A program made the translations under genes and the position numbers. DNA of 64,000 bases from an uncultured Oscillospiraceae bacterium (GTDB lineage Bacteria > Bacillota > Clostridia > Christensenellales > CAG-314): NCBI GenBank assembly GCA_964535505.1, contig CAZHUH010000002.1, forward strand, positions 52,814 to 116,813, in the 5' to 3' direction. This document shows, in pieces, positions 1 through 64,000 of this stretch. The notes under the pieces were generated by a model. The model saw nothing but the letters and a program-made list of their open reading frames with translations. It did no database searches and was not told the DNA's origin. How positions within the stretch are numbered: the first letter of the stretch is position 1; each line of letters opens with the position of its first letter.

Positions 1-71
1 GCTACGTTCGGCTGAGGAGACTTGTCTCACATCGCAACATCGTTGCTGTTGCTGCCTTTCGGCGTTCGCAC

Positions 72-104
72 AAAAAAAGAACGAACCAAAGTCCGTTCTT
101 TTTT
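72..104 (-). terminator. Hairpin flanked by A- and T-runs directly 3' of tRNA-Leu (bidirectional intrinsic-terminator shape)
   Basis: Stem AGAACG (78-83) / CGTTCT (94-99) with a 10-nt loop. An A-run lies on one side and a T-run on the other. Confidence 0.5.
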
Positions 105-186
105 GGTGCGAGATGTGAGACTTGAACTCACACGGTCTCCCACACGCCCCTTAAACGTGCGCGTCTGCCGATTCCGCCAATCTCGC
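104..186 (-). tRNA. tRNA-Leu (type II, extra arm), anticodon read by hand as AAG; CCA encoded
   Basis: The reverse complement folds as GCGAGAU-UG-GCG-GAAUCGGCAGA-CGC-G-CACGU-[UUAAGGG]-GCGUG-11 nt variable arm-GUGAG-UUCAAGU-CUCAC-AUCUCGC-A-CCA. The D-arm sequence is Leu-like. G37 fits a CUN-reading Leu tRNA. Confidence 0.8.
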
Positions 187-373
187 ATATTTGTGTTCGG
201 CAAGGCAATTCGCCTTGCATAATTTGCTTGCTTATATATAATAATTTAATGTCTCGCATTTGTCAACCGTTTTAGACAATTTTTCCAAAACATCTTTGTG
301 TGTTATTTTAGAACGCACCTTAGAAACACAAAATTTGTTTTGGGGAAAATCAGTTGCGAATTTTCCCCCGCTT

Positions 374-388
374 GCAACCAATGGTTGC
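374..388. promoter_or_regulatory. Perfect 7-1-7 palindrome GCAACCA-A-TGGTTGC, candidate operator upstream of the pepO promoter
   Basis: Exact inverted repeat seen in the sequence. An extra GCAACC half-site lies 6 nt downstream. Confidence 0.25.
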
Positions 389-409
389 CAAAGCAACCTA
401 CCAAAATGC

Positions 410-436
410 TTGACTTGACGTGCGCTATGTGATAAT
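410..436 (+). promoter_or_regulatory. Candidate sigma-A promoter for pepO
   Basis: TTGACT (410-415) and an extended -10 TGTGATAAT (428-436). The spacer is short (15 nt), so confidence is low. Confidence 0.3.
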
Positions 437-502
437 CTATAAATATCGATATTTATTATATGTACATATTTATTCGAGAATTTTTTTAAGGAGTGGCACA
501 CT

Positions 503-2404
503 ATGGCAAAAGTTAGAATTCAAGACGACCTTTACACGTTCGTCAACCAAGAATGGTTGGATAGCGCCGTTATTCCCGATGACAAACCGGCAACAGGCGG
601 ATTTATCAACCTTGATCTAGACGTAGAAAAATTGCTTATTTCCGATTTCAACAAAATGGCAAGCGGAGAATTGGAAATTCCCGATGAAAACGTAAGAAAG
701 GCCATTGCTTTGTTCAACTTAGCAAAAAACATCGAAAAACGCAATGCAGAAGGCATCGCGCCCATACTTCCCACGTTGGAGAAAATACAAAATTTGAAAG
801 ACGTTGCCGATTTGAACGCAAATTTGAAAGACTTTGTGCTAAATCAACTTCCGTTGCCCTTTGACGCAGGGGTTAATCCGGATATGAAAGATTCTCGTGT
901 GCACTGCCTTATGATGTACGGTCCGCAGGCAATTTTGCCCGACACCACCTACTACAAACCGGAAATGCAACCGCAACACGACGCATTGATTGGCGTTTGG
1001 TCGCAAATGGTAGCGGAACTTTTGAAGCGCACAAATTTGAGCCAAGCGGAATGCGATCAATATCTTCAAGACGCACTGGCGCTTGACGCCATTATTGCCG
1101 GCTTGGTGAAGAGTAGCGAAGAATGGTCGGAATACACAAAAATGTACAACCCCATGCCAGTTTCCGTTGTGGCGAAAAAAATGCAGCCGTTGGATATAAC
1201 GCAACTGGTGCTCGATTGCTTCGGAAAAGCCCCCGAAAACATCATTGTTGCCGAACCTCGCTTCTTGGACGGTTTCAAAACGTTGTTTAACGAACAAAAT
1301 TTTGAACTCTACAAGCACTGGGCTTACATAAATGCACTTTTGGGTGCAACATCTTACCTTAGCGAAGAATTGAGAGAAATCGGCTCGGCTTACTACAAAA
1401 TGCTTTCCGGTGTGGCTAGTTTGCCCACAATAGAAAAACAAGCCTATCAATTGGCATCCGGGAAGTATTCCGAACCGGTAGGCCTTTACTACGGCAGAAA
1501 ATACTTTGGCGAAGAAGCCAAAAAAGACGTTGTGGAAATGGTTAAGGAAATCATCGAAACCTACAAACTTCGAGTTTCCAAAAACGACTTCCTTTCCGAC
1601 GCTACAAAGCAAAAAGCCATTGTTAAGTTGAACAAAATAGAAATAAAGATGGGCTACCCCGACAAAGTGAACGAAATTTACGCCAAAATGAACTTTGACG
1701 AAAACGGATCGCTGTTGGACGCACTGAACGCATTGGCACGCGTGCAAGTGGAAGACAACCTGTCCAAACTTTTCAAAGACGTGGACAGAACGGAATGGGT
1801 TATGCCCGGACACATGGTTAACGCTTGCTACAACACCTCTTCCAACGATATCACCTTCCCCGCAGCAATTTTGCAACCGCCCTTCTACTCTATCAAGCAA
1901 AGCAGAAGCCAAAACTTGGGCGGCATTGGCGCCGTTATCGGACACGAAATTTCTCACGCATTTGACAACAACGGCGCAAAATGCGACGAAAACGGCAATT
2001 TGAACAACTGGTGGACGGACGAGGATTTCGCAGCATTCGAAGCAAAAACCAAGGACATGATTGCAGAATTTGAAGGCATCGAATTGCCTTGGGGCAAAGT
2101 AAACTCCACGTTGATTGTTAGCGAAAACATTGCAGACAACGGCGGCATGGCTGTTACGTTGGAAATTATGAGTAAAATGCCTGACGCCGACTACAAAGCA
2201 TACTTTACCAACTGGGCGCGCGTTTGGTGTTTGAAAGGACGTCCCGAATATTTGCAACTGTTGCTCAACATTGACGTGCACGCCCCCACTGTTTTGCGCG
2301 CAAATATGCAACCGAGAAACTTTGAGGAATGGTACAAAACGTTTGACGTGAAAGACACCGACCAAATGTACATTGCGCCGGAAAAACGTGTTATCATTTG
2401 GTAG
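503..2404 (+). CDS. pepO: M13 family zinc metallopeptidase (PepO / neprilysin-like endopeptidase)
   Basis: 633-aa ORF with the HEISHAF (HExxH) zinc motif and the ENIADNGG motif typical of M13 peptidases. An AAGGAG SD lies about 9 nt upstream of the ATG. Confidence 0.92.
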   Translation: MAKVRIQDDLYTFVNQEWLDSAVIPDDKPATGGFINLDLDVEKLLISDFNKMASGELEIPDENVRKAIALFNLAKNIEKRNAEGIAPILPTLEKIQNLKDVADLNANLKDFVLNQLPLPFDAGVNPDMKDSRVHCLMMYGPQAILPDTTYYKPEMQPQHDALIGVWSQMVAELLKRTNLSQAECDQYLQDALALDAIIAGLVKSSEEWSEYTKMYNPMPVSVVAKKMQPLDITQLVLDCFGKAPENIIVAEPRFLDGFKTLFNEQNFELYKHWAYINALLGATSYLSEELREIGSAYYKMLSGVASLPTIEKQAYQLASGKYSEPVGLYYGRKYFGEEAKKDVVEMVKEIIETYKLRVSKNDFLSDATKQKAIVKLNKIEIKMGYPDKVNEIYAKMNFDENGSLLDALNALARVQVEDNLSKLFKDVDRTEWVMPGHMVNACYNTSSNDITFPAAILQPPFYSIKQSRSQNLGGIGAVIGHEISHAFDNNGAKCDENGNLNNWWTDEDFAAFEAKTKDMIAEFEGIELPWGKVNSTLIVSENIADNGGMAVTLEIMSKMPDADYKAYFTNWARVWCLKGRPEYLQLLLNIDVHAPTVLRANMQPRNFEEWYKTFDVKDTDQMYIAPEKRVIIW

Positions 2405-2614
2405 CTAAACGGCGAAAGTTTGTGCCAAAGTGTGTTGCAATATACCGAAAGCGACGCAGGGTTTGCGCACAAACAATTTGGTAGCAAATCCGTGAAAGAG
2501 CGAGACAAGTTATAGGAAAAATCGGTTGCGATTCGGTAACCAAACTGCTCAAAAGTGCGGCGCAGATTTTGCAGGAAAGAACACAAAAACGCAATACGTA
2601 TCAACGAAAGTTGT

Positions 2615-2648
2615 AAAAGGCACTCCATTTTCGAGAGTGCCTTTTATG
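2615..2648 (+). terminator. Intrinsic terminator-like hairpin about 210 nt downstream of the pepO stop
   Basis: AAAGGCACTC (2616-2625) / GAGTGCCTTT (2635-2644), followed by a T-rich tail. Confidence 0.55.
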
Positions 2649-3250
2649 TCGTTCTGCGTCGAATATTAGAGTGCAAAAGCAACCGGCAATAAACATGGTT
2701 CGGCGCTTATATAGTCCAAGTATCCCCACCATCGCAACATTTATTGAAGAACCTTTTATGTTGAATTGCAAAGTGGAAGTTAACATGCTGCACTGACGAT
2801 ATAAATTGCGTTGTTTCCTAAGAATTGATGTTAGAATAGAATGGCAAAGCGGAGAATAAAACACCGCACTGTTTAAAATTATTGTCCCGAAGAATTTATG
2901 TTGATATAGAGAGGTAAATTGCGTTTATAGGTTACACCACTCGTGCCACGGCGCAAATTAAAGACTTGACAATTTGAAAAATGTCTCTTTGGCTCGAAAT
3001 GCTCAATAATGTTTTGGCGCAGTGATGTCTTTTTCACGTTTTCGCAACTTCGAGGCAGCAAGCAAAATCACGTGCAATTTCTGTGCATATTCAAACAAAA
3101 TTATAAACCAAACCAGACTTATTTTCACCAAAAACCAACAGATTTAGTGATATTGTTGAGATTTTTCTATAAAATTTCGTATGCAATTTATTGCGCGCAA
3201 TTTGCACTGAAAATTAATTGCACTTTTTTAAAAAAGAACACGCTTTCCTA

Positions 3251-3279
3251 TTGCAATATCGGCGCAATTGTGTTAAAAT
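3251..3279 (+). promoter_or_regulatory. Sigma-A promoter for the XRE regulator gene
   Basis: TTGCAA (3251-3256), 17-nt spacer ending in TGT, then TAAAAT (3274-3279). Confidence 0.55.
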
Positions 3280-3289
3280 ATTAGCATAA

Positions 3290-3306
3290 TGATGTTTGTA
3301 ACATCA
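3290..3306. promoter_or_regulatory. Perfect inverted repeat TGATGTT-N3-AACATCA between the -10 and the SD of the XRE gene (candidate autoregulatory operator or 5'UTR hairpin)
   Basis: 7-bp arms with a 3-nt spacer, seen directly. It lies just upstream of the GGAGG SD (3314-3318). Confidence 0.35.
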
Positions 3307-3327
3307 AAATAACGGAGGATGGAAATT

Positions 3328-3531
3328 ATGGAATTCAAAGACAAAGTAAAGTATGCAAGAAAGAAATTGTATCTCAGCCAAGAAATGCTGGCAAAAGAAC
3401 TTGGCGTTGCTTTTGCGACAGTTAATCGTTGGGAATCCGGAAGATGCACCCCCAACTATCGTTCGCAAAGAGCATTTGCAGATTTCTGCAAAGCAAACGG
3501 TTTAGACATTGACGAACTTGACAGGATGTAG
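3328..3531 (+). CDS. Small XRE-family helix-turn-helix transcriptional regulator (67 aa; the ORF track starts at 3319)
   Basis: The segment KYARKKLYLSQEMLAKELGVAFATVNRWESG is a classic HTH_3 signature. GGAGG lies 9 nt upstream of the ATG at 3328 but only 0-1 nt from the ATG at 3319. Confidence 0.85.
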   Translation: MEFKDKVKYARKKLYLSQEMLAKELGVAFATVNRWESGRCTPNYRSQRAFADFCKANGLDIDELDRM

Positions 3532-3549
3532 CTTAATCGCTGCATAGCA

Positions 3550-3670
3550 AAAACGTTTTGGCTTTAGTAACGCAAACGTTTTGACTTACTCCGAAAAAAT
3601 GTGTTGCCTTGTGAGATAAGCATTCTTGCAAGACGACACAATTTTTTGGAAAAATTGCCGCAAAACGTTT
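3550..3670. promoter_or_regulatory. Three copies of the palindrome AAACGTTT within 120 bp (3550-3559, 3574-3581, 3663-3670)
   Basis: An 8-mer palindrome is expected about once per 64 kb, yet three are clustered here. The third abuts the -35 of the candidate sRNA promoter. Confidence 0.3.
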
Positions 3671-3704
3671 GCCAAAAATGCAAAATAAGTGTATTGTATT
3701 TAGT

Positions 3705-3877
3705 GCAGAGAATCAAGCGAACCGTCCTGTGCGGCGGCCCTTGGCAATGGCTTGGCTTTGCCCGACTGCACCATCGGTACGGTTTCGACTATGCTATCTT
3801 GCCATTGAACAAAAATCCACTTCCACAGGCGCGATGCGGTTGCTGGCTAAACACTATCAGTTGCAACCATTTTTTTG
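3705..3877 (+). ncRNA. Candidate small RNA of about 170 nt, unknown family, with its own promoter and intrinsic terminator
   Basis: Promoter: TTGCCA (3669-3674), 17-nt spacer, TATTGT (3692-3697). Nested pairings: CCTGTG/CACAGG and CAATGGC/GCCATTG. Terminator: GGTTGC (3838-3843) / GCAACC (3863-3868) followed by T7. There is no SD or protein-like ORF. Confidence 0.3.
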
Positions 3878-3920
3878 TTCAAAACCTTGATTCATTTTAT
3901 TCCTGTTTGATATACAATAT

Positions 3921-3997
3921 GGAGGCATAGCTCAGTTGGTTAGAGCGCTCGCTTCACATGCGAGAGGTCGTAGGTTCGAGTCCTACTGTCTCTACCA
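3921..3997 (+). tRNA. tRNA-Val (anticodon CAC), CCA encoded
   Basis: Cloverleaf GGAGGCA-UA-GCUC-AGUUGGUUA-GAGC-G-CUCGC-[UUCACAU]-GCGAG-AGGUC-GUAGG-UUCGAGU-CCUAC-UGUCUCU-A-CCA. Confidence 0.9.
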
Positions 3998-4026
3998 GTT
4001 TGACGGCTCGCTTTGGGGTCGCACAA

Positions 4027-4060
4027 GAAAGGAAGTGAAACAAATCACTTCCTTTTCTTA
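4027..4060 (+). terminator. Intrinsic terminator after tRNA-Val
   Basis: AGAAAGGAAGTGA / TCACTTCCTTTTCT hairpin with a T-rich tail. Confidence 0.6.
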
Positions 4061-4161
4061 TGCTCCTTTTGGCTTCACCATCAAACATATCGCATAGTCA
4101 GGACAGTTAAAAATAATGTAGCGTTCCGCTTCGCTCCACTTACCGCCGCAATGCGGACGGA

Positions 4162-4182
4162 CGAGTCCTACTGTCTCTACCA
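4162..4182 (+). repeat. Exact 21-bp copy of the 3' end of tRNA-Val (CGAGTCCTACTGTCTCTACCA; original at 3977-3997)
   Basis: Exact direct repeat seen in the sequence. The sequence upstream of the copy cannot form D, anticodon or T 5' arms, so this is not a second tRNA. Confidence 0.85.
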
Positions 4183-4187
4183 ATTCA

Positions 4188-4250
4188 AAAAGCCATTATT
4201 GTTGTGATTTAAATCAAACTTTCGCACAACATATAGTGGCTTTTTTTTGT
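4188..4250 (+). terminator. Long hairpin plus T-run immediately after the partial tRNA copy
   Basis: AAGCCATTATTGTTGTG ... CACAACATATAGTGGCTT, followed by T8. Confidence 0.45.
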
Positions 4251-4401
4251 TTTTATATGCATTTTGTACACAAATTTTATCGGATTAATTATTTTGTTAC
4301 ACTTGATAAATATTTTGCAAAACGAAAATGTCTTCTTTTGCAACGCAAGAATAGTTGTCCTTTTTATTCAAGCCGTGTCTATGCTTTTGCCGTATTTTGC
4401 A

Positions 4402-4439
4402 ACAAAAAACGGCAAGCCACATTTTTAGACTTGCCGTTG
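4402..4439 (-). terminator. Intrinsic terminator downstream of the oapA-like gene
   Basis: On the minus strand: AACGGCAAG-N13-CTTGCCGTT followed by TTTTTTG. Confidence 0.7.
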
Positions 4440-4459
4440 CGCAATAATTTTAAGTGTAA

Positions 4460-5251
4460 TTACTTTTCGCGAGAAAACACACTTAAAATACGTGCCACGT
4501 TGAACACGATAGTGTTGGCTTTGCTAATCGCTACACCTTTGCCCAAGGCTTTTAGCGAAATGGTTGCCATGGAAATTACCGCATAGATGGTAACGGAAAC
4601 CCAAAAATCGACGCCGTTGCCAAAAATAACCTTGGTTGCAATGCTTGCCGCGCACACACCGGAAACGATTCCGCAAATATCGCCGATTATATCGCAACAC
4701 ACGGAGGAAACTACATCGCTGTTTTTGGCGAGTTTTACGGCGGTTTTGGAACCTTTTACCTTTCGGGAAGCCATTGCCAAAAATGGCTGCACATCGCAAG
4801 AAGTTGCGGCGGTGCCTATCATATCGAATATTACGCCCAAAGCCAAAATTACCAAAGTCAGCACAATCGCCACCCAAAGTTGAGCGTCTTCCAAAACAAG
4901 TTCAGACCCGGCGTTTACGGCAAATGCCAGCAAAAAGGAAATTAGCACTGCTTTTAGCGGCCACAAATTGCGCTTCTTTTTCTTTTTGGCGTCGTTTTTG
5001 GCACGTGATGATGCCGAAGTTCCGCCGTTTGTTTTGATGTCGCGCGCCGAAGCGTCTTCGGCAACTTCTTGCGCGTTGCTCTTTTTCTTGCTTTTGTTTT
5101 TTGATTTTTTCGCTTCGCGTGATTCAACTGCAACAACTTGATCGTTTACCGATTGTTGTTCGCGAACGTTTTTTTCGATTTTTCCTCCGTCGTTTTCGTT
5201 TGCAACGGGAGTGCCATTTTGCGTTCCTCGTGGAACAGGGTCGTTTTTCAT
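4460..5251 (-). CDS. oapA: 4-TM membrane protein with a Lys-rich N-terminal extension of about 95 aa; candidate OLE-associated protein OapA
   Basis: 263-aa ORF with a GGGAG SD 4 nt upstream. Four hydrophobic helices are seen in the C-terminal 165 aa. It lies immediately downstream of the OLE-like noncoding region on the same strand. The family assignment rests on context only. Confidence 0.6.
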   Translation of the reverse strand: MKNDPVPRGTQNGTPVANENDGGKIEKNVREQQSVNDQVVAVESREAKKSKNKSKKKSNAQEVAEDASARDIKTNGGTSASSRAKNDAKKKKKRNLWPLKAVLISFLLAFAVNAGSELVLEDAQLWVAIVLTLVILALGVIFDMIGTAATSCDVQPFLAMASRKVKGSKTAVKLAKNSDVVSSVCCDIIGDICGIVSGVCAASIATKVIFGNGVDFWVSVTIYAVISMATISLKALGKGVAISKANTIVFNVARILSVFSREK

Positions 5252-5299
5252 AATTCTCCCAAAATAACAATATTGATGAATGTTGTTTACATCCTTTTA

Positions 5300-5335
5300 C
5301 AAAAAGGGTTTGCAAAGTTAATAATGCAAAACCCT
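5300..5335 (-). terminator. Terminator or attenuator-like hairpin between the OLE-like RNA and oapA
   Basis: On the minus strand: GGGTTTTGCA-N10-TGCAAACCC followed by TTTTTG. Confidence 0.4.
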
Positions 5336-5389
5336 CCTGTTGCAAAATATGTTCAATAAAAGATTTGCCGTAGAAATAAAATTTTACGA

Positions 5390-6060
5390 TTATTCAGCGC
5401 AACCGCAAAACTTTGCCGCAAAAGACGACAATGCGGCTTATCTTGAATATGCTTTTTAGGTGGTGGCTTGCCAGATAAACCTTACGGCATAGGTTCAGTA
5501 GGATTTCCCACGCAGGAACTTCCCGTCGCCGAAGAAGCAGTTTCCTTTTACTCCCACGCAAGCATCGTTGCCGATTGCTCAACTGAATCGCCACTTAGTC
5601 CGTACTATAATCTCTGACAAGCCTGATTTGCAGTCTAGAAGATTTCCTTTGCAACAACCAACAAGTTTTAGTTTCTTTTGCAAAATTCATTTTGTAAAGC
5701 AGTCGACATACGTTGTCGGCCAACAAGCGGCTGTCGTTCTTTACTCCCAAAATTTCACTCAAAACAAGCTACTCTGTACACAGCTTTAGTTCTTTCACCG
5801 CATAGCAGGTTTAATCTCAGAGAGTAATTGCAACGAAGTTGCATTGCAACCACCCTGTAGAGTCTCCACGAAAGATGGGGATATAACATATGCCATTACG
5901 TCTTACCCATCAATCTTAACTTCCAGCACCAGCCCCCGTTTGGGCAACGAAAGCCAGCACAAGAAACTTCATCGATATGCTCGTCGACGGTCTTTTAGGC
6001 CCGCCTTCAAAATGTCGGTTATTGACTAGAATACTGCACCACCGGTGTGTTTCCACACAA
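5390..6060 (-). ncRNA. Candidate OLE (ornate, large, extremophilic) RNA; boundaries approximate
   Basis: About 0.65 kb with no credible ORF on either strand, normal GC content and many local hairpins (for example TGCAAC-GAA-GTTGCA at 5829-5843). GGGAGUAAA occurs twice on the transcribed strand (5547-5555, 5740-5748). The placement ispA -> RNA -> 4-TM protein on one strand matches the published OLE/oapA synteny. Confidence 0.55.
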
Positions 6061-6122
6061 AACATTTATATTCTACGTTTAATGGATATTTAAATCTTTA
6101 ACAGTAGATTATTTTAATGCAG

Positions 6123-6151
6123 ATTATACCACAACGCCGCAAAAAAAGCAA
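6123..6151 (-). promoter_or_regulatory. Sigma-A promoter upstream of the OLE-like RNA
   Basis: On the minus strand: TTGCTT (6151-6146), 17-nt spacer ending in TGG, then TATAAT (6128-6123). Confidence 0.5.
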
Positions 6152-6380
6152 ATGTTTTTGGCACCTAGCCTTTTCGATTGCAAGTTTGGCGCATTTTTAA
6201 AACGTTTGTGCCGCTGCTAAAGTTGTTTTTTCTGCTTTTGACATACGGGCGGCGTGAAGCATTTTGGACTCAATGATTCGCGCATAAAATGTTCTCGAAC
6301 ACGTTTGCATCGCACCAAATATGCCTTGGATGTTTGCCCGCCAAATGCACCAAAATTATTTTTGCAAAGCACGTGTTTTA

Positions 6381-7193
6381 CTACTTATTGCGCACCAAGT
6401 TTTCCATTGCACACTTTTTGATGAAAGACAAATCGTATTGCGGCATGCTGTCGCAAAGTGCAATGGCTTTGTCTGTAAGTTTTTGCGCATACTGACGGCA
6501 TTCGCGTTCCGTCATTACGTCCAAGAAGGATTTTTCGCACTTATCGGCATCCAAAAGATCGTCTACAATTTGGTACGCAATGCCAAAGTTGGTGGCAATT
6601 TGGTCGAAAATTTCCACGTCTTCCGGCGCGGCGTGCCCACAAAGTGCACCGCAAACAATTGCCGCACGCAAAAGATCGCCCGTTTTGTGCAATGCAACTT
6701 CATTCGCATCTTCAAAAGATTTGGTTTCAGCGAACAAATCCAAGCACTGTCCGTAAAGCATACCGTTTGCGCCGGATTTTTCAAACAAAAACGCGCAAGC
6801 CTTTTGATAGTGCTTATCCGAAAGGTTGCCGCCAAGCACCACTTCCATTGCCGAGTTCAAAAGGGCATCGCCTGCCAAAATTGCGGCGGCTTCGCCAAAT
6901 TGCAAGTGGCATGTGCGACGGCCGCGGCGCAATTCGTCGTTGTCCATTGCCGGCAAATCGTCGTGAATAAGCGAATAGGTGTGAACGTATTCCAACGCGG
7001 CGGCAAGCCTATATGCGTTGTCGTTGAGTCTTTTACCCACCGCTTGCGCCGTGTTAAGCAACAAAAGCGGACGAAAACGTTTTCCGCCGGAAAAAAGGCT
7101 GTATTCCATTGCCTGTTCTACCTTATCGGGAATTTTTGAAAGGTATTTGCGCAACAATTCGTCGATAGTTTCTACTGTGATTTTAGTTTTCAT
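6381..7193 (-). CDS. ispA: Farnesyl/geranylgeranyl diphosphate synthase (polyprenyl synthetase)
   Basis: Both aspartate-rich motifs are present: LIHDDLPAMDNDELRRG and QIVDDLLD. It overlaps the xseB stop as in the conserved xseAB-ispA cluster. Confidence 0.93.
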   Translation of the reverse strand: MKTKITVETIDELLRKYLSKIPDKVEQAMEYSLFSGGKRFRPLLLLNTAQAVGKRLNDNAYRLAAALEYVHTYSLIHDDLPAMDNDELRRGRRTCHLQFGEAAAILAGDALLNSAMEVVLGGNLSDKHYQKACAFLFEKSGANGMLYGQCLDLFAETKSFEDANEVALHKTGDLLRAAIVCGALCGHAAPEDVEIFDQIATNFGIAYQIVDDLLDADKCEKSFLDVMTERECRQYAQKLTDKAIALCDSMPQYDLSFIKKCAMENLVRNK

Positions 7194-7383
7194 CTGTCAA
7201 CCTCTTTACTTCCTCTGTCAAAACCGCAAGTTTGCCGTTGCAGTCGTTTAGCGTTTGCATACATTCCGATGCAAGTTTTACGCTTTTTTCGAAAATTTCC
7301 AAAGCCTTTTCGAGGGGAATATCGTTGTTTTCGATTTCCGTAGCGTATTCATCCAATTGGGCTATTTTTTCTTCCAATTTCAT
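7183..7383 (-). CDS. xseB: Exodeoxyribonuclease VII small subunit
   Basis: 66-aa coiled-coil protein (LEEKIAQLDEY...LEKALEIFEKSVKLASEC). It lies between xseA and ispA. Confidence 0.9.
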   Translation of the reverse strand: MKLEEKIAQLDEYATEIENNDIPLEKALEIFEKSVKLASECMQTLNDCNGKLAVLTEEVKRLTDEN

Positions 7384-7539
7384 TTTATTTCCACCTCCAT
7401 CACAAAATTATTTGGAAAACATGCGCATTTTACAACGTTTGTGTGATACGACCGAGAGAACACTCGGCAAGCAGAACAGTGTATTCCGTGATGTATGTTT
7501 TTCAAATTTTTCGTTCGTATCGACATTTAGAAACACAAA

Positions 7540-8709
7540 CTACTTAACTTTTTGCACGGCAACATCCAATGTGCCGTCGCAAAGGGTAACGTTAAGCAAA
7601 TCTCCGCTGTGAACTTGTGTGGCGGAACGAACTTTGGCGCCGTCCTTTTCCACATAGGCGTAGCCGCGCCGCAAGATGTTTGCGGGGTTGGCTGCCGAAA
7701 GCCTTGCCGTAGCGTTTTCCGTTTGAGCAAGGCACTTTTGCGTGCGGCTTTGCAACTTTGTCAAACCGTTTGAAAGGCAAAATTTCACCGCTGTTTTGTT
7801 CGCGTTTAGGTTATATGAAACTTGCGCCGCGATACGTTTTGTCGCATACGTAGTGGCGTTTTTGTTGTTTTTCAGTTGCACGGTTAACTTTGACGAAAGC
7901 CGGTTTAGTCGCGACAAAATGCCGGTTTTAAGAAGAGCGGAATCCAACGTTACAAATTCCGCCGCTTCGCTGGGGGTAACGGCGCGCTTGTCGGCGGCAA
8001 AGTCGCTTAGGGTGTAGTCTACACCGTGTCCAACGGCGGAAACCACCGGTTTTTTACACTCGGCAACGGCACGCACAACGATTTCCGAATTGAACATCGA
8101 GAGATCTTCGTTGGAACCGCCGCCGCGACCGACGATTACGACATCGACATCGCTATTGGAAAAATAGGCAATGCCTTGGGCAATTTCCACATCGGCACCC
8201 ACGCCCTGCACCTTGACGGGATACAACAAAATATCCGAAAAGGGTTGGCGGCGATGCACCACCGTTTCGATGTCGTGAATTACCGCCCCGGTGGCACTTG
8301 TTACAACACCTATCTTCATGCAACAATTCGGCACGGGCTTTTTGCGAATTTCGTCAAACAAGCCTTCCTTTTGCAGTTTTTCTTTCAGTTCCAAAAAGCG
8401 CAAATATGCCGCACCTGTGTTCTTCGTGGCGGAAAATCTGCGCACAAAAAAGGAAATTCTGCCACTTTTTACCCAAAAATTTATTTTGCCTTCGGCAACA
8501 ATCAATGCGCCTACGGTAGGTTCAACGTTGCCGTTGCCGTAGCAAAAGCAATCGATGGCGGAATTTTCGTCCTTCAAAGAAAAATACCACCCTTCGCGAG
8601 CGCACTTGACGTTGGTTATTTCGCCGCACACCGAAACGTCGTTTAATACGCCGTCGATATCGAACAAACCGTGTATGTAGTTGTTGAGTTGAGAAACGGA
8701 AATAGTCAT
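7540..8709 (-). CDS. xseA: Exodeoxyribonuclease VII large subunit
   Basis: N-terminal OB region (SVSQLNNYIHGLF...VCGEITN) followed by the catalytic core. The start was chosen at MTISVSQL, which has a GGAGAG SD; the ORF track extends to 8736. Confidence 0.93.
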   Translation of the reverse strand: MTISVSQLNNYIHGLFDIDGVLNDVSVCGEITNVKCAREGWYFSLKDENSAIDCFCYGNGNVEPTVGALIVAEGKINFWVKSGRISFFVRRFSATKNTGAAYLRFLELKEKLQKEGLFDEIRKKPVPNCCMKIGVVTSATGAVIHDIETVVHRRQPFSDILLYPVKVQGVGADVEIAQGIAYFSNSDVDVVIVGRGGGSNEDLSMFNSEIVVRAVAECKKPVVSAVGHGVDYTLSDFAADKRAVTPSEAAEFVTLDSALLKTGILSRLNRLSSKLTVQLKNNKNATTYATKRIAAQVSYNLNANKTAVKFCLSNGLTKLQSRTQKCLAQTENATARLSAANPANILRRGYAYVEKDGAKVRSATQVHSGDLLNVTLCDGTLDVAVQKVK

Positions 8710-8913
8710 AGACTCTCCTACCAACCTTTTGCACATAAACTTTTAAAAACTGCCCTTCCCAATGCACGGCAAAATGCCGTCAAAATGCAAGAAAAATGCC
8801 GTGAAGTTTAGTGCAGTGTTTGGCTTTTTATGCTTTGTTGGAAAACTTACGTATACAAACACACTGTTTACGCGATAAACCTATGTGCCGGATGTTTGTA
8901 AAATATACAACAA

Positions 8914-9738
8914 TTATTGCTTCGCTTGCAATTTTGTTGCCAAAAGCAAGTTTTCAAACAATGCCATGCGTGTTATCGGTCCGACACCGCCGGGAACGGG
9001 TGAAACGGCTTGCGCAATTTGATAAACATCTTCCGAAGCGTCGCCGCAAGTTTTGCCATCGACAAAACTAAGACCGACATCTATTATAATTGATTTTTGC
9101 GTAACGCAATTTGCGTTTATTATCCCGTGAACACCGCAAGCGGAAACGACGATATCGGCGTTGCGCACAATTTGCGGCAAGTTGACGGTTCTGGTGTGGC
9201 AAATTGTTACCGTCGCGTTACGTTGCAACAGCATAAGCGCAAGAGGTTTGCCCACCGCTTTGCCGCGGCCAACCACAACCACGTTTTTGCCGCACACGTC
9301 AATGTTGTAGAAATCCAGCAAACACAGCGCCGCTTTGGGAGTTGCCGGCAAAAGCGGGGCTTCACCGCCGTAAAGCGCCGCAACCGATTGAGGGCAAAGG
9401 CAATCCACGTCTTTTTGCGGACAAATGAGCCTTGTTGCCGCGGCAAATTCTTTGGGCAAAGGTTGTTGCACCAACACACCGTTTACACTTGGTTGTGCAC
9501 AAATTTGCGATACCGTATGCTCAAAGTTGTGCACAGAGGTGCCGTCTGTCAAAACGCTTTCCACCGCAATGCCAAGTTGTTCGCCGCTTTTTTTAAGCGA
9601 ATTAGTGTACTGCAACCACTGCGCATCGGAAAAACCGATGGCTACCAATTTCGGCGCAAAACCATTATTTCGCACTTGGTTTTTTATCTTTTCGGCAAGG
9701 CTATCCGCAACGGGGTGCCCCAAAAGCATTGTCGTCAT
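8914..9738 (-). CDS. folD: Bifunctional methylenetetrahydrofolate dehydrogenase/cyclohydrolase
   Basis: 274 aa, colinear with FolD, including the VVVGRGKAVGKPLALMLL Rossmann segment. Its start overlaps the nusB stop. Confidence 0.93.
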   Translation of the reverse strand: MTTMLLGHPVADSLAEKIKNQVRNNGFAPKLVAIGFSDAQWLQYTNSLKKSGEQLGIAVESVLTDGTSVHNFEHTVSQICAQPSVNGVLVQQPLPKEFAAATRLICPQKDVDCLCPQSVAALYGGEAPLLPATPKAALCLLDFYNIDVCGKNVVVVGRGKAVGKPLALMLLQRNATVTICHTRTVNLPQIVRNADIVVSACGVHGIINANCVTQKSIIIDVGLSFVDGKTCGDASEDVYQIAQAVSPVPGGVGPITRMALFENLLLATKLQAKQ

Positions 9739-10133
9739 TGTTGGGAAGACAAGCCCCTTTCGAAGGCCGCCAAAATTCCGTTGACGTAGGAAACGCTTTT
9801 TTCGGTAGAATATTTTTTGGCAATGCCCACCGCTTCGTTTATCACAACCGGGTGGGGAGTGTCGCAGTTTTTCATTTCGAACAGCGCAAGCTCCAACGCC
9901 GCTAAATCGGGACGATATATCCGTTCCAACTTGAAAGCGTGCGACAACTGCGCCACAATTGCGTCCAATTCGGGCTTGTTTTCGATAACGCCCTTTACAA
10001 GACTATCGGCAAAGACCAAATCTTCTTCAGTAAGCTTGTCCGAATCGAACTGCGAAAAGTCTCCGTCGTAGTCGGAGCACATAATGTAGTTATAAACTTT
10101 ACAGAAAGCAACTTCTCTTGCGTAACTTCTCAT
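9735..10133 (-). CDS. nusB: Transcription antitermination factor NusB
   Basis: MRSYAREVAFCKVYNY ... SVSYVNGILAAF is typical of NusB. The start was taken at the internal Met; the ORF track extends to 10184. Confidence 0.9.
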   Translation of the reverse strand: MRSYAREVAFCKVYNYIMCSDYDGDFSQFDSDKLTEEDLVFADSLVKGVIENKPELDAIVAQLSHAFKLERIYRPDLAALELALFEMKNCDTPHPVVINEAVGIAKKYSTEKSVSYVNGILAAFERGLSSQQ

Positions 10134-10351
10134 ATCTATCCTGCTTGTCCAAATGCTGTTTGAGAGTAATTTTTTTATTAACAATGCAAAATCGGGCGCA
10201 CAAATTTTGTCCTCTTTGCGATATGGCAGATAATAATTATCCGAACCGATACGTGTAGCGACTGCGATAGCGCTAGTATGTTATCACCAAAAATATAGTG
10301 TATAAAATTGCGCTCGCGACCTTGGCGCGTTTTATTCGCGTCTGCTATGCG

Positions 10352-10389
10352 CAAAAAACCCTTTGCATCAAAAGGTGCTCAAGGGTTTT
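10352..10389 (-). terminator. Intrinsic terminator after the asp23-like gene
   Basis: On the minus strand: AAACCCTT-N17-AAGGGTTT followed by TTTTGCGC. Confidence 0.6.
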
Positions 10390-10397
10390 GCCGCATT

Positions 10398-10727
10398 TCA
10401 GTTTTCTTCCACCTCTACGTCCACAACGTGAACGTTGACGTCTTTGACTTTGAATTCCGTCATATCCTCGATGGCGTCTTTCACCGTATCTTGAATATGA
10501 CTTGCCACATCGGAAACTTCCACCGTGCACAACAGTTTTACAAAAACATCGATGTACATTTCGTCGCCGATTTGCTCAATCTTGATGGAATCTTTGGCTT
10601 TTTTGGAATTGTCGGCATATTTCACCACGCCTTCAACTTCGCCCAAAGCGCAATCTACTATATCGCGCAAAATTTCGCTGCTGTAAACAAGCCTTCCTGT
10701 GTTATCGCGTTTTGTTACAACTTTCAT
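10398..10727 (-). CDS. Asp23/Gls24 family envelope stress protein
   Basis: 109 aa with EILRDIVDCALGEVEGVV... typical of Asp23 (DUF322). It occupies the same position as yqhY upstream of nusB in Bacillus. Confidence 0.85.
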   Translation of the reverse strand: MKVVTKRDNTGRLVYSSEILRDIVDCALGEVEGVVKYADNSKKAKDSIKIEQIGDEMYIDVFVKLLCTVEVSDVASHIQDTVKDAIEDMTEFKVKDVNVHVVDVEVEEN

Positions 10728-10859
10728 AGTGCTTCACCAACCTATCTTTTGGGAACAAGAGCGCCGCATTTTTTCGGACTTGGTGCAAATTTTTTGCCAA
10801 AACAGCCGCAAATTGTTCCTTACGTATAATTGTAACACATTTTTTTGAAAAACACAATA

Positions 10860-11339
10860 TTAAACCGACAGTATTTTTACATAATCGGGCGATACGCTTG
10901 CTTCGGTGGCAATTATGTTATAGATACGAACAGTATCTTCGCGTGTGAGCTCGTCTTTGTCTACAATAACGCTTACGTTATCGGCAGAAGCGTTCACGGT
11001 AACCAGCACGTCGTCGAAACCTTGTGCCTTCAAAAGCGTTTCCAACAGCAATTCCGTTTCCATTGCGTTCACAATGTTTTGTTTTTGCTCCAGCGCTTTT
11101 TGACGTGCTTCGGCATATTCGTCTCCTTCCATTGCCAAAATTGCGTTCAGCTCGGCAATTTCATAGTTACGTGTGGTTTGACGATCCGTTCGGGAGGTTG
11201 CAAAGAATCCCGTTTGAACAGCTTCGTCACTTTCCGATTGAGGGTTTTGGTTGGTAAGCAGTGTAACGTTTACCACCGCTGCCACCGCCAGCACCAACAC
11301 CATAGAAACAATTAGCGCAATTTTTTTCCCTTTTGACAT
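10860..11339 (-). CDS. spoIIIAH: Stage III sporulation protein AH
   Basis: N-terminal TM helix followed by a soluble domain. It is the last gene of an eight-gene spoIIIA-ordered cluster. Confidence 0.65.
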   Translation of the reverse strand: MSKGKKIALIVSMVLVLAVAAVVNVTLLTNQNPQSESDEAVQTGFFATSRTDRQTTRNYEIAELNAILAMEGDEYAEARQKALEQKQNIVNAMETELLLETLLKAQGFDDVLVTVNASADNVSVIVDKDELTREDTVRIYNIIATEASVSPDYVKILSV

Positions 11340-11360
11340 GTCTTATATCCTCCTAAATAT

Positions 11361-11876
11361 TTATGTAAGCACCTGCACTTTGTCAGCGCTGACATTCAGC
11401 AGTGTTACAACCACTTGTTTTATTTTTACCCTAACCAATGGGTCATCGGCACCTTGGCACACGACTACCACGCCGAAAATTTGCGGCGGCAGAGTTTTTA
11501 GCACCAGAGGTTGACCTTGCACCATAACCACGCTTTGCGTTTGCGAAACAACGTCATCGCCCTTTTGCACCGTTTCCGTTTGGTAAGCGTAAACCTTTTC
11601 GTCCACGGCACTATACGAAATTGCCACTTTTACGTTTTTGCACCCGTCGATTTGGGCTATTACACTACTAATTTTATTTTCCATTTGCGCGATATATTCG
11701 TCAAATTCGGTTGTATCTTCGGCGGATTTGTCAACCTTTGTAGAAGTTGCAAAAACCGCCAAGCACACAACCGCCGCAAGCGCCAAGGCGATGTAAAGCT
11801 CTATGTTTTTTATCGATTTGATTTTTGCCGTTAGTTTTTTAATATTCATATTTTTGTTCATAACCTCATATTGCAA
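11361..11876 (-). CDS. spoIIIAG: Stage III sporulation protein AG
   Basis: N-terminal TM helix. The C-terminal segment ...FGVVVVCQGADDPLVRVKIKQVVVTLLNVSADKVQVL matches the conserved SpoIIIAG ring-forming domain pattern. Confidence 0.78.
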   Translation of the reverse strand: MQYEVMNKNMNIKKLTAKIKSIKNIELYIALALAAVVCLAVFATSTKVDKSAEDTTEFDEYIAQMENKISSVIAQIDGCKNVKVAISYSAVDEKVYAYQTETVQKGDDVVSQTQSVVMVQGQPLVLKTLPPQIFGVVVVCQGADDPLVRVKIKQVVVTLLNVSADKVQVLT

Positions 11877-11917
11877 AATCGTTTGGAAAATATTTTGTCC
11901 ATTTCACATATTCATCT

Positions 11918-12403
11918 TCAATCGTCGTTGTTCCATCGAAATTCCACAGGGAAAACGCAATCTACCGATTGCGCCGCACTTTGCGCTTTTTGCAAGCGTG
12001 CCGCAGTGCAGTTGACATTGAACGTTGCAACATAGCACCCTGTGTTTGCATCGAAATGCACCGAAACTTGCAAAAAACCTGCCCTTTGTAGGGCGTTTGT
12101 CAGCTCGGCAACGGCATTCGTGTTGCTTGTTTGTTGCGCCGTCAAATACGTTTTGTCTGCCTGCGCTTCGGCAACGTAGTCGAGGTAGTTTTGCTGCACC
12201 GAAACTTCCGCTTGGGAAAAGTTTACGTCAAAACTGCCCTGTTGAAAAAATGCAAACAACGGCTGAACCACCGCCAACGTTACCACCACGCCGATAACTG
12301 TTTTTACGTACTTTTTTGTTTGCCCGTCCGGCAAAATAATATCGCACAACACGGACAAAATGGCTATCCCTGCCACGCTTAAAATCCACTGTTGCATAGG
12401 CAT
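11918..12403 (-). CDS. spoIIIAF: Stage III sporulation protein AF
   Basis: Two N-terminal TM helices and the correct position in the operon. The start is uncertain (12397-12445). Confidence 0.62.
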   Translation of the reverse strand: MPMQQWILSVAGIAILSVLCDIILPDGQTKKYVKTVIGVVVTLAVVQPLFAFFQQGSFDVNFSQAEVSVQQNYLDYVAEAQADKTYLTAQQTSNTNAVAELTNALQRAGFLQVSVHFDANTGCYVATFNVNCTAARLQKAQSAAQSVDCVFPVEFRWNNDD

Positions 12404-12416
12404 CACAAGACAAATT

Positions 12417-13562
12417 TCAAACCAAGTTGGCGCAAGAAATGGCAATAAAAGTCAGAATACAAAACATAAATGCCACCGCAAACACTAAGGCGGAAAGAAA
12501 TGTTAAACTTTTGCAAATTCCGCTCAAAATTTTGAGATATTTGCTTTCTACAATGGGTTCGCTTATCGCCGAAACGGCTTGCAACCCCAAGTTTACGCAA
12601 ATGAGAGTTACCAAAGGTTTTGCCGCAATAAAAAACATAAGCAACATGCTCACCGCACCGAAGGCGTTTTTGATAAGGGATGTGCTTGCCACAACGATGT
12701 CGAAGCCGTCGGAAACGTAGCCGCCTAAAATAGGAATGTAGTTTTTGGCGGCAAACTTGGCGACGCGAAAAGATACTCCGTCGATGCCGGAAGCCGTTAT
12801 GCCCTGCACGGCGGTGAAAGCGGAAAACAGCGTGAACATAACACCCAAAATCCACGAAGAGGCACTGTTGAAAAACCCCGAAAGTTTTTCTACACGCAAA
12901 TTGGAGGAAATGTTGCTTACAACCACAAACGCCATACCGAAAACGGAAAGGGGCAGCAGCAAGTTTTTTACCATGCCGACCACCACCGACGAAAACATTA
13001 CCATTGCCGGTTGGCACACCGAAGAGGACACGTTGCCGCCGTTTGCCGTTACAAGTGTTAGCAAAATGGGCATCGCGGCGTCTGTTAGAGCAGCAGTTTG
13101 AAAAATCATCGCGGAAACTTGCCGATAGGCTTCCACCACAAGTGCCAAAACCGAAATGGAAATGACGGTTATGCCAACAAAAGAAATGACGTTGGATGTG
13201 TCCACCGAAACAAAGCCGTCGGAGGTGTTACGCACCAAACCGCACACCACCAAAATACAAAAAATGCTGACAAGTTGCGGCAAAATGGAGGAAAAGTTGC
13301 TGCCCAACATGGAACAGAACAATTCCCAAAAACTTTGGGTAGAATCGAACTCGCCGTTGATTATCTGCCGCACTTTTTCGGCAAAGTTTTGAAAAAACGG
13401 AGCGCTGACGTTTTCCATTTGGGAAAAATCGATGTTTTCCAAACCATTTTCCACTTCTTGTTGCAGGTCGGATTGAGTATCGGCAAAAGCCAACTGCGGG
13501 AAGGCAGCAAATAACACCAACCACAAAACTATTGGAATTAAAACAAGCACAAGTTTTTTCAT
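12417..13562 (-). CDS. spoIIIAE: Stage III sporulation protein AE (polytopic membrane protein)
   Basis: Signal-like N-terminus (MKKLVLVLIPIVLWLV), multiple TM helices and the correct size and position. The ORF track start at 13628 is probably too far upstream. Confidence 0.85.
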   Translation of the reverse strand: MKKLVLVLIPIVLWLVLFAAFPQLAFADTQSDLQQEVENGLENIDFSQMENVSAPFFQNFAEKVRQIINGEFDSTQSFWELFCSMLGSNFSSILPQLVSIFCILVVCGLVRNTSDGFVSVDTSNVISFVGITVISISVLALVVEAYRQVSAMIFQTAALTDAAMPILLTLVTANGGNVSSSVCQPAMVMFSSVVVGMVKNLLLPLSVFGMAFVVVSNISSNLRVEKLSGFFNSASSWILGVMFTLFSAFTAVQGITASGIDGVSFRVAKFAAKNYIPILGGYVSDGFDIVVASTSLIKNAFGAVSMLLMFFIAAKPLVTLICVNLGLQAVSAISEPIVESKYLKILSGICKSLTFLSALVFAVAFMFCILTFIAISCANLV

Positions 13563-13653
13563 GGCAACAAAAAATTTTCGGGGTTTGCAAGTGCAAAAAG
13601 TTGACGCAGCGCTCGTTCGGCGGCGCACGTGTCGCCGCTTGCTCGGGCAAATT

Positions 13654-14037
13654 TTACGCTATGCCTTTTATGAGGTTGAACAATTTTTCCACAATGGGCA
13701 AGGCGCAAAGCAAAATCGAAATTTTGGAGGCAAGCAAGACTTTGTCGCCAATGCTTTTGCAACCGGCATCGCAACAAAGGTTGTTGCCGAATTCCGCAAG
13801 GTAGCCGATGCCCACCACTTTGATAACGCAGCCGATAGATTGACTGTCGATGCCTGCCGTTGCGGAGAAGTTGTAGAAGGTGTAAATTACATCGAACAAC
13901 TTGTCGCAAATGGTAACGGTCAATAGAACCGATGCGCACACGGCAACCACAAGGGCAAATTCAGATTTAAGTTGTTTTGTCAAAACAGTGGCAACCACCG
14001 CGGCAATGGCAAACAACACAATTTTCAAAATATCCAT
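13654..14037 (-). CDS. spoIIIAD: Stage III sporulation protein AD
   Basis: 127-aa, 4-TM protein with ...VVGIGYLAEFGNNLCCDAG... characteristic of SpoIIIAD. Confidence 0.85.
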   Translation of the reverse strand: MDILKIVLFAIAAVVATVLTKQLKSEFALVVAVCASVLLTVTICDKLFDVIYTFYNFSATAGIDSQSIGCVIKVVGIGYLAEFGNNLCCDAGCKSIGDKVLLASKISILLCALPIVEKLFNLIKGIA

Positions 14038-14039
14038 AA

Positions 14040-14234
14040 CTACAACTCAAACAGCGCTTTCAACGTGTCGTAAAGTTGCGAAATCATATCCAGCAAAATT
14101 ACAAACGCGATAATTAGCCCTGCCACGGAGACGACTGTGGCAATTTCGTCTTTGCCGGTCTTTTTCAAAAGCATTGCCGCAATGGCGGTTATTATGCCGA
14201 TGGCGGCAATTTTGAAAATTATCATTATATCCAT
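14040..14234 (-). CDS. spoIIIAC: Stage III sporulation protein AC
   Basis: 64 aa with 2 TM helices (MDIMIIFKIAAIGIITAIAAMLLKKTGKDEIATVV...). The ORF track N-terminal extension was rejected. Confidence 0.8.
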   Translation of the reverse strand: MDIMIIFKIAAIGIITAIAAMLLKKTGKDEIATVVSVAGLIIAFVILLDMISQLYDTLKALFEL

Positions 14235-14322
14235 ATTCCACCCAAAAGCACAACGGTTTTGCTTGATGGCACACTGCTTTTGCCAAACGTAATTTAGCGG
14301 CACACTACTGCCGAATGTAACC

Positions 14323-14766
14323 CTACAAAAACAAGATGCCTGCCATAACACCTAACAGCAAACCCAGTTTGACATAGATCGAAGCCTTTTTTGCCGAGGC
14401 GGAAGCTTCAGATAAATCGGTTTCGAACTGCTTTTGAAAAAATTTCAAATGTTCTAAAAGCGCACCTCCGCCGACACAATCCAAGTTGGCGAAAAAATCG
14501 GACAAGCTCTTTTTTTGCAATGCAGAACAATAGCAATATGTTTTTTGCTGCAATGCTTCGCAAAATGGCGCGCTGCAACTTTGGCAAAAATCGGCGTTGA
14601 AGGTGCCCAATTCCAACTGCTTGCCGCAAACGTTCAACTGTAATGCCACGCAGTACCTAACCAAATCGGCATACAAATTGTTTTTTTGCACTGCGCGCTT
14701 TTTTAGGTGCAAACCAAAGGCAAATCCGCCCACAACGCAGCAAACAAATGCTATTATGCGTATCAT
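14323..14766 (-). CDS. spoIIIAB: Stage III sporulation protein AB
   Basis: 147 aa with a TM helix at each end. It lies between spoIIIAA and spoIIIAC. Confidence 0.7.
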   Translation of the reverse strand: MIRIIAFVCCVVGGFAFGLHLKKRAVQKNNLYADLVRYCVALQLNVCGKQLELGTFNADFCQSCSAPFCEALQQKTYCYCSALQKKSLSDFFANLDCVGGGALLEHLKFFQKQFETDLSEASASAKKASIYVKLGLLLGVMAGILFL

Positions 14767-14831
14767 AGTATTTTATACTTGTCCATTTTGTAGAATAATT
14801 TGAAGATTTTTGCCGTTATTTGAGAAGTTTA

Positions 14832-15689
14832 TCAAGTTTCAGACAAGTTTACTACCGTTTGCGAAAATGTGTCTTTTTGCAGCAACACAGCATAGTAAAA
14901 TGCCGAAACGGCACTACCCAAAAGCGTTTTCAGCTCGGCAAGACTGTTTGCGTGTATGCTTGCGGCAACCCTTACACCGCTTGACACGGCATGTTGCAAA
15001 AGAGGTAATTCACCTGCCGACAGTTCGTCGCAAACTATCCAATCGGGCGACATTGCTCGCACCGCCGTTTCAAACGCATAGCGTTTGTCTGCAAACAAAA
15101 ACACATCGCAAAAAGATTCGTCAAAGCCATGGCAAGCGGAAATTTCCCCACGCTCGTCCACGACAACAACGTTTTCGTCGCGAGAAAGTTTCAATGCCAA
15201 ATCGCGCAAGTAGGTGGTTTTGCCGCTGCGCGGCGGCCCTGCCACAATTACGCTTTGCCGAAAAGTTTGCGCACAAGCAACTCCCTTTGCCACACGCACA
15301 CACAGTGAAGTGTACTTTTTGAAAACGTCGCCGCCCTTTTCGCCGCACACTCCCACACGACTTCCGTCGGTCAAGGTGAAAAAGCCTTGCGCAAGCATTT
15401 TTTCGTAAGCGTAGACGGAACTGTTGCACGCCCTTTTGATAAAGTTTTCGCAAAAGCAACCAAAGTTCGCGGCATCTTTGGGCGTTGACAAAAATTTGTT
15501 GTTACCCAGCCAAAACCACTTGCCGCAAACATTGGCTTTGATAGGCTTGTTGTCGCGAAGGCGCAATTCTCGCAAACCGCTTACACTTCGCAGATAGCCG
15601 CCGACTTCTTGCGGCAAACACTCCCAAAAGTTCATACAACATTGTATTGGACAAGCCGCAAAATCAGAACCGCAAAAGAAAAACGACAT
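14832..15689 (-). CDS. spoIIIAA: Stage III sporulation protein AA (AAA+ ATPase)
   Basis: Walker A GPPRSGKTT and Walker B VVVVDE. It is the first gene of the cluster. The true start may be the internal Met near 15635. Confidence 0.85.
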   Translation of the reverse strand: MSFFFCGSDFAACPIQCCMNFWECLPQEVGGYLRSVSGLRELRLRDNKPIKANVCGKWFWLGNNKFLSTPKDAANFGCFCENFIKRACNSSVYAYEKMLAQGFFTLTDGSRVGVCGEKGGDVFKKYTSLCVRVAKGVACAQTFRQSVIVAGPPRSGKTTYLRDLALKLSRDENVVVVDERGEISACHGFDESFCDVFLFADKRYAFETAVRAMSPDWIVCDELSAGELPLLQHAVSSGVRVAASIHANSLAELKTLLGSAVSAFYYAVLLQKDTFSQTVVNLSET

Positions 15690-15821
15690 AAAATTCCTTT
15701 TTGAACGTTGGGCGGATACAAATACGAGAAGATAAAAAGGCTCTGTAATAAATGTTGTTGGTGATAGTATTAATCAACAAACGATAACCGACAAAAAATC
15801 AATAAATAAAAGATAATCAAT

Positions 15822-15877
15822 AAATATTCAAAAGAAAATCAAATATTCAAAAGAAAATCAAATATTCAAAAGAAAAA
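15822..15877. repeat. Tandem repeat, 3 x 19 bp (AAATATTCAAAAGAAAATC), between the efp terminator and spoIIIAA
   Basis: Two exact copies (15822-15840, 15841-15859) and a third almost complete copy that merges into the terminator stem. Confidence 0.9.
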
Positions 15878-15920
15878 TGCACTTTCTTTTATTGCATTGC
15901 AAAAGAAAGTGCATTTTTGA
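15872..15920 (-). terminator. Intrinsic terminator after efp (bidirectional shape)
   Basis: 16-bp stem AAATGCACTTTCTTTT / AAAAGAAAGTGCATTT with T-runs on both sides. Confidence 0.8.
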
Positions 15921-15938
15921 TTTTAAAATTGTGTTAAT

Positions 15939-16499
15939 TTACTTTACGCGTTCCATATATTCGCCTGTGCGAGTGTCGATACGAATACGTTCGCCTTCGT
16001 TTACAAACATGGGGACCATAAGGGTGTAACCTGTTTCTACCGTTGCTTGTTTGGTAGCATTAGTCGCCGTGTTTCCTGCAACGCCCGGATCACACTTGGT
16101 GATGAGCAATTCAACAAAGTTGGGCGCTTCTACCGAGAATGCTTCGCCTTTGTAGAACTTGATAGTTGCCGTCATGTTTTCCGTCATAAACATCAATGCG
16201 TCTTCCACTTGAGAATGATTCAAGGGAACTTGTTCGTAAGTTTCTTGATCCATAAAGTAGTAGATGTCGCCATCGCTGTAGAGATATTGCATTTCTTTGC
16301 TTTCAATGTGTGCCAGCTCGAATTTTTCCGAAGGGTTGAACGTTTCTTCGCGAACCGCGCCCGTTACCACGTTTTTGATTTTTGTGCGCACGAATGCCGC
16401 GCCTTTGCCGGGTTTTACGTGTTGAAAATCAACGATAGTATAAATTCCATTGTTGTAAACAAACGTTACGCCTTTTCTGAAATCTCCTGCTAAAATCAT
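15939..16499 (-). CDS. efp: Elongation factor P
   Basis: 186 aa, including ...[17 protein letters not shown]... with the conserved modified Lys loop. Confidence 0.97.
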
Positions 16500-16520
16500 T
16501 GTTATGTGCCTCCTGTACCT

Positions 16521-17588
16521 TTATAAAATTATAATGTTTTTGTCTGAAGTTGTCAAATCAATTACACTGTCTTCTTCAATAAGCAACAAATCTTCAATTC
16601 TTACGCCGCCGACTTTGGGCACATAAATGCCCGGTTCGCACGTGATAAGTTGTTTGGGTTGTAATTTGTCGGGAGAAAGCATTGACGCACGAGGATTTTC
16701 GTGAATGTCGATGCCCAAACTGTGCCCTGTGCTGTGGGTGAAGTTTTCCGCATAGCCGTTGGCTTTTATCACTTCGCGGCAAAAACTATCCAATTCTCTG
16801 CCACCCATGCCGGGGTAGGCGTTGGTAATGCCGTTGCGTTGAGCCATCAAAACCACGTTGTAAATTTTGCGCAATTCCGCACTGGGTTCGCCAACGAAAA
16901 CCGTTCGGGTCATATCCGAACAATATCCGTGGTAGCGGGCGCCGAAATCCATTGTTACGGGGTCGCCGTTTTGGATAACTTTGTCGGTTGGGTGCGCATG
17001 CGGTTTGGAAGAATTTACTCCGGAAGCGATGATTGTTTCGAAGGCTAAGCCTTCCGCACCGTTTTTTGCCATGAGGTATTCCAACTCGACCGCCAAATCT
17101 TTTTCGGTGATGCCTGCTTTGATGACGTTTAGCACCTGCGAAAAAGCCGCGTCGGTTATCGATTGCGCCCTTTTGATATAGGAAATTTCCGTTTCGTCTT
17201 TGAAACTGCGAACGGCGTTGATATGTGCGCCCACGGGAGCAAACGTAACGTCTTTGATACCCGTGCGCAGTTCTTCGTAATCACAAACAGTAAGTTCTGT
17301 GTCCTCGAAACCCACCGTTTTTACGCCGTTTTCCTTAAAAATGGAAGTAACAACCGAGTTTGCACTGATGCCGTTGGCAATTTGCCGCACTTCCACACCG
17401 TCGTTTTCTAACGATTGCGCCATTTCGTAGTAGCGCGGATCAGTGATGAAGATGTTTTTGTTCTTTTTTAGCAACACCAAGTAGCCAAAAGTTGATTGAA
17501 ACCCCGTAAAATACATTCTGTTTTTGTCGCTTATTACCAAAATTGCATCGGTTTGCGCCAAAGAGAATAGTTTGTCTGTACTTTTCAT
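16521..17588 (-). CDS. M24 family Xaa-Pro aminopeptidase/dipeptidase
   Basis: M24 metal-ligand segments DFGARYHGYCSDMTRT, HSTGHSLGIDIHE and EPG..V....GVRIED. It sits upstream of efp, like B. subtilis yqhT. Confidence 0.9.
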   Translation of the reverse strand: MKSTDKLFSLAQTDAILVISDKNRMYFTGFQSTFGYLVLLKKNKNIFITDPRYYEMAQSLENDGVEVRQIANGISANSVVTSIFKENGVKTVGFEDTELTVCDYEELRTGIKDVTFAPVGAHINAVRSFKDETEISYIKRAQSITDAAFSQVLNVIKAGITEKDLAVELEYLMAKNGAEGLAFETIIASGVNSSKPHAHPTDKVIQNGDPVTMDFGARYHGYCSDMTRTVFVGEPSAELRKIYNVVLMAQRNGITNAYPGMGGRELDSFCREVIKANGYAENFTHSTGHSLGIDIHENPRASMLSPDKLQPKQLITCEPGIYVPKVGGVRIEDLLLIEEDSVIDLTTSDKNIIIL

Positions 17589-17599
17589 ACCCCCTCCTG

Positions 17600-18448
17600 T
17601 TACAAAATACTTTCGTAAATGCGTTTCATTTCCATTGCGTCATCCGCTTGTGTGCCGTCGGATTCGCAAATTATCGTTGGATGCAGATTGTGTTTTTTCA
17701 ACACTTTTGCCAAAGGCAAAAATTCCGGACCGAAAACATTGTCGGCAAACGTTAGGTGCCGCACTTCGCCGCCTGCGCTGTATTCGATCTTGGAAAAATG
17801 CACGTGCATTTTGTCGGCACGCTCTTTTCCCAAGCCGTTTTCTACTGTTAAAATTAGTTGTTCAAAATCCTCTTCCGTTTTCAAACTGCCTTGTGTACGA
17901 GCGTTGATGTGCCCGAAATCGACAGTGGGCAGAAAGAAATCGGCTATTTTGCAAAACTCCACCACTTCGGCAACGTCGCCTATTTGGTTGATTTTTCCCA
18001 TTGTTTCGGGGCAAAACCAAATGTCCGTCATGCCGCACGCCGCAATTTTTTCCGCCAAAAAAGCCAGTCGCTTTTGCGTGAGGGCAACGGCATCGGAACG
18101 AGTCATTTTCCCAACCGTTGACGGATGAAAAACCACGCGGTTGCCGCAGAATTGCCGCACTTTTTGTGCACTGCGCAAAACGTAGTCGTAAGATTTTTCC
18201 GCCATTTCGTCAGAGGGGTTTGCAAAATTTATATAGTAGGGCGCGTGAACGGTAATTTCTACGCCATACTTTTGCCCTTCTATGCCAATTTCGCGCGCTT
18301 TTTCATCGCTGATGTTTATGCCGCGGCCGAAAGAATATTCGTATACGTTCAGTCCCTGCTCGGCACACCACTTGGGTGCTTCCACAGAGGATTTGTGCCC
18401 TTCGTCGTAAAACCGTATAGAGTTCCCGCTAGGTCCGAATTTTATCAT
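17600..18448 (-). CDS. Endonuclease IV-like TIM-barrel protein (AP endonuclease family 2)
   Basis: The pattern of Nfo metal-ligand segments is present: VHAPYYINFA, VFHPS, CPETMG, TVDFGH, HVHFS, ICES. Confidence 0.7.
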   Translation of the reverse strand: MIKFGPSGNSIRFYDEGHKSSVEAPKWCAEQGLNVYEYSFGRGINISDEKAREIGIEGQKYGVEITVHAPYYINFANPSDEMAEKSYDYVLRSAQKVRQFCGNRVVFHPSTVGKMTRSDAVALTQKRLAFLAEKIAACGMTDIWFCPETMGKINQIGDVAEVVEFCKIADFFLPTVDFGHINARTQGSLKTEEDFEQLILTVENGLGKERADKMHVHFSKIEYSAGGEVRHLTFADNVFGPEFLPLAKVLKKHNLHPTIICESDGTQADDAMEMKRIYESIL

Positions 18449-19322
18449 TTGCCACCTCGCAATCGTGAACTAGTTGTTCGGCAAGTTGTCCTTCATCTGC
18501 AAATTTTTGAATAGGTCTTATGTAGTTCAGCAAGGCAATTTTTACTTTTTTGCCGTACAAGTTGCCGTTGAAATTTAACAAATGTGCTTCCACTTTTTTG
18601 GTTGAAAAGTTGAAAGTTGGCGTTGTGCCAACGTTAACAATGGCTTTGTAGAGTGTGCCATCCACCGAAACTTGTCCCACAAAAACGCCTTCGGGAAGAA
18701 GTTTTTCGGGCGAAACAGACAAATTTGCCGTTGGAAAACCCAGTGTGCCGCCAACGTGGCGACCTCGTTCCACACTGCCCTCGAAGAAAAAAGGCTGCGA
18801 CAAAAAGGTGTTTGCACGTTCCACTTGGAAATTTGAAAGCAACTGCCTGATTAGCGTGCTGCTTACCTTTTGATTGTTACATGTTACAATGTCGACAATC
18901 TCGACGGGTGCAATGCCTTCTAAATAGCTTTTGACTTTTTCGGCAGATATAAGGTCGCTTCCGCAAGTGAAATCTTCGCCGCAAACCACACCGCACAAAT
19001 CGTAGCGTGAAATTTGCTTCAAAAATTCTTCGCCGCACATTGACATAAATGCCTTGTCGAATTGGGCGCAAAGCACTGCGTCAACACCCAAATCAGCGTA
19101 GATTCCCAACCGTTCTTCAAATGTGTAAAGCAATTTTGTGGAACGATTCATCGTTTCGAAATGATTGTTGGAAAAGGTAAAAAGTACAACTTTGGCACTA
19201 CGTCCTGCCAAAGTTTGTGCTTTTTCAAGCAATTTGACGTGTCCCAAATGCATGCAATCGAAAAATCCCAAGCACAGAACCATCGGGTGAACGTATTTTT
19301 CGCCTAGTTTTACTACTTCCAC
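18429..19322 (-). CDS. ribF: Bifunctional riboflavin kinase / FMN adenylyltransferase
   Basis: The N-terminal GFFDCMHLGH nucleotidyltransferase motif and a C-terminal riboflavin kinase segment (GFPTANL...) are present. Confidence 0.93.
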   Translation of the reverse strand: MEVVKLGEKYVHPMVLCLGFFDCMHLGHVKLLEKAQTLAGRSAKVVLFTFSNNHFETMNRSTKLLYTFEERLGIYADLGVDAVLCAQFDKAFMSMCGEEFLKQISRYDLCGVVCGEDFTCGSDLISAEKVKSYLEGIAPVEIVDIVTCNNQKVSSTLIRQLLSNFQVERANTFLSQPFFFEGSVERGRHVGGTLGFPTANLSVSPEKLLPEGVFVGQVSVDGTLYKAIVNVGTTPTFNFSTKKVEAHLLNFNGNLYGKKVKIALLNYIRPIQKFADEGQLAEQLVHDCEVANDKIRT

Positions 19323-19329
19323 AATTTAC

Positions 19330-20178
19330 CTACAAATCTTTTAGATAGTATTGCAAGTTCAGCGTTCCGTCGTCGTTTTTTGCCAAACCGAAAAACTGCG
19401 ACTTACAATAAATTTTTCTGTAACCCGTTTCAAACGGACAAGCAATTTTGCGCCCGCTATTCAAGCGGTCGTACAAGTTATCGGGCAAAACGCACACTTC
19501 GACATCTTGCAGTGGATAAGTTAAGTCCAACACACATTTTTCTTTTTGTTCGCGCACTTCGTCAAGCGTAAAGGCGTTTTCGGTGTCGAAACAGCCCGAT
19601 TGCAACCTGATAAGGCAACTCATATACCCAACAGTGCCGCAAAGCTCCGCCAAATCTCGTGCAAGCGAACGAATGTAGGTGCCTGCGCTGCATTTGATAT
19701 CAAACACAAAGGTGTTTTGGCTGTGTTGACGCAAAAGGGAAAACTGAAAAACAGTTACTTTTCGCGAAGGCAATTCTACGTTATCGCCGCCGCGCGCAAG
19801 CTTGTATGCTTTTACTCCCCCCACGGAAATTGCCGAATATGATGGTGGAATTTGCGAAATTTGCCCCACCAATTTTGGCAATGCCGCGACAATTTGCGCT
19901 TCGTCGGGCACATCACCCACGCCGCAAACCGTGCCGTAACTATCCAACGTGTCGGTTGTTTTGCCAAAGGTGAAATAGGCGCGATAAAACTTGACTTTGT
20001 CTGTAAGAAAGTTGAACAATTTTGTTGCGCGCCCAAGTGCTACGGGCAAGACTCCCGCTGCGCCCGGATCCAACGTGCCCAAATGACCGGCTTTTTCGTG
20101 AAAAACATGTTTTACGCACACCACCACATCGCTGGCGGTTGCCCCAACCGGTTTGAGTACGTTTACAAATCCGTCCAT
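19330..20178 (-). CDS. truB: tRNA pseudouridine(55) synthase
   Basis: The GHLGTLDPGAAGVLPV catalytic Asp motif is present. Confidence 0.93.
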   Translation of the reverse strand: MDGFVNVLKPVGATASDVVVCVKHVFHEKAGHLGTLDPGAAGVLPVALGRATKLFNFLTDKVKFYRAYFTFGKTTDTLDSYGTVCGVGDVPDEAQIVAALPKLVGQISQIPPSYSAISVGGVKAYKLARGGDNVELPSRKVTVFQFSLLRQHSQNTFVFDIKCSAGTYIRSLARDLAELCGTVGYMSCLIRLQSGCFDTENAFTLDEVREQKEKCVLDLTYPLQDVEVCVLPDNLYDRLNSGRKIACPFETGYRKIYCKSQFFGLAKNDDGTLNLQYYLKDL

Positions 20179-20230
20179 TTTTTCACCTATATTTTAGAAA
20201 ATTAATATTTTTACAACATTGCTTGGCTCG

Positions 20231-21196
20231 TTATTCCATCACAAATGAAAATTCACGCACAATTCTCTCTATAACGTCTTCCAACATGCCGTTTATCATA
20301 CAACCTGCCGCCACAATGTGTCCGTTGCCGCCAAACTGTCGGCAGATATCGCGAACGTTAAAATCTTTGCCGCGCATGCTGACTTTGAAACTGTTGGGGG
20401 CATATTCGCACAAACTTACTCCGGCAACCGCCGTTGTTACGGCTATGGCGTTGCTTACAATGCCTTCGGAAACAGTTGCATCCACGCCAAATTCCGTCAA
20501 ATCGTCTTGCGTAATATAAATAAGCATCAATTTGCCATCGAAATAACTGCGCATACGCGACATGGCTTTGCCCCAAACTTTGGTACCCAAATAGGTGGTA
20601 TCTTTGAAAAACACCCTGTTTACTTTCATAATGTCGGCACCGAAACCGCACATGTCGGCAGCCATCAAAAAGCTGGCGGCATCTGTGTTGCTGTTGGCAA
20701 AGTTGCCCGTATCTGTGCACAATCCCATATACAAATAGGTGGCAATTTCCTTATCTATCTCTACGCCAAGGCACTTTGTTACTTCGTAGATGATTTGGCA
20801 AGTGCTGGCATAGTCTTTCAAACAGTTATACTTGGAAAAATATTCGCCGCCATGGTGATCGATGGTCATTGTTTCGTCAAACGCATCGTACACGTCGGAA
20901 AATTCGCCAAGTCGAAAAACGTCGCCGCAATCTACCGCCACCATCAATTTGTACTTGCCAAAGAAAGTTTGGTTGTACAACGCCGATTGTTCGAACTGTT
21001 TTACTCCGTCGGTCATTGGAACGTCGCAAAACAGCGTAACCCTTTTCCCGAGTTTTTTTAGCGCCAAACATAGCGCAATCGTTGCGCCCACCGTGTCGCC
21101 GTCAGGGCGAGTGTGGCTGAACAGTGCGATATCGTCTTTTTGCTGCAAAATTTGGGCAACTTCGGCTATTTCAGTTGTTTTTCTTGTTGATTTCAT
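20231..21196 (-). CDS. nrnA: DHH/DHHA1 phosphoesterase (NrnA-type oligoribonuclease / pAp phosphatase)
   Basis: DHH motifs HTRPDGDTVGA, DCGD and DHHGG, plus the DHHA1 motif GGNGH. Confidence 0.88.
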   Translation of the reverse strand: MKSTRKTTEIAEVAQILQQKDDIALFSHTRPDGDTVGATIALCLALKKLGKRVTLFCDVPMTDGVKQFEQSALYNQTFFGKYKLMVAVDCGDVFRLGEFSDVYDAFDETMTIDHHGGEYFSKYNCLKDYASTCQIIYEVTKCLGVEIDKEIATYLYMGLCTDTGNFANSNTDAASFLMAADMCGFGADIMKVNRVFFKDTTYLGTKVWGKAMSRMRSYFDGKLMLIYITQDDLTEFGVDATVSEGIVSNAIAVTTAVAGVSLCEYAPNSFKVSMRGKDFNVRDICRQFGGNGHIVAAGCMINGMLEDVIERIVREFSFVME

Positions 21197-21524
21197 TGAG
21201 TATCTCGTCTATTTTTTGTCCGTAAGACATGGTTGTATCCAATATAAAATGGAATTGAGGCACTTTGTAGATGTGCATACTGCGGGATATTTCGCGGCGA
21301 ATAAAGGGTTCGTTGTCGCAAATTGCTTGGAAAGTTTGCGCGCCTTTTTCCGCATCGGTGGAAAAAATACTTACAAAAACCTTTGCCGTTTCCAATTCTC
21401 TGTCGCAAACAACTTCCACCACAGTGAACATTTCCGTAATGCGCGGATCTTTCACTTTTTTGGTGAGCAACTCTGCAATATAGCGGCGAAATTCCGAATT
21501 AAGTTTTTCTATTCTGTTACTCAT
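21171..21524 (-). CDS. rbfA: Ribosome-binding factor A
   Basis: 117 aa with ...[16 protein letters not shown].... It follows infB. Confidence 0.92.
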
Positions 21525-24292
21525 TGCGCAATCTCTTCAATTTGATAAATTTCAAAGACATCTCCAACTTTGATGTCGTTGTAGTTTTCCACCGAAATGC
21601 CGCATTCGTAGCCGGCAGCCACTTCTTTTACGTCGTCTTTGAAGCGTTTCAACGCCAAAATGTTGCCATTGTAGATGGAAATGTTGTTGCGATAAACTCG
21701 AACTTTGCCGTTTCGAACCGCTTTGCCGTTGGTAACATATCCACCCGCAACGGTGCCGACACCGGTGATTTTGAATATTTCGCGAACTTCCACCGAGCCC
21801 ACAACCGTTTCTTGAAACTTGGGCGCCAACATACCTTTCATTGCCGAAGTTACATCGTCTACGGCGTCGTAAATTACGCTGTAAAGGCGAATATCCACGC
21901 CTTCCGTTTCGGCAACGGCTTTGGCGTTAGTGTCGGCGCGCACGTTAAAGCCAATGATGATGGCGTCGGAAGCTTTTGCAAGCATAACGTCCGTTTCGTT
22001 GATGCCGCCCACGCCGCCGTGAATGGCTCTTACCTTCACTTCGTCGTTGGAAATCTTTTCCAAACTGGATTTCAGCGCTTCCAAACTGCCTTGAACGTCC
22101 GTTTTGATGATGAGATTCAACGTTTTCAGTTGACCTTCGGAAATACGTCCGAACAAGTCGTTCAAATTCATTGCCGAAGTTTGACGCGCGTTTTCCAATT
22201 TTATCTTATTCTTGCGTTCTTCTGCCGCTTTCTTAACAAGTTTTTCGTCGGCAACGTACATATAGTCGCCTGCTTGCGGCACTTCGGAAAATCCCAAAAC
22301 TTCCACGGGCATGGACGGACCTGCGCTTTTAACGTTGCGGCCCTTGTCATCGAAAATTGCACGAATTTTGCCTGTGGCTGCACCTGCAATGAGGCTGTCG
22401 CCTACGTTCAACGTGCCGTTTGCCACCAAAACTGTTGCAACGGGGCCTCTGCCCTTATCCAACTTGGCTTCCAAAATTGTGCCGGTGGCACGCTTTTGGG
22501 GGTTGGCTTTTAGGTCTTGCATCTCCGTAACAAGCAACACGCTTTCCAAAAGTTTGTCTAGCCCCATGCCTGTTTTTGCCGAAACCGGCACCATAATGAT
22601 GTCGCCGCCCCATTCTTCCGCCAAAAGGTCGTATTCGGTGAGTTGTTGTTTCACTCTGTCGGGGTCTACGTTGGCTTTATCCATTTTGTTGATGGCAACA
22701 ATTATGGAAACGCCCGCCGCTTTGGCGTGGTTGATTGCCTCGATGGTTTGAGGCATCACGCCGTCGTCCGCCGCAACGACTATTATTGCGACGTCGGTTA
22801 TTTTTGCACCTCTCGCGCGCATTGCAGTGAAAGCCGCGTGTCCCGGCGTATCTATAAAGGTTATTTGTTCACCGTTTGCCGTAACGGTGTAGGCACCGAT
22901 GTGTTGAGTTATGCCGCCGGCTTCGCCGCTTGTTACATTGGTGTGGCGAATGGCATCCAACAATGAGGTTTTGCCGTGGTCGACGTGCCCCATAACGGTA
23001 ACGATCGGAGGACGTTTTGTGTCATTTTCCAAACCGTCGTCGTTGATATCGGTGATGATTTCTTCGGCGGTTTTGTCCATTTTAAGTTCCAACGTTACTT
23101 CGTGCAAACTTGCAATATACGCCGCGTAGTCAAAATCAACCGAGTCGTTGATGGTTTTCATGATGCCTTCTTTGAAAAGTTGTGAAATAATTTCAGAAAC
23201 GGGCACGCCGATTTTTTCGCTGAGCACTTTGATGGGCACTTCTTGCGTGCTGACCACCGCATTGGTGATTTTTTGCACTGTAACCGTGCGTGCCGATTCG
23301 CTCTTTTTGGTGCGAGCGCGACGCACGATTCTGTCTTCGTCGTAGTCGGCGGAATAGTCGCGCGTAATAAGCGATTTTTTGCTTGCCGCACGCTTTTCAT
23401 CGGGATGCTCTTTGGTTTTGTTCTTATTGCCGTAGTTCTTTTGCGGTTCTTGACGAGGCACTTCAACAGGAGCAAAACCCGCACCGCGTTTTTGTTGCGT
23501 TTTTTGTCCGCTTTGTTGCGTCGGGCGAGAGTTGTTGTCGCCGTCCTTTTTGGAAAATGCACCTTGACGAGAACGTTTGTCGCCCGTTTGTTGATTTTTG
23601 CCGCCGTTGCGACCTTGTTGCGGACGAGCCGAATCGATTTTGGGCGTGGAGGCGGGACGCTGTTTCGCAGACGTATCCAAAAACTTTCTTATGCGAACGT
23701 TGCCCTTTTCATCGGTGTAGGTTTTTACCTCACGGCCGTTTTCTATTTTAGTAACAACCTGCGGTACGACAGGCTTTTCGGTAACAACCGTTTGTTGTTG
23801 TTCGGCTTTAGGCTTTTCCGTCTTGTTTTTCCCCGCATTTGGCTGTTCCGCTTTGGTCTGCTCCGCCGCTTGCGGTTTTTTTGTCTTTTGCGATTGCGCT
23901 TTTTGAGGCTCTTTCTTGGGCTTTTGCGCTTCAACTTCCGCTTGAGGAAGCAAAGTTTCTGCTTTTTCGGCAGGTTTTTCCTGTTTGGGTTCTTGAACTT
24001 CTTCCTTTGCGGGTTTTTCGTCAGTTTCGACAACTACTGGTTGTTGCTGTTGTTGTTCAACCGCTTGTTGCTGAGGCGCTGCTTCTTGAACTTGTTCCTC
24101 CGCCTTTTGCTCGGCAGACAAAACCGCCTCGAATTCCGTTTCGCGAAGACGGATAGCAGCCATCAACGCGCCTGCCTTTTGCCTAACTGCCGAAGCCTTT
24201 TGCTGCAATTCGCGCGCCGCGTTTATAACATTGATTTTGATGTTTTTTACGTTTTCAAAACCCTTGCCTGTGTTATTTGTTGTGTTTGCCAT
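21521..24292 (-). CDS. infB: Translation initiation factor IF-2
   Basis: 923 aa with a low-complexity Q/K/E/P-rich N-terminus and the GTPase motifs [17 protein letters not shown] and NKMD. Confidence 0.98.
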
Positions 24293-24596
24293 TCGTCTCC
24301 TCCAACTTCACTTCTTGATTTGCAACTTGTTGTATTGCGTTAGCCAGCGATTTGTCGCAAATTGCCAACGCTTTGCAATTTTTCTGTTTCAAATTGTTGT
24401 AATCCTCTGTAACCACCACTTCGCAATGGAAATTTTCCGAAGCTTTCAGCAAAAAATCCAAAGAATTTTGCGAAAGCGTTTTGGTTGCCAAAAGCAGATA
24501 TACTTTTTTGCGGCATTTTTTTATGCTGTCGCACCCTAAAACCGCCGAACCTTTTTTTATTGCGAAGCCGATGTAGGTTTCTATTTTACTGTTCAA
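24273..24596 (-). CDS. ylxQ: L7Ae-family RNA-binding protein (YlxQ-like)
   Basis: 107 aa, lying between ylxR and infB as in Bacillus. It has the L7Ae-like segment [12 protein letters not shown]. Confidence 0.75.
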
Positions 24597-24846
24597 TAGT
24601 TTTCTCCAACTGTGAATAAAGTTCGTCCGTAAGGGAAAAACCGTAGTTCTTTTCCAAATTTTTTAATTTGCGCAATTTTTGCAAGCAAGCACTGCACTTG
24701 CACACGTAAACGCCGCGGCCGTTAACTTTGCCGGTTAAATCCAATTCCGCACCGTTTTGCGTCAAAACCAAACGCAAAAGTGTTTTTTTGGGCTTCATTT
24801 GTCTACATGCAATGCACATTCTTTCGGGGATTTTTTTCTCTTTCAC
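24586..24846 (-). CDS. ylxR: YlxR/RnpM family protein (DUF448)
   Basis: RMCIACRQMKPKKTLLRLV...GRGVYVC signature. It is directly downstream of nusA. Confidence 0.9.
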   Translation of the reverse strand: MKEKKIPERMCIACRQMKPKKTLLRLVLTQNGAELDLTGKVNGRGVYVCKCSACLQKLRKLKNLEKNYGFSLTDELYSQLEKTIEQ

Positions 24847-24848
24847 TG

Positions 24849-25934
24849 TTACTCCTCGTCAGGTTTGATACCATCCAAAATGCCGCTGGCCATTGCCAAG
24901 TTATAGGGCTTGACATCAATTTTCCAACCTGTAAGCCTTGCGGCAAGGCGTGCGTTTTGCCCTTCTTTGCCTATTGCCAACGAAAGTTTTTCGTCGGGAA
25001 CGATAACCGTTGCTTCCTTGGTGTCTTCGTCCGCCTTTACGTACAACGCTCTCGCGGGAGAAAGCGCATTGCGAATGAAATCCAAAACATCGCTGCTCCA
25101 CGGAATGATATCGATTTTTTCGCCGCCGATTTCGGAAATGATGGCGTTAACTCTGGCACCCTTGTTGCCTACGCAAGCGCCGACTGCGTCAATTTCGGGA
25201 TCGGTGGAATAAACCGCCATTTTGGTGCGGAAGCCCGCTTCACGCACAATGCTTTTGATTTGCACGATTTCCGCACGAATTTCGGGAACTTCCGTTTCGA
25301 AAAGACGCTTGATAAACATATAACTTGCGCGCGAAAGCATAACTTGCGTGCCGCCGACGCCGTCTCTTACGCGTTTTATCAACACTTTGATTCTGTCGCC
25401 CGGATGGAATTTTTCACCGGGGATTTGTTCTTGCACGGAAAGCACGCCTTCCAATTGGTTTTTGCCTATTTCCACAAAAATTGTGCCGTCGTCCTTTATT
25501 CGAGTAACAACGCCGATAATAAGTTCGCTTTCTTTTTCTATAAATTGGCTATAGGTGTTGTCCTTTTCCGCTTGGCGCAAACTGTTCATGATAACTTGAC
25601 GCGCGTTTTGCGCGGCAATTCTGCCGAAAGTGCGCGGATCAATTTCCGTAAGCACTTCGTCGCCGAGTTTGTAACTCTTTTTGATTTCGCGAGCGGCTTC
25701 CAAAGAAATTTCCTTTTCGGGCGTTTCCACTTCTTCCACTACGATTTTGCAAATATATATACGAATTGACGCTCTTTCGGGGTTAATTTTTACCACCACG
25801 TTGGACGCTTCGCCGTAGTTTTTCTTGCAGGCGATGGTAAGAGCCGTTTCCAACGATTCTATAACCTTCTCTTTGGATATCCCCTTGGTTTTTTCCAATT
25901 CGTCAAGAGCCACAAAAAACTCTTTGCTTGTCAT
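24849..25934 (-). CDS. nusA: Transcription termination/antitermination factor NusA
   Basis: 361 aa with an N-terminal domain, S1 and two KH segments (...AVGACVGNKGARV..., ...LAIGKEGQNARLA...). Confidence 0.97.
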   Translation of the reverse strand: MTSKEFFVALDELEKTKGISKEKVIESLETALTIACKKNYGEASNVVVKINPERASIRIYICKIVVEEVETPEKEISLEAAREIKKSYKLGDEVLTEIDPRTFGRIAAQNARQVIMNSLRQAEKDNTYSQFIEKESELIIGVVTRIKDDGTIFVEIGKNQLEGVLSVQEQIPGEKFHPGDRIKVLIKRVRDGVGGTQVMLSRASYMFIKRLFETEVPEIRAEIVQIKSIVREAGFRTKMAVYSTDPEIDAVGACVGNKGARVNAIISEIGGEKIDIIPWSSDVLDFIRNALSPARALYVKADEDTKEATVIVPDEKLSLAIGKEGQNARLAARLTGWKIDVKPYNLAMASGILDGIKPDEE

Positions 25935-25946
25935 GTCTGTTTCCTC

Positions 25947-26402
25947 CTAAAATTCTATTATCGGCAAAACCAAAGCCGTTTCTTTTTTTACAAAAGTAAG
26001 TTGTTGTTTGCCTGTGTTAAGCACAAAACTGTTTTCATCGTAACTTTCCAACACACCTTGAAAAGTTTTTTTGCCGTCCATAGGCTTATAAAGTTTTACG
26101 GAAATTTTTTTGCCCAAATTGCGCTTGTAATCCCAATCCAACTTCAAAGGTCTATCCAACCCGGGCGAAGAGACATTCAAAGTGTAGGAATTTTCGATTG
26201 GATCCAACTCGTCCAACGGGTCGCTGATGGCGTTGTGCATTTTTTCGCAATCGTCGATGGTTACACCGCCTTCCTTATCGATAACGACGGTTAAGTTCAT
26301 TCCGTCAAAACGCTTTTCGTAGGTTACTTCCAAAACGTGCAAGCCCAAGCTTTCCGCAATGGGGCTTACTAACCGCATAACATTATCGGCAACTTTTCCC
26401 AT
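25947..26402 (-). CDS. rimP: Ribosome maturation factor RimP
   Basis: 151 aa with ...VSSPGLDRPLK... It lies upstream of nusA. Confidence 0.93.
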   Translation of the reverse strand: MGKVADNVMRLVSPIAESLGLHVLEVTYEKRFDGMNLTVVIDKEGGVTIDDCEKMHNAISDPLDELDPIENSYTLNVSSPGLDRPLKLDWDYKRNLGKKISVKLYKPMDGKKTFQGVLESYDENSFVLNTGKQQLTFVKKETALVLPIIEF

Positions 26403-26503
26403 AACATTTCTCCTATATTGTTTTTGCGCAAATGAAAAAACTTGCCGCTTTTTGGCACATTTGCCGCCGTACTTTGCCCTTAATTTGACGGATACGGATT
26501 TTC

Positions 26504-26536
26504 AAACAAAAAGAGCGAGGGAAAACCCTCACTCTC
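26504..26536 (-). terminator. Attenuator-type intrinsic terminator inside the rimP-nusA leader
   Basis: On the minus strand: AGAGTGAGGG-TTTT-CCCTCGCTCT followed by TTTTTGTTT. It lies about 100 nt upstream of the rimP ATG and about 95 nt downstream of the promoter. Confidence 0.55.
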
Positions 26537-26630
26537 ACCGTAGTATAAGATTCAACTAGGCGAAAGAAATGCGGCAAGTATCCCATATTTTAAGTTAATG
26601 GCATACCGTATCTCATTTCCGTGTGTAATA

Positions 26631-26659
26631 AGTATACCACACAAAAATGTCTTTGACAA
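26631..26659 (-). promoter_or_regulatory. Sigma-A promoter of the rimP-nusA-infB operon
   Basis: On the minus strand: TTGTCA (26659-26654), 17-nt spacer ending in TGG, then TATACT (26636-26631). Confidence 0.55.
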
Positions 26660-26701
26660 CTGTTTATTAAAAATAATATACTTATTCTGCAATATTTTGT
26701 G

Positions 26702-26734
26702 CAAAAAAACAGCCGAAAAGGGCGATTTCGCTGC
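26702..26734 (-). terminator. Intrinsic terminator after the PolC-N-like gene
   Basis: On the minus strand: CAGCGAAAT...TTTTCGGCTG hairpin followed by T7. Confidence 0.6.
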
Positions 26735-26747
26735 AAAAAAGCCGATT

Positions 26748-28391
26748 TTACTTGGCGTTGCTTGCCAAAAACGACATGCACTTTGCAACTGTCATTGCCT
26801 TATCCTCGCAGTTGGCGGTTGGGCGGCTATCGATTTTAAGCGATTTTGCCACCTCTTCAAGTTGCGAATAGGCGGGGCGAACGTCGACGGTGCTGTTTTC
26901 AAACAAGCGTTGAAAAGCGTCCGCAGTGGACACAATTTTGTTGGAAAAGTTGTAGCCCAAAGGTGCGGCATAGTAGTTGAGCAACTCCGTAAGTTCAAAA
27001 AGATTATCGCCAACCAAAATACTTTGGAAAGTAAATTTGAACAAATCTCCGATAATTTCCGTAAGGGTGGGGCTTAGCGAAAGTTGCTTTACAGAGATGT
27101 TGGTTTCTTTCAACTGCTGTTCGGGCAAATCCATTTCCGGCAGAACGCATGTGAAAAATTTCTCTTTCATGTGTCCGTTTAGCAAGCGCACACCGCACAA
27201 GGCGAAAATTTTGTCCTTGGTGATGTTGTATCCTGTAACGTTGGCAAAAAGCACCACGCAGTCTTTGCCTTGCAATACCGACGGGCGTTCTTCAAGTTGC
27301 ATCAACGATAGTTGGCGATATTCTTCCGCCGATTGCGGGCGCACCAAAACGTAACTTTCGGGCACACCGCGTTTGAATTTGGGCTGCAAATTTATCGGCT
27401 CGATACGGCACTTGCAAATATCGTACATTTGCAGTTCCAACCGTTGCGAAAACTGGCTATAAACCACCTTGCCGCGCACAACAATTTCCAAGCCGTCGGT
27501 AAGAAATGCGAGTTTTTTCATGAGCTTATCGTTGGAAAGGCGCTGTTTTTCGCTTATTGTGTGCACTTCCGAATCGGGTTTGCCGGTGGTTTGCTTGATG
27601 GTTTCCACGTCCTCTATTTTGAAGCGCACAAACATCAAACATGGCATTGTTGCGCCGGAGCCGTCGGTTAGGTTGAATTTGCAAAGTTTCAAAATAGAGT
27701 TATTCTTCACGGCGCGCAATTCCTTTTCGGAAATTTTGCCGCAAATTACGCAACTGTCCATTGGGGTGCGAATGTCGGAAATGTACATTGGTTTTGACAC
27801 TATTTCCTTGCCTATATACTTCACCACATCCGTTACGTTAAAATACCGTTGGGGTTTTAGCATTTCTTTGTTGATGGCAAGGTGCACCAAACGTTCCTGG
27901 TTTTCGATATCCGCATTGCCCAACGTTGCAGATTTGTCTTCCACAAGAAAAAATTGCACATTGTAGCAACTGTATGCAGCAAAAAAGGCGGAAAGTTGCG
28001 AAGTAAATTCGGCAATTTCCATGTTGCGCTTTGTAAATTTGTTGACGTTGAAGGTTGCCGTTGCGTTGAAATCTTGCACCTTTGCGGAAATTTTGTCTTG
28101 CTTGATATCGGCAAACAGCGGGAAACGCTTTTTGACGTAGTCGACAACCAACGCAACAAAACTGCGTTCGTTGAACTTGTCGTTGGCAAACTGTACTTCG
28201 CAACGATAGCCTTTTGGCATGTTTTCCGAGACAACGGCACGCATTTCGCCCCGAACGCCGCCATCCAAAGTGGAAACATCGGGGTAAGAAATAACACAGT
28301 AGACGCGTTTTAGCACCTTGTCTACTCGTATGTCCCTCACGCGCAAGTTTGGCATTTGAGGGAATTTTTGTTTTAATGCGTCAACTAACAT
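26748..28391 (-). CDS. PolC N-terminal-region-like protein: N-domain, OB fold and a degenerate DnaQ-like exonuclease domain; no PHP or polymerase core
   Basis: 547 aa from the ATG at 28391 (AAGGAAG SD), or 558 aa from the TTG at 28424. It occupies the polC slot between ispG and rimP. The OB-like segment is CVICGKISEKELRAVKNNSILKLCKFNLTDGSG...VVRGKVVYSQFSQRLELQMYDI. The C-terminal 190 aa are colinear with the PolC exonuclease domain, but Exo I, II and III acidic/His residues are replaced. Confidence 0.6.
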   Translation of the reverse strand: MLVDALKQKFPQMPNLRVRDIRVDKVLKRVYCVISYPDVSTLDGGVRGEMRAVVSENMPKGYRCEVQFANDKFNERSFVALVVDYVKKRFPLFADIKQDKISAKVQDFNATATFNVNKFTKRNMEIAEFTSQLSAFFAAYSCYNVQFFLVEDKSATLGNADIENQERLVHLAINKEMLKPQRYFNVTDVVKYIGKEIVSKPMYISDIRTPMDSCVICGKISEKELRAVKNNSILKLCKFNLTDGSGATMPCLMFVRFKIEDVETIKQTTGKPDSEVHTISEKQRLSNDKLMKKLAFLTDGLEIVVRGKVVYSQFSQRLELQMYDICKCRIEPINLQPKFKRGVPESYVLVRPQSAEEYRQLSLMQLEERPSVLQGKDCVVLFANVTGYNITKDKIFALCGVRLLNGHMKEKFFTCVLPEMDLPEQQLKETNISVKQLSLSPTLTEIIGDLFKFTFQSILVGDNLFELTELLNYYAAPLGYNFSNKIVSTADAFQRLFENSTVDVRPAYSQLEEVAKSLKIDSRPTANCEDKAMTVAKCMSFLASNAK

Positions 28392-28615
28392 TTCTTCCTT
28401 TTGTGAAATCGAACAAGACGACAAAATTGGTGTATAAACACATTTTTAGCTATACGTATGTGCAAAAACTTGTACAAAGTACTTTTTAGGCGCAAGTGTT
28501 GTCGGATGTGATTAGGCGGCAAAACGCTGCAAGAAAGGCGCGCCTTTCCATAAAAGGTTCCGTGAAAGCCGCAAACGTTTCACCATAAATTGTGCCGAAT
28601 TCGCCGACACATCTT

Positions 28616-29653
28616 TTAGTCATTTTTCAGCAGTGAAAGAATTTCTTGTTCAAATTGCTTGACGCCTTGGTCGGCATCCACTGTTTTATACTTTTTGCCG
28701 TTTTTGAAAAACACGAATTTGCCGTTTGCGCCTGCCAAACCGATGTCGGCATCGGAACATTCGCCGGGGCCGTTAACTTCGCACCCCATAACGGCAATTT
28801 TCAACGGTTGTTTTAGGTTTTTGGTAAACTCGTAAACTTCGGCGGCAACCTTTTCCAAATCGATACTGCATCTGCCGCATTTAGGGCAAGAAACAAAGGT
28901 TACACCCTGTCTCAATTGCAGCGCGCGCAAAATTTCCAAACCTGTCAAAACTTCTTCAACAGGGCTGGCGGTGAGTGAAACACGAATGGTATCGCCTATG
29001 CCTTGCAAAAGCAAACTGCCTATACCAATGGAGTTTTTTACAATACCTTGCTCTTTCAAGCCGGCTTCGGTTACCCCCAAATGCAAAGGATAACCAAGTT
29101 TTGCGGCAAGTTGGTTGAGTTTTACCGTTTGGCGAACGTCGCTGCTTTTTACCGAAAGTACCAAATCGCAAAAGTTTTTGCTTTCGAAGTAGCGAACGTA
29201 TTCTTCCAAACTGTTGACAAGTGCCAAACACTTGTCGCCATTGGCGGCTTGCAAATGTTGCTTGTTGACTGAGCCGCCGTTTACACCCAGGCGAATGATA
29301 GTGCCGTTGGCTTTTGCCGCAGCGATAACTTCGTTTAGTTGACGCTTTTCCACATTGCCGGGGTTTAGGCGAATTTTATCCGCGCCGCAGTCTATTGCGG
29401 CAAGTGCCAAACGGTAGTCGAAGTGAATATCCGCCACCAACGGCAAATCAAAAGTTTCGCGCACTTTAGCAAACGCCTCTACCGATTGAACATTGGGCAA
29501 AGCGATGCGCACGATATCGCAACCGACAGACGCAAGTTGACGAATTTGCTCACACGTTCCCTCAAAGTTTGTTACCGGAAGGTTTGTCATGGATTGCACG
29601 GAAACGTTGCCGTCGCCGAAAATCAATCTTTTGTTTTGAACGATTTTTTTCAT
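28616..29653 (-). CDS. ispG: 4-hydroxy-3-methylbut-2-en-1-yl diphosphate synthase
   Basis: 345 aa, colinear with IspG/GcpE. The C-terminal 4Fe-4S ligand region is present (VSCPKCGRC ... GCEVNGPGE). Confidence 0.95.
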   Translation of the reverse strand: MKKIVQNKRLIFGDGNVSVQSMTNLPVTNFEGTCEQIRQLASVGCDIVRIALPNVQSVEAFAKVRETFDLPLVADIHFDYRLALAAIDCGADKIRLNPGNVEKRQLNEVIAAAKANGTIIRLGVNGGSVNKQHLQAANGDKCLALVNSLEEYVRYFESKNFCDLVLSVKSSDVRQTVKLNQLAAKLGYPLHLGVTEAGLKEQGIVKNSIGIGSLLLQGIGDTIRVSLTASPVEEVLTGLEILRALQLRQGVTFVSCPKCGRCSIDLEKVAAEVYEFTKNLKQPLKIAVMGCEVNGPGECSDADIGLAGANGKFVFFKNGKKYKTVDADQGVKQFEQEILSLLKND

Positions 29654-29690
29654 ATTTTGTATTTTGCAGCAAGTAAATTTTGTGAATTCG

Positions 29691-31010
29691 TCAGAACAGT
29701 TTCAGTAAATCTACCAAAACCACGAAGCCCAACAACAATATAAGCCCTATGCCGTTGATCCACGATTCCACCTTGCGGTTTATCGGTCTACCGGCAATCC
29801 ATTCGATTATGACAAACACCATTCGACAACCGTCCAAAGCAGGCACCGGCAACAAATTGAACACCGCCAAGTTGACGGAAATAAGCACAATAAGTGCCAA
29901 AATGCTGGGAAAACCGTAGGATACCACTTCACTGGTGATGCTTATGGTTGTAACGGGACCGCCAATGTCGTTTAGCCCAACCGCGCCTGTGAACAAACCG
30001 CCCAAAGTGCGCAACACCAACGCCGCAACTTCGCCGCAATATGGCAAAACACGTGTGAGCGCTCTGCCGAAATCGAACTTGTAGGCAAGATAGTTTATCG
30101 ACATGCCTATGCCGTTATATTCCTGTTCGACAACGGAAATATCGGGATTGGCTCCGTAAATGTCGGAAACGAGCACCTCGTAGACATATTCTTTGCTGAT
30201 ATAATCCGTATTGTCTTCATTCAATTCATTGCTGACGGAAACAGTTATCGTGCAAGTTTCCTCTTCGTAGTTTTCCAAATATTTGAACAAATCGCCCTTT
30301 TCAAACACCAAATTGCCGTTTATGCAATAAATCATATCTCCGGTTTGCAGCTCGCGTTTGCCGTCGGTTACGCTTACGTAGGTTTTGGAAAAATCCGAAA
30401 CGTTGAAAGAGGTGTAAGTTTCGCGCGTGATGCCGTCCAAAGTTACTTCTTCGCCGTTGCGCAACACCACTATTGTCATTTCGTCCGCCATATAGCGATT
30501 AAGATTGTCCAACATGAAAACCGTTTTGCCGTTTATTTTGTAGATGATGTCGCCCTTTTGCAACTGTTGGTTAAACTGCGGAGCGTAGTCGTAAACTTTG
30601 TTTACCATTGCCACCGTTTCGCCGTAGGCACCGAACAAAATCACGCAAATTAGCACCGCCGAAATGAAGTTGAAGGCTGCGCCGGAAAATAGCACGATAA
30701 GGCGCTTCCATGGTTTTTGCGCATTGAAAGCACCTTCCACCTGCGTTTCGCCGTCCTCACCTTCGAAAGCGCAATAGCCACCCAAGGGAAGCAGGCGCAA
30801 GGAAACGACTTCGCCGTTTTTCCTCTTTTTTGACAACAGTTTCGGGCCCATACCAACGGAAAACTCGTTGATTTTGAACTTCAACAATTTGCCTGCGGTG
30901 TAGTGTCCTGTTTCGTGCACCAAAACCATGAACATTAATATAATAAACGCCAACAGCACGCGGCCGATGGTGCCCATAACCGATTGAAAACTTGCCGATA
31001 AAGTTAACAT
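29691..31010 (-). CDS. rseP: RIP (site-2) zinc metalloprotease RseP/RasP
   Basis: HETGHY (HExxH) lies in the first TM region, followed by a PDZ-like central region and a C-terminal NLLPVPALDG motif. The start is uncertain (31010 or 31037). Confidence 0.92.
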   Translation of the reverse strand: MLTLSASFQSVMGTIGRVLLAFIILMFMVLVHETGHYTAGKLLKFKINEFSVGMGPKLLSKKRKNGEVVSLRLLPLGGYCAFEGEDGETQVEGAFNAQKPWKRLIVLFSGAAFNFISAVLICVILFGAYGETVAMVNKVYDYAPQFNQQLQKGDIIYKINGKTVFMLDNLNRYMADEMTIVVLRNGEEVTLDGITRETYTSFNVSDFSKTYVSVTDGKRELQTGDMIYCINGNLVFEKGDLFKYLENYEEETCTITVSVSNELNEDNTDYISKEYVYEVLVSDIYGANPDISVVEQEYNGIGMSINYLAYKFDFGRALTRVLPYCGEVAALVLRTLGGLFTGAVGLNDIGGPVTTISITSEVVSYGFPSILALIVLISVNLAVFNLLPVPALDGCRMVFVIIEWIAGRPINRKVESWINGIGLILLLGFVVLVDLLKLF

Positions 31011-31185
31011 ACTACCTCTTGTTTTGCGCCAACACATTTTGGCGCACGTTTTTGTTTGCGTTGTGCGTTAAAAAAGCACTTCAATTTTGCTATGCTTCAA
31101 ATTTGCAAAAACAAACATACCATGCTTGTGTGTGCAAAAGAAAACTCGCTTTGTCATTTAGGGCTCGCGCAGACGAAATGCCAAA

Positions 31186-32283
31186 TCAGACAGTGCGTTC
31201 TGAAATCGAATTTGTTGCGTATTCTCGTGCCAAAGCGTCGAATTTTTCTATGTTTTCCACCGTCAAAGGCAAATTTTGCACTTGCGGTGCAAAGTGCTCG
31301 ACAGTTGCAATAATCGTAGGGTAAAACCCATCGAACGGCAATTTTTCCGCCAAAAAACTCTCCACGCAAGCGTCGTTTGCGCCGTTCATAACAGTGCGGC
31401 ACAAAGGCGGATAGTGCCAAATTTCCGCTGCCAACTTTGCGCAAGGAAATTTTTCGAAATTGCATTTTTCAAAAGTGAGGGTAAGCAAATTTTGAAAATC
31501 CACATTGTTAACAATGCGGCGGCTTTCGCCTAAAAGCGCAAGCTGAATTGGCAAGCGCATATCCGGTACCGCCATTTGCGCCGACACACTGCCGCTTTGC
31601 CATTGCACCATCGAGTGCACCACGCTTTGCCTATGCACCACGATTTGGACGTTTTTTGCAGGAACGTCAAAGAGAAAATGTGCTTCAACTACTTCCAGAA
31701 CCTTGTTCATCATGGTTGCGCTGTCGATTGTAATCTTGGCGCCCATGTTCCAGTTGGGGTGTTTCAAGGCGTCGGAAGGCTTCACTTTGTGCAGTTGTTC
31801 TTGGGGCGTGTTCCAAAACGGACCGCCGCTTGCGGTAAGCAAAATTTTGTCGATATCGCTTTTGTTGTGCCCTTGCAAACATTGCCAAATGGCGCAGTGT
31901 TCGCTATCCACAGGCAAAATTTTTCCTTTGCCGACGGCATTTACCAATTCGCCGCCGCACACCAACGTTTCTTTGTTTGCAAGCGCAACGTCCTTGCCTT
32001 GCTTCAAGCAAAACAGCACCGCTTCAAGCGCAACTATTCCGCGCGTTGCCACAACTGCCACATCGCAATCTTTCACCGCTTGCACCAAGCATTGTTTGCC
32101 GCTTTGCGAAATCAGCGCAGTGTAGACCGGGGCAAATTCTTGCGCTTGCGCATTTAGCAGTTGCGCATTGGAATATGCCACAAGGGAAACTATTTTAAGT
32201 TTTTCGGGAAAAGCGCGCACCACATCCAAAGTTTGTTTGCCTATGGAACCGGTGCATCCCAAAACCGCAATCTTTTTCATCAA
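31186..32283 (-). CDS. dxr: 1-deoxy-D-xylulose 5-phosphate reductoisomerase
   Basis: The KIAVLGCTGSIG NADPH motif is present and the protein is colinear with Dxr. Confidence 0.96.
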   Translation of the reverse strand: MMKKIAVLGCTGSIGKQTLDVVRAFPEKLKIVSLVAYSNAQLLNAQAQEFAPVYTALISQSGKQCLVQAVKDCDVAVVATRGIVALEAVLFCLKQGKDVALANKETLVCGGELVNAVGKGKILPVDSEHCAIWQCLQGHNKSDIDKILLTASGGPFWNTPQEQLHKVKPSDALKHPNWNMGAKITIDSATMMNKVLEVVEAHFLFDVPAKNVQIVVHRQSVVHSMVQWQSGSVSAQMAVPDMRLPIQLALLGESRRIVNNVDFQNLLTLTFEKCNFEKFPCAKLAAEIWHYPPLCRTVMNGANDACVESFLAEKLPFDGFYPTIIATVEHFAPQVQNLPLTVENIEKFDALAREYATNSISERTV

Positions 32284-33287
32284 ATAATAAACATAAAGAC
32301 AAACGCGACGAAAACGGCGTTTACCATTATGCCGTCGAATCTATCCATTATGCCTCCGTGTTCACCCAAAATACGGCTGTAATCTTTTATGCCGCAGTAG
32401 CGTTTTACCAAACTTGCAAGCAAATCTCCAACTTGCGTCATTGCCGAACCGACAAGTCCTATTACAGCGTAGATTATTGCAATAGACGCATTTGAAAGCC
32501 GCAACCCCGGGAAAGTCAAACCGAACTGTGCGCCGAAAAGTTTAGCCCAATCGAACACGGCAAACACCACAAACGAACCGAAAAGCCCGCCGAAAAGCCC
32601 GCCGATGGCACCTTCAACCGTCTTTTTTGGGCTGATTTTTTCGCACAATTTGTGTTTTCCGCAAATGCTGCCCACAAAATAGGCAAAAACATCGGTAAAA
32701 GAGGAAACCGCAAACACAAAAGCAATGCTAATTGCGTTGTAGGGCAACAACAACGATCCGGAACGTTCGCCGAAGTACTGCCAAATATCGTATTCAACAT
32801 AATCCAACAGAGGGTTTCCTTCCAAAATGGGAAAGGTGTTCGCACATCTGTTAAGATACAACAGGGCCGACATAAACATGCCGGGGTATACCAACATAAA
32901 AGTTATGTAAATGAGACTATCCACCCTGTTTTGAGCAAGAGCCGTTACCGTTGCCGCCACAAACACCAACAAAGTCAGAAAAACGGTGCCCATAAAGCCG
33001 AACATGCTGTAAGTTAGACCCAATCCCACCGCGTAAAGCCACAACAGCCAACTGAAACAATCGGGAATACGCTCGCGGCCGATGGCACGCCGCATTTCTA
33101 TAACCGCCAGAAAAATGATGACGGAAATTATCCCCGCATTGATAGATCTGCCGCTTATATATTTAAAAACATCGGAACCTTTTCGGTATCCCGGCAGATA
33201 AATATCTATCAAAATCATGCCTATCATCAGTGCAAAAACACCGATTCCCACCAACACACGGTTGACAAGCGATTTTTTGTTTAACAT
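32280..33287 (-). CDS. cdsA: Phosphatidate cytidylyltransferase (longer N-terminus than usual)
   Basis: Polytopic membrane protein with the C-terminal CTP-transferase signature ...SLVKRYCGIKDYSRILGEHGGIMDRFD. Confidence 0.92.
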   Translation of the reverse strand: MLNKKSLVNRVLVGIGVFALMIGMILIDIYLPGYRKGSDVFKYISGRSINAGIISVIIFLAVIEMRRAIGRERIPDCFSWLLWLYAVGLGLTYSMFGFMGTVFLTLLVFVAATVTALAQNRVDSLIYITFMLVYPGMFMSALLYLNRCANTFPILEGNPLLDYVEYDIWQYFGERSGSLLLPYNAISIAFVFAVSSFTDVFAYFVGSICGKHKLCEKISPKKTVEGAIGGLFGGLFGSFVVFAVFDWAKLFGAQFGLTFPGLRLSNASIAIIYAVIGLVGSAMTQVGDLLASLVKRYCGIKDYSRILGEHGGIMDRFDGIMVNAVFVAFVFMFII

Positions 33288-33321
33288 TTATACCTCGAAT
33301 TTTATTGTCTTTTGAAAACCG

Positions 33322-33370
33322 AATGCCGCCATAGGTGCGGTTTCGCTTGCAGAAATCGGAAAGAATTTCG
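33322..33370. repeat. 49-bp perfect direct repeat, copy A (intergenic); copy B at 33421-33469 is the 3' end of uppS
   Basis: AATGCCGCCATAGGTGCGGTTTCGCTTGCAGAAATCGGAAAGAATTTCG occurs twice, 99 bp apart. The flanks show weaker similarity. Confidence 0.95.
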
Positions 33371-33417
33371 AAACATTATTTACCGAAATCGGGGAAAACA
33401 TCGTCGAACAATTTGTT

Positions 33418-34092
33418 CTAAATGCCGCCATAGGTGCGGTTTCGCTTGCAGAAATCGGAAAGAATTTCGGCATATTCATTTTCGGAAAAACCAGGCCAAA
33501 GCGTATCGGAAAAATACAACTCGGCATAGGCGCTTTGAAACAGCAAAAAGTTGGAAAGCCGCTTTTGACCGCCCGTGCGAATTACCAAATCAGGCGCGGG
33601 AATAAAAGCGTTGTACAAATTTGCAGCGATGTTTTGTTCGGAAAGTTCGCGTCCCTCCCGCACAACTTTTTGCGCCGCCTGAACGATATCCTTTCTGCCA
33701 CCGTAGTTTATGCACAAATTTACGCAAATAGCGTCGAAATTCGCCGTTTTTTGCTCCATTTCGTCAATTTTTGCGACAAGACTTTTTGGCAGGCCGTCTT
33801 TTTCGCCGGAGACAACCACGCGCACACGATTTTTGCAAAACTTTTCAAAGCGCGAAAGATATTTTTCCGCAAGGGAAAACAACGAATTCACTTCCATTTG
33901 AGGGCGTTTCCAGTTTTCCGTAGAAAACACGAATAGACTTAGAAACTTTATCCCCTTTTGCAAAGAGAAATCGATTATTCTTTCGGCAGTAGCCAAGCCT
34001 TCTTTGTGCCCTTCAAGGCGCGAAAGGCCTTTTTGCATTGCCCAACGGCCGTTGCCGTCCATTATTATCGCAACGTGAATAGGAACGTTCAT
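33418..34092 (-). CDS. uppS: Isoprenyl transferase (undecaprenyl diphosphate synthase)
   Basis: The HVAIIMDGNGRWA motif is present. The start ATG at 34092 overlaps the TGA of the upstream small ORF (ATGA). The ORF track extends to 34116. Confidence 0.95.
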   Translation of the reverse strand: MNVPIHVAIIMDGNGRWAMQKGLSRLEGHKEGLATAERIIDFSLQKGIKFLSLFVFSTENWKRPQMEVNSLFSLAEKYLSRFEKFCKNRVRVVVSGEKDGLPKSLVAKIDEMEQKTANFDAICVNLCINYGGRKDIVQAAQKVVREGRELSEQNIAANLYNAFIPAPDLVIRTGGQKRLSNFLLFQSAYAELYFSDTLWPGFSENEYAEILSDFCKRNRTYGGI

Positions 34093-34295
34093 CAAACTTC
34101 CAACAGATAACGGCAAACAACAAGCACCAACACGCCGTTTTCTCTGCGCACTGCCGTTACAATCTCCTTGTCGAATTTGTTTTGTTTTCTGTCCGTATAA
34201 TAAACAAACTTGAAATTTGTTTCACCCGTCTTTTGCAAAACCGCCTCAACGTTACAAACTTCAAGTCCGATAAGTTCTTTCATATCCATAACCAT
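34092..34295 (-). CDS. Small hypothetical protein (67 aa), translationally coupled to uppS
   Basis: A strong SD (GGGAGGT) lies 6 nt upstream of the ATG. The composition is protein-like and there is an ATGA stop/start overlap with uppS. No family was recognised. Confidence 0.6.
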   Translation of the reverse strand: MVMDMKELIGLEVCNVEAVLQKTGETNFKFVYYTDRKQNKFDKEIVTAVRRENGVLVLVVCRYLLEV

Positions 34296-34440
34296 AGCGT
34301 TACCTCCCTTTTGGGGGAGCGAAACCTCGTTGCCGCAAGGCGAATTTCGCCACTGTTGCCACCAAGGTGGCGACAGTTTTCCTTAACGCGGCACTACTCC
34401 GCCGCCCCACGAAACAGGTTTAGCCGAGCCCCCGATTGCT
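34296..34440 (-). promoter_or_regulatory. Candidate structured cis-regulatory leader RNA (multi-stem junction with SD-sequestering alternative)
   Basis: On the transcribed strand, the closing helix is GGGGGCUCGGCUAAACC / GGUUUCGCUCCCCC. It encloses hairpins GCGGC-N8-GCCGC, ACUGUCGCCAC-CUUG-GUGGCAACAGU and GGCG-AAAUU-CGCC. The 3' strand CUCCC can instead pair with the SD GGGAG 6 nt downstream. Confidence 0.4.
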
Positions 34441-34486
34441 GCTTGCAATGACGGACAAATTGGGGAGAGTGAAAACAACTCCAAAC

Positions 34487-35062
34487 TTACACCGACATTA
34501 CGTCTGCTTCTTTTTCTTTGGAAAGTTTGTCTACCGCTTCGATTTGTTTGGAAAGTTTTTTGTCAATTTCCTTTTCGTAGTCGGAAATCAAATCTTCCGA
34601 AACGGTTTTTGCATTCTTTTCCTTCTTCAACGCTTCCATTGCGTCTCTGCGAGCGTTGCGCAACACCACTTTGGTGTCTTCGGCAAGTTTTTTCACCTGT
34701 TTTACCAAATCTCTGCGGCGTTCTTCGGTAAGCACGGGAAAAGTGAGACGAATAACGGTGCCGTCGTTTTGCGGAGTTACGCCGATGTTTGCAGAAAGAA
34801 TGGCTTTTTCAACAAGTTTCAAAGCCGATTTGTCCCACAAAGAAATGACCAAACATCTGGGTTCGGGAATAGACAAGTTGCCCATTTGGTTGATGGGTGT
34901 AGGCGCGCCGTAGTAGTCTACCTTTATGTTTTCCACAAGTTTGGGGTTGGCTCGTCCTACACGCATAAGGTTATATTCGCCTTTGGTGTATTCGATTGCC
35001 TTTTCGCATTCGAGATCGAAGTTCAAAAATATTTCTTCAATGTTGGGATTGGCGTAGTTCAT
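34487..35062 (-). CDS. frr: Ribosome recycling factor
   Basis: 191 aa, colinear with Frr (...RVGRANPKLVENIKVDYYG...LTEERRRDLVK...). Confidence 0.96.
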   Translation of the reverse strand: MNYANPNIEEIFLNFDLECEKAIEYTKGEYNLMRVGRANPKLVENIKVDYYGAPTPINQMGNLSIPEPRCLVISLWDKSALKLVEKAILSANIGVTPQNDGTVIRLTFPVLTEERRRDLVKQVKKLAEDTKVVLRNARRDAMEALKKEKNAKTVSEDLISDYEKEIDKKLSKQIEAVDKLSKEKEADVMSV

Positions 35063-35401
35063 AATAATCTCCTGTTACAATAGATTTTTCCCAAAAAACA
35101 ATTTGCTATTTCAAGCTGAAATAAACTTTGGGAAACAATTGCGCCTTTTGTTTGCAGTTAGATTTATGCAAAACGCCGCAAAAACCGTGAACAAACAGGC
35201 ACTATAGAATATTTTACTACATTTATATCTAAATTTCAATAGATAATTGAAATTTTGCGCTCGTCTAGGAAAAACCGAAAGCAATTTCGAGTTCGTGAAC
35301 GACAAACCGCAGTCATTTTCGCGCTTGAAAACGACAAAATGCGAACTATTTCGAGTTCGAAAAAGTCAAAACTGCCGACAATTTTGCCGCTTGCACGCAG
35401 T

Positions 35402-36100
35402 TTAGTGCACAATCGTGCCCAACTTTTCGCCATTCAAAATGCGCAAAATTCCGTTCGGCTCGTCCTTGCCAAAGCAAATTATGGGCATTTTGTTTTCACG
35501 TGCCATAGCAACTGCCGTGAGATCAAGTGCTTTCAAGTTGTCGGCAATAACCTTGTCGTAGGAAATTTCGTCGTACTTTTTCGCCGCCGGATTTGTTTTG
35601 GGGTCGCTGTCGTAAATGCCGTCGATGGCTTTCGCACAAAGCACGGCGTCGGCGCCTATTTCGCAAGCGCGCAAAACCACAGCCGTGTCGGTAGAAAAGA
35701 AAGGCGCGCCTGTGCCGCAAGCAAACACGGCAATGGCACCTTCTTCCATTGCGCCGATGGCATCGAAAACGTTGCAGCAATCGACAACTTTGTCGACAGC
35801 CAACGACGAACACAAAATAACCGAGTGGATTTGGGCTATTGCGTCCACCAATGCCAGCGCATTCATAAGCGTTGCCATCATGCCGATTTGATCGGCAGTA
35901 ACTTTGTTCATATTTTCGCTTGTTCTGCCGCGCCAAAAGTTTCCGCCGCCCACCACCACGGCAAGTTCTACTCCGCTGTCGGCGATGTCGCAAAGTTGCG
36001 CGGCAACTTTGGCGGTTGCCTGTTCGTCAATGCCAAAGCCATTTTCGCCGGAAAATGCTTCGCCGCTTATTTTTACCAAAATTCGGTTGTATTTTTTCAT
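35402..36100 (-). CDS. pyrH: UMP kinase
   Basis: RILVKISGEAF ... VVVGGGNFWRG motifs are present. Confidence 0.96.
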   Translation of the reverse strand: MKKYNRILVKISGEAFSGENGFGIDEQATAKVAAQLCDIADSGVELAVVVGGGNFWRGRTSENMNKVTADQIGMMATLMNALALVDAIAQIHSVILCSSLAVDKVVDCCNVFDAIGAMEEGAIAVFACGTGAPFFSTDTAVVLRACEIGADAVLCAKAIDGIYDSDPKTNPAAKKYDEISYDKVIADNLKALDLTAVAMARENKMPIICFGKDEPNGILRILNGEKLGTIVH

Positions 36101-36482
36101 ATTACACCTCTTGTACCGCTTGTGGTTGTTTCAAGCGCAATTGTTTGAATTCTATGATAACGTTGGCAATGCAAATTAGACTTACAACCATCAGTCGCCT
36201 TTCGGCACCGATTCCCTTTACACATGGGACCCAAATGCGGCGCGGACCGTCAAGAACGCCGTTCCCTGCACATTTCCCCCCCAAAAAAAACCATTCGAAG
36301 CATTGCGACCTTTACAAAATCTCTCAAATGCCTACAAGCAGAACGCTCTCAATAATTCGCCACTACTTGAGCCGCCGACTGCGCAAGCACACCCATATCA
36401 CCGAGCGTGTTTATACACATTTTTGCGACCACGTATGTGCTAAATTGTGTTTTTTGCTCAAACATTTGACAAAGAACTTTTG

Positions 36483-36519
36483 AAAAAAAGGGGAACAACA
36501 CTGTTTGCATTGTTCCCCG
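36483..36519 (-). terminator. Intrinsic terminator after tsf
   Basis: On the minus strand: GGGGAACAA-N11-TTGTTCCCC followed by T7. Confidence 0.8.
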
Positions 36520-36528
36520 AAAATTTTG

Positions 36529-37464
36529 TTATTTGTTTGCGCCTTTAAGTTGTTGAGCAATTTCTTCAACAAAATTGTCGTGACGTTTTTCAATGCCTTC
36601 GCCCATTTCGTAACGAACGAATTTGTCGACGGAAATCTTTGCGCCGATGGCTTTTTCACAGTCGGCAACAACCTGTTTCACCGACAAAGCGGAATCACGC
36701 ACATATTCTTGTTCCAATAAACAAACTTCTTTGTAGAACTTGTGAATGCGGCCTTCCACCATTTTTGCGATAACGGCATCGGGTTTGCCTTCGTTTTTGG
36801 CTTGCGCCGTCAAAATTTCTCTTTCCGAATCGAGTTGGCTTGCGTCAACGTCGGAAACGTTTACGACTTGAGGTTTGCTTGCCGCAATTTGCATGCAAAG
36901 GTTTGCCGCAAGTTCGTTCAATTGTTCGCCGCTGCCCGTTGTGGAGAGTTGACACAACACGCCGATTTTGCCGCCCATGTGAATGTAGCTTGCAATAATG
37001 CCGTCACCCGTTTGCACGTATTTGGAAAATCTGCGCAAAGCGATTTTTTCGCCGATAGCAGCCGTTGCTTCTGCAATAAGCACGTTGATGGTTTTTGAGG
37101 TATCGCCGCAATAAGCTTCTTCCAAAACTTCTTCAACGGTTGTGGCAGCCGATTGCAAAATGTGGTTTGCAATGTTGTTGATCAAGGAAATAAATTGTTC
37201 ACTGCGAGCAACAAAGTCGGTTTCGCAGTTGATTTCCACTGCTACCGCACTCTTTCTGTCGTCGGAAACAACGCATTTTACCAAGCCTTCCGCTGCAACA
37301 CGTCCGGCTTTTTTAGCGGCACTTGCCATACCTTTTTCGCGAAGATATTTTATTGCTTCGTCAAAGTTACCGTCTGTTTCTACAAGCGCCTTTTTGCAAT
37401 CCATCATGCCAACGCCTGTTTGTTCACGAAGTTTCATAACGTCTTTGCTTGTAAAGTTTGCCAT
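36529..37464 (-). CDS. tsf: Elongation factor Ts
   Basis: MANFTSKDVMKLREQTGVGMMDCKKAL is the canonical EF-Ts N-terminus. The ORF track start at 37503 was rejected. Confidence 0.96.
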   Translation of the reverse strand: MANFTSKDVMKLREQTGVGMMDCKKALVETDGNFDEAIKYLREKGMASAAKKAGRVAAEGLVKCVVSDDRKSAVAVEINCETDFVARSEQFISLINNIANHILQSAATTVEEVLEEAYCGDTSKTINVLIAEATAAIGEKIALRRFSKYVQTGDGIIASYIHMGGKIGVLCQLSTTGSGEQLNELAANLCMQIAASKPQVVNVSDVDASQLDSEREILTAQAKNEGKPDAVIAKMVEGRIHKFYKEVCLLEQEYVRDSALSVKQVVADCEKAIGAKISVDKFVRYEMGEGIEKRHDNFVEEIAQQLKGANK

Positions 37465-37465
37465 A

Positions 37466-38215
37466 TTATTCTGCGTCTCCTTCCTCTTTATTTGCTTTTG
37501 CAACTTCTTCGTCTTCCGGTGCTGTCATAACGGTGCCTTCTTTGGCTTCGATAACCGCTCCGCTAATAATAGAAGCAATAACTTTGATCGCACCGATAGC
37601 GTCGTCGTTCGCGGGGATAACAACGTCAACTTGGTCGGGATCGCAGTTGGTATCTACGATTGCAACGATGGGAATGTTGAGTGCGTGTGCTTCCGCAACC
37701 GCAATGGCTTCCTTTTTGGGGTCTACAATAAAAATACAACCGGGCATACCCTTCATATCTTTGATGCCGCCCAAATTGGCTTGCAATTTGTCGCGTTCTT
37801 CAAGCATTTTTGCAACTTCTTTCTTGGGGAAGTTATCCAATTCGCCCAACTTCTCCATTTGGTTGATTTTGTTGAGTCTTTCGATACGCGTTTTGATTGT
37901 TTTGTAGTTTGTAAGCATGCCGCCCAACCAACGGTTGTTTACGTAGAACATTCCGCAACGTTCCGCTTCCGTTTTGATGGCTTCTTGCGCTTGCTTTTTG
38001 GTGCCTACGAACAAAATAGGCTTGCCTTGTGCTGCAATGTCGCGAACGAAGGTGTAAGCGATTTCTGCCTGAGCAACCGTTTGTTGAAGGTCGATGATGT
38101 GTATATCGTTACGTTCGGCGTAGATATACTTTTTCATTTTGGGGTTCCATCTTCTGGTTTGGTGACCAAAGTGCACGCCTGCTTCCAGAAGTTGTTTCAT
38201 TGATACAACTGCCAT
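37466..38215 (-). CDS. rpsB: 30S ribosomal protein S2
   Basis: [27 protein letters not shown] is the canonical S2 N-terminus. Confidence 0.98.
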
Positions 38216-38497
38216 TTTTATATTCTCCTTTTTGTTGTTTTTAACCTCTTCGTGCCGTACTGCCCAAAACCAGGAAAACTTGAAAACCGATTTTGAAAAC
38301 GCACCTGCAACGCACTTTTTGGAAGATTGGTTGAACTTCCGTGCAGCAACTATACTGCGGCTTTTTGCGCGGTGGCTTTTGCGCTCTCAAAAAATTTTGT
38401 GATTTCTTGCGGTTTATTGGCAAACTCTGCCCGCAACTCGGCGGCAAAACCGAGCACAACGAACAAATATTGCACGAATGCGAATTAAACCTAATAG

Positions 38498-38526
38498 ATT
38501 ATAGCACAAGGCAATTTGTTTTGCAA
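38498..38526 (-). promoter_or_regulatory. Strong sigma-A promoter for rpsB-tsf, giving a 5'UTR of about 275 nt
   Basis: On the minus strand: TTGCAA (38526-38521), 17-nt spacer ending in TGC, then TATAAT (38503-38498). Confidence 0.6.
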
Positions 38527-38603
38527 CTAAATAATATATATATTTTATAGGAAAATTAACAATAACACTGACGTTAAAACACGGCAAAATTTTGAAAAAG
38601 CGT

Positions 38604-38640
38604 GAAAAATGCCGTTTTGCGGAAGTGCAAAACGGCATTG
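38604..38640 (-). terminator. Intrinsic terminator after the DUF1292 gene
   Basis: On the minus strand: AATGCCGTTTTGC-N6-GCAAAACGGCATT followed by TTTTCACGC. Confidence 0.75.
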
Positions 38641-38652
38641 GAGTCAAACTTG

Positions 38653-39081
38653 TTAGTCTTCGTCGTGGTGGTCGCAATCGTCGTCGTGTTCGCAACCGCA
38701 GTCGCAGTCGTCGTCTTCGCATGCGTCTTCGGAAGCGACCAAAAGCAATTTTTCGTACAAAATGTCGTACAAATCGTCGTCAACAGGGTCGAGCATGTCG
38801 TAGAATTGTCCGTCTTCTTCTACCGTGTTGATTTGGAAAATTTCTATTCCGTCTTCGTCCTCTTCCTCCGCAGGTTGCAAAAAGACGTATTCTTTGCCTT
38901 CGTGCTCCATGTTGTAGACGTAGTTAAATGCCACTTCGTTGCCGTCGGCATCTTGCAACATAACTACTTCGTCTTCGCAGCCGCAGTCGCAATCGTCATC
39001 GTGTTCGCAACCGCAGTCGCAATCGTGTTGGTGTTGTTCGTGTTCGTGGTCGCAGCCACAGTCGTGTTTGTGTTCAGACAT
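38653..39081 (-). CDS. DUF1292 (UPF0473, YrzB-like) protein with Cys/His/Asp-rich N- and C-terminal tails
   Basis: 142 aa from MSEHKHDCGCDHEH, with an AGGAGA SD. The core VVMLQDADGNEVAFNYVYNMEHEGKEYVFLQP...DDLYDILYEKL is DUF1292-like. It lies downstream of ruvX as in Bacillus. Confidence 0.8.
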   Translation of the reverse strand: MSEHKHDCGCDHEHEQHQHDCDCGCEHDDDCDCGCEDEVVMLQDADGNEVAFNYVYNMEHEGKEYVFLQPAEEEDEDGIEIFQINTVEEDGQFYDMLDPVDDDLYDILYEKLLLVASEDACEDDDCDCGCEHDDDCDHHDED

Positions 39082-39342
39082 AATTTTCTCCTTTTTTTTC
39101 GTCTTTATCAACAATACAAAGCAAGCGCGACGCAAGTTTTGTATTCTTTTTATTTTGTGTTTGTTCAAGCGAAGATTTTGTTCGCCCTTGCGTTTTTCGT
39201 TGTGCGAAATCGGTTACCGTTTTGAAGTAAAATTCGCAAAACATTTGGATATCAAAGCCATATCAATAAACTGTTGCAAAATACACCAAAATATCGTTGA
39301 CGTTTGAAGTCGTTTGGCAAGACAATGTTTTTTGAAAACGCC

Positions 39343-39759
39343 TTAACGCTTACTGTCGAGGTAATTTTGCAAAATAATTGTTGCCGCAACTTTGTCTATC
39401 ACTTTTTTGCGCTTTTCGCGGCGCACGTTGCCATCGATAAGCACGCGTTCGGCAGAAATTGTGGTAAAACGCTCGTCCATATACTTCACGGGAATTGCCG
39501 TGTGCGAACAAAGTTCTTCCACAAACTGCCGCGTTTTGAGCGTCTGTTCGTTTTCGTGACCATTTAGTCCCAAAGGCAAGCCGGAAACAAAAAGTTCCAC
39601 TTCATGCAGATTTGCCAAATCGACAATGTATTGTGCGTCTTTCGAAATATCGCCGCACCGTGTGTAAGTTTCCAACGGGTTGGCAATGACGTGCATCAAA
39701 TCGGAAACGGCAATGCCTATTCGCACGTCGCCAACGTCTAAAGCCATGATTCTTCCCAT
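39343..39759 (-). CDS. ruvX: Putative pre-16S rRNA nuclease / Holliday junction resolvase-like protein RuvX (YqgF)
   Basis: IMALDVGDVRIGIAVSD ... DERFTTISAE is typical of YqgF. The start is at 39759 or 39747. The 288-aa ORF-track extension was rejected. Confidence 0.9.
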   Translation of the reverse strand: MGRIMALDVGDVRIGIAVSDLMHVIANPLETYTRCGDISKDAQYIVDLANLHEVELFVSGLPLGLNGHENEQTLKTRQFVEELCSHTAIPVKYMDERFTTISAERVLIDGNVRREKRKKVIDKVAATIILQNYLDSKR

Positions 39760-39971
39760 AGTAACTACATTGTAACACAAAAAACAAAATATCAACAGCC
39801 TTTTGGGGAAAAATTTTCGCAAAGATTTTGACGACAAATTTGCAAGTGCGAATTTTCGGGCAACAATTGGCATCCTAGAATAACACAAACACTGGTTGCG
39901 GGCATGAACATTTTGCACGTGTTCTCGCATGCGTGGAGCCGCAACCAAACACGCCGCCGACTGCGCAAGCC

Positions 39972-40094
39972 CTACTTCACCATTTTTTTTACTTCTTTTT
40001 TGCCTTTTTCCAAAAAGTTTTTTACCGCAGGAATCTCGCTCAAAGCCAAACCCGCCGCAGCGCCCAGAGCCATTGCAATAATAAGATTCTTCAT
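39972..40094 (-). CDS. Small hypothetical membrane-anchored protein (40 aa)
   Basis: A GGAGGTG SD lies 6 nt upstream of the ATG. The sequence MKNLIIAMALGAAAGLALSEIPAVKNFLEKGKKEVKKMVK has one hydrophobic helix and a basic tail. Confidence 0.45.
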   Translation of the reverse strand: MKNLIIAMALGAAAGLALSEIPAVKNFLEKGKKEVKKMVK

Positions 40095-40534
40095 CAAAAG
40101 CACCTCCTTTGAGGGTAGTTTGCGCAAATGTCGCAAAAGATATGCCCATAACGATGGAACAAAAATGCCGAAGAAAATTTGCCTTGCCGCCGCCAAAATT
40201 TTGAAGCAATAATGGATGATACGCAATTTGTATTTATGCAAAAAGGTGTATGCGCGAGCTTAAACATATTTTTTGAAATTTTGAATCTTCACCTCGACAT
40301 TTGATAAAGAACCAAACAAAAATGCGCCCTGCGAACGCAGAGCGCAAGTAACTATTATTTTTAGGCGACACAAATACAATTTCAACAAGGTTAAGAACCC
40401 CCTCATTGCAATGTTCTTCGGCAAGCAAAGCCAAACAAAATACTTTCGAAAATGCTTGGATAAGGATCTGCTTTAACCTTTCTGTGATACAATTTTGAGC
40501 ATACGTATATTCAAAAAGTGTAACACAAGGCACT

Positions 40535-40945
40535 TTACACAAATTCAACTTCGTCGGGATTATCGGTTTTTTGTTTGCCGTCTTTCTTTGCGCGGTAGTC
40601 TTCAATAGCCTTTTTGATGGCTTCTTCCGCCAAAACGGAGCAGTGAATTTTTTGTGGAGGCAAGCCTTCCAACTCTTCAACAACGCGAGCGTTGGTAAGT
40701 TTAAGCGCTTCATCAACCGTCATGCCGATAACCATTTGCGTTGCCGTGCTGCTGGTTGCAATGGCTGCCGCACAGCCGAACGTTTGAAACTTTGCATCGA
40801 CGATAATGTCGTTTTCGATTTTAAGTGTTATTTTCATGATGTCGCCGCAAGTGGCGTTGCCAACCATGCCTTCGCCGTCGGCATTTTCGATAACCCCAAC
40901 ATTTTGAGGATGGGCAAAAGCGTCCAAAACTTTTTGATTATACAT
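40535..40945 (-). CDS. nifU: Fe-S cluster assembly scaffold NifU/IscU
   Basis: The three scaffold Cys contexts are present: GNATCGD, FGCAAAIA and IHCSVLA. Confidence 0.93.
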   Translation of the reverse strand: MYNQKVLDAFAHPQNVGVIENADGEGMVGNATCGDIMKITLKIENDIIVDAKFQTFGCAAAIATSSTATQMVIGMTVDEALKLTNARVVEELEGLPPQKIHCSVLAEEAIKKAIEDYRAKKDGKQKTDNPDEVEFV

Positions 40946-42119
40946 TATACGTTCCTCCTGTTTTAACGTTGAACAGCGGCGACATTTCGCGCAGCTTGGA
41001 TATTGTGTCTTTCAACACGTCGACAGTGTAGTCCACTTCTTGCATAGTGTTGTTTTTGCCGAAAGAAAACCTAATGGATCCGTGGGAAATTTCAATTGGA
41101 ACACCCATTGCAAGCAATACGTGCGATGGGTCGAGACTGCCCGAACTGCACGCCGAACCGCTGGAAACGGCCACTCCGTGAAAATCCATAAGCATCAAAA
41201 TGCCTTCGCCCTCGACAAATTCGAAACTAAAATTTGCCACGCTAGGCACGCGATATTCTTTGTTACCGTTGAAACGCACGTAGGGAATTTCCGCTAAAAC
41301 CCTTTCCACAAAATGGTCGCGCAAAGCGGCAATGTGTGCATTGTTTTGTTGCAAATTTGCTTGGGCAATTTCCAACGCTTTTGCCATGCCCACAACGGCC
41401 GGTGTGTTTGTGGTGCCGCCGCGTTGCGAACGTTCTTGTCCGCCGCCGCAAATAAGTTTGTCTAGCCTTATGCCATTGCGAATATACAATGCGCCAACGC
41501 CCTTGGGTCCGTAGAACTTGTGCCCCGAAATGGTCATAAGGTCAAACCCCATTTCCTTCACGTCAATTTTCATGTAGGGAATTGCTTGAACGCAATCGCT
41601 ATGGAACAAAGCGCCGTGTTTGTGAGCTACTTCGGCAAGTTCTTTTACCGGTTGAATTGTGCCAACTTCGTTGTTGGCGTACATAACGGAAACAATTGTC
41701 GTTTGGTCATCGATGGCTTTTTCCAAATCGGCAACGGAAACGCGTCCTGTGCTGTCAACAGGCAACTTTGTAACCCGAAAACCTTCTTTTTCCAACCATT
41801 CGGCAGCTACCAAAATCGCGTGGTGCTCGATTGCCGAAATGATAACGTGGTTGCCCTTGTTTTTGCGGGCAAGCGCGGCGCCCTTCAAAGCCCAGTTGTC
41901 CGCCTCGGTGCCGCTACCGGTGAAGTAAAGCTCATTGGAAGAGCAGTTGATTAGGCGCGAAATTGTTGCGCGAGCATCGGCTACGGCTTTGGCTGTGTCG
42001 CGGCCGAACACATGCTGACTGTCGGCATTGCCGAACTCGTCGGTGAAATAGGGCAACATAGCGTTGAGAACTTGCTTGTCGCAAGGGGTTGTTGCCGCAT
42101 GGTCTAGATAAATCTTCAT
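40938..42119 (-). CDS. nifS: Cysteine desulfurase (NifS/IscS type)
   Basis: The PLP-Lys motif SGHKFYGPKG and the active-site loop SSGSACSSG are present. Confidence 0.95.
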   Translation of the reverse strand: MKIYLDHAATTPCDKQVLNAMLPYFTDEFGNADSQHVFGRDTAKAVADARATISRLINCSSNELYFTGSGTEADNWALKGAALARKNKGNHVIISAIEHHAILVAAEWLEKEGFRVTKLPVDSTGRVSVADLEKAIDDQTTIVSVMYANNEVGTIQPVKELAEVAHKHGALFHSDCVQAIPYMKIDVKEMGFDLMTISGHKFYGPKGVGALYIRNGIRLDKLICGGGQERSQRGGTTNTPAVVGMAKALEIAQANLQQNNAHIAALRDHFVERVLAEIPYVRFNGNKEYRVPSVANFSFEFVEGEGILMLMDFHGVAVSSGSACSSGSLDPSHVLLAMGVPIEISHGSIRFSFGKNNTMQEVDYTVDVLKDTISKLREMSPLFNVKTGGTYNV

Positions 42120-42381
42120 AGAAAATCCTCACAAATACTGCTTTTGTTGTGTTGTTTTGAAATTTATTGTGCCAAACAAATACGCTTTTGATGTTTTGAT
42201 TTTGGCATAAAATCGTAAGTGGGCGAACAAGTTTTTGTGCTGTTTCGATTTTTTCGCAATATAAGTTAAAAAACTGTCGGTGTTTTGCCTTCCGCACACA
42301 GGCGGCGGCGAAAATGCCTGATCAATTACAGAAATGGCGAAAAAACGTTGTTTTCGTGGAAAAACTTACCCGAAAAACGCA

Positions 42382-42786
42382 CTAGACGTTGTCTTTGGCA
42401 AGTTGTTCGAGAGAAATTGTATCTAAATAGGTATTGATGTTTTCGTACAGCTTTTTCCATAAATTGTGCGAAACGCAGTTGCATTTTGCGCTGCAATTTT
42501 TGTGCAGGCAATCGACAATTTCCAAATTGTCTTCCACCGCGCGGAGCACCTGCCCAACCGTTATGTCTTGTGGGCTTGCGGCAAGTTTGTAGCCGCCCAA
42601 AGCACCGCGCGACGAAACGACGATTTTCTCCCTTTTCATCAAAGCGATGATTTGTTCCAAATATTTTTCCGTAACGCCTGTTGCTTGCGCCAAAACGCAC
42701 ACCGGAGCCACTTCCGTTTCGGAATATCTTTTTGCAAGTTCCACCGCCACATACAGCCCGTACCTTGCTTTGGATGACATTTTCAT
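42382..42786 (-). CDS. Rrf2 family transcriptional regulator (IscR/CymR-like, Cys-rich cluster-ligand region)
   Basis: The MKMSSKARYGLYVAVELAK wHTH N-terminus and the CLHKNCSAKCNC region are present. It lies upstream of nifS-nifU. The ORF track start at 42867 was rejected. Confidence 0.88.
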   Translation of the reverse strand: MKMSSKARYGLYVAVELAKRYSETEVAPVCVLAQATGVTEKYLEQIIALMKREKIVVSSRGALGGYKLAASPQDITVGQVLRAVEDNLEIVDCLHKNCSAKCNCVSHNLWKKLYENINTYLDTISLEQLAKDNV

Positions 42787-42929
42787 AGTGTGTTTTTCAA
42801 ATGCGCTTGAAGGCGCAAACTTTGTGTATGTTGCCGAAGTAATCGGCGAATGCGCAATTGTGAACATTGTAACATGAATTGTATGTTGCAGTCACGCTGT
42901 TACATTGCAAAACATCGCGCACGCCAAAT

Positions 42930-42946
42930 CCTACTGATTTACTAGG
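42930..42946. promoter_or_regulatory. Imperfect 17-bp palindrome CCTACTGATTTACTAGG upstream of the Rrf2 gene (candidate operator)
   Basis: 6 of 8 arm positions are complementary. It lies just upstream of a TGACTG-N17-TACAAT promoter-like element on the minus strand (about 42877-42905). Confidence 0.3.
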
Positions 42947-43113
42947 AATAGTTTACCATAATGATTGCCCTTCGTCAATCGTTTTAAGCAAATATTTGAA
43001 AATACGTTAAAATTCGCCGCAAAATAGTGTTGCGACGATTAAACGCAAGATAGAAATAGGTTGTATATAGAAAAATATAATTGTTTGGGGAGTTTCCGAA
43101 AAGAAATATTGCA

Positions 43114-43137
43114 ACAAAAAGGGCTGCAATGCAACCC
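43114..43137 (-). terminator. Possible terminator downstream of trxA
   Basis: On the minus strand: GGGTTGC-ATT-GCAGCCC followed by TTTTTGTTGC. It lies about 180 nt after the stop. Confidence 0.4.
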
Positions 43138-43313
43138 GTGTTTTTGTGTTAGAAATGTCCTACAATAACATTGGAATGACAAAAATCAAACATCAAAATC
43201 TCCGCAAAATGCGGCTTTCGATAATGTTCGCATTTGGAGAATAGTTTCACTTTCACCCCCAACATTTGGCAAAAGCCTTTTTGTGTTAGAAATGTGATTT
43301 GACCATCAGCAGT

Positions 43314-43625
43314 TTACAGTTGTTTTTTGATGGTTTCGGAAAGTTCGTCGGCATCACACAGGCCTATGATTCTATTCACAAGTACGCCGTTTTTGAAAAT
43401 GCAAACATTGGGAATGGACATAATGTTGAATTGTTTCGCAAGTTCGGGGGCGTTGTCTACATCTACCTTGCCGAATTTTGCTTCGGGGATAGATTCAGCG
43501 ACTTCGTCCAAAATTGGGGCAAGCATTCTGCAAGGTCCGCACCAAGTTGCCCAAAAATCCACCACTACGACTCCGTCTTTGGTAAATTCGTCAAAGTTTT
43601 TTGCTACATCGGGTAAATTGCTCAT
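43314..43625 (-). CDS. trxA: Thioredoxin
   Basis: 103 aa with the WCGPC active site and an AGGAGA SD. The ORF track N-terminal extension was rejected. Confidence 0.95.
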   Translation of the reverse strand: MSNLPDVAKNFDEFTKDGVVVVDFWATWCGPCRMLAPILDEVAESIPEAKFGKVDVDNAPELAKQFNIMSIPNVCIFKNGVLVNRIIGLCDADELSETIKKQL

Positions 43626-43746
43626 TTGTTGTTCTCCTTTTTTATATTTTGCAGATATTTTCAAGAATAATAAGGTTTTGTGTCGTTTCAGTGCGTTGTG
43701 AGTAAACAACGACCGAAAACAGCGCAAAAACGCTTGAATTGTCATA

Positions 43747-43809
43747 AAAACTCGTGTTTTTGCTGTATTTTACTAGATTGCCGCGTCGCTACGCTCCTCG
43801 CAATGACGA
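43747..43809 (+). repeat. Intergenic repeat of about 63 bp, copy 1 (copy 2 at 43936-43998, about 75% identical)
   Basis: AAAACTCGTGTTTTTGCTGTATTTTACTAGATTGCCGCGTCGCTACGCTCCTCGCAATGACGA versus AAAACTCGTATTTTTTTCGTATTTTATTGGATTGCTTCGTCATTACGCTCTGCGAAACGACGA. Confidence 0.85.
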
Positions 43810-44106
43810 TAAAAATTATACGCTTGCGTCGGAAGTAAATTATACAGTCAAACTGTCGGGCACAAGGTGCGGACCGTCGAGGTCGCATTCCCTGCCGTAT
43901 CTCTTCAACAACAGCAATAATGCTTTATATTCCACAAAACTCGTATTTTTTTCGTATTTTATTGGATTGCTTCGTCATTACGCTCTGCGAAACGACGAAA
44001 GAGGAGTGGAATTTCGAAACAAGTTTAATGACGACGGAATTGGGCTTTTGAAAAATCCTAATTACGGTCGGAATTAGCCTTTATGCCGATATTTAGTTAT
44101 TTTGTC

Positions 44107-44574
44107 CTACTCTTTTTTGTCAGAAGTTTGCGGTTGTTCCGTTTCGGGGTTTTGCATATAAGAGTTTGCCGTTGCAATGATGGATTTCATAATCGGCGAA
44201 AGCATCCATTTGTGTTTACGGACCTTGTCGATAAGTACAACTACGCCAAATCCCAACGCCAAGCCGCCCAAAAACATAAGCAATGCGCCCCAAGCCGGGA
44301 AAGCAAGGGCAAAGCCGACAAACATAAGCACCAAAGCCGGCACAATGGGCAAAATGTAAGCCACCAATGCCAACGACGCACTGTTTCCTTCGGGAATTTC
44401 CACCGAAACTGTGTCGCCGACTTGGGCATTTAGGGTATTTTCCACAAAGAAATCTACGTGTTTTTGTTTTTCCGTCATGCCGCATTTTCCGCAAGCTGCG
44501 CAAGCGGAATTTCGTCCTATGCGCACACAGGCGAATTGGTCTTTACACTGCACTACAACACCGTTTTCCGTCAT
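44107..44574 (-). CDS. RseC/MucC family (SoxR-reducing system component-like) membrane protein
   Basis: N-terminal Cys-rich beta domain (CVRIGRNSACAACGKCG) followed by two TM helices. Confidence 0.75.
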   Translation of the reverse strand: MTENGVVVQCKDQFACVRIGRNSACAACGKCGMTEKQKHVDFFVENTLNAQVGDTVSVEIPEGNSASLALVAYILPIVPALVLMFVGFALAFPAWGALLMFLGGLALGFGVVVLIDKVRKHKWMLSPIMKSIIATANSYMQNPETEQPQTSDKKE

Positions 44575-44823
44575 AAGCTTTTCCTTCTTTTTGCATTTTT
44601 TTGCGGCGGCAAAACCAAACGAATCGGGACAACAACATTTAAGTTGCGCCGTTCGAGTAATGCCGTTTGAATTTTGCGCACACCCGAAAAAAGATTCGGT
44701 TGCACCATTCTTTTGCGCCGCTTTTGCCTAGCCGTTACTTTGCAAAAGGGACATTTGTCACTTTGGCAAAGGGTTACGCACAGCCGAAATTCACATTTTT
44801 TACCACACGTTACCGCGAAATTG

Positions 44824-46110
44824 TTACAAAATGTACTTTTTGAGGTTTCTAGATTCGGTACGGAAATTGTTGAGAACGTACTGTTGATCGATAACCACCG
44901 TTTGCGTTGCGCCTTCTTCGGCAATGTCGTAGGAAATGTCTTCCACAATGTGTTCCATTATGCTTTGCAAACGTCTTGCGCCGATGTCTTCCAAAGTGTT
45001 GTTTTGGTCGTACGCCACGTTGGCAATTTCTCTGATACCGTCTTGCGTAAATTGCAAATCGATGCCGTCTACTGCCAGCAGTTTTTGGTACTGCGAAGTG
45101 ATGGAGTTCTCCGGCTCGGTGAGAATTTTTACAAAATCATCCACGTTGAGGCTATCCAATTCCACCAAAACGGGAAAACGCCCTTGCAATTCGGGGATTA
45201 AATCGGAAACTTTGCTTACGTGGAATGCGCCGCTGGCGATAAACAAAATGTAGTCGGTTTTGATGTTGCCGTACTTTGTGGAAACGGTGCAACCCTCGAC
45301 AATAGGCAAAATGTCTCTTTGCACGCCTTCGCGCGAAACATCGGGACCATTTTGCGAAGATTTGCCGGCGATTTTATCCATTTCGTCTATGAAAATTACT
45401 CCGTCGTTTTCTGCACGATGCAACGCTTCGCTTTCAACGCTATCCAAATCGATGAGTTTTTCGCTTTCTTCTGAGGAATAGAGTCTCAACGCTTCTTCTA
45501 CCGTTACGGTGCGTTTTTTGTACTTTTTGGGCAAAACTCCGCCGAAAATACTGCCGAGATTTATCTCGCCACCGCCGCCTGCTTGTAATTCCAACGGTTT
45601 GGGCATATCTTCAACTTGAATTTCCACCTGCATTTGATCCAGTCTGTGAGCGGAAAGTTCATCCACCAAGGCGCCTTTGGTGATTCCTTCGGGCAAATCT
45701 TTGTTTTGTTTGAGCAGAATGTCGGCGATGCGATCCACCGCACGTTGAAATGCGCACGCCTCAACCTCTTTGTATCGTTCGTCCTTTACCAAGCGAATGG
45801 CAACTTCCACCAAATCGCGTACCATGCTTTCGACATCGCGCCCGACATAGCCAACTTCCGTGTACTTTGTGGCTTCAACCTTCAAAAACGGCGCCTTCAC
45901 TATGCGAGCCAATCTGCGGGCGATTTCCGTTTTGCCCACGCCTGTGGGACCTTTCATAATTATATTTTTGGGGGTGATTTCTTCCCTATCGGCAAGCGAC
46001 AATTTGCTTCGGCGATAACGGTTGCGCAACGCAATTGCCACCGCCTTTTTTGCTTGAAACTGACCGATGATGTATCTATCCAATTCGGCTACTATTTGTT
46101 TAGGTGTCAT
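44824..46110 (-). CDS. hslU: ATP-dependent protease ATPase subunit HslU
   Basis: MTPKQIVAELDRYIIGQ, Walker A GPTGVGKTEIARRLA and Walker B FIDEMDKIA are present. Confidence 0.96.
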   Translation of the reverse strand: MTPKQIVAELDRYIIGQFQAKKAVAIALRNRYRRSKLSLADREEITPKNIIMKGPTGVGKTEIARRLARIVKAPFLKVEATKYTEVGYVGRDVESMVRDLVEVAIRLVKDERYKEVEACAFQRAVDRIADILLKQNKDLPEGITKGALVDELSAHRLDQMQVEIQVEDMPKPLELQAGGGGEINLGSIFGGVLPKKYKKRTVTVEEALRLYSSEESEKLIDLDSVESEALHRAENDGVIFIDEMDKIAGKSSQNGPDVSREGVQRDILPIVEGCTVSTKYGNIKTDYILFIASGAFHVSKVSDLIPELQGRFPVLVELDSLNVDDFVKILTEPENSITSQYQKLLAVDGIDLQFTQDGIREIANVAYDQNNTLEDIGARRLQSIMEHIVEDISYDIAEEGATQTVVIDQQYVLNNFRTESRNLKKYIL

Positions 46111-46336
46111 AATTTCTCCTTATAAATATTTTGGAACTGCACGTTCGACGCACCTTCGTGGTGGGCGGCGTATGGTACCTTGTAAACTTTGTTCACGAAC
46201 CGCAAACAAAATAATTGACTATTCGGCCAAAAAAGACCTGCGACGAAGTGGAAATAACACCGCTCGCGCTATTGCCTTCGGCAGTGTTATTTGCCTTGCA
46301 ACCGGTATTATTGCCTGACGGCAAGACAAACTTCTA

Positions 46337-46888
46337 CTACGCTTCTTCCACCGTAATGTGTCCGTTTGTAAACACGCAAATTTCACTGGCAATTTCCAAC
46401 GCTTTGCGAGCAATTTCCGAGGCAGTTAGTTCCGTGTTGCGCAAAAGCGCTTTTGCCGCAGCCAGCGCATAGTTGCCGCCGCTGCCGATGGCGCACACTC
46501 CATCGTCCGGTTCGATAACGTCGCCTGCGCCGGAAAGCAGCAAAATGTTTTCTTTGTCTGCAACAATCATCAAAGCTTCCAACTTGCGCATGACGTTGTC
46601 TCTGCGCCACAACTGCGCCACTTCAACAGCAGAGCGCAACAAGTTGCCGCTGAATTTTTGCAGCATTTCCTCGAACTTTTCCGACAAGATAAAGGCGTCT
46701 GCCGTTGTTCCCGCAAAACCGGTTATTACACTGCCGTTGAAAATGCGGCGCACCTTAACGGCGTTGCCTTTCATAATTACATTTTCCCCCTGCGTAACTT
46801 GTCCGTCGCCTGCGACGGCAATTTGTCCGTTACGCTTTACGGCGCAAATGGTTGTTCCTTTGATTGAATCGGCAAAAACTTCCGACAT
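46337..46888 (-). CDS. hslV: ATP-dependent protease subunit HslV
   Basis: The [23 protein letters not shown]-terminal Thr protease signature is present. The start is uncertain (46888 or 46906). Confidence 0.95.
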
Positions 46889-47125
46889 GATGTTTCCTCC
46901 ATACAAAATATTTAGACAAAACGGACTAAACCTTAAAAATTCGACGAGTGTTTGACAACTTCAAACAACTTCGCAAATATTTTTTGCACTTCCGTTTTGT
47001 AACGTTGCGGCATTGCCGCATGCGTTTTGTGCATAACTTTGCACATACTTGTGTGCAAAATTTTGAGTTTTGAAAATAGTGTTTTGTACACAACTTTGCG
47101 TATGCGTATATGTAAAGTTGTGTTT

Positions 47126-48421
47126 TTACAACATTTTGGTTATTTCAGACATAGTGTCCACCGCGCGTTTGGCATAGGCTGCTTTGCGCTCGGATTTTTT
47201 CACTTCGCGCAAACTGTCCAAAATTCCGAAATTGCTGTTCATAGGCGAATACACGCCATAATCGGTGGCAACGTGCGCACACAATGCGCCGGTAATCGTT
47301 TTAGCGGTAAAATTCAGCGGTTCCAAACCGTTAAACAGCCTAAACGCTTGCAAGCCTGCCACTAAGCCGGAAAGAGCCGACTCCATATACCCTTCGACAC
47401 CGGTAAGTTGCCCTGCGAAAAAAATTTTTGGGTTGTTTTTCAGTTGAAAACACTCGTTCAAAAACTTGGGCGCATTTATGTAGGTGTTGCGATGCATAAC
47501 GCCGTAGCGCACAAACTCCGCCTGAGACAGTGCAGGGAAAAGGGAAAACACTCGTTTTTGTTCGCCAAACTTCAAGTTGGTTTGAAACCCCACCAAGTTA
47601 TACAGTGTGCCTTGCGCGTTTTCCTTGCGAAGTTGCAACACGGCGTAGGGCTTTTCCTCCTTACGCTCATCGCGCAAGCCAACCGGCTTCAACGGACCGA
47701 AACGCATGGTATCTTCGCCGCGTTTTGCCATAACTTCTATCGGCATGCACCCTTCGAAAACGTTGTTTTCAAAATCACGCAGTTCCACCGTTTCGGCAGC
47801 GACCAGTTCGCGGTAGAAATTTTGATATTCTTGCTTGTTCATTGGGCAGTTGAGATAGTCTGCCGAACCTTTGCCGTAGCGGCTTGCTTCGAAAGCGCTG
47901 TCGTAGTTGATGCTTTCGGCTGTAACAATGGGCGCAACGGCATCGAAAAAATACAAGAAATCGTTGCCGAAAATTTGTTGCATGGCAGGGATAAGAGCGT
48001 CGTCGGTTAGCGGACCGGTTGCCACGATAACGCAATCGTAGCCATCGGTGTCGAGATTCGAAGTAACTTCGGCAATGCGGTGAAAGTTGGAAAAACTTTG
48101 TAGCCTTTCCGTCATCAAGCGAGAAAAGGCGTTTCTGTCAACAGCCAACGCATTTCCGGCAGGAACGCTGCACTCTTTGGCAACTTTCAGTACCAAACTG
48201 TCCAGCATTTCCATTTCTGCCTTCAAAACGCCGCTTGCGGTAGACAAATCGACGCTTTTGAAAGAGTTTGAGCACACCACTTCGCACAAGGTATCCAGTT
48301 TGTGAGCGGCAGTTTTTTTGAGCGGTTTCATCTCCGCCATTGTAACATCCGCGCCGCGTTTCAGCAGTTGATAACTTGCTTCGCAGCCGGCAAAACCGCC
48401 GCCGATAATTTTTACTTTCAC
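47126..48421 (-). CDS. trmFO: Methylenetetrahydrofolate--tRNA-(uracil54-C5)-methyltransferase TrmFO
   Basis: The VKIIGGGFAGCEA FAD motif is present. The protein is colinear with Gid/TrmFO and follows topA. Confidence 0.95.
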   Translation of the reverse strand: MKVKIIGGGFAGCEASYQLLKRGADVTMAEMKPLKKTAAHKLDTLCEVVCSNSFKSVDLSTASGVLKAEMEMLDSLVLKVAKECSVPAGNALAVDRNAFSRLMTERLQSFSNFHRIAEVTSNLDTDGYDCVIVATGPLTDDALIPAMQQIFGNDFLYFFDAVAPIVTAESINYDSAFEASRYGKGSADYLNCPMNKQEYQNFYRELVAAETVELRDFENNVFEGCMPIEVMAKRGEDTMRFGPLKPVGLRDERKEEKPYAVLQLRKENAQGTLYNLVGFQTNLKFGEQKRVFSLFPALSQAEFVRYGVMHRNTYINAPKFLNECFQLKNNPKIFFAGQLTGVEGYMESALSGLVAGLQAFRLFNGLEPLNFTAKTITGALCAHVATDYGVYSPMNSNFGILDSLREVKKSERKAAYAKRAVDTMSEITKML

Positions 48422-48436
48422 GGCTTGCCCTCACTG

Positions 48437-50797
48437 CTACTTACGGCTTTCGCCTTTGGTGTACTTGCAACCCTTATTAGTGCAGCGCACTTGCGTTTTT
48501 TCTTCGTTTTTGAAAACCAAAGGAGAACCGCACTTGGGGCAAAGTTTGCCTGTGGGGATATCCCAACTTACAAAGTCGCACGCAGGGTAGCCCGTACAGC
48601 CGTAGAACAATCTGCCGTGTTTGGAAAAGCGTTTTACAACGTCTTTGCCACACTTGGGACACTTTGCCACAACTTCGTTTATCGGTTTGGTGTTTTTACA
48701 GTTGGGGTAGTTGGAACATGCCAAATACTTGCCGTATTTGCCCACCCTTTCCAACATTTTTGCACCGCAAATTTCGCAAACCACGTTCGTTTCTTTGGGA
48801 GGCACAACCTCTTTCAAACTTTTTATGTTGGTGCAATTTGGATAGTTGGAACATGCCAAATACTTGCCGTATTTTCCCACTCTCTCCAACATTTTTGCAC
48901 CGCAAATTTCGCAGACCACGTTTGTTTCTTTGGGAGGTACAACCTCTTTCAAACTTTTTATGTTAGAGCAGGCAGGATAGTTGGAACAAGCCAAATATTT
49001 GCCGTATCTGCCGTTTTTTATCACCATAGGAGAGCCGCATTTGTCGCACAAAACGTCGGAAACTTCGTCTTTCAGCGCAATTCGCTCGCCGTGCAATGCG
49101 GTGTTTACCTTTTTGATCATAGGCTTATAAAATTCGTCTACCACCTTGTACCAAGGTTCGTTGTTTTCTTCTATTGCATCCAAACGTGTTTCCATTTCGG
49201 CTGTGAAATCCACGTCTACCACTTCTGGAAAATACTGTTCCAAATATTCCGTAACCTGAACGCCCAAGTTGCCGGGCACCAAGGCTTTGCCGTCTTTGGA
49301 AACGTAGTCGCGTTTGTACAGTGTTTGCATTATCGCGGCATATGTGCTGGGACGTCCTATGCCGCGTTCTTCCATTGCCTTAATCAAACTGGCTTCGGTG
49401 AACCGTGTCGGCGGTTTAGTAAAACGTTGTTCGGAATTGAGCTTAACTTTTTTCAGTGTGTCGCCCACTTCCAACACAGGCAAAACGGCGTTTTCGTTTG
49501 TATCGTCGTCCTTGTCCTTTTTGGCGGCTTTGGATTCGGCATAAATTGCCAAAAAACCATCGAACAATTTGGTTTTTCCCGTGGCGGTCAGTCCGTATTC
49601 GCCGCATTTTACCGCAACGGAAACGCTGTTAAACTTGGCGTTTGCCGCTTGGCTTGCCAAAAAGCGTTCGTAAATAAGTTTGTAGAGCGCATATTGATTG
49701 CGCGAAACTTTGTCCTTAATAAATTCCGGCGTTATTTCCAAATTGATGGGGCGAATGGCCTCGTGAGCGTCTTGCGCTTGTTTTTTTGAAGCGTAGAAAT
49801 TGGGCTTAGACGGAACGTATTCGCTGCCGTAAACTTCTGCAATGCGTTTGCGTGCTGCGGCAACAGCATCGGTGGAAACACGCACCGAGTCGGTACGAAT
49901 GTAGGTTACCAATGCAACGTGCCCCATGCCGGGAATGTCGAAACCTTCGTAAAGTTGCTGTGCCACCGACATTGCCATAGCACTGGACATACGCAATTTG
50001 TTTACCGCATCTTGTTGCATTGTGCTTGTGGTAAAGGGCGGTTGCGGCTTGCTTAACGTTACTGATTTTTTTACGTCGGAAACAATGTAGGGAGCATTTT
50101 CCAACACAGCAAGCGCTTCGTCGCACTGTTGTTTGTTTTTTACTTTAAGTTTTTTGCCGTTTTTTTCCGACAAAACAGCCTTAAATTGAGGCTTGGAGCC
50201 TACTTTTTCCAACAAAACGGAAACAGTCCAAAATTCTTCCGGCTTGAATGCGGAAATTTCCTTTTCCCGGTCTACAACGATGCGCAAAGCGGCACTTTGC
50301 ACACGCCCTGCGGAAAGTTTGTTGCGAATTTTTTTGCACAACACGGGGGAAAGGGTGTAACCCACAAGCCTATCCAAAACGCGGCGCGCCTGTTGAGCGT
50401 TTACCAACCCAATGTTTACGTATTTGGGGTTTTTGAGCGCTTCGTTCACGGCTTTTTTGGATATTTCGTTGAACATAATACGGTTTTGCGCATTTGGGTC
50501 CAATCCCAACGCACTTTGCAAATGGTAGGAAATGGCCTCGCCTTCGCGGTCCGGGTCGGTTGCGAGGTAAACGCACTCTGCCTTTTGCACTTCTTTTTTA
50601 AGCCGCTCGATGGTTTGAGTTTGTTCCGGCTTTCTGGGCGCCAAATCGGGTTCATAGTTGTTGTCAAAATCGATGCCCATGTTTTTTTCGGGCAAATCCC
50701 AAATGTGTCCCTTTGAAGCGTCCACACGATAGTCGCTGCCTAAATATTTTTCTATGGTTTTTGCTTTTGCCGGTGATTCGACAATTACAAGTTTCAT
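48437..50797 (-). CDS. topA: DNA topoisomerase I with multiple C-terminal zinc ribbons
   Basis: The TOPRIM start MKLVIVESPAKAKTIEKYLG is present, with an active-site Tyr region. Four CxxC...C zinc-ribbon modules are seen, including two nearly identical 45-aa units. Confidence 0.97.
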   Translation of the reverse strand: MKLVIVESPAKAKTIEKYLGSDYRVDASKGHIWDLPEKNMGIDFDNNYEPDLAPRKPEQTQTIERLKKEVQKAECVYLATDPDREGEAISYHLQSALGLDPNAQNRIMFNEISKKAVNEALKNPKYVNIGLVNAQQARRVLDRLVGYTLSPVLCKKIRNKLSAGRVQSAALRIVVDREKEISAFKPEEFWTVSVLLEKVGSKPQFKAVLSEKNGKKLKVKNKQQCDEALAVLENAPYIVSDVKKSVTLSKPQPPFTTSTMQQDAVNKLRMSSAMAMSVAQQLYEGFDIPGMGHVALVTYIRTDSVRVSTDAVAAARKRIAEVYGSEYVPSKPNFYASKKQAQDAHEAIRPINLEITPEFIKDKVSRNQYALYKLIYERFLASQAANAKFNSVSVAVKCGEYGLTATGKTKLFDGFLAIYAESKAAKKDKDDDTNENAVLPVLEVGDTLKKVKLNSEQRFTKPPTRFTEASLIKAMEERGIGRPSTYAAIMQTLYKRDYVSKDGKALVPGNLGVQVTEYLEQYFPEVVDVDFTAEMETRLDAIEENNEPWYKVVDEFYKPMIKKVNTALHGERIALKDEVSDVLCDKCGSPMVIKNGRYGKYLACSNYPACSNIKSLKEVVPPKETNVVCEICGAKMLERVGKYGKYLACSNYPNCTNIKSLKEVVPPKETNVVCEICGAKMLERVGKYGKYLACSNYPNCKNTKPINEVVAKCPKCGKDVVKRFSKHGRLFYGCTGYPACDFVSWDIPTGKLCPKCGSPLVFKNEEKTQVRCTNKGCKYTKGESRK

Positions 50798-51888
50798 TCA
50801 AGTCCTCCATACAACCGGTAAGAATTTCCCGGCAGTCTAGCAATTATACTCTTTATTTCCAAATTTGCCAACAAAAAATTCAAGTCGGCAGGCGAAATAT
50901 TGGTTTTTTCTACAAGTTTATCGAAAGTCTGTTGTCCCTCGGACAAGGCGTCTACCACTTTTTGTTCGTCGAAGTTGAGTTGAACGATTTTTGCAGTTGT
51001 GTTTTTGGCGTCTTCTACATTGTAGAAATCCAAAATATCCTTAGGCGAAGTTACGCAAACGCCTTGCATACTTTTTATAAGCATATTGTTGCCGAAAAAA
51101 CCATTATCGAAAATTTCACCTGGAACGACAAACACATCGCGACCTTGATCCAACGCACACTCCACAGTGGAAGCCGTGCCGCTTTTTTGCGGAGATTGAC
51201 ACACCAACAGCCCCAACGACAAGCCGGAAACAAGACGGTTTCGGTGTGGAAAATTGTAGGCGCGCGGCACAGCGTTGTAGCCGTATTCCGTAACTACAAG
51301 CCCGCCACTGGCAACAATTCTATCCGCCAAACCCCTATTCGCAGCAGGGTAAACATCCACCAAGCCGCCGCCCAATACGGCAATGGTTTTGCCATGTTGC
51401 TTCAAGGTGGTTTCGTGCGCTATGCTGTCCACGCCGTAGGCAAGTCCGCTTACAACGGTGAAGTGCTCGGCAAGTTTTTCGGTAAAAGCTGTTGCCACCT
51501 TTACGCCGTAGGCGGAAACTTTGCGAGTGCCCACCACCGACATGCACCGAGAGGAAAGCAAACTTACGTTGCCTCGATAAAACAAAATGTAGGGCGGATC
51601 GGGAATGTTTGCCAATGTTTCTGGGAAAGTGTCGGAAAAGCATGTGGTTGCAAAAATACCCCAACGCTCCATTTGAGAAATGATTCTGTCCGCTTCGCCG
51701 TTTTTGAGCCCGAGACAAACGGTTTTGAAGTTGTCCCCCAAAAGTTGTTGCGCAAACGCGCTGTTTTCCAGATTATCCAAAAAATCTTTTGTTCCCGAAA
51801 ACTGTTGCCACAAAGTGTAAAACTTTGAAGAGGCAACACCGGTTTGTCCCAAAAGAATGCAAATTTTTTCTTCCGTAGAGTAGTTCAC
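50794..51888 (-). CDS. dprA: DNA-processing protein DprA (Smf)
   Basis: The Rossmann-like DprA core is present (...VVSGLAYGVDSIAHE...GGGLVDVYP...). It lies upstream of topA. Confidence 0.92.
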   Translation of the reverse strand: MNYSTEEKICILLGQTGVASSKFYTLWQQFSGTKDFLDNLENSAFAQQLLGDNFKTVCLGLKNGEADRIISQMERWGIFATTCFSDTFPETLANIPDPPYILFYRGNVSLLSSRCMSVVGTRKVSAYGVKVATAFTEKLAEHFTVVSGLAYGVDSIAHETTLKQHGKTIAVLGGGLVDVYPAANRGLADRIVASGGLVVTEYGYNAVPRAYNFPHRNRLVSGLSLGLLVCQSPQKSGTASTVECALDQGRDVFVVPGEIFDNGFFGNNMLIKSMQGVCVTSPKDILDFYNVEDAKNTTAKIVQLNFDEQKVVDALSEGQQTFDKLVEKTNISPADLNFLLANLEIKSIIARLPGNSYRLYGGLE

Positions 51889-53408
51889 ACTCGATACTTC
51901 CTATCCAACGTTCTGTATTGCAAGGCTTCCGCAACGTGTTTTGCCGAGATATTTTCGGCATTTTCCAAATCGGCAATGGTTCGCGCCACCTTCAAAATGC
52001 GGTTGTAGGCGCGTGCCGAAAGATTGAGTTTTTCAAAGGAATCTTTCAAAAGGCGCAAACTTTGTTCATCCAGTTTGCAATATTTTTTTATGTCCGACGA
52101 AGTCATTTGTGCGTTGCAACGGCGGCCTTTTCCAGAAAGACGTCTAAACTGAATTTCCCGCGCTTTGTTCACGCGTTCGCGAATGACGGCGGAAGGTTCG
52201 GAAACACTGTCTTGCTGCAATTCATCATAGGTAACGTTGTCCACTTCCACGTGAATATCTATTCTGTCCAATAACGGACCGCTCAATTTTGAAAGATATT
52301 TGTGAATTTGCGCCGCAGAGCACTTACATTCCTGCGTGGCACTGCCGTAGTTGCCGCAAGGACAGGGGTTCATGCTGGCAATTAGCATAAAATCCGCAGG
52401 GTAGGTGATGGAAATGGCATTGCGTGCAACGGTGATTACTCCGTCCTCCAAGGGCTGACGAAGCGTTTCCAAAGTTTGACGGTTGTATTCGGGCAGTTCG
52501 TCCAAAAACAACACGCCGTTGTGCGCCAAACTTATTTCGCCCGGCTTAGCTTTGTTGCCGCCGCCCGTTAGCGCGACCATTGTGCTGCTGTGGTGAGGTG
52601 TGCGGAAAGGCCGTTCGTAAATGAAGCCGTTCAGCTGCCCTGCCACACTGTGAATTTTTGCCACTTCCAACGCTTCATCGAAGGTCATGTTGGGCATAAT
52701 GGAGGGCACTGCGCGAGCCAGCATGGTTTTACCTGCGCCCGGTGGCCCTATCATTATTATATTGTGTCCGCCGGCAACGGCAATTTCCATTGCACGCTTA
52801 GCGGAAAACTGACCTTTGATGTACTTGAAATCGTTTTCCGTGTGGTTAAACTCCAAATCGTTTTTCCAACTGCGGATGGCAAGGGGTTCTATTTGAATTT
52901 CGCCCGTTAAAAATTCCACTGCTTGGCGCAAGGTTTTTACCGGGAAAATTTTTGCGCCTTCGATAAACACCGTTTCTTCGGCATTATCCGCAGGAATAAC
53001 AAAAGTGTTTTCGCCCTGTTGACGTGCGGAAATTATCATCGGCAAAAGCCCGTTTACTCGGCGCACTTCGCCGTTTAGCGAAAGCTCGCCCAAAATGACG
53101 GCAGACTTCAACGATGCATATTCTATTTGTCGACTTGCCGCAAGCATGCCCACGGCAATGGGCAAATCATAAAAACTACCTTCCTTTTTGATATCCGCGG
53201 GCGCAAGGTTTATTACCATTGCGGCAACGGGATAGTTGTAGCCGCTGTTTTTTAGGGCAGAGCGCACACGCTCTTTGGATTCTTTCACCGCTGTGTCGGC
53301 AAGCCCCACAATATCGTAGGTGGGCATTCCGCTGTGCATATCCACTTCGGCTTGCACGGGGAAACCATCCAAGCCTTTCAATCCGTAACTTTTTACAAGC
53401 GCAAGCAT
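51885..53408 (-). CDS. YifB/ComM family Mg-chelatase-like AAA+ ATPase
   Basis: A Lon-like N-domain, Walker A GPPGAGKTMLA and Walker B LFLDELPE are present. The start is at MLALVKSYGL, with a GGGGGAGG SD. The ORF track extension was rejected. Confidence 0.92.
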   Translation of the reverse strand: MLALVKSYGLKGLDGFPVQAEVDMHSGMPTYDIVGLADTAVKESKERVRSALKNSGYNYPVAAMVINLAPADIKKEGSFYDLPIAVGMLAASRQIEYASLKSAVILGELSLNGEVRRVNGLLPMIISARQQGENTFVIPADNAEETVFIEGAKIFPVKTLRQAVEFLTGEIQIEPLAIRSWKNDLEFNHTENDFKYIKGQFSAKRAMEIAVAGGHNIIMIGPPGAGKTMLARAVPSIMPNMTFDEALEVAKIHSVAGQLNGFIYERPFRTPHHSSTMVALTGGGNKAKPGEISLAHNGVLFLDELPEYNRQTLETLRQPLEDGVITVARNAISITYPADFMLIASMNPCPCGNYGSATQECKCSAAQIHKYLSKLSGPLLDRIDIHVEVDNVTYDELQQDSVSEPSAVIRERVNKAREIQFRRLSGKGRRCNAQMTSSDIKKYCKLDEQSLRLLKDSFEKLNLSARAYNRILKVARTIADLENAENISAKHVAEALQYRTLDRKYRV

Positions 53409-53810
53409 TTTTTCCTCCCCCGAAAAAATGTATTGACAATTTTCTTTGGTAAGCAAACAAGACGGGCCGAGATTGCGGATAAGACATGGCGCACACTTTG
53501 CTTGTGTACACCTCCGCAAACCATATGCCGCTCGTAGTATCGTGCAGCCGAACGCAACAATTGACGCGGCGACTGCACTGCTTTTGATTGCAATTAAAAT
53601 TCTACATTATATAAGTATAACTGCCAAAAGCAAAATTAACAAGTATTTTTTTGAAACTTTGTGAAAGAAATGTGTTTACGTGGCAAATTGATTGAAGCAC
53701 GCCAAGCAAAATACGGATATTTGCAGCGTTGTTATTTGTCGACGATAGCCACACTTGCGCCCAAATATTGACAAATATTTCGGAAAATTCGCGGTTCTAT
53801 AATAAATTTT

Positions 53811-53890
53811 GAGTGGGAATAGTATAACTAGTTGCAATTGCTTAGCCGCATCTCTTGGATTTTGGCTCTTTCACCCCAACATTTGACAAA
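53811..53890 (+). repeat. Dispersed intergenic repeat family, copy 2 (other copies at 43236-43273 +, 55697-55768 +, 63886-63918 -)
   Basis: The shared core is GAATTTTGGCTnTTTCACCCCAACATTT. Copies 2 and 3 also share the upstream part GAGTGG.TAGTAT.ACTA...TGCTTAGCCG.AT. Confidence 0.7.
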
Positions 53891-53919
53891 TAAGCTCTAG
53901 AAATTGCAAAGCGCATTGA

Positions 53920-53949
53920 AAACAAAAAGCAACCTCGAACGAGATTGCA
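53920..53949 (-). terminator. Intrinsic terminator after rplS
   Basis: On the minus strand: GCAATCTC-GTTC-GAGGTTGC followed by TTTTTGTTTT. Confidence 0.75.
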
Positions 53950-53967
53950 AATTTTGTTTGGAATTGT

Positions 53968-54309
53968 TTAGTTTTGACCTTTTACTTTTGCAGCCTTGCC
54001 TGTGCGAGAACGCAAATAGTAAAGTTTTGCACGTTTTACCGAGCCGGCCTTTCTTACAACCACAACACTGTCGATTTTGGGGCTGTGCAGGGGGAATGTT
54101 CTTTCCACGCCGATACCGGAAGAAATACGTCTTACGGTGAAAGTTTCGCGAAGTCCGCCGTGTTTGCGAGCGATTACGATGCCTTCGTAAGCTTGAATTC
54201 TTTCCTTGTTGCCTTCGATAACTTTGAAGTTTACGCGTACCGTATCACCGATGTTGAAAGGTGCAACGTTTCTCAAAGATTCTTGTTCGATAGTTTTGAT
54301 GATGTCCAT
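53968..54309 (-). CDS. rplS: 50S ribosomal protein L19
   Basis: 113 aa with ...[35 protein letters not shown]... Confidence 0.98.
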
Positions 54310-54421
54310 TTTGACTTTTCCTCCAAAAAGATTTTGTTAACCAAGCGTTCGTTCGCTTACAAAAGCCAGAGGACCGCCCGAAGTCCTGGTATATTTTAGC
54401 ATAACACGACTTTTTGCGCAA
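54310..54421 (-). promoter_or_regulatory. rplS promoter plus a two-hairpin 5' leader of about 75 nt (candidate L19 autoregulatory leader)
   Basis: On the minus strand: TTGCGC (54421-54416), 17-nt spacer ending in TGC, then TAAAAT (54398-54393). The leader hairpins are CCAGGAC...GTCCTCTGG and AAGCG-AACGAA-CGCTT. Confidence 0.4.
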
Positions 54422-54566
54422 CTGTTTTGAAGCAAGTTTTCGCAAGGTATTTGACGCGTTTGTTTTATACCGTCTTGCGAAAAGGAGTTTTTTGCAAGAT
54501 TTTCTGCTTCTTTCTCAAAGTATTTGAAATGTTTTATATAATTTTAGCAATAGTGGAAAATTTTGC

Positions 54567-54953
54567 TCACATTCTAAAAGCGTCTTTGATGAGAGTGATT
54601 TCGGCTTTTTTCTTCAACGTTTTGCGAGTGGAACGGGAAGAACCGTCTTCCAAAATTTCCACCACGTCGAAGCGGGTAGGCACGCCGTAAAGTTTGTTTT
54701 GGGTGAGCCAAAACTTGGCGCAAAAAGCAATTGTTTGCTGTTTAGCAGCCGTTACCGCTTCGCGCGGCAAGCCGAAATAGGTGCTTAAACGGCGTTTTAC
54801 TTCCACAAAAACAAAGTAGTTGCCGTCTTTGGCAATAATATCAATTTCGCCGTGAGGTGCAGTGAAGTTGCGTTGCAAAATTTTGTAGCCGTGCTTTTTT
54901 AGATAGCGCGCCGCCATATCTTCTCCTGCTTTGCCAAGTTTTCGAGTGTTCAT
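54567..54953 (-). CDS. yraN: YraN family (UPF0102) endonuclease-like protein
   Basis: GKAGEDMAARYLKKHGYKIL.RNF....GEIDIIA......VFVEVKRR signature is present. Confidence 0.9.
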   Translation of the reverse strand: MNTRKLGKAGEDMAARYLKKHGYKILQRNFTAPHGEIDIIAKDGNYFVFVEVKRRLSTYFGLPREAVTAAKQQTIAFCAKFWLTQNKLYGVPTRFDVVEILEDGSSRSTRKTLKKKAEITLIKDAFRM

Positions 54954-55009
54954 AAGTTTGTAATCAGTGTTTTGAGTTTTATGGGGGCAGTTGCTGTTTT
55001 TGCCGTTTT

Positions 55010-55618
55010 TCAGTCTACATCCACAAAGTGCTTGATAAAAGTTTTGCGGTGAATTGGGCAGGGTCCGAACTGTTTGAGAAGCTTTATGTGCTCGGCAGTA
55101 CCGTAGCCCTTGTGCTTGGCAAAGTTGTATTGCGGATACAACTTGTGATACTGTTCCATAAGTCTATCTCGCGTTACCTTGGCAACGATACTTGCCGCCG
55201 CAATGGAATAGGAAAGGGCGTCGCCGTGAATTATGGAAAGGGTGGGCAAAGGAGAGTCGAGTTTTACCGCATCGATAAGCACTTTATCCGCCAGTTTGAA
55301 GTTGTTTATGCACTGCAACATTCCCTTTTTTGTGGCGTTCAAAATGTTTAGACTGTCGATTTCTTCCCAGCCGACAACGGCAACTTGAACTTCCAGCGCC
55401 GTTGCAACGATTTTGTCGAAAAGAATATCGCGCTTTTTTGCCGAAAGTTTTTTGCTGTCGTTTACGCCGTCAATGATTTTTTCCGAGTCGAGCGGCATAA
55501 CAACCCCTGCCACCACCACGGGGCCTGCCAACGGGCCGCGACCTGCTTCGTCGATTCCTGCAATGTATTTTGCGCCGCCTTGTTGTGCCAAGCGCTCGTA
55601 TTCCAACATGTTGTTCAT
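55010..55618 (-). CDS. rnhB: Ribonuclease HII
   Basis: The IAGIDEAGRGPLAGPVV catalytic motif is present. The start is uncertain (55618 to 55657). Confidence 0.95.
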   Translation of the reverse strand: MNNMLEYERLAQQGGAKYIAGIDEAGRGPLAGPVVVAGVVMPLDSEKIIDGVNDSKKLSAKKRDILFDKIVATALEVQVAVVGWEEIDSLNILNATKKGMLQCINNFKLADKVLIDAVKLDSPLPTLSIIHGDALSYSIAAASIVAKVTRDRLMEQYHKLYPQYNFAKHKGYGTAEHIKLLKQFGPCPIHRKTFIKHFVDVD

Positions 55619-55799
55619 AATTGTTTTGTTACTTGTAAGTTTGAATAAAAACAGCACAGACTGTGCGTATTATTTGAGTTCCGCTGTAAATGTCGGGAGT
55701 GGTAGTATTACTATTTATAAGTGCTTAGCCGTATTGCCGAATTTTGGCTTTCGCGCCACAATATTTTATATCAAATTATTTTTGGACAAACGCGCCTCT

Positions 55800-56339
55800 T
55801 TATTTTAAGCAAATTTCTCTTACTACCTTGTAGGTGCCCGGTTTGCCTTGCGCCGATTCGCCTATACAGAAAACGTTTGCGCAAAGTTTTCGCGGCAAAG
55901 GGCAATTTTTGATTCGCTCGTAGGCTAGGCGCACCTTCTCGGCGTCGTCATCCATAAACAGCGTGGTGTGAAATTTGTAGTTGCCGTCGTATTCATGCGG
56001 AGAAACGCCGTATTTTGCCAGCAAAAATTCGTCCAGCTTGCCGTGAATGGCGTTGAGCTCGGCACATTCTTTCATGCGCATCCAACAAATGTTTTGACAA
56101 TATTCTATGCCTTGCACTTCCACTTCGAAAGGGCGAAGTTGCGACAAAAGCGCAGTCAAATCGTTTTTGACTGCCGTTGCCGAATCTTCTTGGGGAACTT
56201 CAAAGGACATTTTGAGAGAAATGTGAAAAGGCAGAGTAAAATTTGAGTGTTGAAAATGTAAATCTTGCTCGATTTCGCGTGAAACACGCTTTATTTCGCA
56301 AAGTTGACTATCCACGTTTACGCAGCACCAAACAAACAT
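55800..56339 (-). CDS. 2H phosphoesterase superfamily protein (LigT / 2'-5' RNA ligase-like)
   Basis: Two H-x-[ST]-L motifs are present (FHISL and FHTTL) about 85 aa apart. A GGGAGG SD lies 5 nt upstream of the ATG at 56339. Confidence 0.7.
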   Translation of the reverse strand: MFVWCCVNVDSQLCEIKRVSREIEQDLHFQHSNFTLPFHISLKMSFEVPQEDSATAVKNDLTALLSQLRPFEVEVQGIEYCQNICWMRMKECAELNAIHGKLDEFLLAKYGVSPHEYDGNYKFHTTLFMDDDAEKVRLAYERIKNCPLPRKLCANVFCIGESAQGKPGTYKVVREICLK

Positions 56340-56385
56340 TGTTGCCTCCCTCATTCCGCATAAAATATTACCCTTTAACGACCAT

Positions 56386-57228
56386 TTAAGTTGGCAAATC
56401 GAGGGTAATTTTGCCCAATTTGCCTTTGCGAAAATCGTCCAAAATGGCTTTGGCGCAACGTTCGGAATCTATTTCGCCGCCACGCAGTAAAAAACCGCGC
56501 TTGGTGGCAATCTCTTCAAAAAGCTGTTGCGAAGTTTTGTCCACCGAATTTGCTTTGTATCGCTCGGCAATGCTGTTTGGATACAATTGCGAAAGCGTTT
56601 TGAGCAATGTTTGCGAAACGTCCAAAATGTCCACCACGTCGTCTTTTATGCTGCCGATAAAGCAAAGTTCGTAGGCGGTTTGCTCGTTTTCGAATTTCGG
56701 CCAAAGTGTGCCGGGGGTATCCAAAAGTTCCAAACCGGTTTTGAGCCGCACCCACTGTTTGCCCTTGGTAACGCCGGGTTTGTCGCCTGTGATTACGGCT
56801 TTTCTACCCGAAAGACAGTTGATAATTGTGGATTTTCCGCAGTTAGGCACCCCCAAAATGAGACAACGCGTGGGTTTGAAAACGCCTTTTTTTTGCTGTT
56901 TTGCTCTGATTTCTGCCGTTAAATCGAAAAGAGCGTTGGTTATTTTGCTTGCCTCGGCGGAGGCCGTTGCCGTAAGTTTTACAAAGGGTTTGCCGCTGTT
57001 TTTGAAATAGGCGCACCATTTTTCCACCTTGACGGAATCTGCCAAATCGCACTTGTTCAAAATAAAAAGGCATGGTTTTGCCCCCACAAGTTTGGTAAAC
57101 TCGGGGTTGAAACATGCCGCAGGTGCGCGCGCATCCAAAACGTAGCCCACTGCGTCTATTATTTTGACGTTTTCTTCCATCATGCGCATGGCTTTTGTCA
57201 TGTGCCCCGGAAACCATTGAATACTCAT
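56386..57228 (-). CDS. rbgA: Ribosome biogenesis GTPase A (YlqF/RbgA, circularly permuted GTPase)
   Basis: MSIQWFPGHMTKA start. Permuted motifs are present: NKCDL, then GVPNCGKST, then DTPG. Confidence 0.95.
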   Translation of the reverse strand: MSIQWFPGHMTKAMRMMEENVKIIDAVGYVLDARAPAACFNPEFTKLVGAKPCLFILNKCDLADSVKVEKWCAYFKNSGKPFVKLTATASAEASKITNALFDLTAEIRAKQQKKGVFKPTRCLILGVPNCGKSTIINCLSGRKAVITGDKPGVTKGKQWVRLKTGLELLDTPGTLWPKFENEQTAYELCFIGSIKDDVVDILDVSQTLLKTLSQLYPNSIAERYKANSVDKTSQQLFEEIATKRGFLLRGGEIDSERCAKAILDDFRKGKLGKITLDLPT

Positions 57229-57315
57229 TTTTGTGCCCTATACTTTTTTTTGAACGAGTTAGTAAGCAGTGCTATGTAAAAAGTTCCGCGCTAAATTTTT
57301 TAGTTGATATTTAGG

Positions 57316-58005
57316 TTATTTTGTGTGTTTTCCGTTGTCTTCAAGCAAATCGGGACGATTTTTTTGCGTTATTTCCAGCGATTTTTGCTTGCGCCATTCG
57401 TCCACATTTTGGTGGTTGCCGGAAACAAGCACTACGGGCACTTTGTGTCCCAAAAAATCCGACGGGCGAGTGTACTGCGGATATTCCAATAACAGCTGCG
57501 AAAAAGATTCGTCCACCGTGCTTTGGCTATTGCCCAAAACGCCGTGAACGTAGCGCAAAACGGTGTCTATCACTACCATTGCGGGCAGTTCTCCGCCTGA
57601 CAAAACGTAGTCGCCGATGGAAAGTTCCATGTCGATATCCATATCCAACACACGCTGATCCACTCCTTCGTAGTGTCCGCACAAAAGCAACAAATGTTGT
57701 TCTTCCGAAAGTTGTTTTGCCAAACTTTGCGTAAGCACTTTGCCGCGCGGCGAAAGGAAAATGCGCTTTGCCGAGTGGGTTGGATCTACAGCCGAAATGC
57801 AATCGTGAATGGGCTGTGGCATCATAACCATGCCTGCGCCACCGCCGAAAGGTGCATCGTCGCACTTTTTATGCTTGTCTTGCGAATAATCGCGAATGTT
57901 GTGGCAATGCAGCTCAAACAAACCATTTTCTTTGGCGCGACCGATAAGGGAAAAATCCAACGCCGCGAACATTTCGGGGAAAAGCGTCAAAACGTCAATC
58001 TTCAT
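57316..58005 (-). CDS. trmD: tRNA (guanine37-N1)-methyltransferase
   Basis: MKIDVLTLFPEMF start and a SPOUT knot region (...LLCGHYEGVDQRV...SIGDYVLSGGE). It overlaps the rimM stop. Confidence 0.96.
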   Translation of the reverse strand: MKIDVLTLFPEMFAALDFSLIGRAKENGLFELHCHNIRDYSQDKHKKCDDAPFGGGAGMVMMPQPIHDCISAVDPTHSAKRIFLSPRGKVLTQSLAKQLSEEQHLLLLCGHYEGVDQRVLDMDIDMELSIGDYVLSGGELPAMVVIDTVLRYVHGVLGNSQSTVDESFSQLLLEYPQYTRPSDFLGHKVPVVLVSGNHQNVDEWRKQKSLEITQKNRPDLLEDNGKHTK

Positions 58006-58495
58006 ACAACGCCACCTCCGCAAAACGTGCCGCTCCAAGCACAATTCGCTTGCTTGAAAGGTTCACTTCTACAACCAAATCTTTCAAAAAGGGAAAGGAA
58101 ATTTCTTTTTCGGCGTTTTTACAAACGTAAACGTCGGCGGCGCCGTATTGCAAAACATCCGTTACGGTACCAACCGTTTGACCGTCATCCAAAACAACGC
58201 TGCAACCCAAAACGTCGTCAATAAAAAATCTGCCGTCGTCCAGTTGCAAATCGTCCTTTTCGCACAAAATTTTGCAACCGCGTGCCTCTTCCGCACTGTT
58301 TCTGTCGCAAATATCGGCAAAACGGACATAGAAAAAGCCGCCGTCACAACGAATTTTTACAACGTCGTGCGGTGTGCTTTCAAGAAACAATTTCCTTACG
58401 TTTTTGAGCATTTCGGGGCTATCCAGCGTGCAAGAAGCCTTCATTTCCCCCTTGATGCCCTGCGCTTTTACTACTTTTCCTATGGTGATTTTCAT
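57995..58495 (-). CDS. rimM: 16S rRNA processing protein RimM
   Basis: ITIGKVVKAQGIKGEMK N-terminus and a PRC-barrel C-terminus are present. Confidence 0.93.
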   Translation of the reverse strand: MKITIGKVVKAQGIKGEMKASCTLDSPEMLKNVRKLFLESTPHDVVKIRCDGGFFYVRFADICDRNSAEEARGCKILCEKDDLQLDDGRFFIDDVLGCSVVLDDGQTVGTVTDVLQYGAADVYVCKNAEKEISFPFLKDLVVEVNLSSKRIVLGAARFAEVALYED

Positions 58496-58542
58496 AGTTT
58501 TTGCGGTGTTTTCGGTGCCGAAAAGGCATGAAGTGGCGGAAA

Positions 58543-58773
58543 TCAGTCGGCAATTTCGATGTTATACTTTTTACCGGTTTTTTGCCCGACGGCCTTTGCC
58601 AAAGTGCGAATGGACATGGCGATTTTGCCTTGTTTGCCGATAACCTTGCCGACGTCGTTTTCGGCAACGTTGATGGTGATTGTTTCCACCTCTTCGCCAT
58701 TGTCGGTAACGATGTTTACGGAAGATTTATCCTCAACAAGTTCATTTACAATACATTTTACAAGTTCTACCAT
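58543..58773 (-). CDS. KH-domain RNA-binding protein (YlqC-like)
   Basis: 76 aa with the VGKVIGKQGK GxxG loop. It lies between rpsP and rimM. The ORF track extension was rejected. Confidence 0.9.
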   Translation of the reverse strand: MVELVKCIVNELVEDKSSVNIVTDNGEEVETITINVAENDVGKVIGKQGKIAMSIRTLAKAVGQKTGKKYNIEIAD

Positions 58774-58790
58774 TGTTTGCGCACCTTTTA

Positions 58791-59045
58791 TTATTTGCCT
58801 TGACGGGGCTGCAAAACGTTTTTGCGAACAAGCAACGTGCGAACAGATTCGGTAGGTTGAACGCCACAATCGATCCATTTCTTCGCCTTGTCGGCGTCGA
58901 GGTTCAAATCTTCCGTCAAAGGATTGTAGGTTCCGATAAGGTCTACGTATTGTCCGTCACGTGCCTTGTGACTGTCGATAACTACAATGCGATAGAAAGG
59001 ATTTTTTTTGTCTCCCATTCTTGTCAATCTCATTTTTACTGCCAT
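58791..59045 (-). CDS. rpsP: 30S ribosomal protein S16
   Basis: MAVKMRLTRMGDKKNPFYRIVV is the canonical S16 N-terminus. Confidence 0.97.
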   Translation of the reverse strand: MAVKMRLTRMGDKKNPFYRIVVIDSHKARDGQYVDLIGTYNPLTEDLNLDADKAKKWIDCGVQPTESVRTLLVRKNVLQPRQGK

Positions 59046-59335
59046 TTTTGTGTTCCTCCAAATGTAATTTGTTTTATTGTTTAGCATGCCGAAAATTGTT
59101 TGGCAAGCATTGCTAACTTGTGTGTTGCTTGTGGCAAAATATCAATTTTTGTTGATACGTATCAAAGAAATAGTATCACAAACCATTTTTTTGCTGTTTT
59201 TGATAGCCGTTGTTTTTGACAAAAAACTGTTTGAAAGCGTTTTTGCCTAATTGCTGTAAAATATGGCTTTTGTTCTGCAAAACTTCAGCGGCATCTTTTT
59301 GCCGAATCGGCAAATGATTAACACCGTTTTCGCAA

Positions 59336-60646
59336 CTAGAAAGGCATCTTTTTGTTTTTCATAAAGCTCTTCATCATGTCGCGAGTTTGTTCAAATTGTT
59401 TTACCAAAATGTTTACGTCCTGCACCTTCACTCCCGAACCCGCGGCAATGCGTTTCCTGCGCGAATAGTTCAAAATTTTGGGGTTGGAGCGTTCTTCCTG
59501 CGTCATAGAAAGAATAATTGCGCGATTGCGTTTCAACTGCGCTTCGTCTACCTTTTTGTCTTTCAGTTTAAGTTTGTTGGCGCCGGGCAACATATCCACA
59601 ATGCTGTTTAGATCGCCCATTTTGCCCATTTGTTCGTATTGATCCAAAAAGTCGTTCAAATCGAAGGTGGATTCCTTCATCTTCTTTGCCAACTTCATGG
59701 CTTTTTCTTCGTCGATTGCCGTTTGCGCGCGTTCGATAAGCGTCAAAACGTCGCCCATACCCAAAATTCGCGATGCCATTCTGTCGGGATAGAAAGGCTC
59801 CAAATCCTCGGGTTTTTCGCCCGTGCCGCAGAACTTGATGGGTTTACCGGTAACGGCTTTTATTGAAATGGTTGCGCCGCCGCGCGTGTCGCCGTCTAAC
59901 TTTGTCATGATAACACCGGTAATATCCAACTGTTCATCGAAAGTTTTTGCAACGGTAACGGCGTCTTGCCCAGTCATACTGTCCACCACCAACAACGTTT
60001 CGAAAACGTTTACGGCTTTTTTGATGGATTTCAACTCGTCCATCAATTCCTGATTGATGTGCAAACGACCTGCCGTGTCGATAATCACGGTGTCGAAACC
60101 ATTCTTTTCGGCAAATTTTACCGCCTGTTCGGCAATTATTGTGGGGTTGCTTTGCCCCATTTGGAAAAAACCTGCCTTAACTTTGGCGGCAACTATTTCC
60201 AACTGCTTTATTGCCGCGGGGCGATAGATATCGTCGGCGCACAACAGCACTTTTTTGCCTTGCTTTTGCAAGAAAAACGCCAATTTGCCGCACATTGTGG
60301 TTTTGCCTGCGCCTTGAAGTCCGCACATCATAATGATTGTGGGAAGTTTTGGCGAAACGCCCAGTTTGCTTTGCGTAGAGCCCAAAAGTTGAATGAGTTC
60401 TTCATTGACGATTTTGATAACTTGCTGGCCGGGAGTTAGGCTTTTGAGTATTTCTTCGCCAACGGCTTTTTCCGTTACCCTATTGATAAACTCTTTGGCA
60501 ACGGTGAAGTTGACGTCGGCTTCCAACAACGCCACACGCACTTCGCGCATAGCTTGTTTTATTTCCAACTCTGTCAGCGCGCCGCGGTTTTTCAACTTGG
60601 AAAACACGTGATTTATTCTGTCCGTTAAGTTTTGAAATGTAGCCAA
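59336..60646 (-). CDS. ffh: Signal recognition particle protein Ffh
   Basis: The NG domain (GLQGAGKTT, DTAGR, TKLDG) and a Met-rich M domain are present. Confidence 0.98.
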   Translation of the reverse strand: MATFQNLTDRINHVFSKLKNRGALTELEIKQAMREVRVALLEADVNFTVAKEFINRVTEKAVGEEILKSLTPGQQVIKIVNEELIQLLGSTQSKLGVSPKLPTIIMMCGLQGAGKTTMCGKLAFFLQKQGKKVLLCADDIYRPAAIKQLEIVAAKVKAGFFQMGQSNPTIIAEQAVKFAEKNGFDTVIIDTAGRLHINQELMDELKSIKKAVNVFETLLVVDSMTGQDAVTVAKTFDEQLDITGVIMTKLDGDTRGGATISIKAVTGKPIKFCGTGEKPEDLEPFYPDRMASRILGMGDVLTLIERAQTAIDEEKAMKLAKKMKESTFDLNDFLDQYEQMGKMGDLNSIVDMLPGANKLKLKDKKVDEAQLKRNRAIILSMTQEERSNPKILNYSRRKRIAAGSGVKVQDVNILVKQFEQTRDMMKSFMKNKKMPF

Positions 60647-60650
60647 AGCA

Positions 60651-60956
60651 CTACTCCTTTTCTACAAATTTTTGGGCAAGTTCGGCAACTTTGCCGCTTT
60701 CGCCCGATTGAACGGCAACGCTTACGTCTTTTACAAATTCAGCCAAATGCAAACACTCTTCCAACCTTTCAAAGGCGGCTTCCGCCTTCAAAATTGCGTC
60801 GCGTACCCCTTGCCGCGTGATATTTTTTTCCGCACTAATTTCCGTTAGGGTGCAGTCGCAATCGCAATACATTGTGAGAATTTCGCGCTGCGTTTCGGTA
60901 AGCAATTTGCCGTAGACGGAAAGCATTTGAGATAACTGAATTTTGGTAAGAGCCAT
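60651..60956 (-). CDS. ylxM: YlxM/UPF0122 putative helix-turn-helix protein
   Basis: 101 aa with ...YGKLLTETQREILTMYCDCDCTLTEISAEKNITRQGVRDAI... (sigma-70 region-4-like). It lies upstream of ffh. Confidence 0.9.
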   Translation of the reverse strand: MALTKIQLSQMLSVYGKLLTETQREILTMYCDCDCTLTEISAEKNITRQGVRDAILKAEAAFERLEECLHLAEFVKDVSVAVQSGESGKVAELAQKFVEKE

Positions 60957-60968
60957 CGATTTTTCCTC

Positions 60969-61133
60969 AAAAACAGTTCAAAAGGCAACTTTTGCCGTTG
61001 CCTCCGGGAATTATAAAGCACTATTCCATTAAAAAAACAACTTCAAAGGAAACCGGTGCCACGACTTCGTGGCGTTTGCAAAGCATTTTTGCATTATAAA
61101 AACAGTTCAAAAGGCAACTTTTGCCGTTGCCTC
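60969..61133. repeat. Two exact 36-bp direct repeats (60969-61004 and 61098-61133), each containing a GGCAAC/GTTGCC hairpin
   Basis: AAAAACAGTTCAAAAGGCAACTTTTGCCGTTGCCTC occurs twice with a 129-bp period. The second copy is followed by T7 on the plus strand. Confidence 0.9.
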
Positions 61134-61422
61134 GTTTTTTTGTAAAGTACTTTTGCTTTAACGAAGATATTTTAACTTATTTTGAATAGTATGTCAAGCA
61201 AATTTTGACGCCATTTGCATATTTATGTGTGAAAATGCGACGTTGACAAATATGTGAATTTGCCGTTGTCGATTGCGTTTGTTGTTTGTTGCGTTGCGGT
61301 AATTATGTTTGAGTTGCGTTGCCGATGTTTGCGCAACTTGGCAAGGTTTCAAAAAGTTATTTCAATGTGTATTTGGACTTCGTGCTGTTGTTTTCGGTGC
61401 AGTTTTTACTTTGAATGTCGTT

Positions 61423-63843
61423 TCAACCGCCTATAAGTTTGTAAATTACAATGTCGTCTTGTTGTCCAGCGGCGTAGCAGGAAAAGCTACCTACGGTGGC
61501 GTTGTAGCGCAGTTGATTTCCATCGTGGCTTAATTGAGAAACTATTGCTGCGTTGCCGAACACATCTATTTCTATCGTCCAAGGGGCAAGAGAAATCTCT
61601 GAAGAAATTGCCAATCCGTTGTCCGTTGAGCAAATGTAGCCATCGTTGTTTTCGTCATAAAACGCCCACAAGCCGTTTACAACGCCGCTTAGCAACGTGA
61701 ACTTTTGTACGGCAAAATTCGGCTCAACCAAATTGTTGCCGCTTTTTGCAATTTCCGTTTGAGCTCTGCCGCTGCTGTTTTTCTCAATGGACAAAGCAAA
61801 ATTGTAGTATGTTGCCGCAATTATCACCGTATCGCCCGAAGAAAGTGTGCTTACGTCCGTTACAAGCACCCACGTTTCGCCGGCATCCGCTGCTGTCTCC
61901 GTTTCCAACGTAATTGTTGTGTCACCTAAAACCGTGCCTGTGTAAACGCCATCGGCAGAAACGACAACTTCTATGCCGTTAACGGAAACTTTGGTGAGGG
62001 TGTAGCCGTTGTCCACGACCACTTTGAATGTGAATGTTGTGCCGTCGGTACCGCAATTTGTGCTTAAATCAATAACGGTCGCATTTCCAGAGGAACGGGT
62101 GTCAACGGAAATTGTGTGAAGTTCCGCCAAAGTTTGGGCGCAAATGTCGCAAATGCCGTCGGAGTTGACATCGGTATGCGAAATTGGCGCAACAACAAGT
62201 TCTGACGCGGAGATTTCGCTTTTCGTTGTGTCATCTCCGACAAAAAGTTTGTGGCAAACAGTACACTCAAAGTGTTCTTTCATGCCATTTTGCGTGCAAG
62301 TTGGGGATTCTGCCTCCTGAAACACAAAATTGTGCGGCAATGGCGCAAGGTCGTCGATTTTTGTTTGGTTGCACACCATGCACGAAAAAGTTATTACGCC
62401 GTTTTGGGAGCATGTGGGTTGGGAGATAACCGTGCCGTTATCCCAAGAGTGCCCTACTTCCGCAATTTGTTGGTAGGTTGAGTAGTCGCAGCGAGTGCAA
62501 GTTTTGTAGGCGTTCCACCCCACTTCGGTGCAAGTGGGCGATTTTGCGCTGTGCGAAACGATATCGTGTCCGAGAGACGCGATTTCTTGCTGTGCCACAA
62601 GAATTTCTCCGCAAATTGCGCAATGTTTGCCTTCCGTTTTGCCTGCTGTTGTGCAAGTGGGAGCAACGGCTTGGTCGAAAACTTCAGTGTGCTCCAATGC
62701 CGCAATTTGTTGGTAGGTTGAGTAGTCGCAACGTGTGCAAGTTTTGTAGGCGTTCCACCCAACTTCGGAACAAGTGGGAGATTGTGCTTTGTGTGTAAGC
62801 AAATTGTGCCCAAGAGCAGCAAGCTGTTCCGCCTTGTTCTGCCCGCAAGCACTGCAATGAAATGCTTTTGAGCCATTTTCGGTGCATGTCGGTTCTTTAA
62901 TGATTCTGCCGCTGTCCCAACTGTGCCCGAGCGCAGGGGTTTCTTGCTGAGCAACCAACACGACATTACAAACAGAGCAGAACTTGCCCTCCGTTTTGCC
63001 GTTTTCCGTGCAAGTTGCGGCAACCGCCGAAATTGTTTGCACAGTGTGCCCTTTTGCGGCAATTTGTTGATAGGTTGAGTAGTCGCAACGTGTGCAAGCT
63101 TCATAAGCGTTCCACCCAACTTCAGTGCAAGTGGGCGATTTTGCGTCGTGAAAAACCAAGTTGTGCCCAAGAGCAGGCGTTTCCGATTGCGCAACCAAAA
63201 CAGCTTTGCAAACTGCGCAGTACTTGCCTTCCGTTTTGCCTGCTGTTGTGCAAGTGGGTGCAACGGCTTGGTCGACAACTTCAGTGTGCCCAAGCGCCGC
63301 CAATTCTTCCCTTTGCAGCAAAACACCGCAAAGGGTACATTCTTTGTGTTTGCTGCCAATCGCCGTGCAAGTTGGCTCTACGTCCACTATCCATTCGCTT
63401 GCGGTGTGCTCACGCAACGGTTCTTGCGAGGTTTCCTTTTCGCCGCATAGGGAACAAATGTGTTCCATTTCGCCAAATTCTGTGCATGTGGAGGCTCTGG
63501 TTGTTGTCCATTCTCCGAAAAGGTGCGCTGCCAAAATATCGAGTTGCTCCGTTTTGGTTTGTCCGCAAACATTGCAAGTGAAAGTTACTTCTGCGCCGAC
63601 AGTGCACGTTGCGCCTTGCGTAACTTCACCGTTATTCCAACTGTGCTCAGTTTTTGCGACAACTTCCCTTTTTGTTTCGCCACACTTGGTGCACACGGAA
63701 GTGAGTTCTCCCTCTGCCGTGCAAGTGGCAATCTTTGTGATGGCAAATTCCGACCAAATGTGCTTACAGTTGCACGCGGCAAATGCGAGTAAAGCAACAG
63801 ACAAAACAAAAACAACAATCGACATCCGTAAAATCTTTTTCAT
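61423..63843 (-). CDS. Large secreted protein or lipoprotein with 13 tandem His/Cys3 modules, a Listeria-Bacteroides-type repeat-like segment and an unassigned C-terminal beta-rich domain
   Basis: 806 aa with an AAGGAGAA SD. The signal peptide is MKKILRMSIVVFVLSVALLAFAAC. There are 13 repeats of the pattern H-x10-12-[AP]TC[TS]-x2-G-x6-C-x2-C. Near-identical 70-bp DNA segments lie at 62461-62530 and 62701-62770. Confidence 0.85.
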   Translation of the reverse strand: MKKILRMSIVVFVLSVALLAFAACNCKHIWSEFAITKIATCTAEGELTSVCTKCGETKREVVAKTEHSWNNGEVTQGATCTVGAEVTFTCNVCGQTKTEQLDILAAHLFGEWTTTRASTCTEFGEMEHICSLCGEKETSQEPLREHTASEWIVDVEPTCTAIGSKHKECTLCGVLLQREELAALGHTEVVDQAVAPTCTTAGKTEGKYCAVCKAVLVAQSETPALGHNLVFHDAKSPTCTEVGWNAYEACTRCDYSTYQQIAAKGHTVQTISAVAATCTENGKTEGKFCSVCNVVLVAQQETPALGHSWDSGRIIKEPTCTENGSKAFHCSACGQNKAEQLAALGHNLLTHKAQSPTCSEVGWNAYKTCTRCDYSTYQQIAALEHTEVFDQAVAPTCTTAGKTEGKHCAICGEILVAQQEIASLGHDIVSHSAKSPTCTEVGWNAYKTCTRCDYSTYQQIAEVGHSWDNGTVISQPTCSQNGVITFSCMVCNQTKIDDLAPLPHNFVFQEAESPTCTQNGMKEHFECTVCHKLFVGDDTTKSEISASELVVAPISHTDVNSDGICDICAQTLAELHTISVDTRSSGNATVIDLSTNCGTDGTTFTFKVVVDNGYTLTKVSVNGIEVVVSADGVYTGTVLGDTTITLETETAADAGETWVLVTDVSTLSSGDTVIIAATYYNFALSIEKNSSGRAQTEIAKSGNNLVEPNFAVQKFTLLSGVVNGLWAFYDENNDGYICSTDNGLAISSEISLAPWTIEIDVFGNAAIVSQLSHDGNQLRYNATVGSFSCYAAGQQDDIVIYKLIGG

Positions 63844-64000
63844 TAGATTTTCTCCTTTTGTAGTTTAAAAAACAAAGGGCCGAAAATAAATGTTGGGAGC
63901 GAAAATTCAGCATTGCAAAATTTCCGCAAAACGTGTTTTGGGGCGTTTGTTCACATTTTTGCTACATCGTATATGCAAATTTTGCATTTTGTGCGCCACA

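Follow-up and report, generated by a model that had tools for sequence, protein, structure and literature searches.

A full-length OLE RNA gene and its oapA neighbor downstream of ispA in an uncultured gut Clostridia-type bacterium

The locus examined here raises the question of what occupies the long gap between an ispA-like gene and a small membrane protein gene on the minus strand of a 64-kb stretch of DNA (analyzed as a whole and hereafter called the window), and whether the RNA and the protein encoded there belong together. A preliminary description had proposed an OLE-like RNA downstream of ispA, followed by the membrane protein OapA. Few non-coding RNAs of bacteria are as large and as well conserved as OLE, the biochemical function of which is still unknown. 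Because of the match to the Rfam OLE family (RF01071), the covariation of its base pairs, the conservation of OLE against diverged flanks, the adjacency of OapA homologs to OLE and the hallmarks of OapA itself, we consider it almost certain that the locus is a canonical ole–oapA unit.

Locus context and the OLE RNA

The host belongs to the Bacillota and is an uncultured gut Clostridia-type spore-former: the window carries spoIIIAA, AC/AD, AE, AF and AH, and the related loci come from metagenome-assembled genomes (MAGs) of gut samples labeled Clostridia, Christensenellaceae or Ca. Fimimonas. Judging from its habitat, it is presumably anaerobic. The reported gene order asp23-nusB-folD-xseA-xseB-ispA was confirmed, with spoIIIAH ahead of it and ispA as the last gene before ole; most related loci likewise have an ispA homolog ahead of OLE. 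The ispA-like frame (6381..7193, minus strand) encodes a short-chain polyprenyl diphosphate synthase (PF00348, 151.8 bits; NCBIfam FPPsyn, 228 bits, below its cut-off of 275), and it and the 263-aa frame (4460..5251, minus strand) lie where they had been placed. The gap between them, put earlier at about 0.65 kb, measures 1,129 nt (5252..6380), of which the structured RNA takes up 615 nt. As had been stated, it holds no credible open reading frame (ORF), with none exceeding 73 aa and no protein-like signal.

In the textbook OLE locus, oapA is, we presume, followed by dxs. The absence of dxs after oapA had been listed as a departure from that arrangement; the gene is indeed lacking here, but the loci of the four nearest relatives likewise lack it, and the departure is minor. 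A search for DXP synthase among the scanned large ORFs of the window (PepO, TopA, ComM-like Mg-chelatase, InfB and others) found none, and since dxr and ispG are present in the window, dxs is expected elsewhere in the genome. The OLE partner proteins OapB (YbzG, a KOW protein) and OapC (YbxF, an L7Ae protein) were sought among part of the ORFs within the 64-kb window: no KOW or L7Ae protein was found among 20 small ORFs scanned against Pfam, and a 107-aa ORF at the ylxQ position matched nothing in Pfam or PDB and bears no L7Ae signature.

Membership of the RNA in the OLE family is demonstrated by the covariance model. The ole gene (5444..6058, minus strand; 615 nt) scores 435.1 bits (E = 1.9e-124) against RF01071, the gathering score of which is 50 bits, and the match read from 6058 to 5444 covers model positions 1–616 of 616, bearing out the proposed identity. 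The RNA is best described as the full-length type of OLE rather than a reduced variant. RNAalifold analysis of 26 sequences demonstrates a covarying structure, with compensatory double changes in 93 of 150 OLE pairs and a covariation term of -27 kcal/mol. No observation spoke against the assignment to this family. A permissive Rfam scan of 3800..6500 returned no further known RNA in the leader or spacer of the transcript.

Comparison with two related MAG loci, L082 and L085, separates the RNA sharply from its surroundings. OLE identity to the window is 98.0% and 92.9%, respectively, whereas OapA identity is lower (75% and 63%) and the upstream flanks of ole, only 55% and 46% alike (~50%), do not align. 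Many OLE nucleotides are highly conserved and under strong purifying selection. Conserved blocks across the OLE alignment (A3) include GCAGTATTCTAGTC and GGAAAxC. When aligned to the model, the OLE of the window keeps the consensus nucleotides of the P5 region, AUCGAUGAAG ... GUUAAG, and in its 3' domain a GNRA hairpin, GGCGACGG, which is either P13 or P14.1. In OLE RNA, the k-turn near P5 is the site of OapC, and the GNRA loop of P13 is the primary site of OapB.

The repeat noted previously proved to be real as a pair of sequences, but not as a duplicated motif. Copies of GGGAGTAAA lie at 5748..5740 and 5555..5547 (three in the window, where 0.23 would be expected), inside two different OLE elements; the first is kept only in the close clade, and of the second only the AAAAGGAAAC part is kept. 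Because the copies occupy different elements and are differently conserved, GGGAGUAAA was rejected as a meaningful duplicated motif.

The OLE of close relatives is expressed in gut metatranscriptomes. Logan contigs from relatives 90–99% alike cover only 5459..6043, at word depths from tens to ~1000, and place almost nothing on oapA; being assembler contigs from other strains, they have unreliable ends and do not inform the flanks. Adapter-joined contig ends at 5473 and 5504 were set aside as transcript ends, given their random-fragment origin.

Could the region instead be a remnant that no longer functions, left by a defective OLE gene or by a coding gene in decay? The small hairpin at model positions 424–435 is absent from the OLE of the window, about 20 non-canonical pairs appear in its alignment to RF01071, and defective ole genes have been reported in rare genomes (PMC11332333). 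The reported defective copies, however, occur where oapA is lost, while here oapA is present and intact, with a conserved ribosome-binding site and start. Decay is also at odds with a full-length match of 435 bits, with near-identity to relatives in which the flanks have diverged to noise, and with the covariation across the 26 sequences; a degraded coding gene, in turn, is at odds with the lack of long or protein-like frames. We regard a relic as extremely improbable.

OapA: core, family and N-terminal tail

The 263-aa product of oapA (4460..5251, minus strand) consists of a tail (residues 1–95) and a core with four transmembrane (TM) helices (residues 96–263). Its Shine-Dalgarno sequence, GGGAG (5256..5260, minus strand), stands in a context, GGAGAATTATGAAAAACG, that is kept in L081, a 98% relative of the window, and in L082 and L085; this conservation supports the ATG at 5251 as the true start and, with it, the N-terminal extension as real. 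A homology search found 797 homologs of the protein. Of 80 related homolog loci, 73 have OLE immediately before the gene and in the same orientation, the remaining seven not having been inspected individually, and the adjacency of ole and oapA is near-universal.

In the AlphaFold2 (AF2) model, the core (pLDDT 73–86) forms helices at residues 97–122, 125–151, 181–210 and 216–243. The DxxxD motif is D187-I-I-G-D191, of which D187, G190 and D191 do not vary among 73 sequences. A basic loop, S-R163-K164-V-K166-G-x-K169-...-K173-...-K176, is invariant or nearly so among the 73 homologs and, by the positive-inside rule, would lie on the cytoplasmic face; a second basic cluster, K89–R94, is juxtamembrane. 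The membrane protein had been assigned to OapA, and this assignment stands on published hallmarks together with adjacency to OLE, neither experimentally characterized OapA (H. halodurans BH2780 or the C. botulinum protein) being present in the 120 proteins listed or in the 80 retrieved loci. The published features are DxxxD, four TM helices, a basic cytoplasmic cluster and weak CNNM homology (PMC11332333; PMC12265935), and DxxxD is distinctive of OapA.

The weak CNNM likeness invites the alternative that the protein is a truncated Mg2+ transporter of the CNNM/MpfA/CorB type that adjoins OLE by chance. The Pfam CNNM family PF01595 matches weakly, and one homolog is labeled "Mg2+ and Co2+ transporter CorB" by its source. 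The four top Foldseek PDB matches, which are the best structural ones, are 7M1T_A, 7M1T_B and 7M1U_B (CorB) and 7CFG (CorC), although they are weak (best E = 8.5e-3, probability 0.92–1.0, TM-score about 0.3–0.5). This likeness was reached by fold comparison only, a PDB sequence search having returned nothing at E <= 1; OapA has previously been compared structurally with 7M1U (PMC11332333). Several observations speak against a transporter remnant. The PF01595 match, at 20.2 bits, falls below the cut-off of 28.4, and scans of Pfam and NCBIfam revealed no other domain, with no CBS, no CorC_HlyC and no NCBIfam family, so that the protein lacks the features by which CNNM transporters such as MpfA, CorB and CorC are recognized. 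It carries an invariant DxxxD, which CNNM domains lack, and its model has four TM helices against three in the CorB monomer (PMC11332333). With homologs next to OLE in 73 of the 80 loci, a chance neighbor is highly improbable, and the protein is read here as OapA.

The tail, in which 96 residues precede the WPLK motif, is hydrophilic and predicted to be disordered over its ~95 aa (AF2 pLDDT 40–57). It had been described as a Lys-rich extension that could contact RNA. The extension is real, but RNA contact by the tail as a whole did not hold up: among the 73 homologs, tail length runs from 18 to 152 aa (median 50, the tail of the window being among the longer ones), and net charge without the last eight residues has a median of -1 and a range of -10 to +18. 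A whole tail acting as a basic RNA-binding arm was rejected on account of this wide variation. Only the MKNxxPVPR start and the KKKKKRN next to TM1 are conserved, which suggests that what has been kept is a short peptide at the N-terminus and a polybasic patch next to the membrane. Such a tail, disordered and variable but for two short motifs, could guide the design of constructs for structural work on OapA and OLE.

Promoter, leader and spacer

A sigma-A-type promoter of ole (6123..6151, minus strand) was read from the sequence and is conserved in relatives. It comprises a -35 element TTGCTT (6151..6146), a 17-nt spacer and a -10 element TATAAT (6128..6123) with a TG extension at 6131..6130; the extended -10, TGgTATAAT (6131..6123), thus contains a perfect -10, whereas the -35 is poor (3/6 matches). 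Its position and motifs (TTTGCa...TGnTAtAAT) are kept in L081, L082 and L085 despite flanks that do not align, and almost every related locus has a comparable promoter ahead of OLE. In these gut lineages, ole seems as a rule to have a dedicated promoter. In H. halodurans, too, transcription of OLE was shown to begin at a promoter of its own (Wallace et al. 2012, PMC3413148). The promoter motif is there as described, but is not the unusual feature for which it had been taken.

Transcription of ole is predicted to start near 6116, which would give a 5' leader (6059..6116, minus strand) from the start site to the start of the OLE model, without an Rfam match. In alignment, an insertion of ~58 nt in this leader is common only to the window and L081. 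The distance from the end of the -10 to the GTGGTGCAG anchor is 80 nt here against 23–47 nt in most close relatives; within the clade it varies between 17 and 85 nt, and in a more distant clade it is ~10 nt. Searched for as a repeat or mobile element, the insertions in leader and spacer matched other parts of the window only over short stretches and at chance level.

The spacer between ole and oapA is 192 nt long, the longest in a set in which 16 close relatives have 17–86 nt, and it folds better than shuffled sequence (z = -4.2). Just 3' of OLE, a hairpin (5406..5437, minus strand) pairs GCCGCA (5437..5432) with TGCGGC (5420..5415) and is followed by AAAGUUUUG; L082 retains this stem, there with a smaller loop and followed by a T-run, and the element may be a weak terminator-like or 3'-end signal. 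The terminator-like hairpin described earlier as separating the RNA from oapA (5300..5335, minus strand) is real. It has the form AGGGUUUUGCA...UUGCAAACCCU followed by UUUUG, and the hairpin itself (5335..5305, then TTTTG in the DNA) has a folding energy of -10.7 kcal/mol. Its sequence occurs only in the window and L081, while the more distant L082 and L085 have other hairpin-plus-T-run elements; it may act as an attenuator of transcription from ole into oapA. Most relatives have a T-run immediately behind the 3' strand of P1, which the window lacks. The 3'-end or terminator-like signals after OLE vary by lineage: mostly a T-run after P1, but separate hairpins here. The unit is closed by a strong intrinsic terminator (4403..4438, minus strand), an 11-bp G+C-rich stem followed by UUUUUUG (4438..4403; -22.8 kcal/mol, z = -3.2), downstream of which lies a tRNA-Val gene (3921..3997) convergent to oapA.

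A consensus promoter and terminator scanner, whose counts for the region did not exceed those of shuffles, listed neither the ole promoter, because its -35 matches at only 3/6 positions, nor the 5335..5305 hairpin, because its 10-nt loop and short T-run fail the thresholds. Both features are therefore supported by comparison with relatives and not by the scan. The earlier statement that three features set this locus apart from the textbook one is only partly right: the departures are minor, with the hairpin and the long spacer being genuine.

The spacer bears on transcript architecture, and on that alone, leaving the identity of the parts aside. Two hairpins, each followed by a U-run, in an unusually long and well-folding spacer would fit a reading in which termination at 5437..5406 and 5335..5305 is efficient and the two genes are transcribed separately, oapA from an unrecognized promoter of its own; the metatranscriptome contigs of relatives, deep on OLE and nearly empty on oapA, point the same way. 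However, the scanner found no sigma-70-type promoter on the minus strand from 5300 to 5252, both spacer hairpins fail standard terminator criteria, and most relatives have spacers without room for both a terminator and a promoter. The low coverage of oapA may, moreover, only reflect protein-coding divergence among the relatives. Separate units are thus unlikely, though the likeliest of the alternatives weighed here.

Under the preferred reading of a single ole–oapA unit, the promoter at 6151..6123 would drive synthesis of the ~615-nt OLE RNA (6058..5444), and some transcripts would pass the two spacer hairpin/U-run elements into oapA (5251..4460) and stop at 4438..4403. Partial termination in the spacer may then set a high ratio of OLE to oapA. 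The four-TM, CNNM-like OapA would bind OLE RNA and hold it at the cell membrane, and the resulting ribonucleoprotein (RNP) may help the cell to cope with alcohols, cold, excess Mg2+ and poor carbon sources. Binding, membrane localization and stress phenotypes are carried over to this host by analogy with H. halodurans and C. botulinum; in H. halodurans, OLE is a membrane-localized RNP whose deletion causes stress phenotypes (PMC3413148, PMC12265935).

A more specific proposal is that OapA of this lineage gained an N-terminal module, made up of MKNxxPVPR, a disordered linker of variable length and KKKKKRN, along with hairpins that uncouple the dosage of RNA and protein. We consider this improbable, more so than separate units. 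If it were true, the module could serve to bring in a partner or to hold on to OLE RNA or anionic lipids, unlike in the OapA proteins studied so far, and the hairpin/U-run elements of the spacer could in addition uncouple ole and oapA dosage in the sub-lineage of the window.

Comparison with known systems

The closest characterized counterpart is the OLE RNP of H. halodurans C-125 (Halalkalibacterium/Bacillus). It likewise has an RNA of ~600 nt from the same Rfam family, with oapA immediately following ole in the same orientation, after nusB-folD-xseA-xseB-ispA, and a dedicated proximal ole promoter (PMC3413148). Its OapA likewise has four TM helices, DxxxD and a basic cytoplasmic cluster, the two proteins being likened by published features. 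H. halodurans is an alkaliphilic Bacillus, whereas the host of the window is an uncultured gut Clostridia-type spore-former; the window differs further in its hairpin-bearing 192-nt spacer, in the disordered OapA tail of ~95 aa, in having no dxs after oapA, and in that no OapB or OapC genes were seen within it.

Much closer are the loci of gut Christensenellales-like MAGs (among them L001–L017, L081, L082 and L085, with L015 being Ca. Fimimonas merdipullorum). They share the order ispA–ole–oapA, the same promoter type (TTTGCA, about 18 nt, TGnTAtAAT) and the OapA motifs MKNxxPVPR and KKKKKRN, and the OLE of the nearest relatives is 93–99.8% identical to that of the window. Relative to them, the window, together with L081, has a leader 58 nt longer, and its spacer, holding the 5335..5305 hairpin, is the longest.

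Among proteins, the TM domains of MpfA, CorB and CorC are the best structural match to the OapA core (7M1T, 7M1U, 7CFG) and are accompanied by the weak Pfam CNNM likeness, whereas OapA of the window has no CBS pair or CorC_HlyC, has DxxxD and has four TM helices rather than three. An overlapping function of OapA and MpfA/CorB/CorC has been proposed (PMC11332333). The literature further predicts that mpfA is missing or reduced in genomes with ole. In the reading preferred here, OapA is probably itself a transporter of divalent cations or a regulator of one.

Variant 1 (TANB77) and variant 2 (RF39) OLE RNAs (Fernando and Breaker 2024) also come from uncultured gut Bacillota known only as MAGs; in contrast to them, the RNA of the window spans the full model (615 nt) and keeps the GNRA hairpin of the 3' domain. 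The locus is thus already known in kind, an ordinary full-length OLE with its OapA that the standard Rfam model suffices to detect, and OLE genes have been catalogued by the thousand in Bacillota MAGs (2,822 in GTDB; PMC11332333). Given how little is understood of what OLE does biochemically, each well-annotated OLE locus has some comparative value.

Identity and conservation of the OLE RNA

When the entire window was searched against Rfam 15, positions 6058..5444 of the minus strand were identified as an OLE RNA (RF01071), with a score of 435.1 bits (gathering score 50; E = 1.9e-124). The match spans model positions 1-616 without truncation and is the only strong non-tRNA match in the window, so that the covariance model bears out the OLE RNA proposed in the preliminary description. 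A permissive Rfam scan of the leader and the OLE-oapA spacer revealed no further RNA family. Most coordinates and features of that description were likewise accurate, including the ispA-like polyprenyl synthase ORF (7193..6381, minus strand; Pfam and NCBIfam) and the translated 263-aa ORF of oapA (5251..4460, minus strand). The intervening gap, described as about 0.65 kb of non-coding DNA, in fact measures 1,129 nt; it holds no credible ORF, the longest being at most 73 aa. The upstream order spoIIIAH, asp23, nusB, folD, xseA, xseB and ispA was corroborated gene by gene by Pfam or NCBIfam.

A structural check independent of the Rfam model used a MAFFT alignment of the window's OLE with those of 25 related loci, for which RNAalifold predicted 150 pairs; 93 of these are preserved through changes on both sides among the 26 sequences. 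Between the window and the related locus L082, OLE is 98.0% identical, OapA 75% identical and the upstream flank 55% alike, and the corresponding values for locus L085 are 92.9%, 63% and 46%. As judged from these alignments, OLE is under purifying selection in the lineage of the window. It visibly departs from the model at a single point, model positions 424-435, where a small hairpin has been lost. At the corresponding window positions 5623-5640 (minus strand), the short linker AAAUCA replaces the consensus 4-bp hairpin after CUAGACUG; the window shares this linker with its close clade, while several other lineages in A3, our OLE alignment of the window and its relatives, retain the insert. 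The 3' domain retains a GNRA hairpin (GGCGACGG), which could be P13 or P14.1. The repeat GGGAGTAAA, reported earlier as occurring twice in this region, does have two copies within the RNA (three in the window versus 0.23 expected), but they fall in unrelated OLE elements, each conserved only in parts.

OapA and its N-terminal tail

The 263-aa product matched no NCBIfam family, and its sole Pfam match, to CNNM, was sub-threshold (20.2 bits, below the 28.4 cut-off). Homologues are nonetheless numerous, with 797 found at E <= 1e-3, and the closest protein in a 5.8-billion-protein collection, from a Logan assembly, is 98% identical. Among 73 aligned OapA homologues, invariant or nearly invariant residues comprise D187, G190 and D191, corresponding to the DxxxD motif that distinguishes OapA from CNNM domains (PMC11332333), and the basic loop R163, K164, K166, K169, K173 and K176. 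An AlphaFold2 model built from this alignment contains four long core helices (97-122, 125-151, 181-210 and 216-243; pLDDT 73-86). In the PDB, the model is matched best, though weakly (best E = 8.5e-3), by CNNM transporters: the top four matches are to MtCorB (7M1T, 7M1U) and CorC (7CFG), which reproduces the published comparison of OapA with 7M1U (PMC11332333). When one genome per GTDB species was searched with the protein alignment, 80 loci were recovered, in 73 of which nhmmer with the window's OLE placed an OLE RNA directly upstream of the homologue on the same strand. This adjacency is the strongest evidence for OapA identity; together with the DxxxD motif, basic loop, four helices and CNNM-like fold, it upholds the assignment.

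The Lys-rich N-terminal extension, previously suggested to contact RNA, is real, because a GGGAG ribosome-binding site and an MKN start, both conserved in four relatives, support the start codon at 5251. AlphaFold2 predicts it to be disordered (pLDDT 40-57). Conservation does not support this role for the tail as a whole: among the 73 homologues, the segment before WPLK varies from 18 to 152 aa (median 50), net charge without the last eight residues ranges from -10 to +18 (median -1), and conservation is limited to the extreme N-terminal MKNxxPVPR (51/73) and the juxtamembrane KKKKKRN. The view of the entire tail as a conserved basic RNA-binding arm was therefore rejected. More distant OapA clades carry different N-termini, either long with an MQTHxD start or very short. 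The KKKKKRN patch is consistent with the positive-inside rule and might in addition contact RNA or lipid head groups, and the MKNxxPVPR peptide could serve as a short docking motif.

Transcription signals and neighboring features

A promoter-like site on the minus strand comprises TTGCTT (-35, 6151..6146), a 17-nt spacer and TATAAT (-10, 6128..6123) with a TG extension; a consensus scanner omits it because the -35 agrees at only 3/6 positions. The site thus exists, but a dedicated promoter is not the departure from the textbook locus that it had been taken for. In H. halodurans, OLE is co-transcribed with upstream genes and is also strongly transcribed from a proximal promoter of its own (Wallace et al. 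2012, PMC3413148), and relatives of the window have promoters of their own. The close clade carries TTTGCA, ~18 nt and TGnTAtAAT, mostly 23-47 nt (overall 17 to 85) upstream of the GTGGTGCAG anchor, and a more distant clade carries a perfect TTGACA, 16-17 nt and TATAAT ~10 nt upstream of it. The position of the motif is kept in L081 (a 98% relative), L082 and L085 despite unalignable surrounding DNA. Between the -10 and the RNA, the window and L081 alone carry a 58-nt insertion.

The OLE-oapA spacer is 192 nt in the window; in 16 close relatives it measures 17-86 nt, and most of these relatives have no terminator-like hairpin there. Just 3' of OLE on the minus strand, a GCCGCA...UGCGGC hairpin precedes AAAGUUUUG, its stem common to the window and L082. 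The terminator-like hairpin already described is present at 5335..5305 (minus strand, -10.7 kcal/mol), followed by UUUUG and common to the window and L081 only. In many relatives (L001, L003, L006, L011, L014, L015, L017, L018 and L023), a T-run of 5-8 directly follows the P1 3' strand (CACCACC-TTTTTTT; A3 columns 693-712); the window instead has CCACCACCTAAAAAG, with separate hairpins further downstream. The relatives' T-run looks like a termination signal formed with the closing helix or the last hairpins of OLE itself, and hairpins and T-runs may be alternative ways to form the OLE 3' end or limit read-through into oapA. Since a promoter scan showed no minus-strand promoter between the 5335..5305 hairpin and oapA, leaky termination between ole and oapA is the likelier arrangement.

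The unit closes at a strong intrinsic terminator (4438..4403, minus strand, -22.8 kcal/mol), beyond which lies a convergent tRNA-Val. As first described, no dxs follows oapA; it is also missing there in the nearest relatives, with HTH and PepO genes in its place in L082-L084, as in the window, and argR-recN in L085. No dxs was found among the large ORFs scanned in the 64-kb window. A second isoprenoid/lipid cluster, uppS-cdsA-dxr-rseP-ispG, lies at 28616-34092 (minus strand), ~22 kb from ispA-ole-oapA; given dxr and ispG, the MEP pathway exists and dxs is expected elsewhere in the genome.

Other features were observed in the window. An exact copy of the final 21 nt of tRNA-Val(cac) (3921-3997, plus strand), cgagtcctactgtctctacca, forms a direct repeat at 4162-4182, 165 nt downstream; this att-like repeat may have been left by an element that integrated into the tRNA 3' end or was excised from it. 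There are 20 copies of the palindrome TTGCGCAA versus 8.5 +/- 2.9 in dinucleotide-preserving shuffles, and 119 of TTGCAA versus ~18 expected from base composition alone; sequence bias, a motif used in uptake or recognition, or the lack of a restriction system could account for this. Between ylxR (DUF448) and infB lies a 107-aa ORF (24273-24596, minus strand) with no match in Pfam or PDB sequence searches; in Bacillus, this interval holds YlxQ, an L7Ae-family k-turn binder and paralogue of OapC/YbxF. Two large minus-strand ORFs, 26748-28391 (547 aa) and 61423-63843 (806 aa), match no Pfam family at E <= 1e-5.

Expression, host and comparison with known OLE systems

Near-identical OLE sequence occurs in public metatranscriptomes, where contigs from four runs, derived from other strains and with ends that are not transcript ends, span only 5459..6043 at a word depth of ~10 to ~1000. 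ispA and the spacer are uncovered and oapA is covered by one divergent low-depth contig, the flanks of other strains being too divergent to map. This pattern fits an abundant, stable OLE RNA in relatives.

The nearest relatives comprise MAGs bearing the label Clostridia or Christensenellaceae, as well as Ca. Fimimonas merdipullorum, whose OLE scores highest and whose IspA is 74% identical. The spoIIIA operon, OLE locus and nearest relatives point to an uncultured gut-associated spore-forming member of the Clostridia. NCBI taxonomy places Candidatus Fimimonas in Myxococcaceae, and several gut MAGs with OapA carry the labels 'Corallococcus sp.', 'Bacteroides sp.' or 'Muribaculaceae'; in the window, the homologous locus sits among Bacillota-typical spoIIIA sporulation genes, which suggests that such labels are wrong.

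By analogy with characterized systems, OLE RNA would bind OapA cooperatively and be held at the membrane, and the ribonucleoprotein would be required when cells face stress from alcohol, cold, Mg2+ or the carbon source; OapA itself, a relative of MpfA/CorB, is a putative transporter of divalent cations; cryo-EM suggests an OLE RNA dimer, perhaps even membrane-spanning (PMC12265935, PMC11332333, PMC3413148). The locus shows the parts that the published model needs, namely promoter, intact RNA and intact OapA with its signature residues, to be present and, by comparison with relatives, under selection. The original finding is correct and concerns an RNA family and a protein partner that are both known, in their usual genomic setting; new leads are confined to the OapA tail motifs specific to this lineage and to the variation among 3'-end signals after OLE. 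With 615 nt matching the full-length model end to end, the window's OLE is best described as the full-length type and not as a reduced variant of the kind found in the TANB77 and RF39 gut clades (PMC11332333).

Follow-up and report, generated by a model that had tools for sequence, protein, structure and literature searches.

In the window, the 64,000-nucleotide stretch of DNA analysed here, the place that polC holds in clostridia is occupied by an intact gene (hereafter gene X) for a short protein that combines an N-terminal α/β domain, a PolC-type OB domain and a DnaQ-type domain with all five catalytic residues replaced. We consider it probable that gene X encodes a PolC-derived accessory protein of the replisome that lacks the polymerase, and that has become a pseudo-exonuclease in the clade to which the window belongs. 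The features are listed in Table 1.

Table 1. Gene X, its domains and the adjoining intergenic region in the window.
Feature	Coordinates	Strand	Basis
Gene X, NTD-OB-linker-pseudo-exonuclease, polymerase-less PolC-like, 547 aa	26748..28391	-	ORF, homologue N-termini, RBS
N-terminal domain (NTD), aa 1-185	27837..28391	-	AF2 NTD-only model, Foldseek
OB-fold domain, aa ~186-331	27399..27836	-	hhalign, PF01336, Foldseek
Inter-domain linker, aa ~332-376, where PolC has PHP-N	27264..27398	-	AF2, hhalign
Linker motif QLSLMQ, aa 360-365, candidate beta-clamp-binding motif	27297..27314	-	342-sequence alignment
Pseudo-exonuclease (DnaQ/DEDDh fold), aa 377-547	26751..27263	-	RNase_T, 2p1j, 9qpc, Foldseek, residue table
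X-rimP intergenic region	26403..26747	-	Promoter-like element, then strong hairpin and U-run; rimP start 26402

The reading frame (26748..28424, minus strand) is open for 558 codons if counted from a TTG. The homologues all begin at an internal methionine (MLVD or MIID) that matches the ATG at 28391, and a ribosome-binding site, AAAGGAAG, sits 5 nt upstream of this ATG; the real product, which ends at a TAA stop (26750-26748), is therefore 547 residues long. On the minus strand the gene order is pyrH-frr-uppS-cdsA-dxr-rseP-ispG-X-rimP-nusA-ylxR-ylxQ-infB-rbfA-nrnA-truB, so that gene X fills the clostridial polC slot, with ispG on one side and rimP-nusA on the other. The reading frame, the homologue starts and the synteny agree with the initial annotation, which had placed an intact gene in this slot and had correctly given 345 bp between gene X and rimP. 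The terminator that it assigned to gene X is doubtful, as the hairpin that immediately follows the stop falls short of significance (z -1.1). A pattern scan of the gap found a promoter-like element, TTGTCA-17-TATACT with TG (26659-26631), and RNA folding found a hairpin with a U-run upstream of rimP (26536-26511; dG -21.4, z -4.3, 0 of 200 shuffles as good). No Rfam family was detected around gene X, only sub-threshold chance matches.

The link to PolC is carried by the OB and exonuclease domains. The OB domain, which lies N-terminal to the catalytic module as in PolC, has the PolC-type lead-in IGKxI...PMYISDIR...CVICGKIS and a helical insertion at residues ~258-297. Residues 190-328 align with residues 200-308 of five genuine PolCs in hhalign (probability 97.8%, E 8e-13), the Pfam family tRNA_anti-codon (PF01336) was found in 34 of the 50 family members scanned, and Foldseek connects the domain with the PolC structures 3f2b_A (over 134 columns) and 9qpc_A; the OB-like segment suspected at the outset is thus real.

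The C-terminal domain has the DnaQ fold, as had been suggested. It is matched by Pfam RNase_T (E 9e-5), and the best PDB matches of the family profile are the exonucleases of PolC, 2p1j (E 4.5e-12) and 9qpc (3e-8). In Foldseek the AF2 model (pLDDT 84) reaches target-normalised TM scores of 0.66-0.75 to DnaQ, epsilon and the PolC exonuclease, with RNase T also matched, and the top match of gene X is the full-length PolC 9qpc_A (E 2e-13, 415 columns). A 342-sequence alignment bears out the replacement of the catalytic motifs at all five DEDDh positions: D to F382 and E to N384 in Exo I, D to L467 in Exo II, and H to A526 and D to K531 in Exo III. The residues stay absent when the motifs are properly aligned, and judged by this loss the window protein is catalytically dead.

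The protein stops right after the exonuclease fold. Pfam and NCBIfam searches detected no PHP domain in gene X, and the Pol3 core, the HhH domain and the C-terminal clamp motif are absent too, as the initial annotation had stated. Against the NCBIfam PolC models, gene X scores 37.5 bits with NF001688 (cut-off 873) and 35.8 bits with TIGR01405 (cut-off 1043). No PHP or Pol3 remnants were found downstream of gene X, where rimP follows after 345 bp.

The N-terminal domain is predicted to consist of two tandem KH-like α/β modules (α-β-β-α(-α)-β) followed by a long helix (AF2 NTD-only model, pLDDT 87). With this model Foldseek finds the KH domains of NusA, uS3, BON domains and the ring-building motifs of type III secretion systems. 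The predicted fold type (tandem α-β-β-α-α-β with NusA-KH and uS3 matches) agrees with that of the PolC NTD, a region missing from every solved PolC structure. A Pfam scan of 50 members at E<=1 gave no match for the NTD, including none to PolC NI or NII, and neither local nor global hhalign matched it to PolC NTDs (probability 0.3%). The NTD-only fold search gave no specific link to PolC, as only generic KH- or BON-like modules were matched. Homology of this domain to the PolC NTD is unproven. The proposed colinearity with the front of PolC holds for the order NTD-OB-Exo and for the homology of OB and Exo; for the NTD (~185 residues) it is positional only, without a link in sequence or solved structures.

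The linker between the OB and exonuclease domains, estimated beforehand at about 50 residues without PHP-N, spans ~45 residues, is modelled with a confidence of 60-80 and scant secondary structure, and gave no hhalign alignment to the PHP-N of PolC. Within it lies a motif with the family consensus Q-x-[NSDG]-[LFMI]-F (also written Qx[NDSG][LMF]F), conserved while the surrounding linker varies: in the 342-sequence alignment the Q is present in 324 sequences, a hydrophobic residue at +3 in 333 and F at +4 in 231. QxNLF, QxDLF, QxSLF and QxGLF prevail among members with an intact DEDDh site, and the window clade carries an altered form, QLSLM or Qx[SDN]F[VTA]. The same pattern is seen in predicted clamp motifs of DnaE1 and PolC (PMC3919608, suppl. 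3). The family motif looks like a beta-clamp-binding motif, and this short resemblance newly supports the earlier idea that the protein might mediate contacts with the replisome or clamp; in the window clade it may bind the clamp more weakly or serve another purpose. A derivation of the linker motif from PHP motif I (HxHTxxSxxD) was also considered and set aside for want of support: the resemblance of Q-x-S-x-M-D is superficial, hhalign gives no alignment and the Q is not conserved in PolC.

The same short gene is present in 46 close homologue clusters (527-558 residues, 41-100% identity), and the order ispG-X-rimP is identical in 47 reference-species loci. It is not an isolated oddity but the degenerate branch of a much larger family of NTD-OB-DnaQ proteins of ~500-580 residues. 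A cut-off of E<1e-30 gives 206 clusters, all of 500-580 residues and all from metagenome-assembled genomes of uncultured Clostridia; relaxing it to E<1e-10 gives 636. Among 342 members examined, 275 have an intact DEDDh site (5/5 residues). For most of these motif-intact relatives the NCBIfam PolC model ranks top; one of them, P0097, covers model positions 224-586 unbroken. The 63 degenerate members retain 0-1 of the five residues, with F/Y/H, N, L/I, A/V and K/T as substitutes, and form a single exclusive clade in a neighbour-joining tree, which was built on the whole protein, so that faster evolution of the dead domain could inflate their monophyly. Because most family members keep the intact site, the polymerase-less architecture predates the loss of catalysis. 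Purifying selection acts everywhere (median ω 0.115 in the NTD, 0.052 in OB, 0.071 in the linker and 0.127 in the pseudo-exonuclease). Database labels of family members read 'hypothetical', 'exonuclease' or 'exoribonuclease'.

The polC-slot position is held in every lineage looked at, including three divergent subgroups (59 loci plus the window), and gene X is for this reason the positional counterpart of polC. The initial description of an evolved, dead paralogue of the PolC front end stands as regards evolution, the PolC-related OB and Exo domains and the dead site; paralogy is unproven, and the position is no less compatible with a reduction of polC in situ than with a duplication. No curated family for gene X was found in Pfam or NCBIfam, which give generic domain matches only, and literature searches found no paper describing it, in keeping with the first impression that it is not a described family. 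Homologue searches and cluster look-ups returned only unnamed proteins or proteins from metagenome-assembled genomes, none of which ties the family to a cultured organism whose polymerases are known, and a metagenome scan for split-gene intermediates yielded four loci, all with the usual synteny.

In the most probable reading, gene X descends from PolC by loss of the part comprising PHP, polymerase, HhH and clamp tail; what remains is the N-terminal α/β domain, the PolC-type OB and an exonuclease domain of DnaQ type. The form without the polymerase would be ancestral to the large family found in uncultured Clostridia. Motif-intact members probably work apart from the polymerase as an epsilon-like subunit that proofreads 3'-5' for a separately encoded C-family enzyme, most simply DnaE1, and are likely tethered to the sliding clamp by the Qx[NDSG][LMF]F motif and to single-stranded DNA by OB. 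In the window clade (Ca. Fimimonas, Ca. Limihabitans and relatives) all five catalytic residues were lost, apparently once in the common ancestor, and the protein has been under strong purifying selection ever since. There it would be a non-catalytic structural or regulatory component of the replisome, a pseudo-exonuclease that is proposed still to bind DNA and partner proteins. The domain layout, the descent of OB and Exo, the missing catalytic residues, the one degenerate clade, the purifying selection and the synteny are directly supported by the data; the role in the replisome, the contact with the clamp and the choice of DnaE1 as partner are inferred. DnaE1-only Firmicutes are known (PMC12926913, suppl. 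6; PMC3919608). In B. subtilis the exonuclease of PolC is able to proofread in trans for DnaE, and the DnaE1 of clostridia commonly has an intact PHP proofreader (PMC12926913). Such redundancy with the PHP proofreader would permit the loss of DnaQ-type catalysis. More tentatively, it is possible that a whole radiation of uncultured gut and rumen Clostridia, comprising hundreds of species-level clusters, has lost the PolC polymerase and replicates by DnaE1 alone. The front end and exonuclease of PolC would survive there as an epsilon-like proofreading subunit tethered to the clamp, which in the Fimimonas/Limihabitans clade would have turned into a pseudo-enzyme kept for a structural role.

Alternatively, PolC could have been split: its PHP-polymerase part would be encoded elsewhere in the genome, gene X would supply the separated front end and exonuclease, and both polypeptides together would rebuild PolC; in the window clade the exonuclease piece would be structural while PHP proofreads. 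PolC tolerates modular rearrangement: some Negativicutes and Clostridia have PolCs without Exo, which make up ~6% of PolCs (NTD+OB+PHP+Pol3+HhH in Acidaminococcus; PMC3919608). The PolC-type OB and Exo modules kept by gene X would also suit a split, and among the complete genomes listed the cultured Christensenella, Ruminococcus, Fastidiosipila and Mageeibacillus stand outside the DnaE1-only block. We nevertheless regard a split as unlikely. The PolC exonuclease sits inside PHP, so that a clean split would leave PHP-N remnants, and none are detectable; known Exo-less PolCs retain their own NTD and OB; and a close-homologue search found no long paralogue with the NTD or OB of gene X. No PHP or Pol3 gene adjoins gene X in any of the 59 loci, none of the ORFs longer than 700 residues in the gene X loci is a polymerase, and tblastn with PHP and palm probes from PolC and DnaE1 found nothing in ~1.1 Mb of gene X flanks, a small part of each genome. 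Displacement of polC to a nearby position was considered too: three loci (L034, L035 and L040) have extra DNA after gene X, but that of L034 encodes rplI, rho, mnmA, a sigma factor and a vWA protein, and no polymerase was found elsewhere in the flanks.

Somewhat less likely still is a shift of function away from replication, in which the family would be a 3'-5' exoribonuclease or RNA-binding factor and the window clade a non-catalytic RNA-binding protein. The gene lies directly upstream of rimP-nusA, among genes for ribosome maturation and translation (rimP-nusA-infB-rbfA-truB), but this position is inherited from polC. The NTD model resembles the KH domains of NusA and uS3, and RNase T and epsilon match the exonuclease fold about equally well, yet the best sequence matches are the exonuclease and OB of PolC, not RNases, and the conserved Qx[NDSG][LMF]F suits clamp binding better. 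Some relatives are labelled '3'-5' exoribonuclease', but these labels are automatic. That the window protein is still a nuclease by way of substitute residues appears very unlikely: N384 is invariant at the Exo I Glu position, as are the acidic E445 and D449, but each of the five DEDDh residues has been exchanged, in most cases for a hydrophobic or basic one, and E445 and D449 are not compensatory because they are also kept in motif-intact relatives, in the helix TEIIxDLYKF. A frameshifted or misassembled polC, or a recently truncated and decaying one, would account for a gene of ~40% of PolC length exactly in the place of polC. We give this practically no credence, since independent assemblies show the same length and architecture in 46 close and hundreds of distant clusters and at 47 species loci, ω is ~0.08 overall (0.05-0.13 by domain), and no PHP or Pol3 remnants follow; conservation, selection and synteny rule out truncation, as the initial annotation had surmised, and also misassembly.

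Compared with known systems, gene X resembles PolC in its slot (rseP/ispG-X-rimP-nusA), in the OB including the GKxI lead-in, in the DnaQ-type domain and in the order NTD-OB-Exo. In PolC the PHP domain, with the metal site HHDHEHCDH, is split by the exonuclease insertion; gene X lacks both PHP halves, palm, thumb and fingers, HhH and the C-terminal clamp motif. It is ~547 residues long versus ~1430 for PolC, has lost DEDDh in the window clade, carries the conserved Q-motif in the linker between OB and Exo, at the place that PHP-N takes in PolC, and has an NTD that cannot be aligned to PolC NTDs. Like DnaQ, the Pol III epsilon of E. coli type, it is a stand-alone protein of DnaQ fold apart from the polymerase, and its motif-intact relatives have the full DEDDh. 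E. coli epsilon bears its own clamp-binding motif, and gene X may do likewise, although the candidate motif of gene X precedes the exonuclease domain whereas that of epsilon follows it. Gene X further differs in ~330 extra N-terminal residues (α/β NTD and OB), in lacking the C-terminal tail by which epsilon binds the PHP of alpha, and in being dead in the window clade. The Exo-less PolCs of Negativicutes and some Clostridia, such as Acidaminococcus (Timinskas et al., 2014), are likewise a natural modular reduction of PolC, in Firmicutes that pair PolC with DnaE1, but they represent the reciprocal deletion, with Exo lost and the polymerase kept. ImuB and the inactive 3'-5' exonuclease domains found in many orthologues of Pol I, which are kept for structural purposes, also retain an enzyme fold under selection after active-site loss in replication or repair, in different folds and families.

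PolC is held to be the hallmark replicase of low-GC Gram-positives and is the target of a new antibiotic class, and here a large group of gut Clostridia that had escaped notice carries a PolC derivative without the polymerase in the polC slot. This raises the question of replication without PolC, with a PolC-derived exonuclease subunit and DnaE1. If true, bacteria would have a fourth way of arranging their replicative polymerases, an epsilon-like subunit for proofreading would have arisen independently, and the replisome would offer a natural case of a pseudo-enzyme. The sparing of gut commensals by ibezapolstat is now ascribed to PolC sequence variants (PMC11963600); the Firmicutes class described here would in that case be intrinsically insensitive to PolC inhibitors, as the target of ibezapolstat would be absent. 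Even on a conservative reading, annotation pipelines could miscount the gene X family as PolC or DnaQ.

Gene X has an open frame of 558 codons counted from a TTG (window 26748..28424, minus strand). Because its relatives all begin at an internal methionine (MLVD/MIID) and the ATG at 28391 has a ribosome-binding site (AAAGGAAG) 5 nt upstream, we assign a product of 547 aa (26748..28391). Genes on the minus strand run in the order pyrH-frr-uppS-cdsA-dxr-rseP-ispG-X-rimP-nusA-ylxR-ylxQ-infB-rbfA-nrnA-truB, and the slot of X holds polC in Clostridia and Bacilli. The remaining window is that of an ordinary spore-forming Clostridium chromosome (ffh, comM, dprA, topA, trmFO, hslU, spoIIIAE, xseA), with no C-family polymerase within the window. 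The observation in the initial annotation, a PolC front-end protein in the polC slot, is confirmed.

Features of X and of the X-rimP spacer
Feature	Residues of X	Window position	Strand	Description
NTD	1-185	27837-28391	-	Two tandem alpha/beta modules and a long helix (AlphaFold2)
OB fold	~186-331			With helical insertion (AlphaFold2)
OB helical hairpin insertion	~258-297	~27501-27620
Linker	~332-376			Little secondary structure, lower model confidence (AlphaFold2)
DnaQ-fold domain	377-547			AlphaFold2
X-rimP spacer		26403-26747	-
Near-consensus extended -10 promoter		26659-26631	-	TTGTCA-17-TGnTATACT
GC-rich hairpin and U-run		26536-26511	-	dG -21.4, z -4.3

The confident AlphaFold2 model of X (mean pLDDT 84), for which 33 homologues were used, has four parts. 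The NTD, with a pLDDT of 87 when modelled alone, resembles NusA KH domains, ribosomal protein uS3, and BON or ring-building modules. Its model also matches the C-terminal domain of E. coli tau in the Pol III alpha-beta-epsilon-tau complex (5fku_E/5fkv_E; E 0.03-0.09, probability 0.4-0.5), a fold match too weak for interpretation. The NTD is not demonstrably homologous to that of PolC, a poorly conserved region (PMC3919608) that the crystal structure 3F2B of G. kaustophilus PolC lacks (PMC3919608) and that recent cryo-EM structures of E. faecium PolC leave unresolved (PMC12592400).

The remaining domains are related to PolC. The family profile aligned over the OB domain to the N-termini of five genuine PolC proteins (taken from PMC3919608 supplement 3) with 97.8% probability (E 8e-13), including the PolC-typical 'GKxI...' lead-in; the two OB domains are homologous. 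In contrast to the canonical PolC OB, that of X contains a helical hairpin (helices 262-269 and 273-295). Other family subgroups carry different insertions nearby, long and K/E-rich in proteins P0094 and P0141, acidic in P0097. The best PDB sequence matches of the C-terminal domain are PolC exonucleases (2p1j, 4.5e-12; 9qpc, 3e-8). Full-length E. faecium PolC is the top Foldseek match of X (9qpc_A, E 2e-13, 415 columns), and G. kaustophilus PolC, which lacks NTD and Exo in 3f2b, is matched over 134 columns. By OB, Exo and position, X is derived from PolC, and it is a PolC/DnaQ derivative from which every polymerase module is missing: X contains no PHP, Pol3, HhH or C-terminal clamp motif, as initially noted for the PHP domain, polymerase core and clamp tail.

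X has no DEDDh site. In a 342-sequence alignment, the window protein has F382, N384, L467, A526 and K531 at the five catalytic positions, exactly the motif replacements first described. The otherwise variable OB-Exo linker contains a conserved Q360 (324 of 342 sequences), followed by [NSD] at +2, a hydrophobic residue at +3 (333/342) and F at +4 (231/342). Members that keep all five DEDDh residues (motif-intact members) have QxNLF, QxDLF, QxSLF or QxGLF, the same pattern as the predicted beta-clamp-binding motifs of DnaE1 and PolC (QGNLF, QASLF, QLGLF, QLSFF; PMC3919608 supplement). From this likeness we infer that the motif may bind the beta-clamp; the clade of the window has the altered forms QLSLM or Qx[SDN]F[VTA]. 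Its interpretation as a remnant of PHP motif I is unsupported, as the linker and the PolC PHP-N segment do not align.

When 1.84 billion representative proteins were searched with the profile, 206 clusters passed E<1e-30 and 636 passed E<1e-10. Among the best 150, almost all have lengths of 480-580 aa, the exceptions being a few shorter fragments. Distant members share the NTD-OB-linker-DnaQ layout and have intact motifs ('VVFDxETTGL / HNxxFD / HRAxxDA'), with RNase_T scores of 1e-29 to 1e-41 in 8 of 10 scanned, and OB matches. The NCBIfam PolC model is among the top two for each of the seven motif-intact relatives scanned, and P0097 matches its positions 224-586, OB through Exo, in one stretch. 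All five catalytic residues are kept in 275 of the 342 distinct members collected; the 63 members that keep none or one group together in a neighbour-joining tree as a single exclusive clade. The polC slot also holds members of three divergent motif-intact subgroups (ispG-X-rimP or rseP-X-rimP). Together with the intact-motif majority, this indicates an old and widespread polymerase-less architecture. In the degenerate clade, which includes the window, Ca. Fimimonas and Ca. Limihabitans, catalysis was lost once, at a later stage, and the gene was then kept. The initial interpretation is partly supported, for the PolC-derived OB and Exo and the dead site, and is considerably extended by this large, mostly motif-intact family.

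Traceable carriers are all Clostridia or Eubacteriales MAGs. Databases give the proteins generic names ('hypothetical', 'exonuclease domain-containing', 'DNA polymerase III epsilon subunit family exonuclease', '3'-5' exoribonuclease'), and searches of the literature and of family models found no paper or curated model on the family. NCBI taxonomy (taxid 2840648) places 'Candidatus Fimimonas' under Myxococcaceae, and several X-carrying MAGs are labelled 'Corallococcus sp.' (L005, L019, P0022). These labels are almost certainly wrong, since the pyrH-frr-uppS-cdsA-dxr-rseP-ispG-X-rimP-nusA-infB order is of Firmicutes/Clostridia type and spoIIIAE is present in the window. At two loci, L058 and L059 (relatives P0383 and P0466), the cluster lacks dxr, ispG and pyrH, and X directly follows rseP; the non-mevalonate isoprenoid genes must therefore be elsewhere or absent there.

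Identity to X is 41-100% in 46 clusters (527-558 aa), and 47 reference species, all uncultured Clostridia MAGs, have X with the same neighbours; the stop codon of ispG overlaps the start of X at about half of these loci. X is under purifying selection, with median pairwise dN/dS within the clade of the window of 0.115 (NTD), 0.052 (OB), 0.071 (linker) and 0.127 (pseudo-exonuclease). The homologous clusters, synteny and low dN/dS exclude truncation, misassembly and pseudogene decay, in agreement with the early view that X is no simple truncation. In a few relatives unrelated genes lie between X and rimP, so that this linkage is not obligatory: L034 (11640-20380) contains rplI, rho, mnmA, a sigma/anti-sigma pair and a vWA lipoprotein, and L052 (11591-17900) a 1212-aa Flg_new-repeat surface protein, alr-like, lspA and rluD.

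We hypothesize that the ancestral short protein was an epsilon-like proofreader that stood alone and served a C-family polymerase encoded by a separate gene, tethered by its clamp motif and OB domain, and that it persists in the clade of the window as a non-catalytic replisome component. In B. subtilis, the PolC exonuclease can proofread in trans for DnaE, and the PHP proofreader of clostridial DnaE1 is normally intact (PMC12926913); DnaQ-type catalysis could then be lost without loss of proofreading, and both properties make the mechanism plausible. PolC loss has precedent in DnaE1-only Firmicutes with complete genomes (Thermodesulfobium, Thermaerobacter, Thermacetogenium, Desulfoscipio, Desulfofarcimen, Ammonifex, Gottschalkia, Ca. 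Desulforudis; PMC12926913). No PHP or Pol3 sequence occurs in ~1.1 Mb of flanks around X genes. A PolC polymerase relocated or split off elsewhere in the genome is a less likely alternative. Still less probable is an RNA-directed role, to which the KH-like NTD and the ribosome-biogenesis neighbourhood would point, although descent from polC can explain both. X is of interest chiefly as a pointer to a large gut Firmicutes group whose replicase set-up is non-canonical.

X was initially credited with its own terminator, but the hairpin directly after its stop codon lacks significance (z -1.1). The strong, GC-rich one lies 212 nt downstream of the stop, ~90 nt past the promoter and ~110 nt ahead of the rimP start. 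It is part of the rimP-nusA leader and looks like a leader terminator or attenuator of the rimP-nusA-infB operon; NusA autoregulation of such a kind is known in B. subtilis. No Rfam family matches the spacer. Elsewhere in the window, an 806-aa ORF (61423-63843, minus strand) with no Pfam match at E<=1e-5 seems to start with a signal or lipoprotein sequence (MKKILRMSIVVFVLSVALLAFAAC...).
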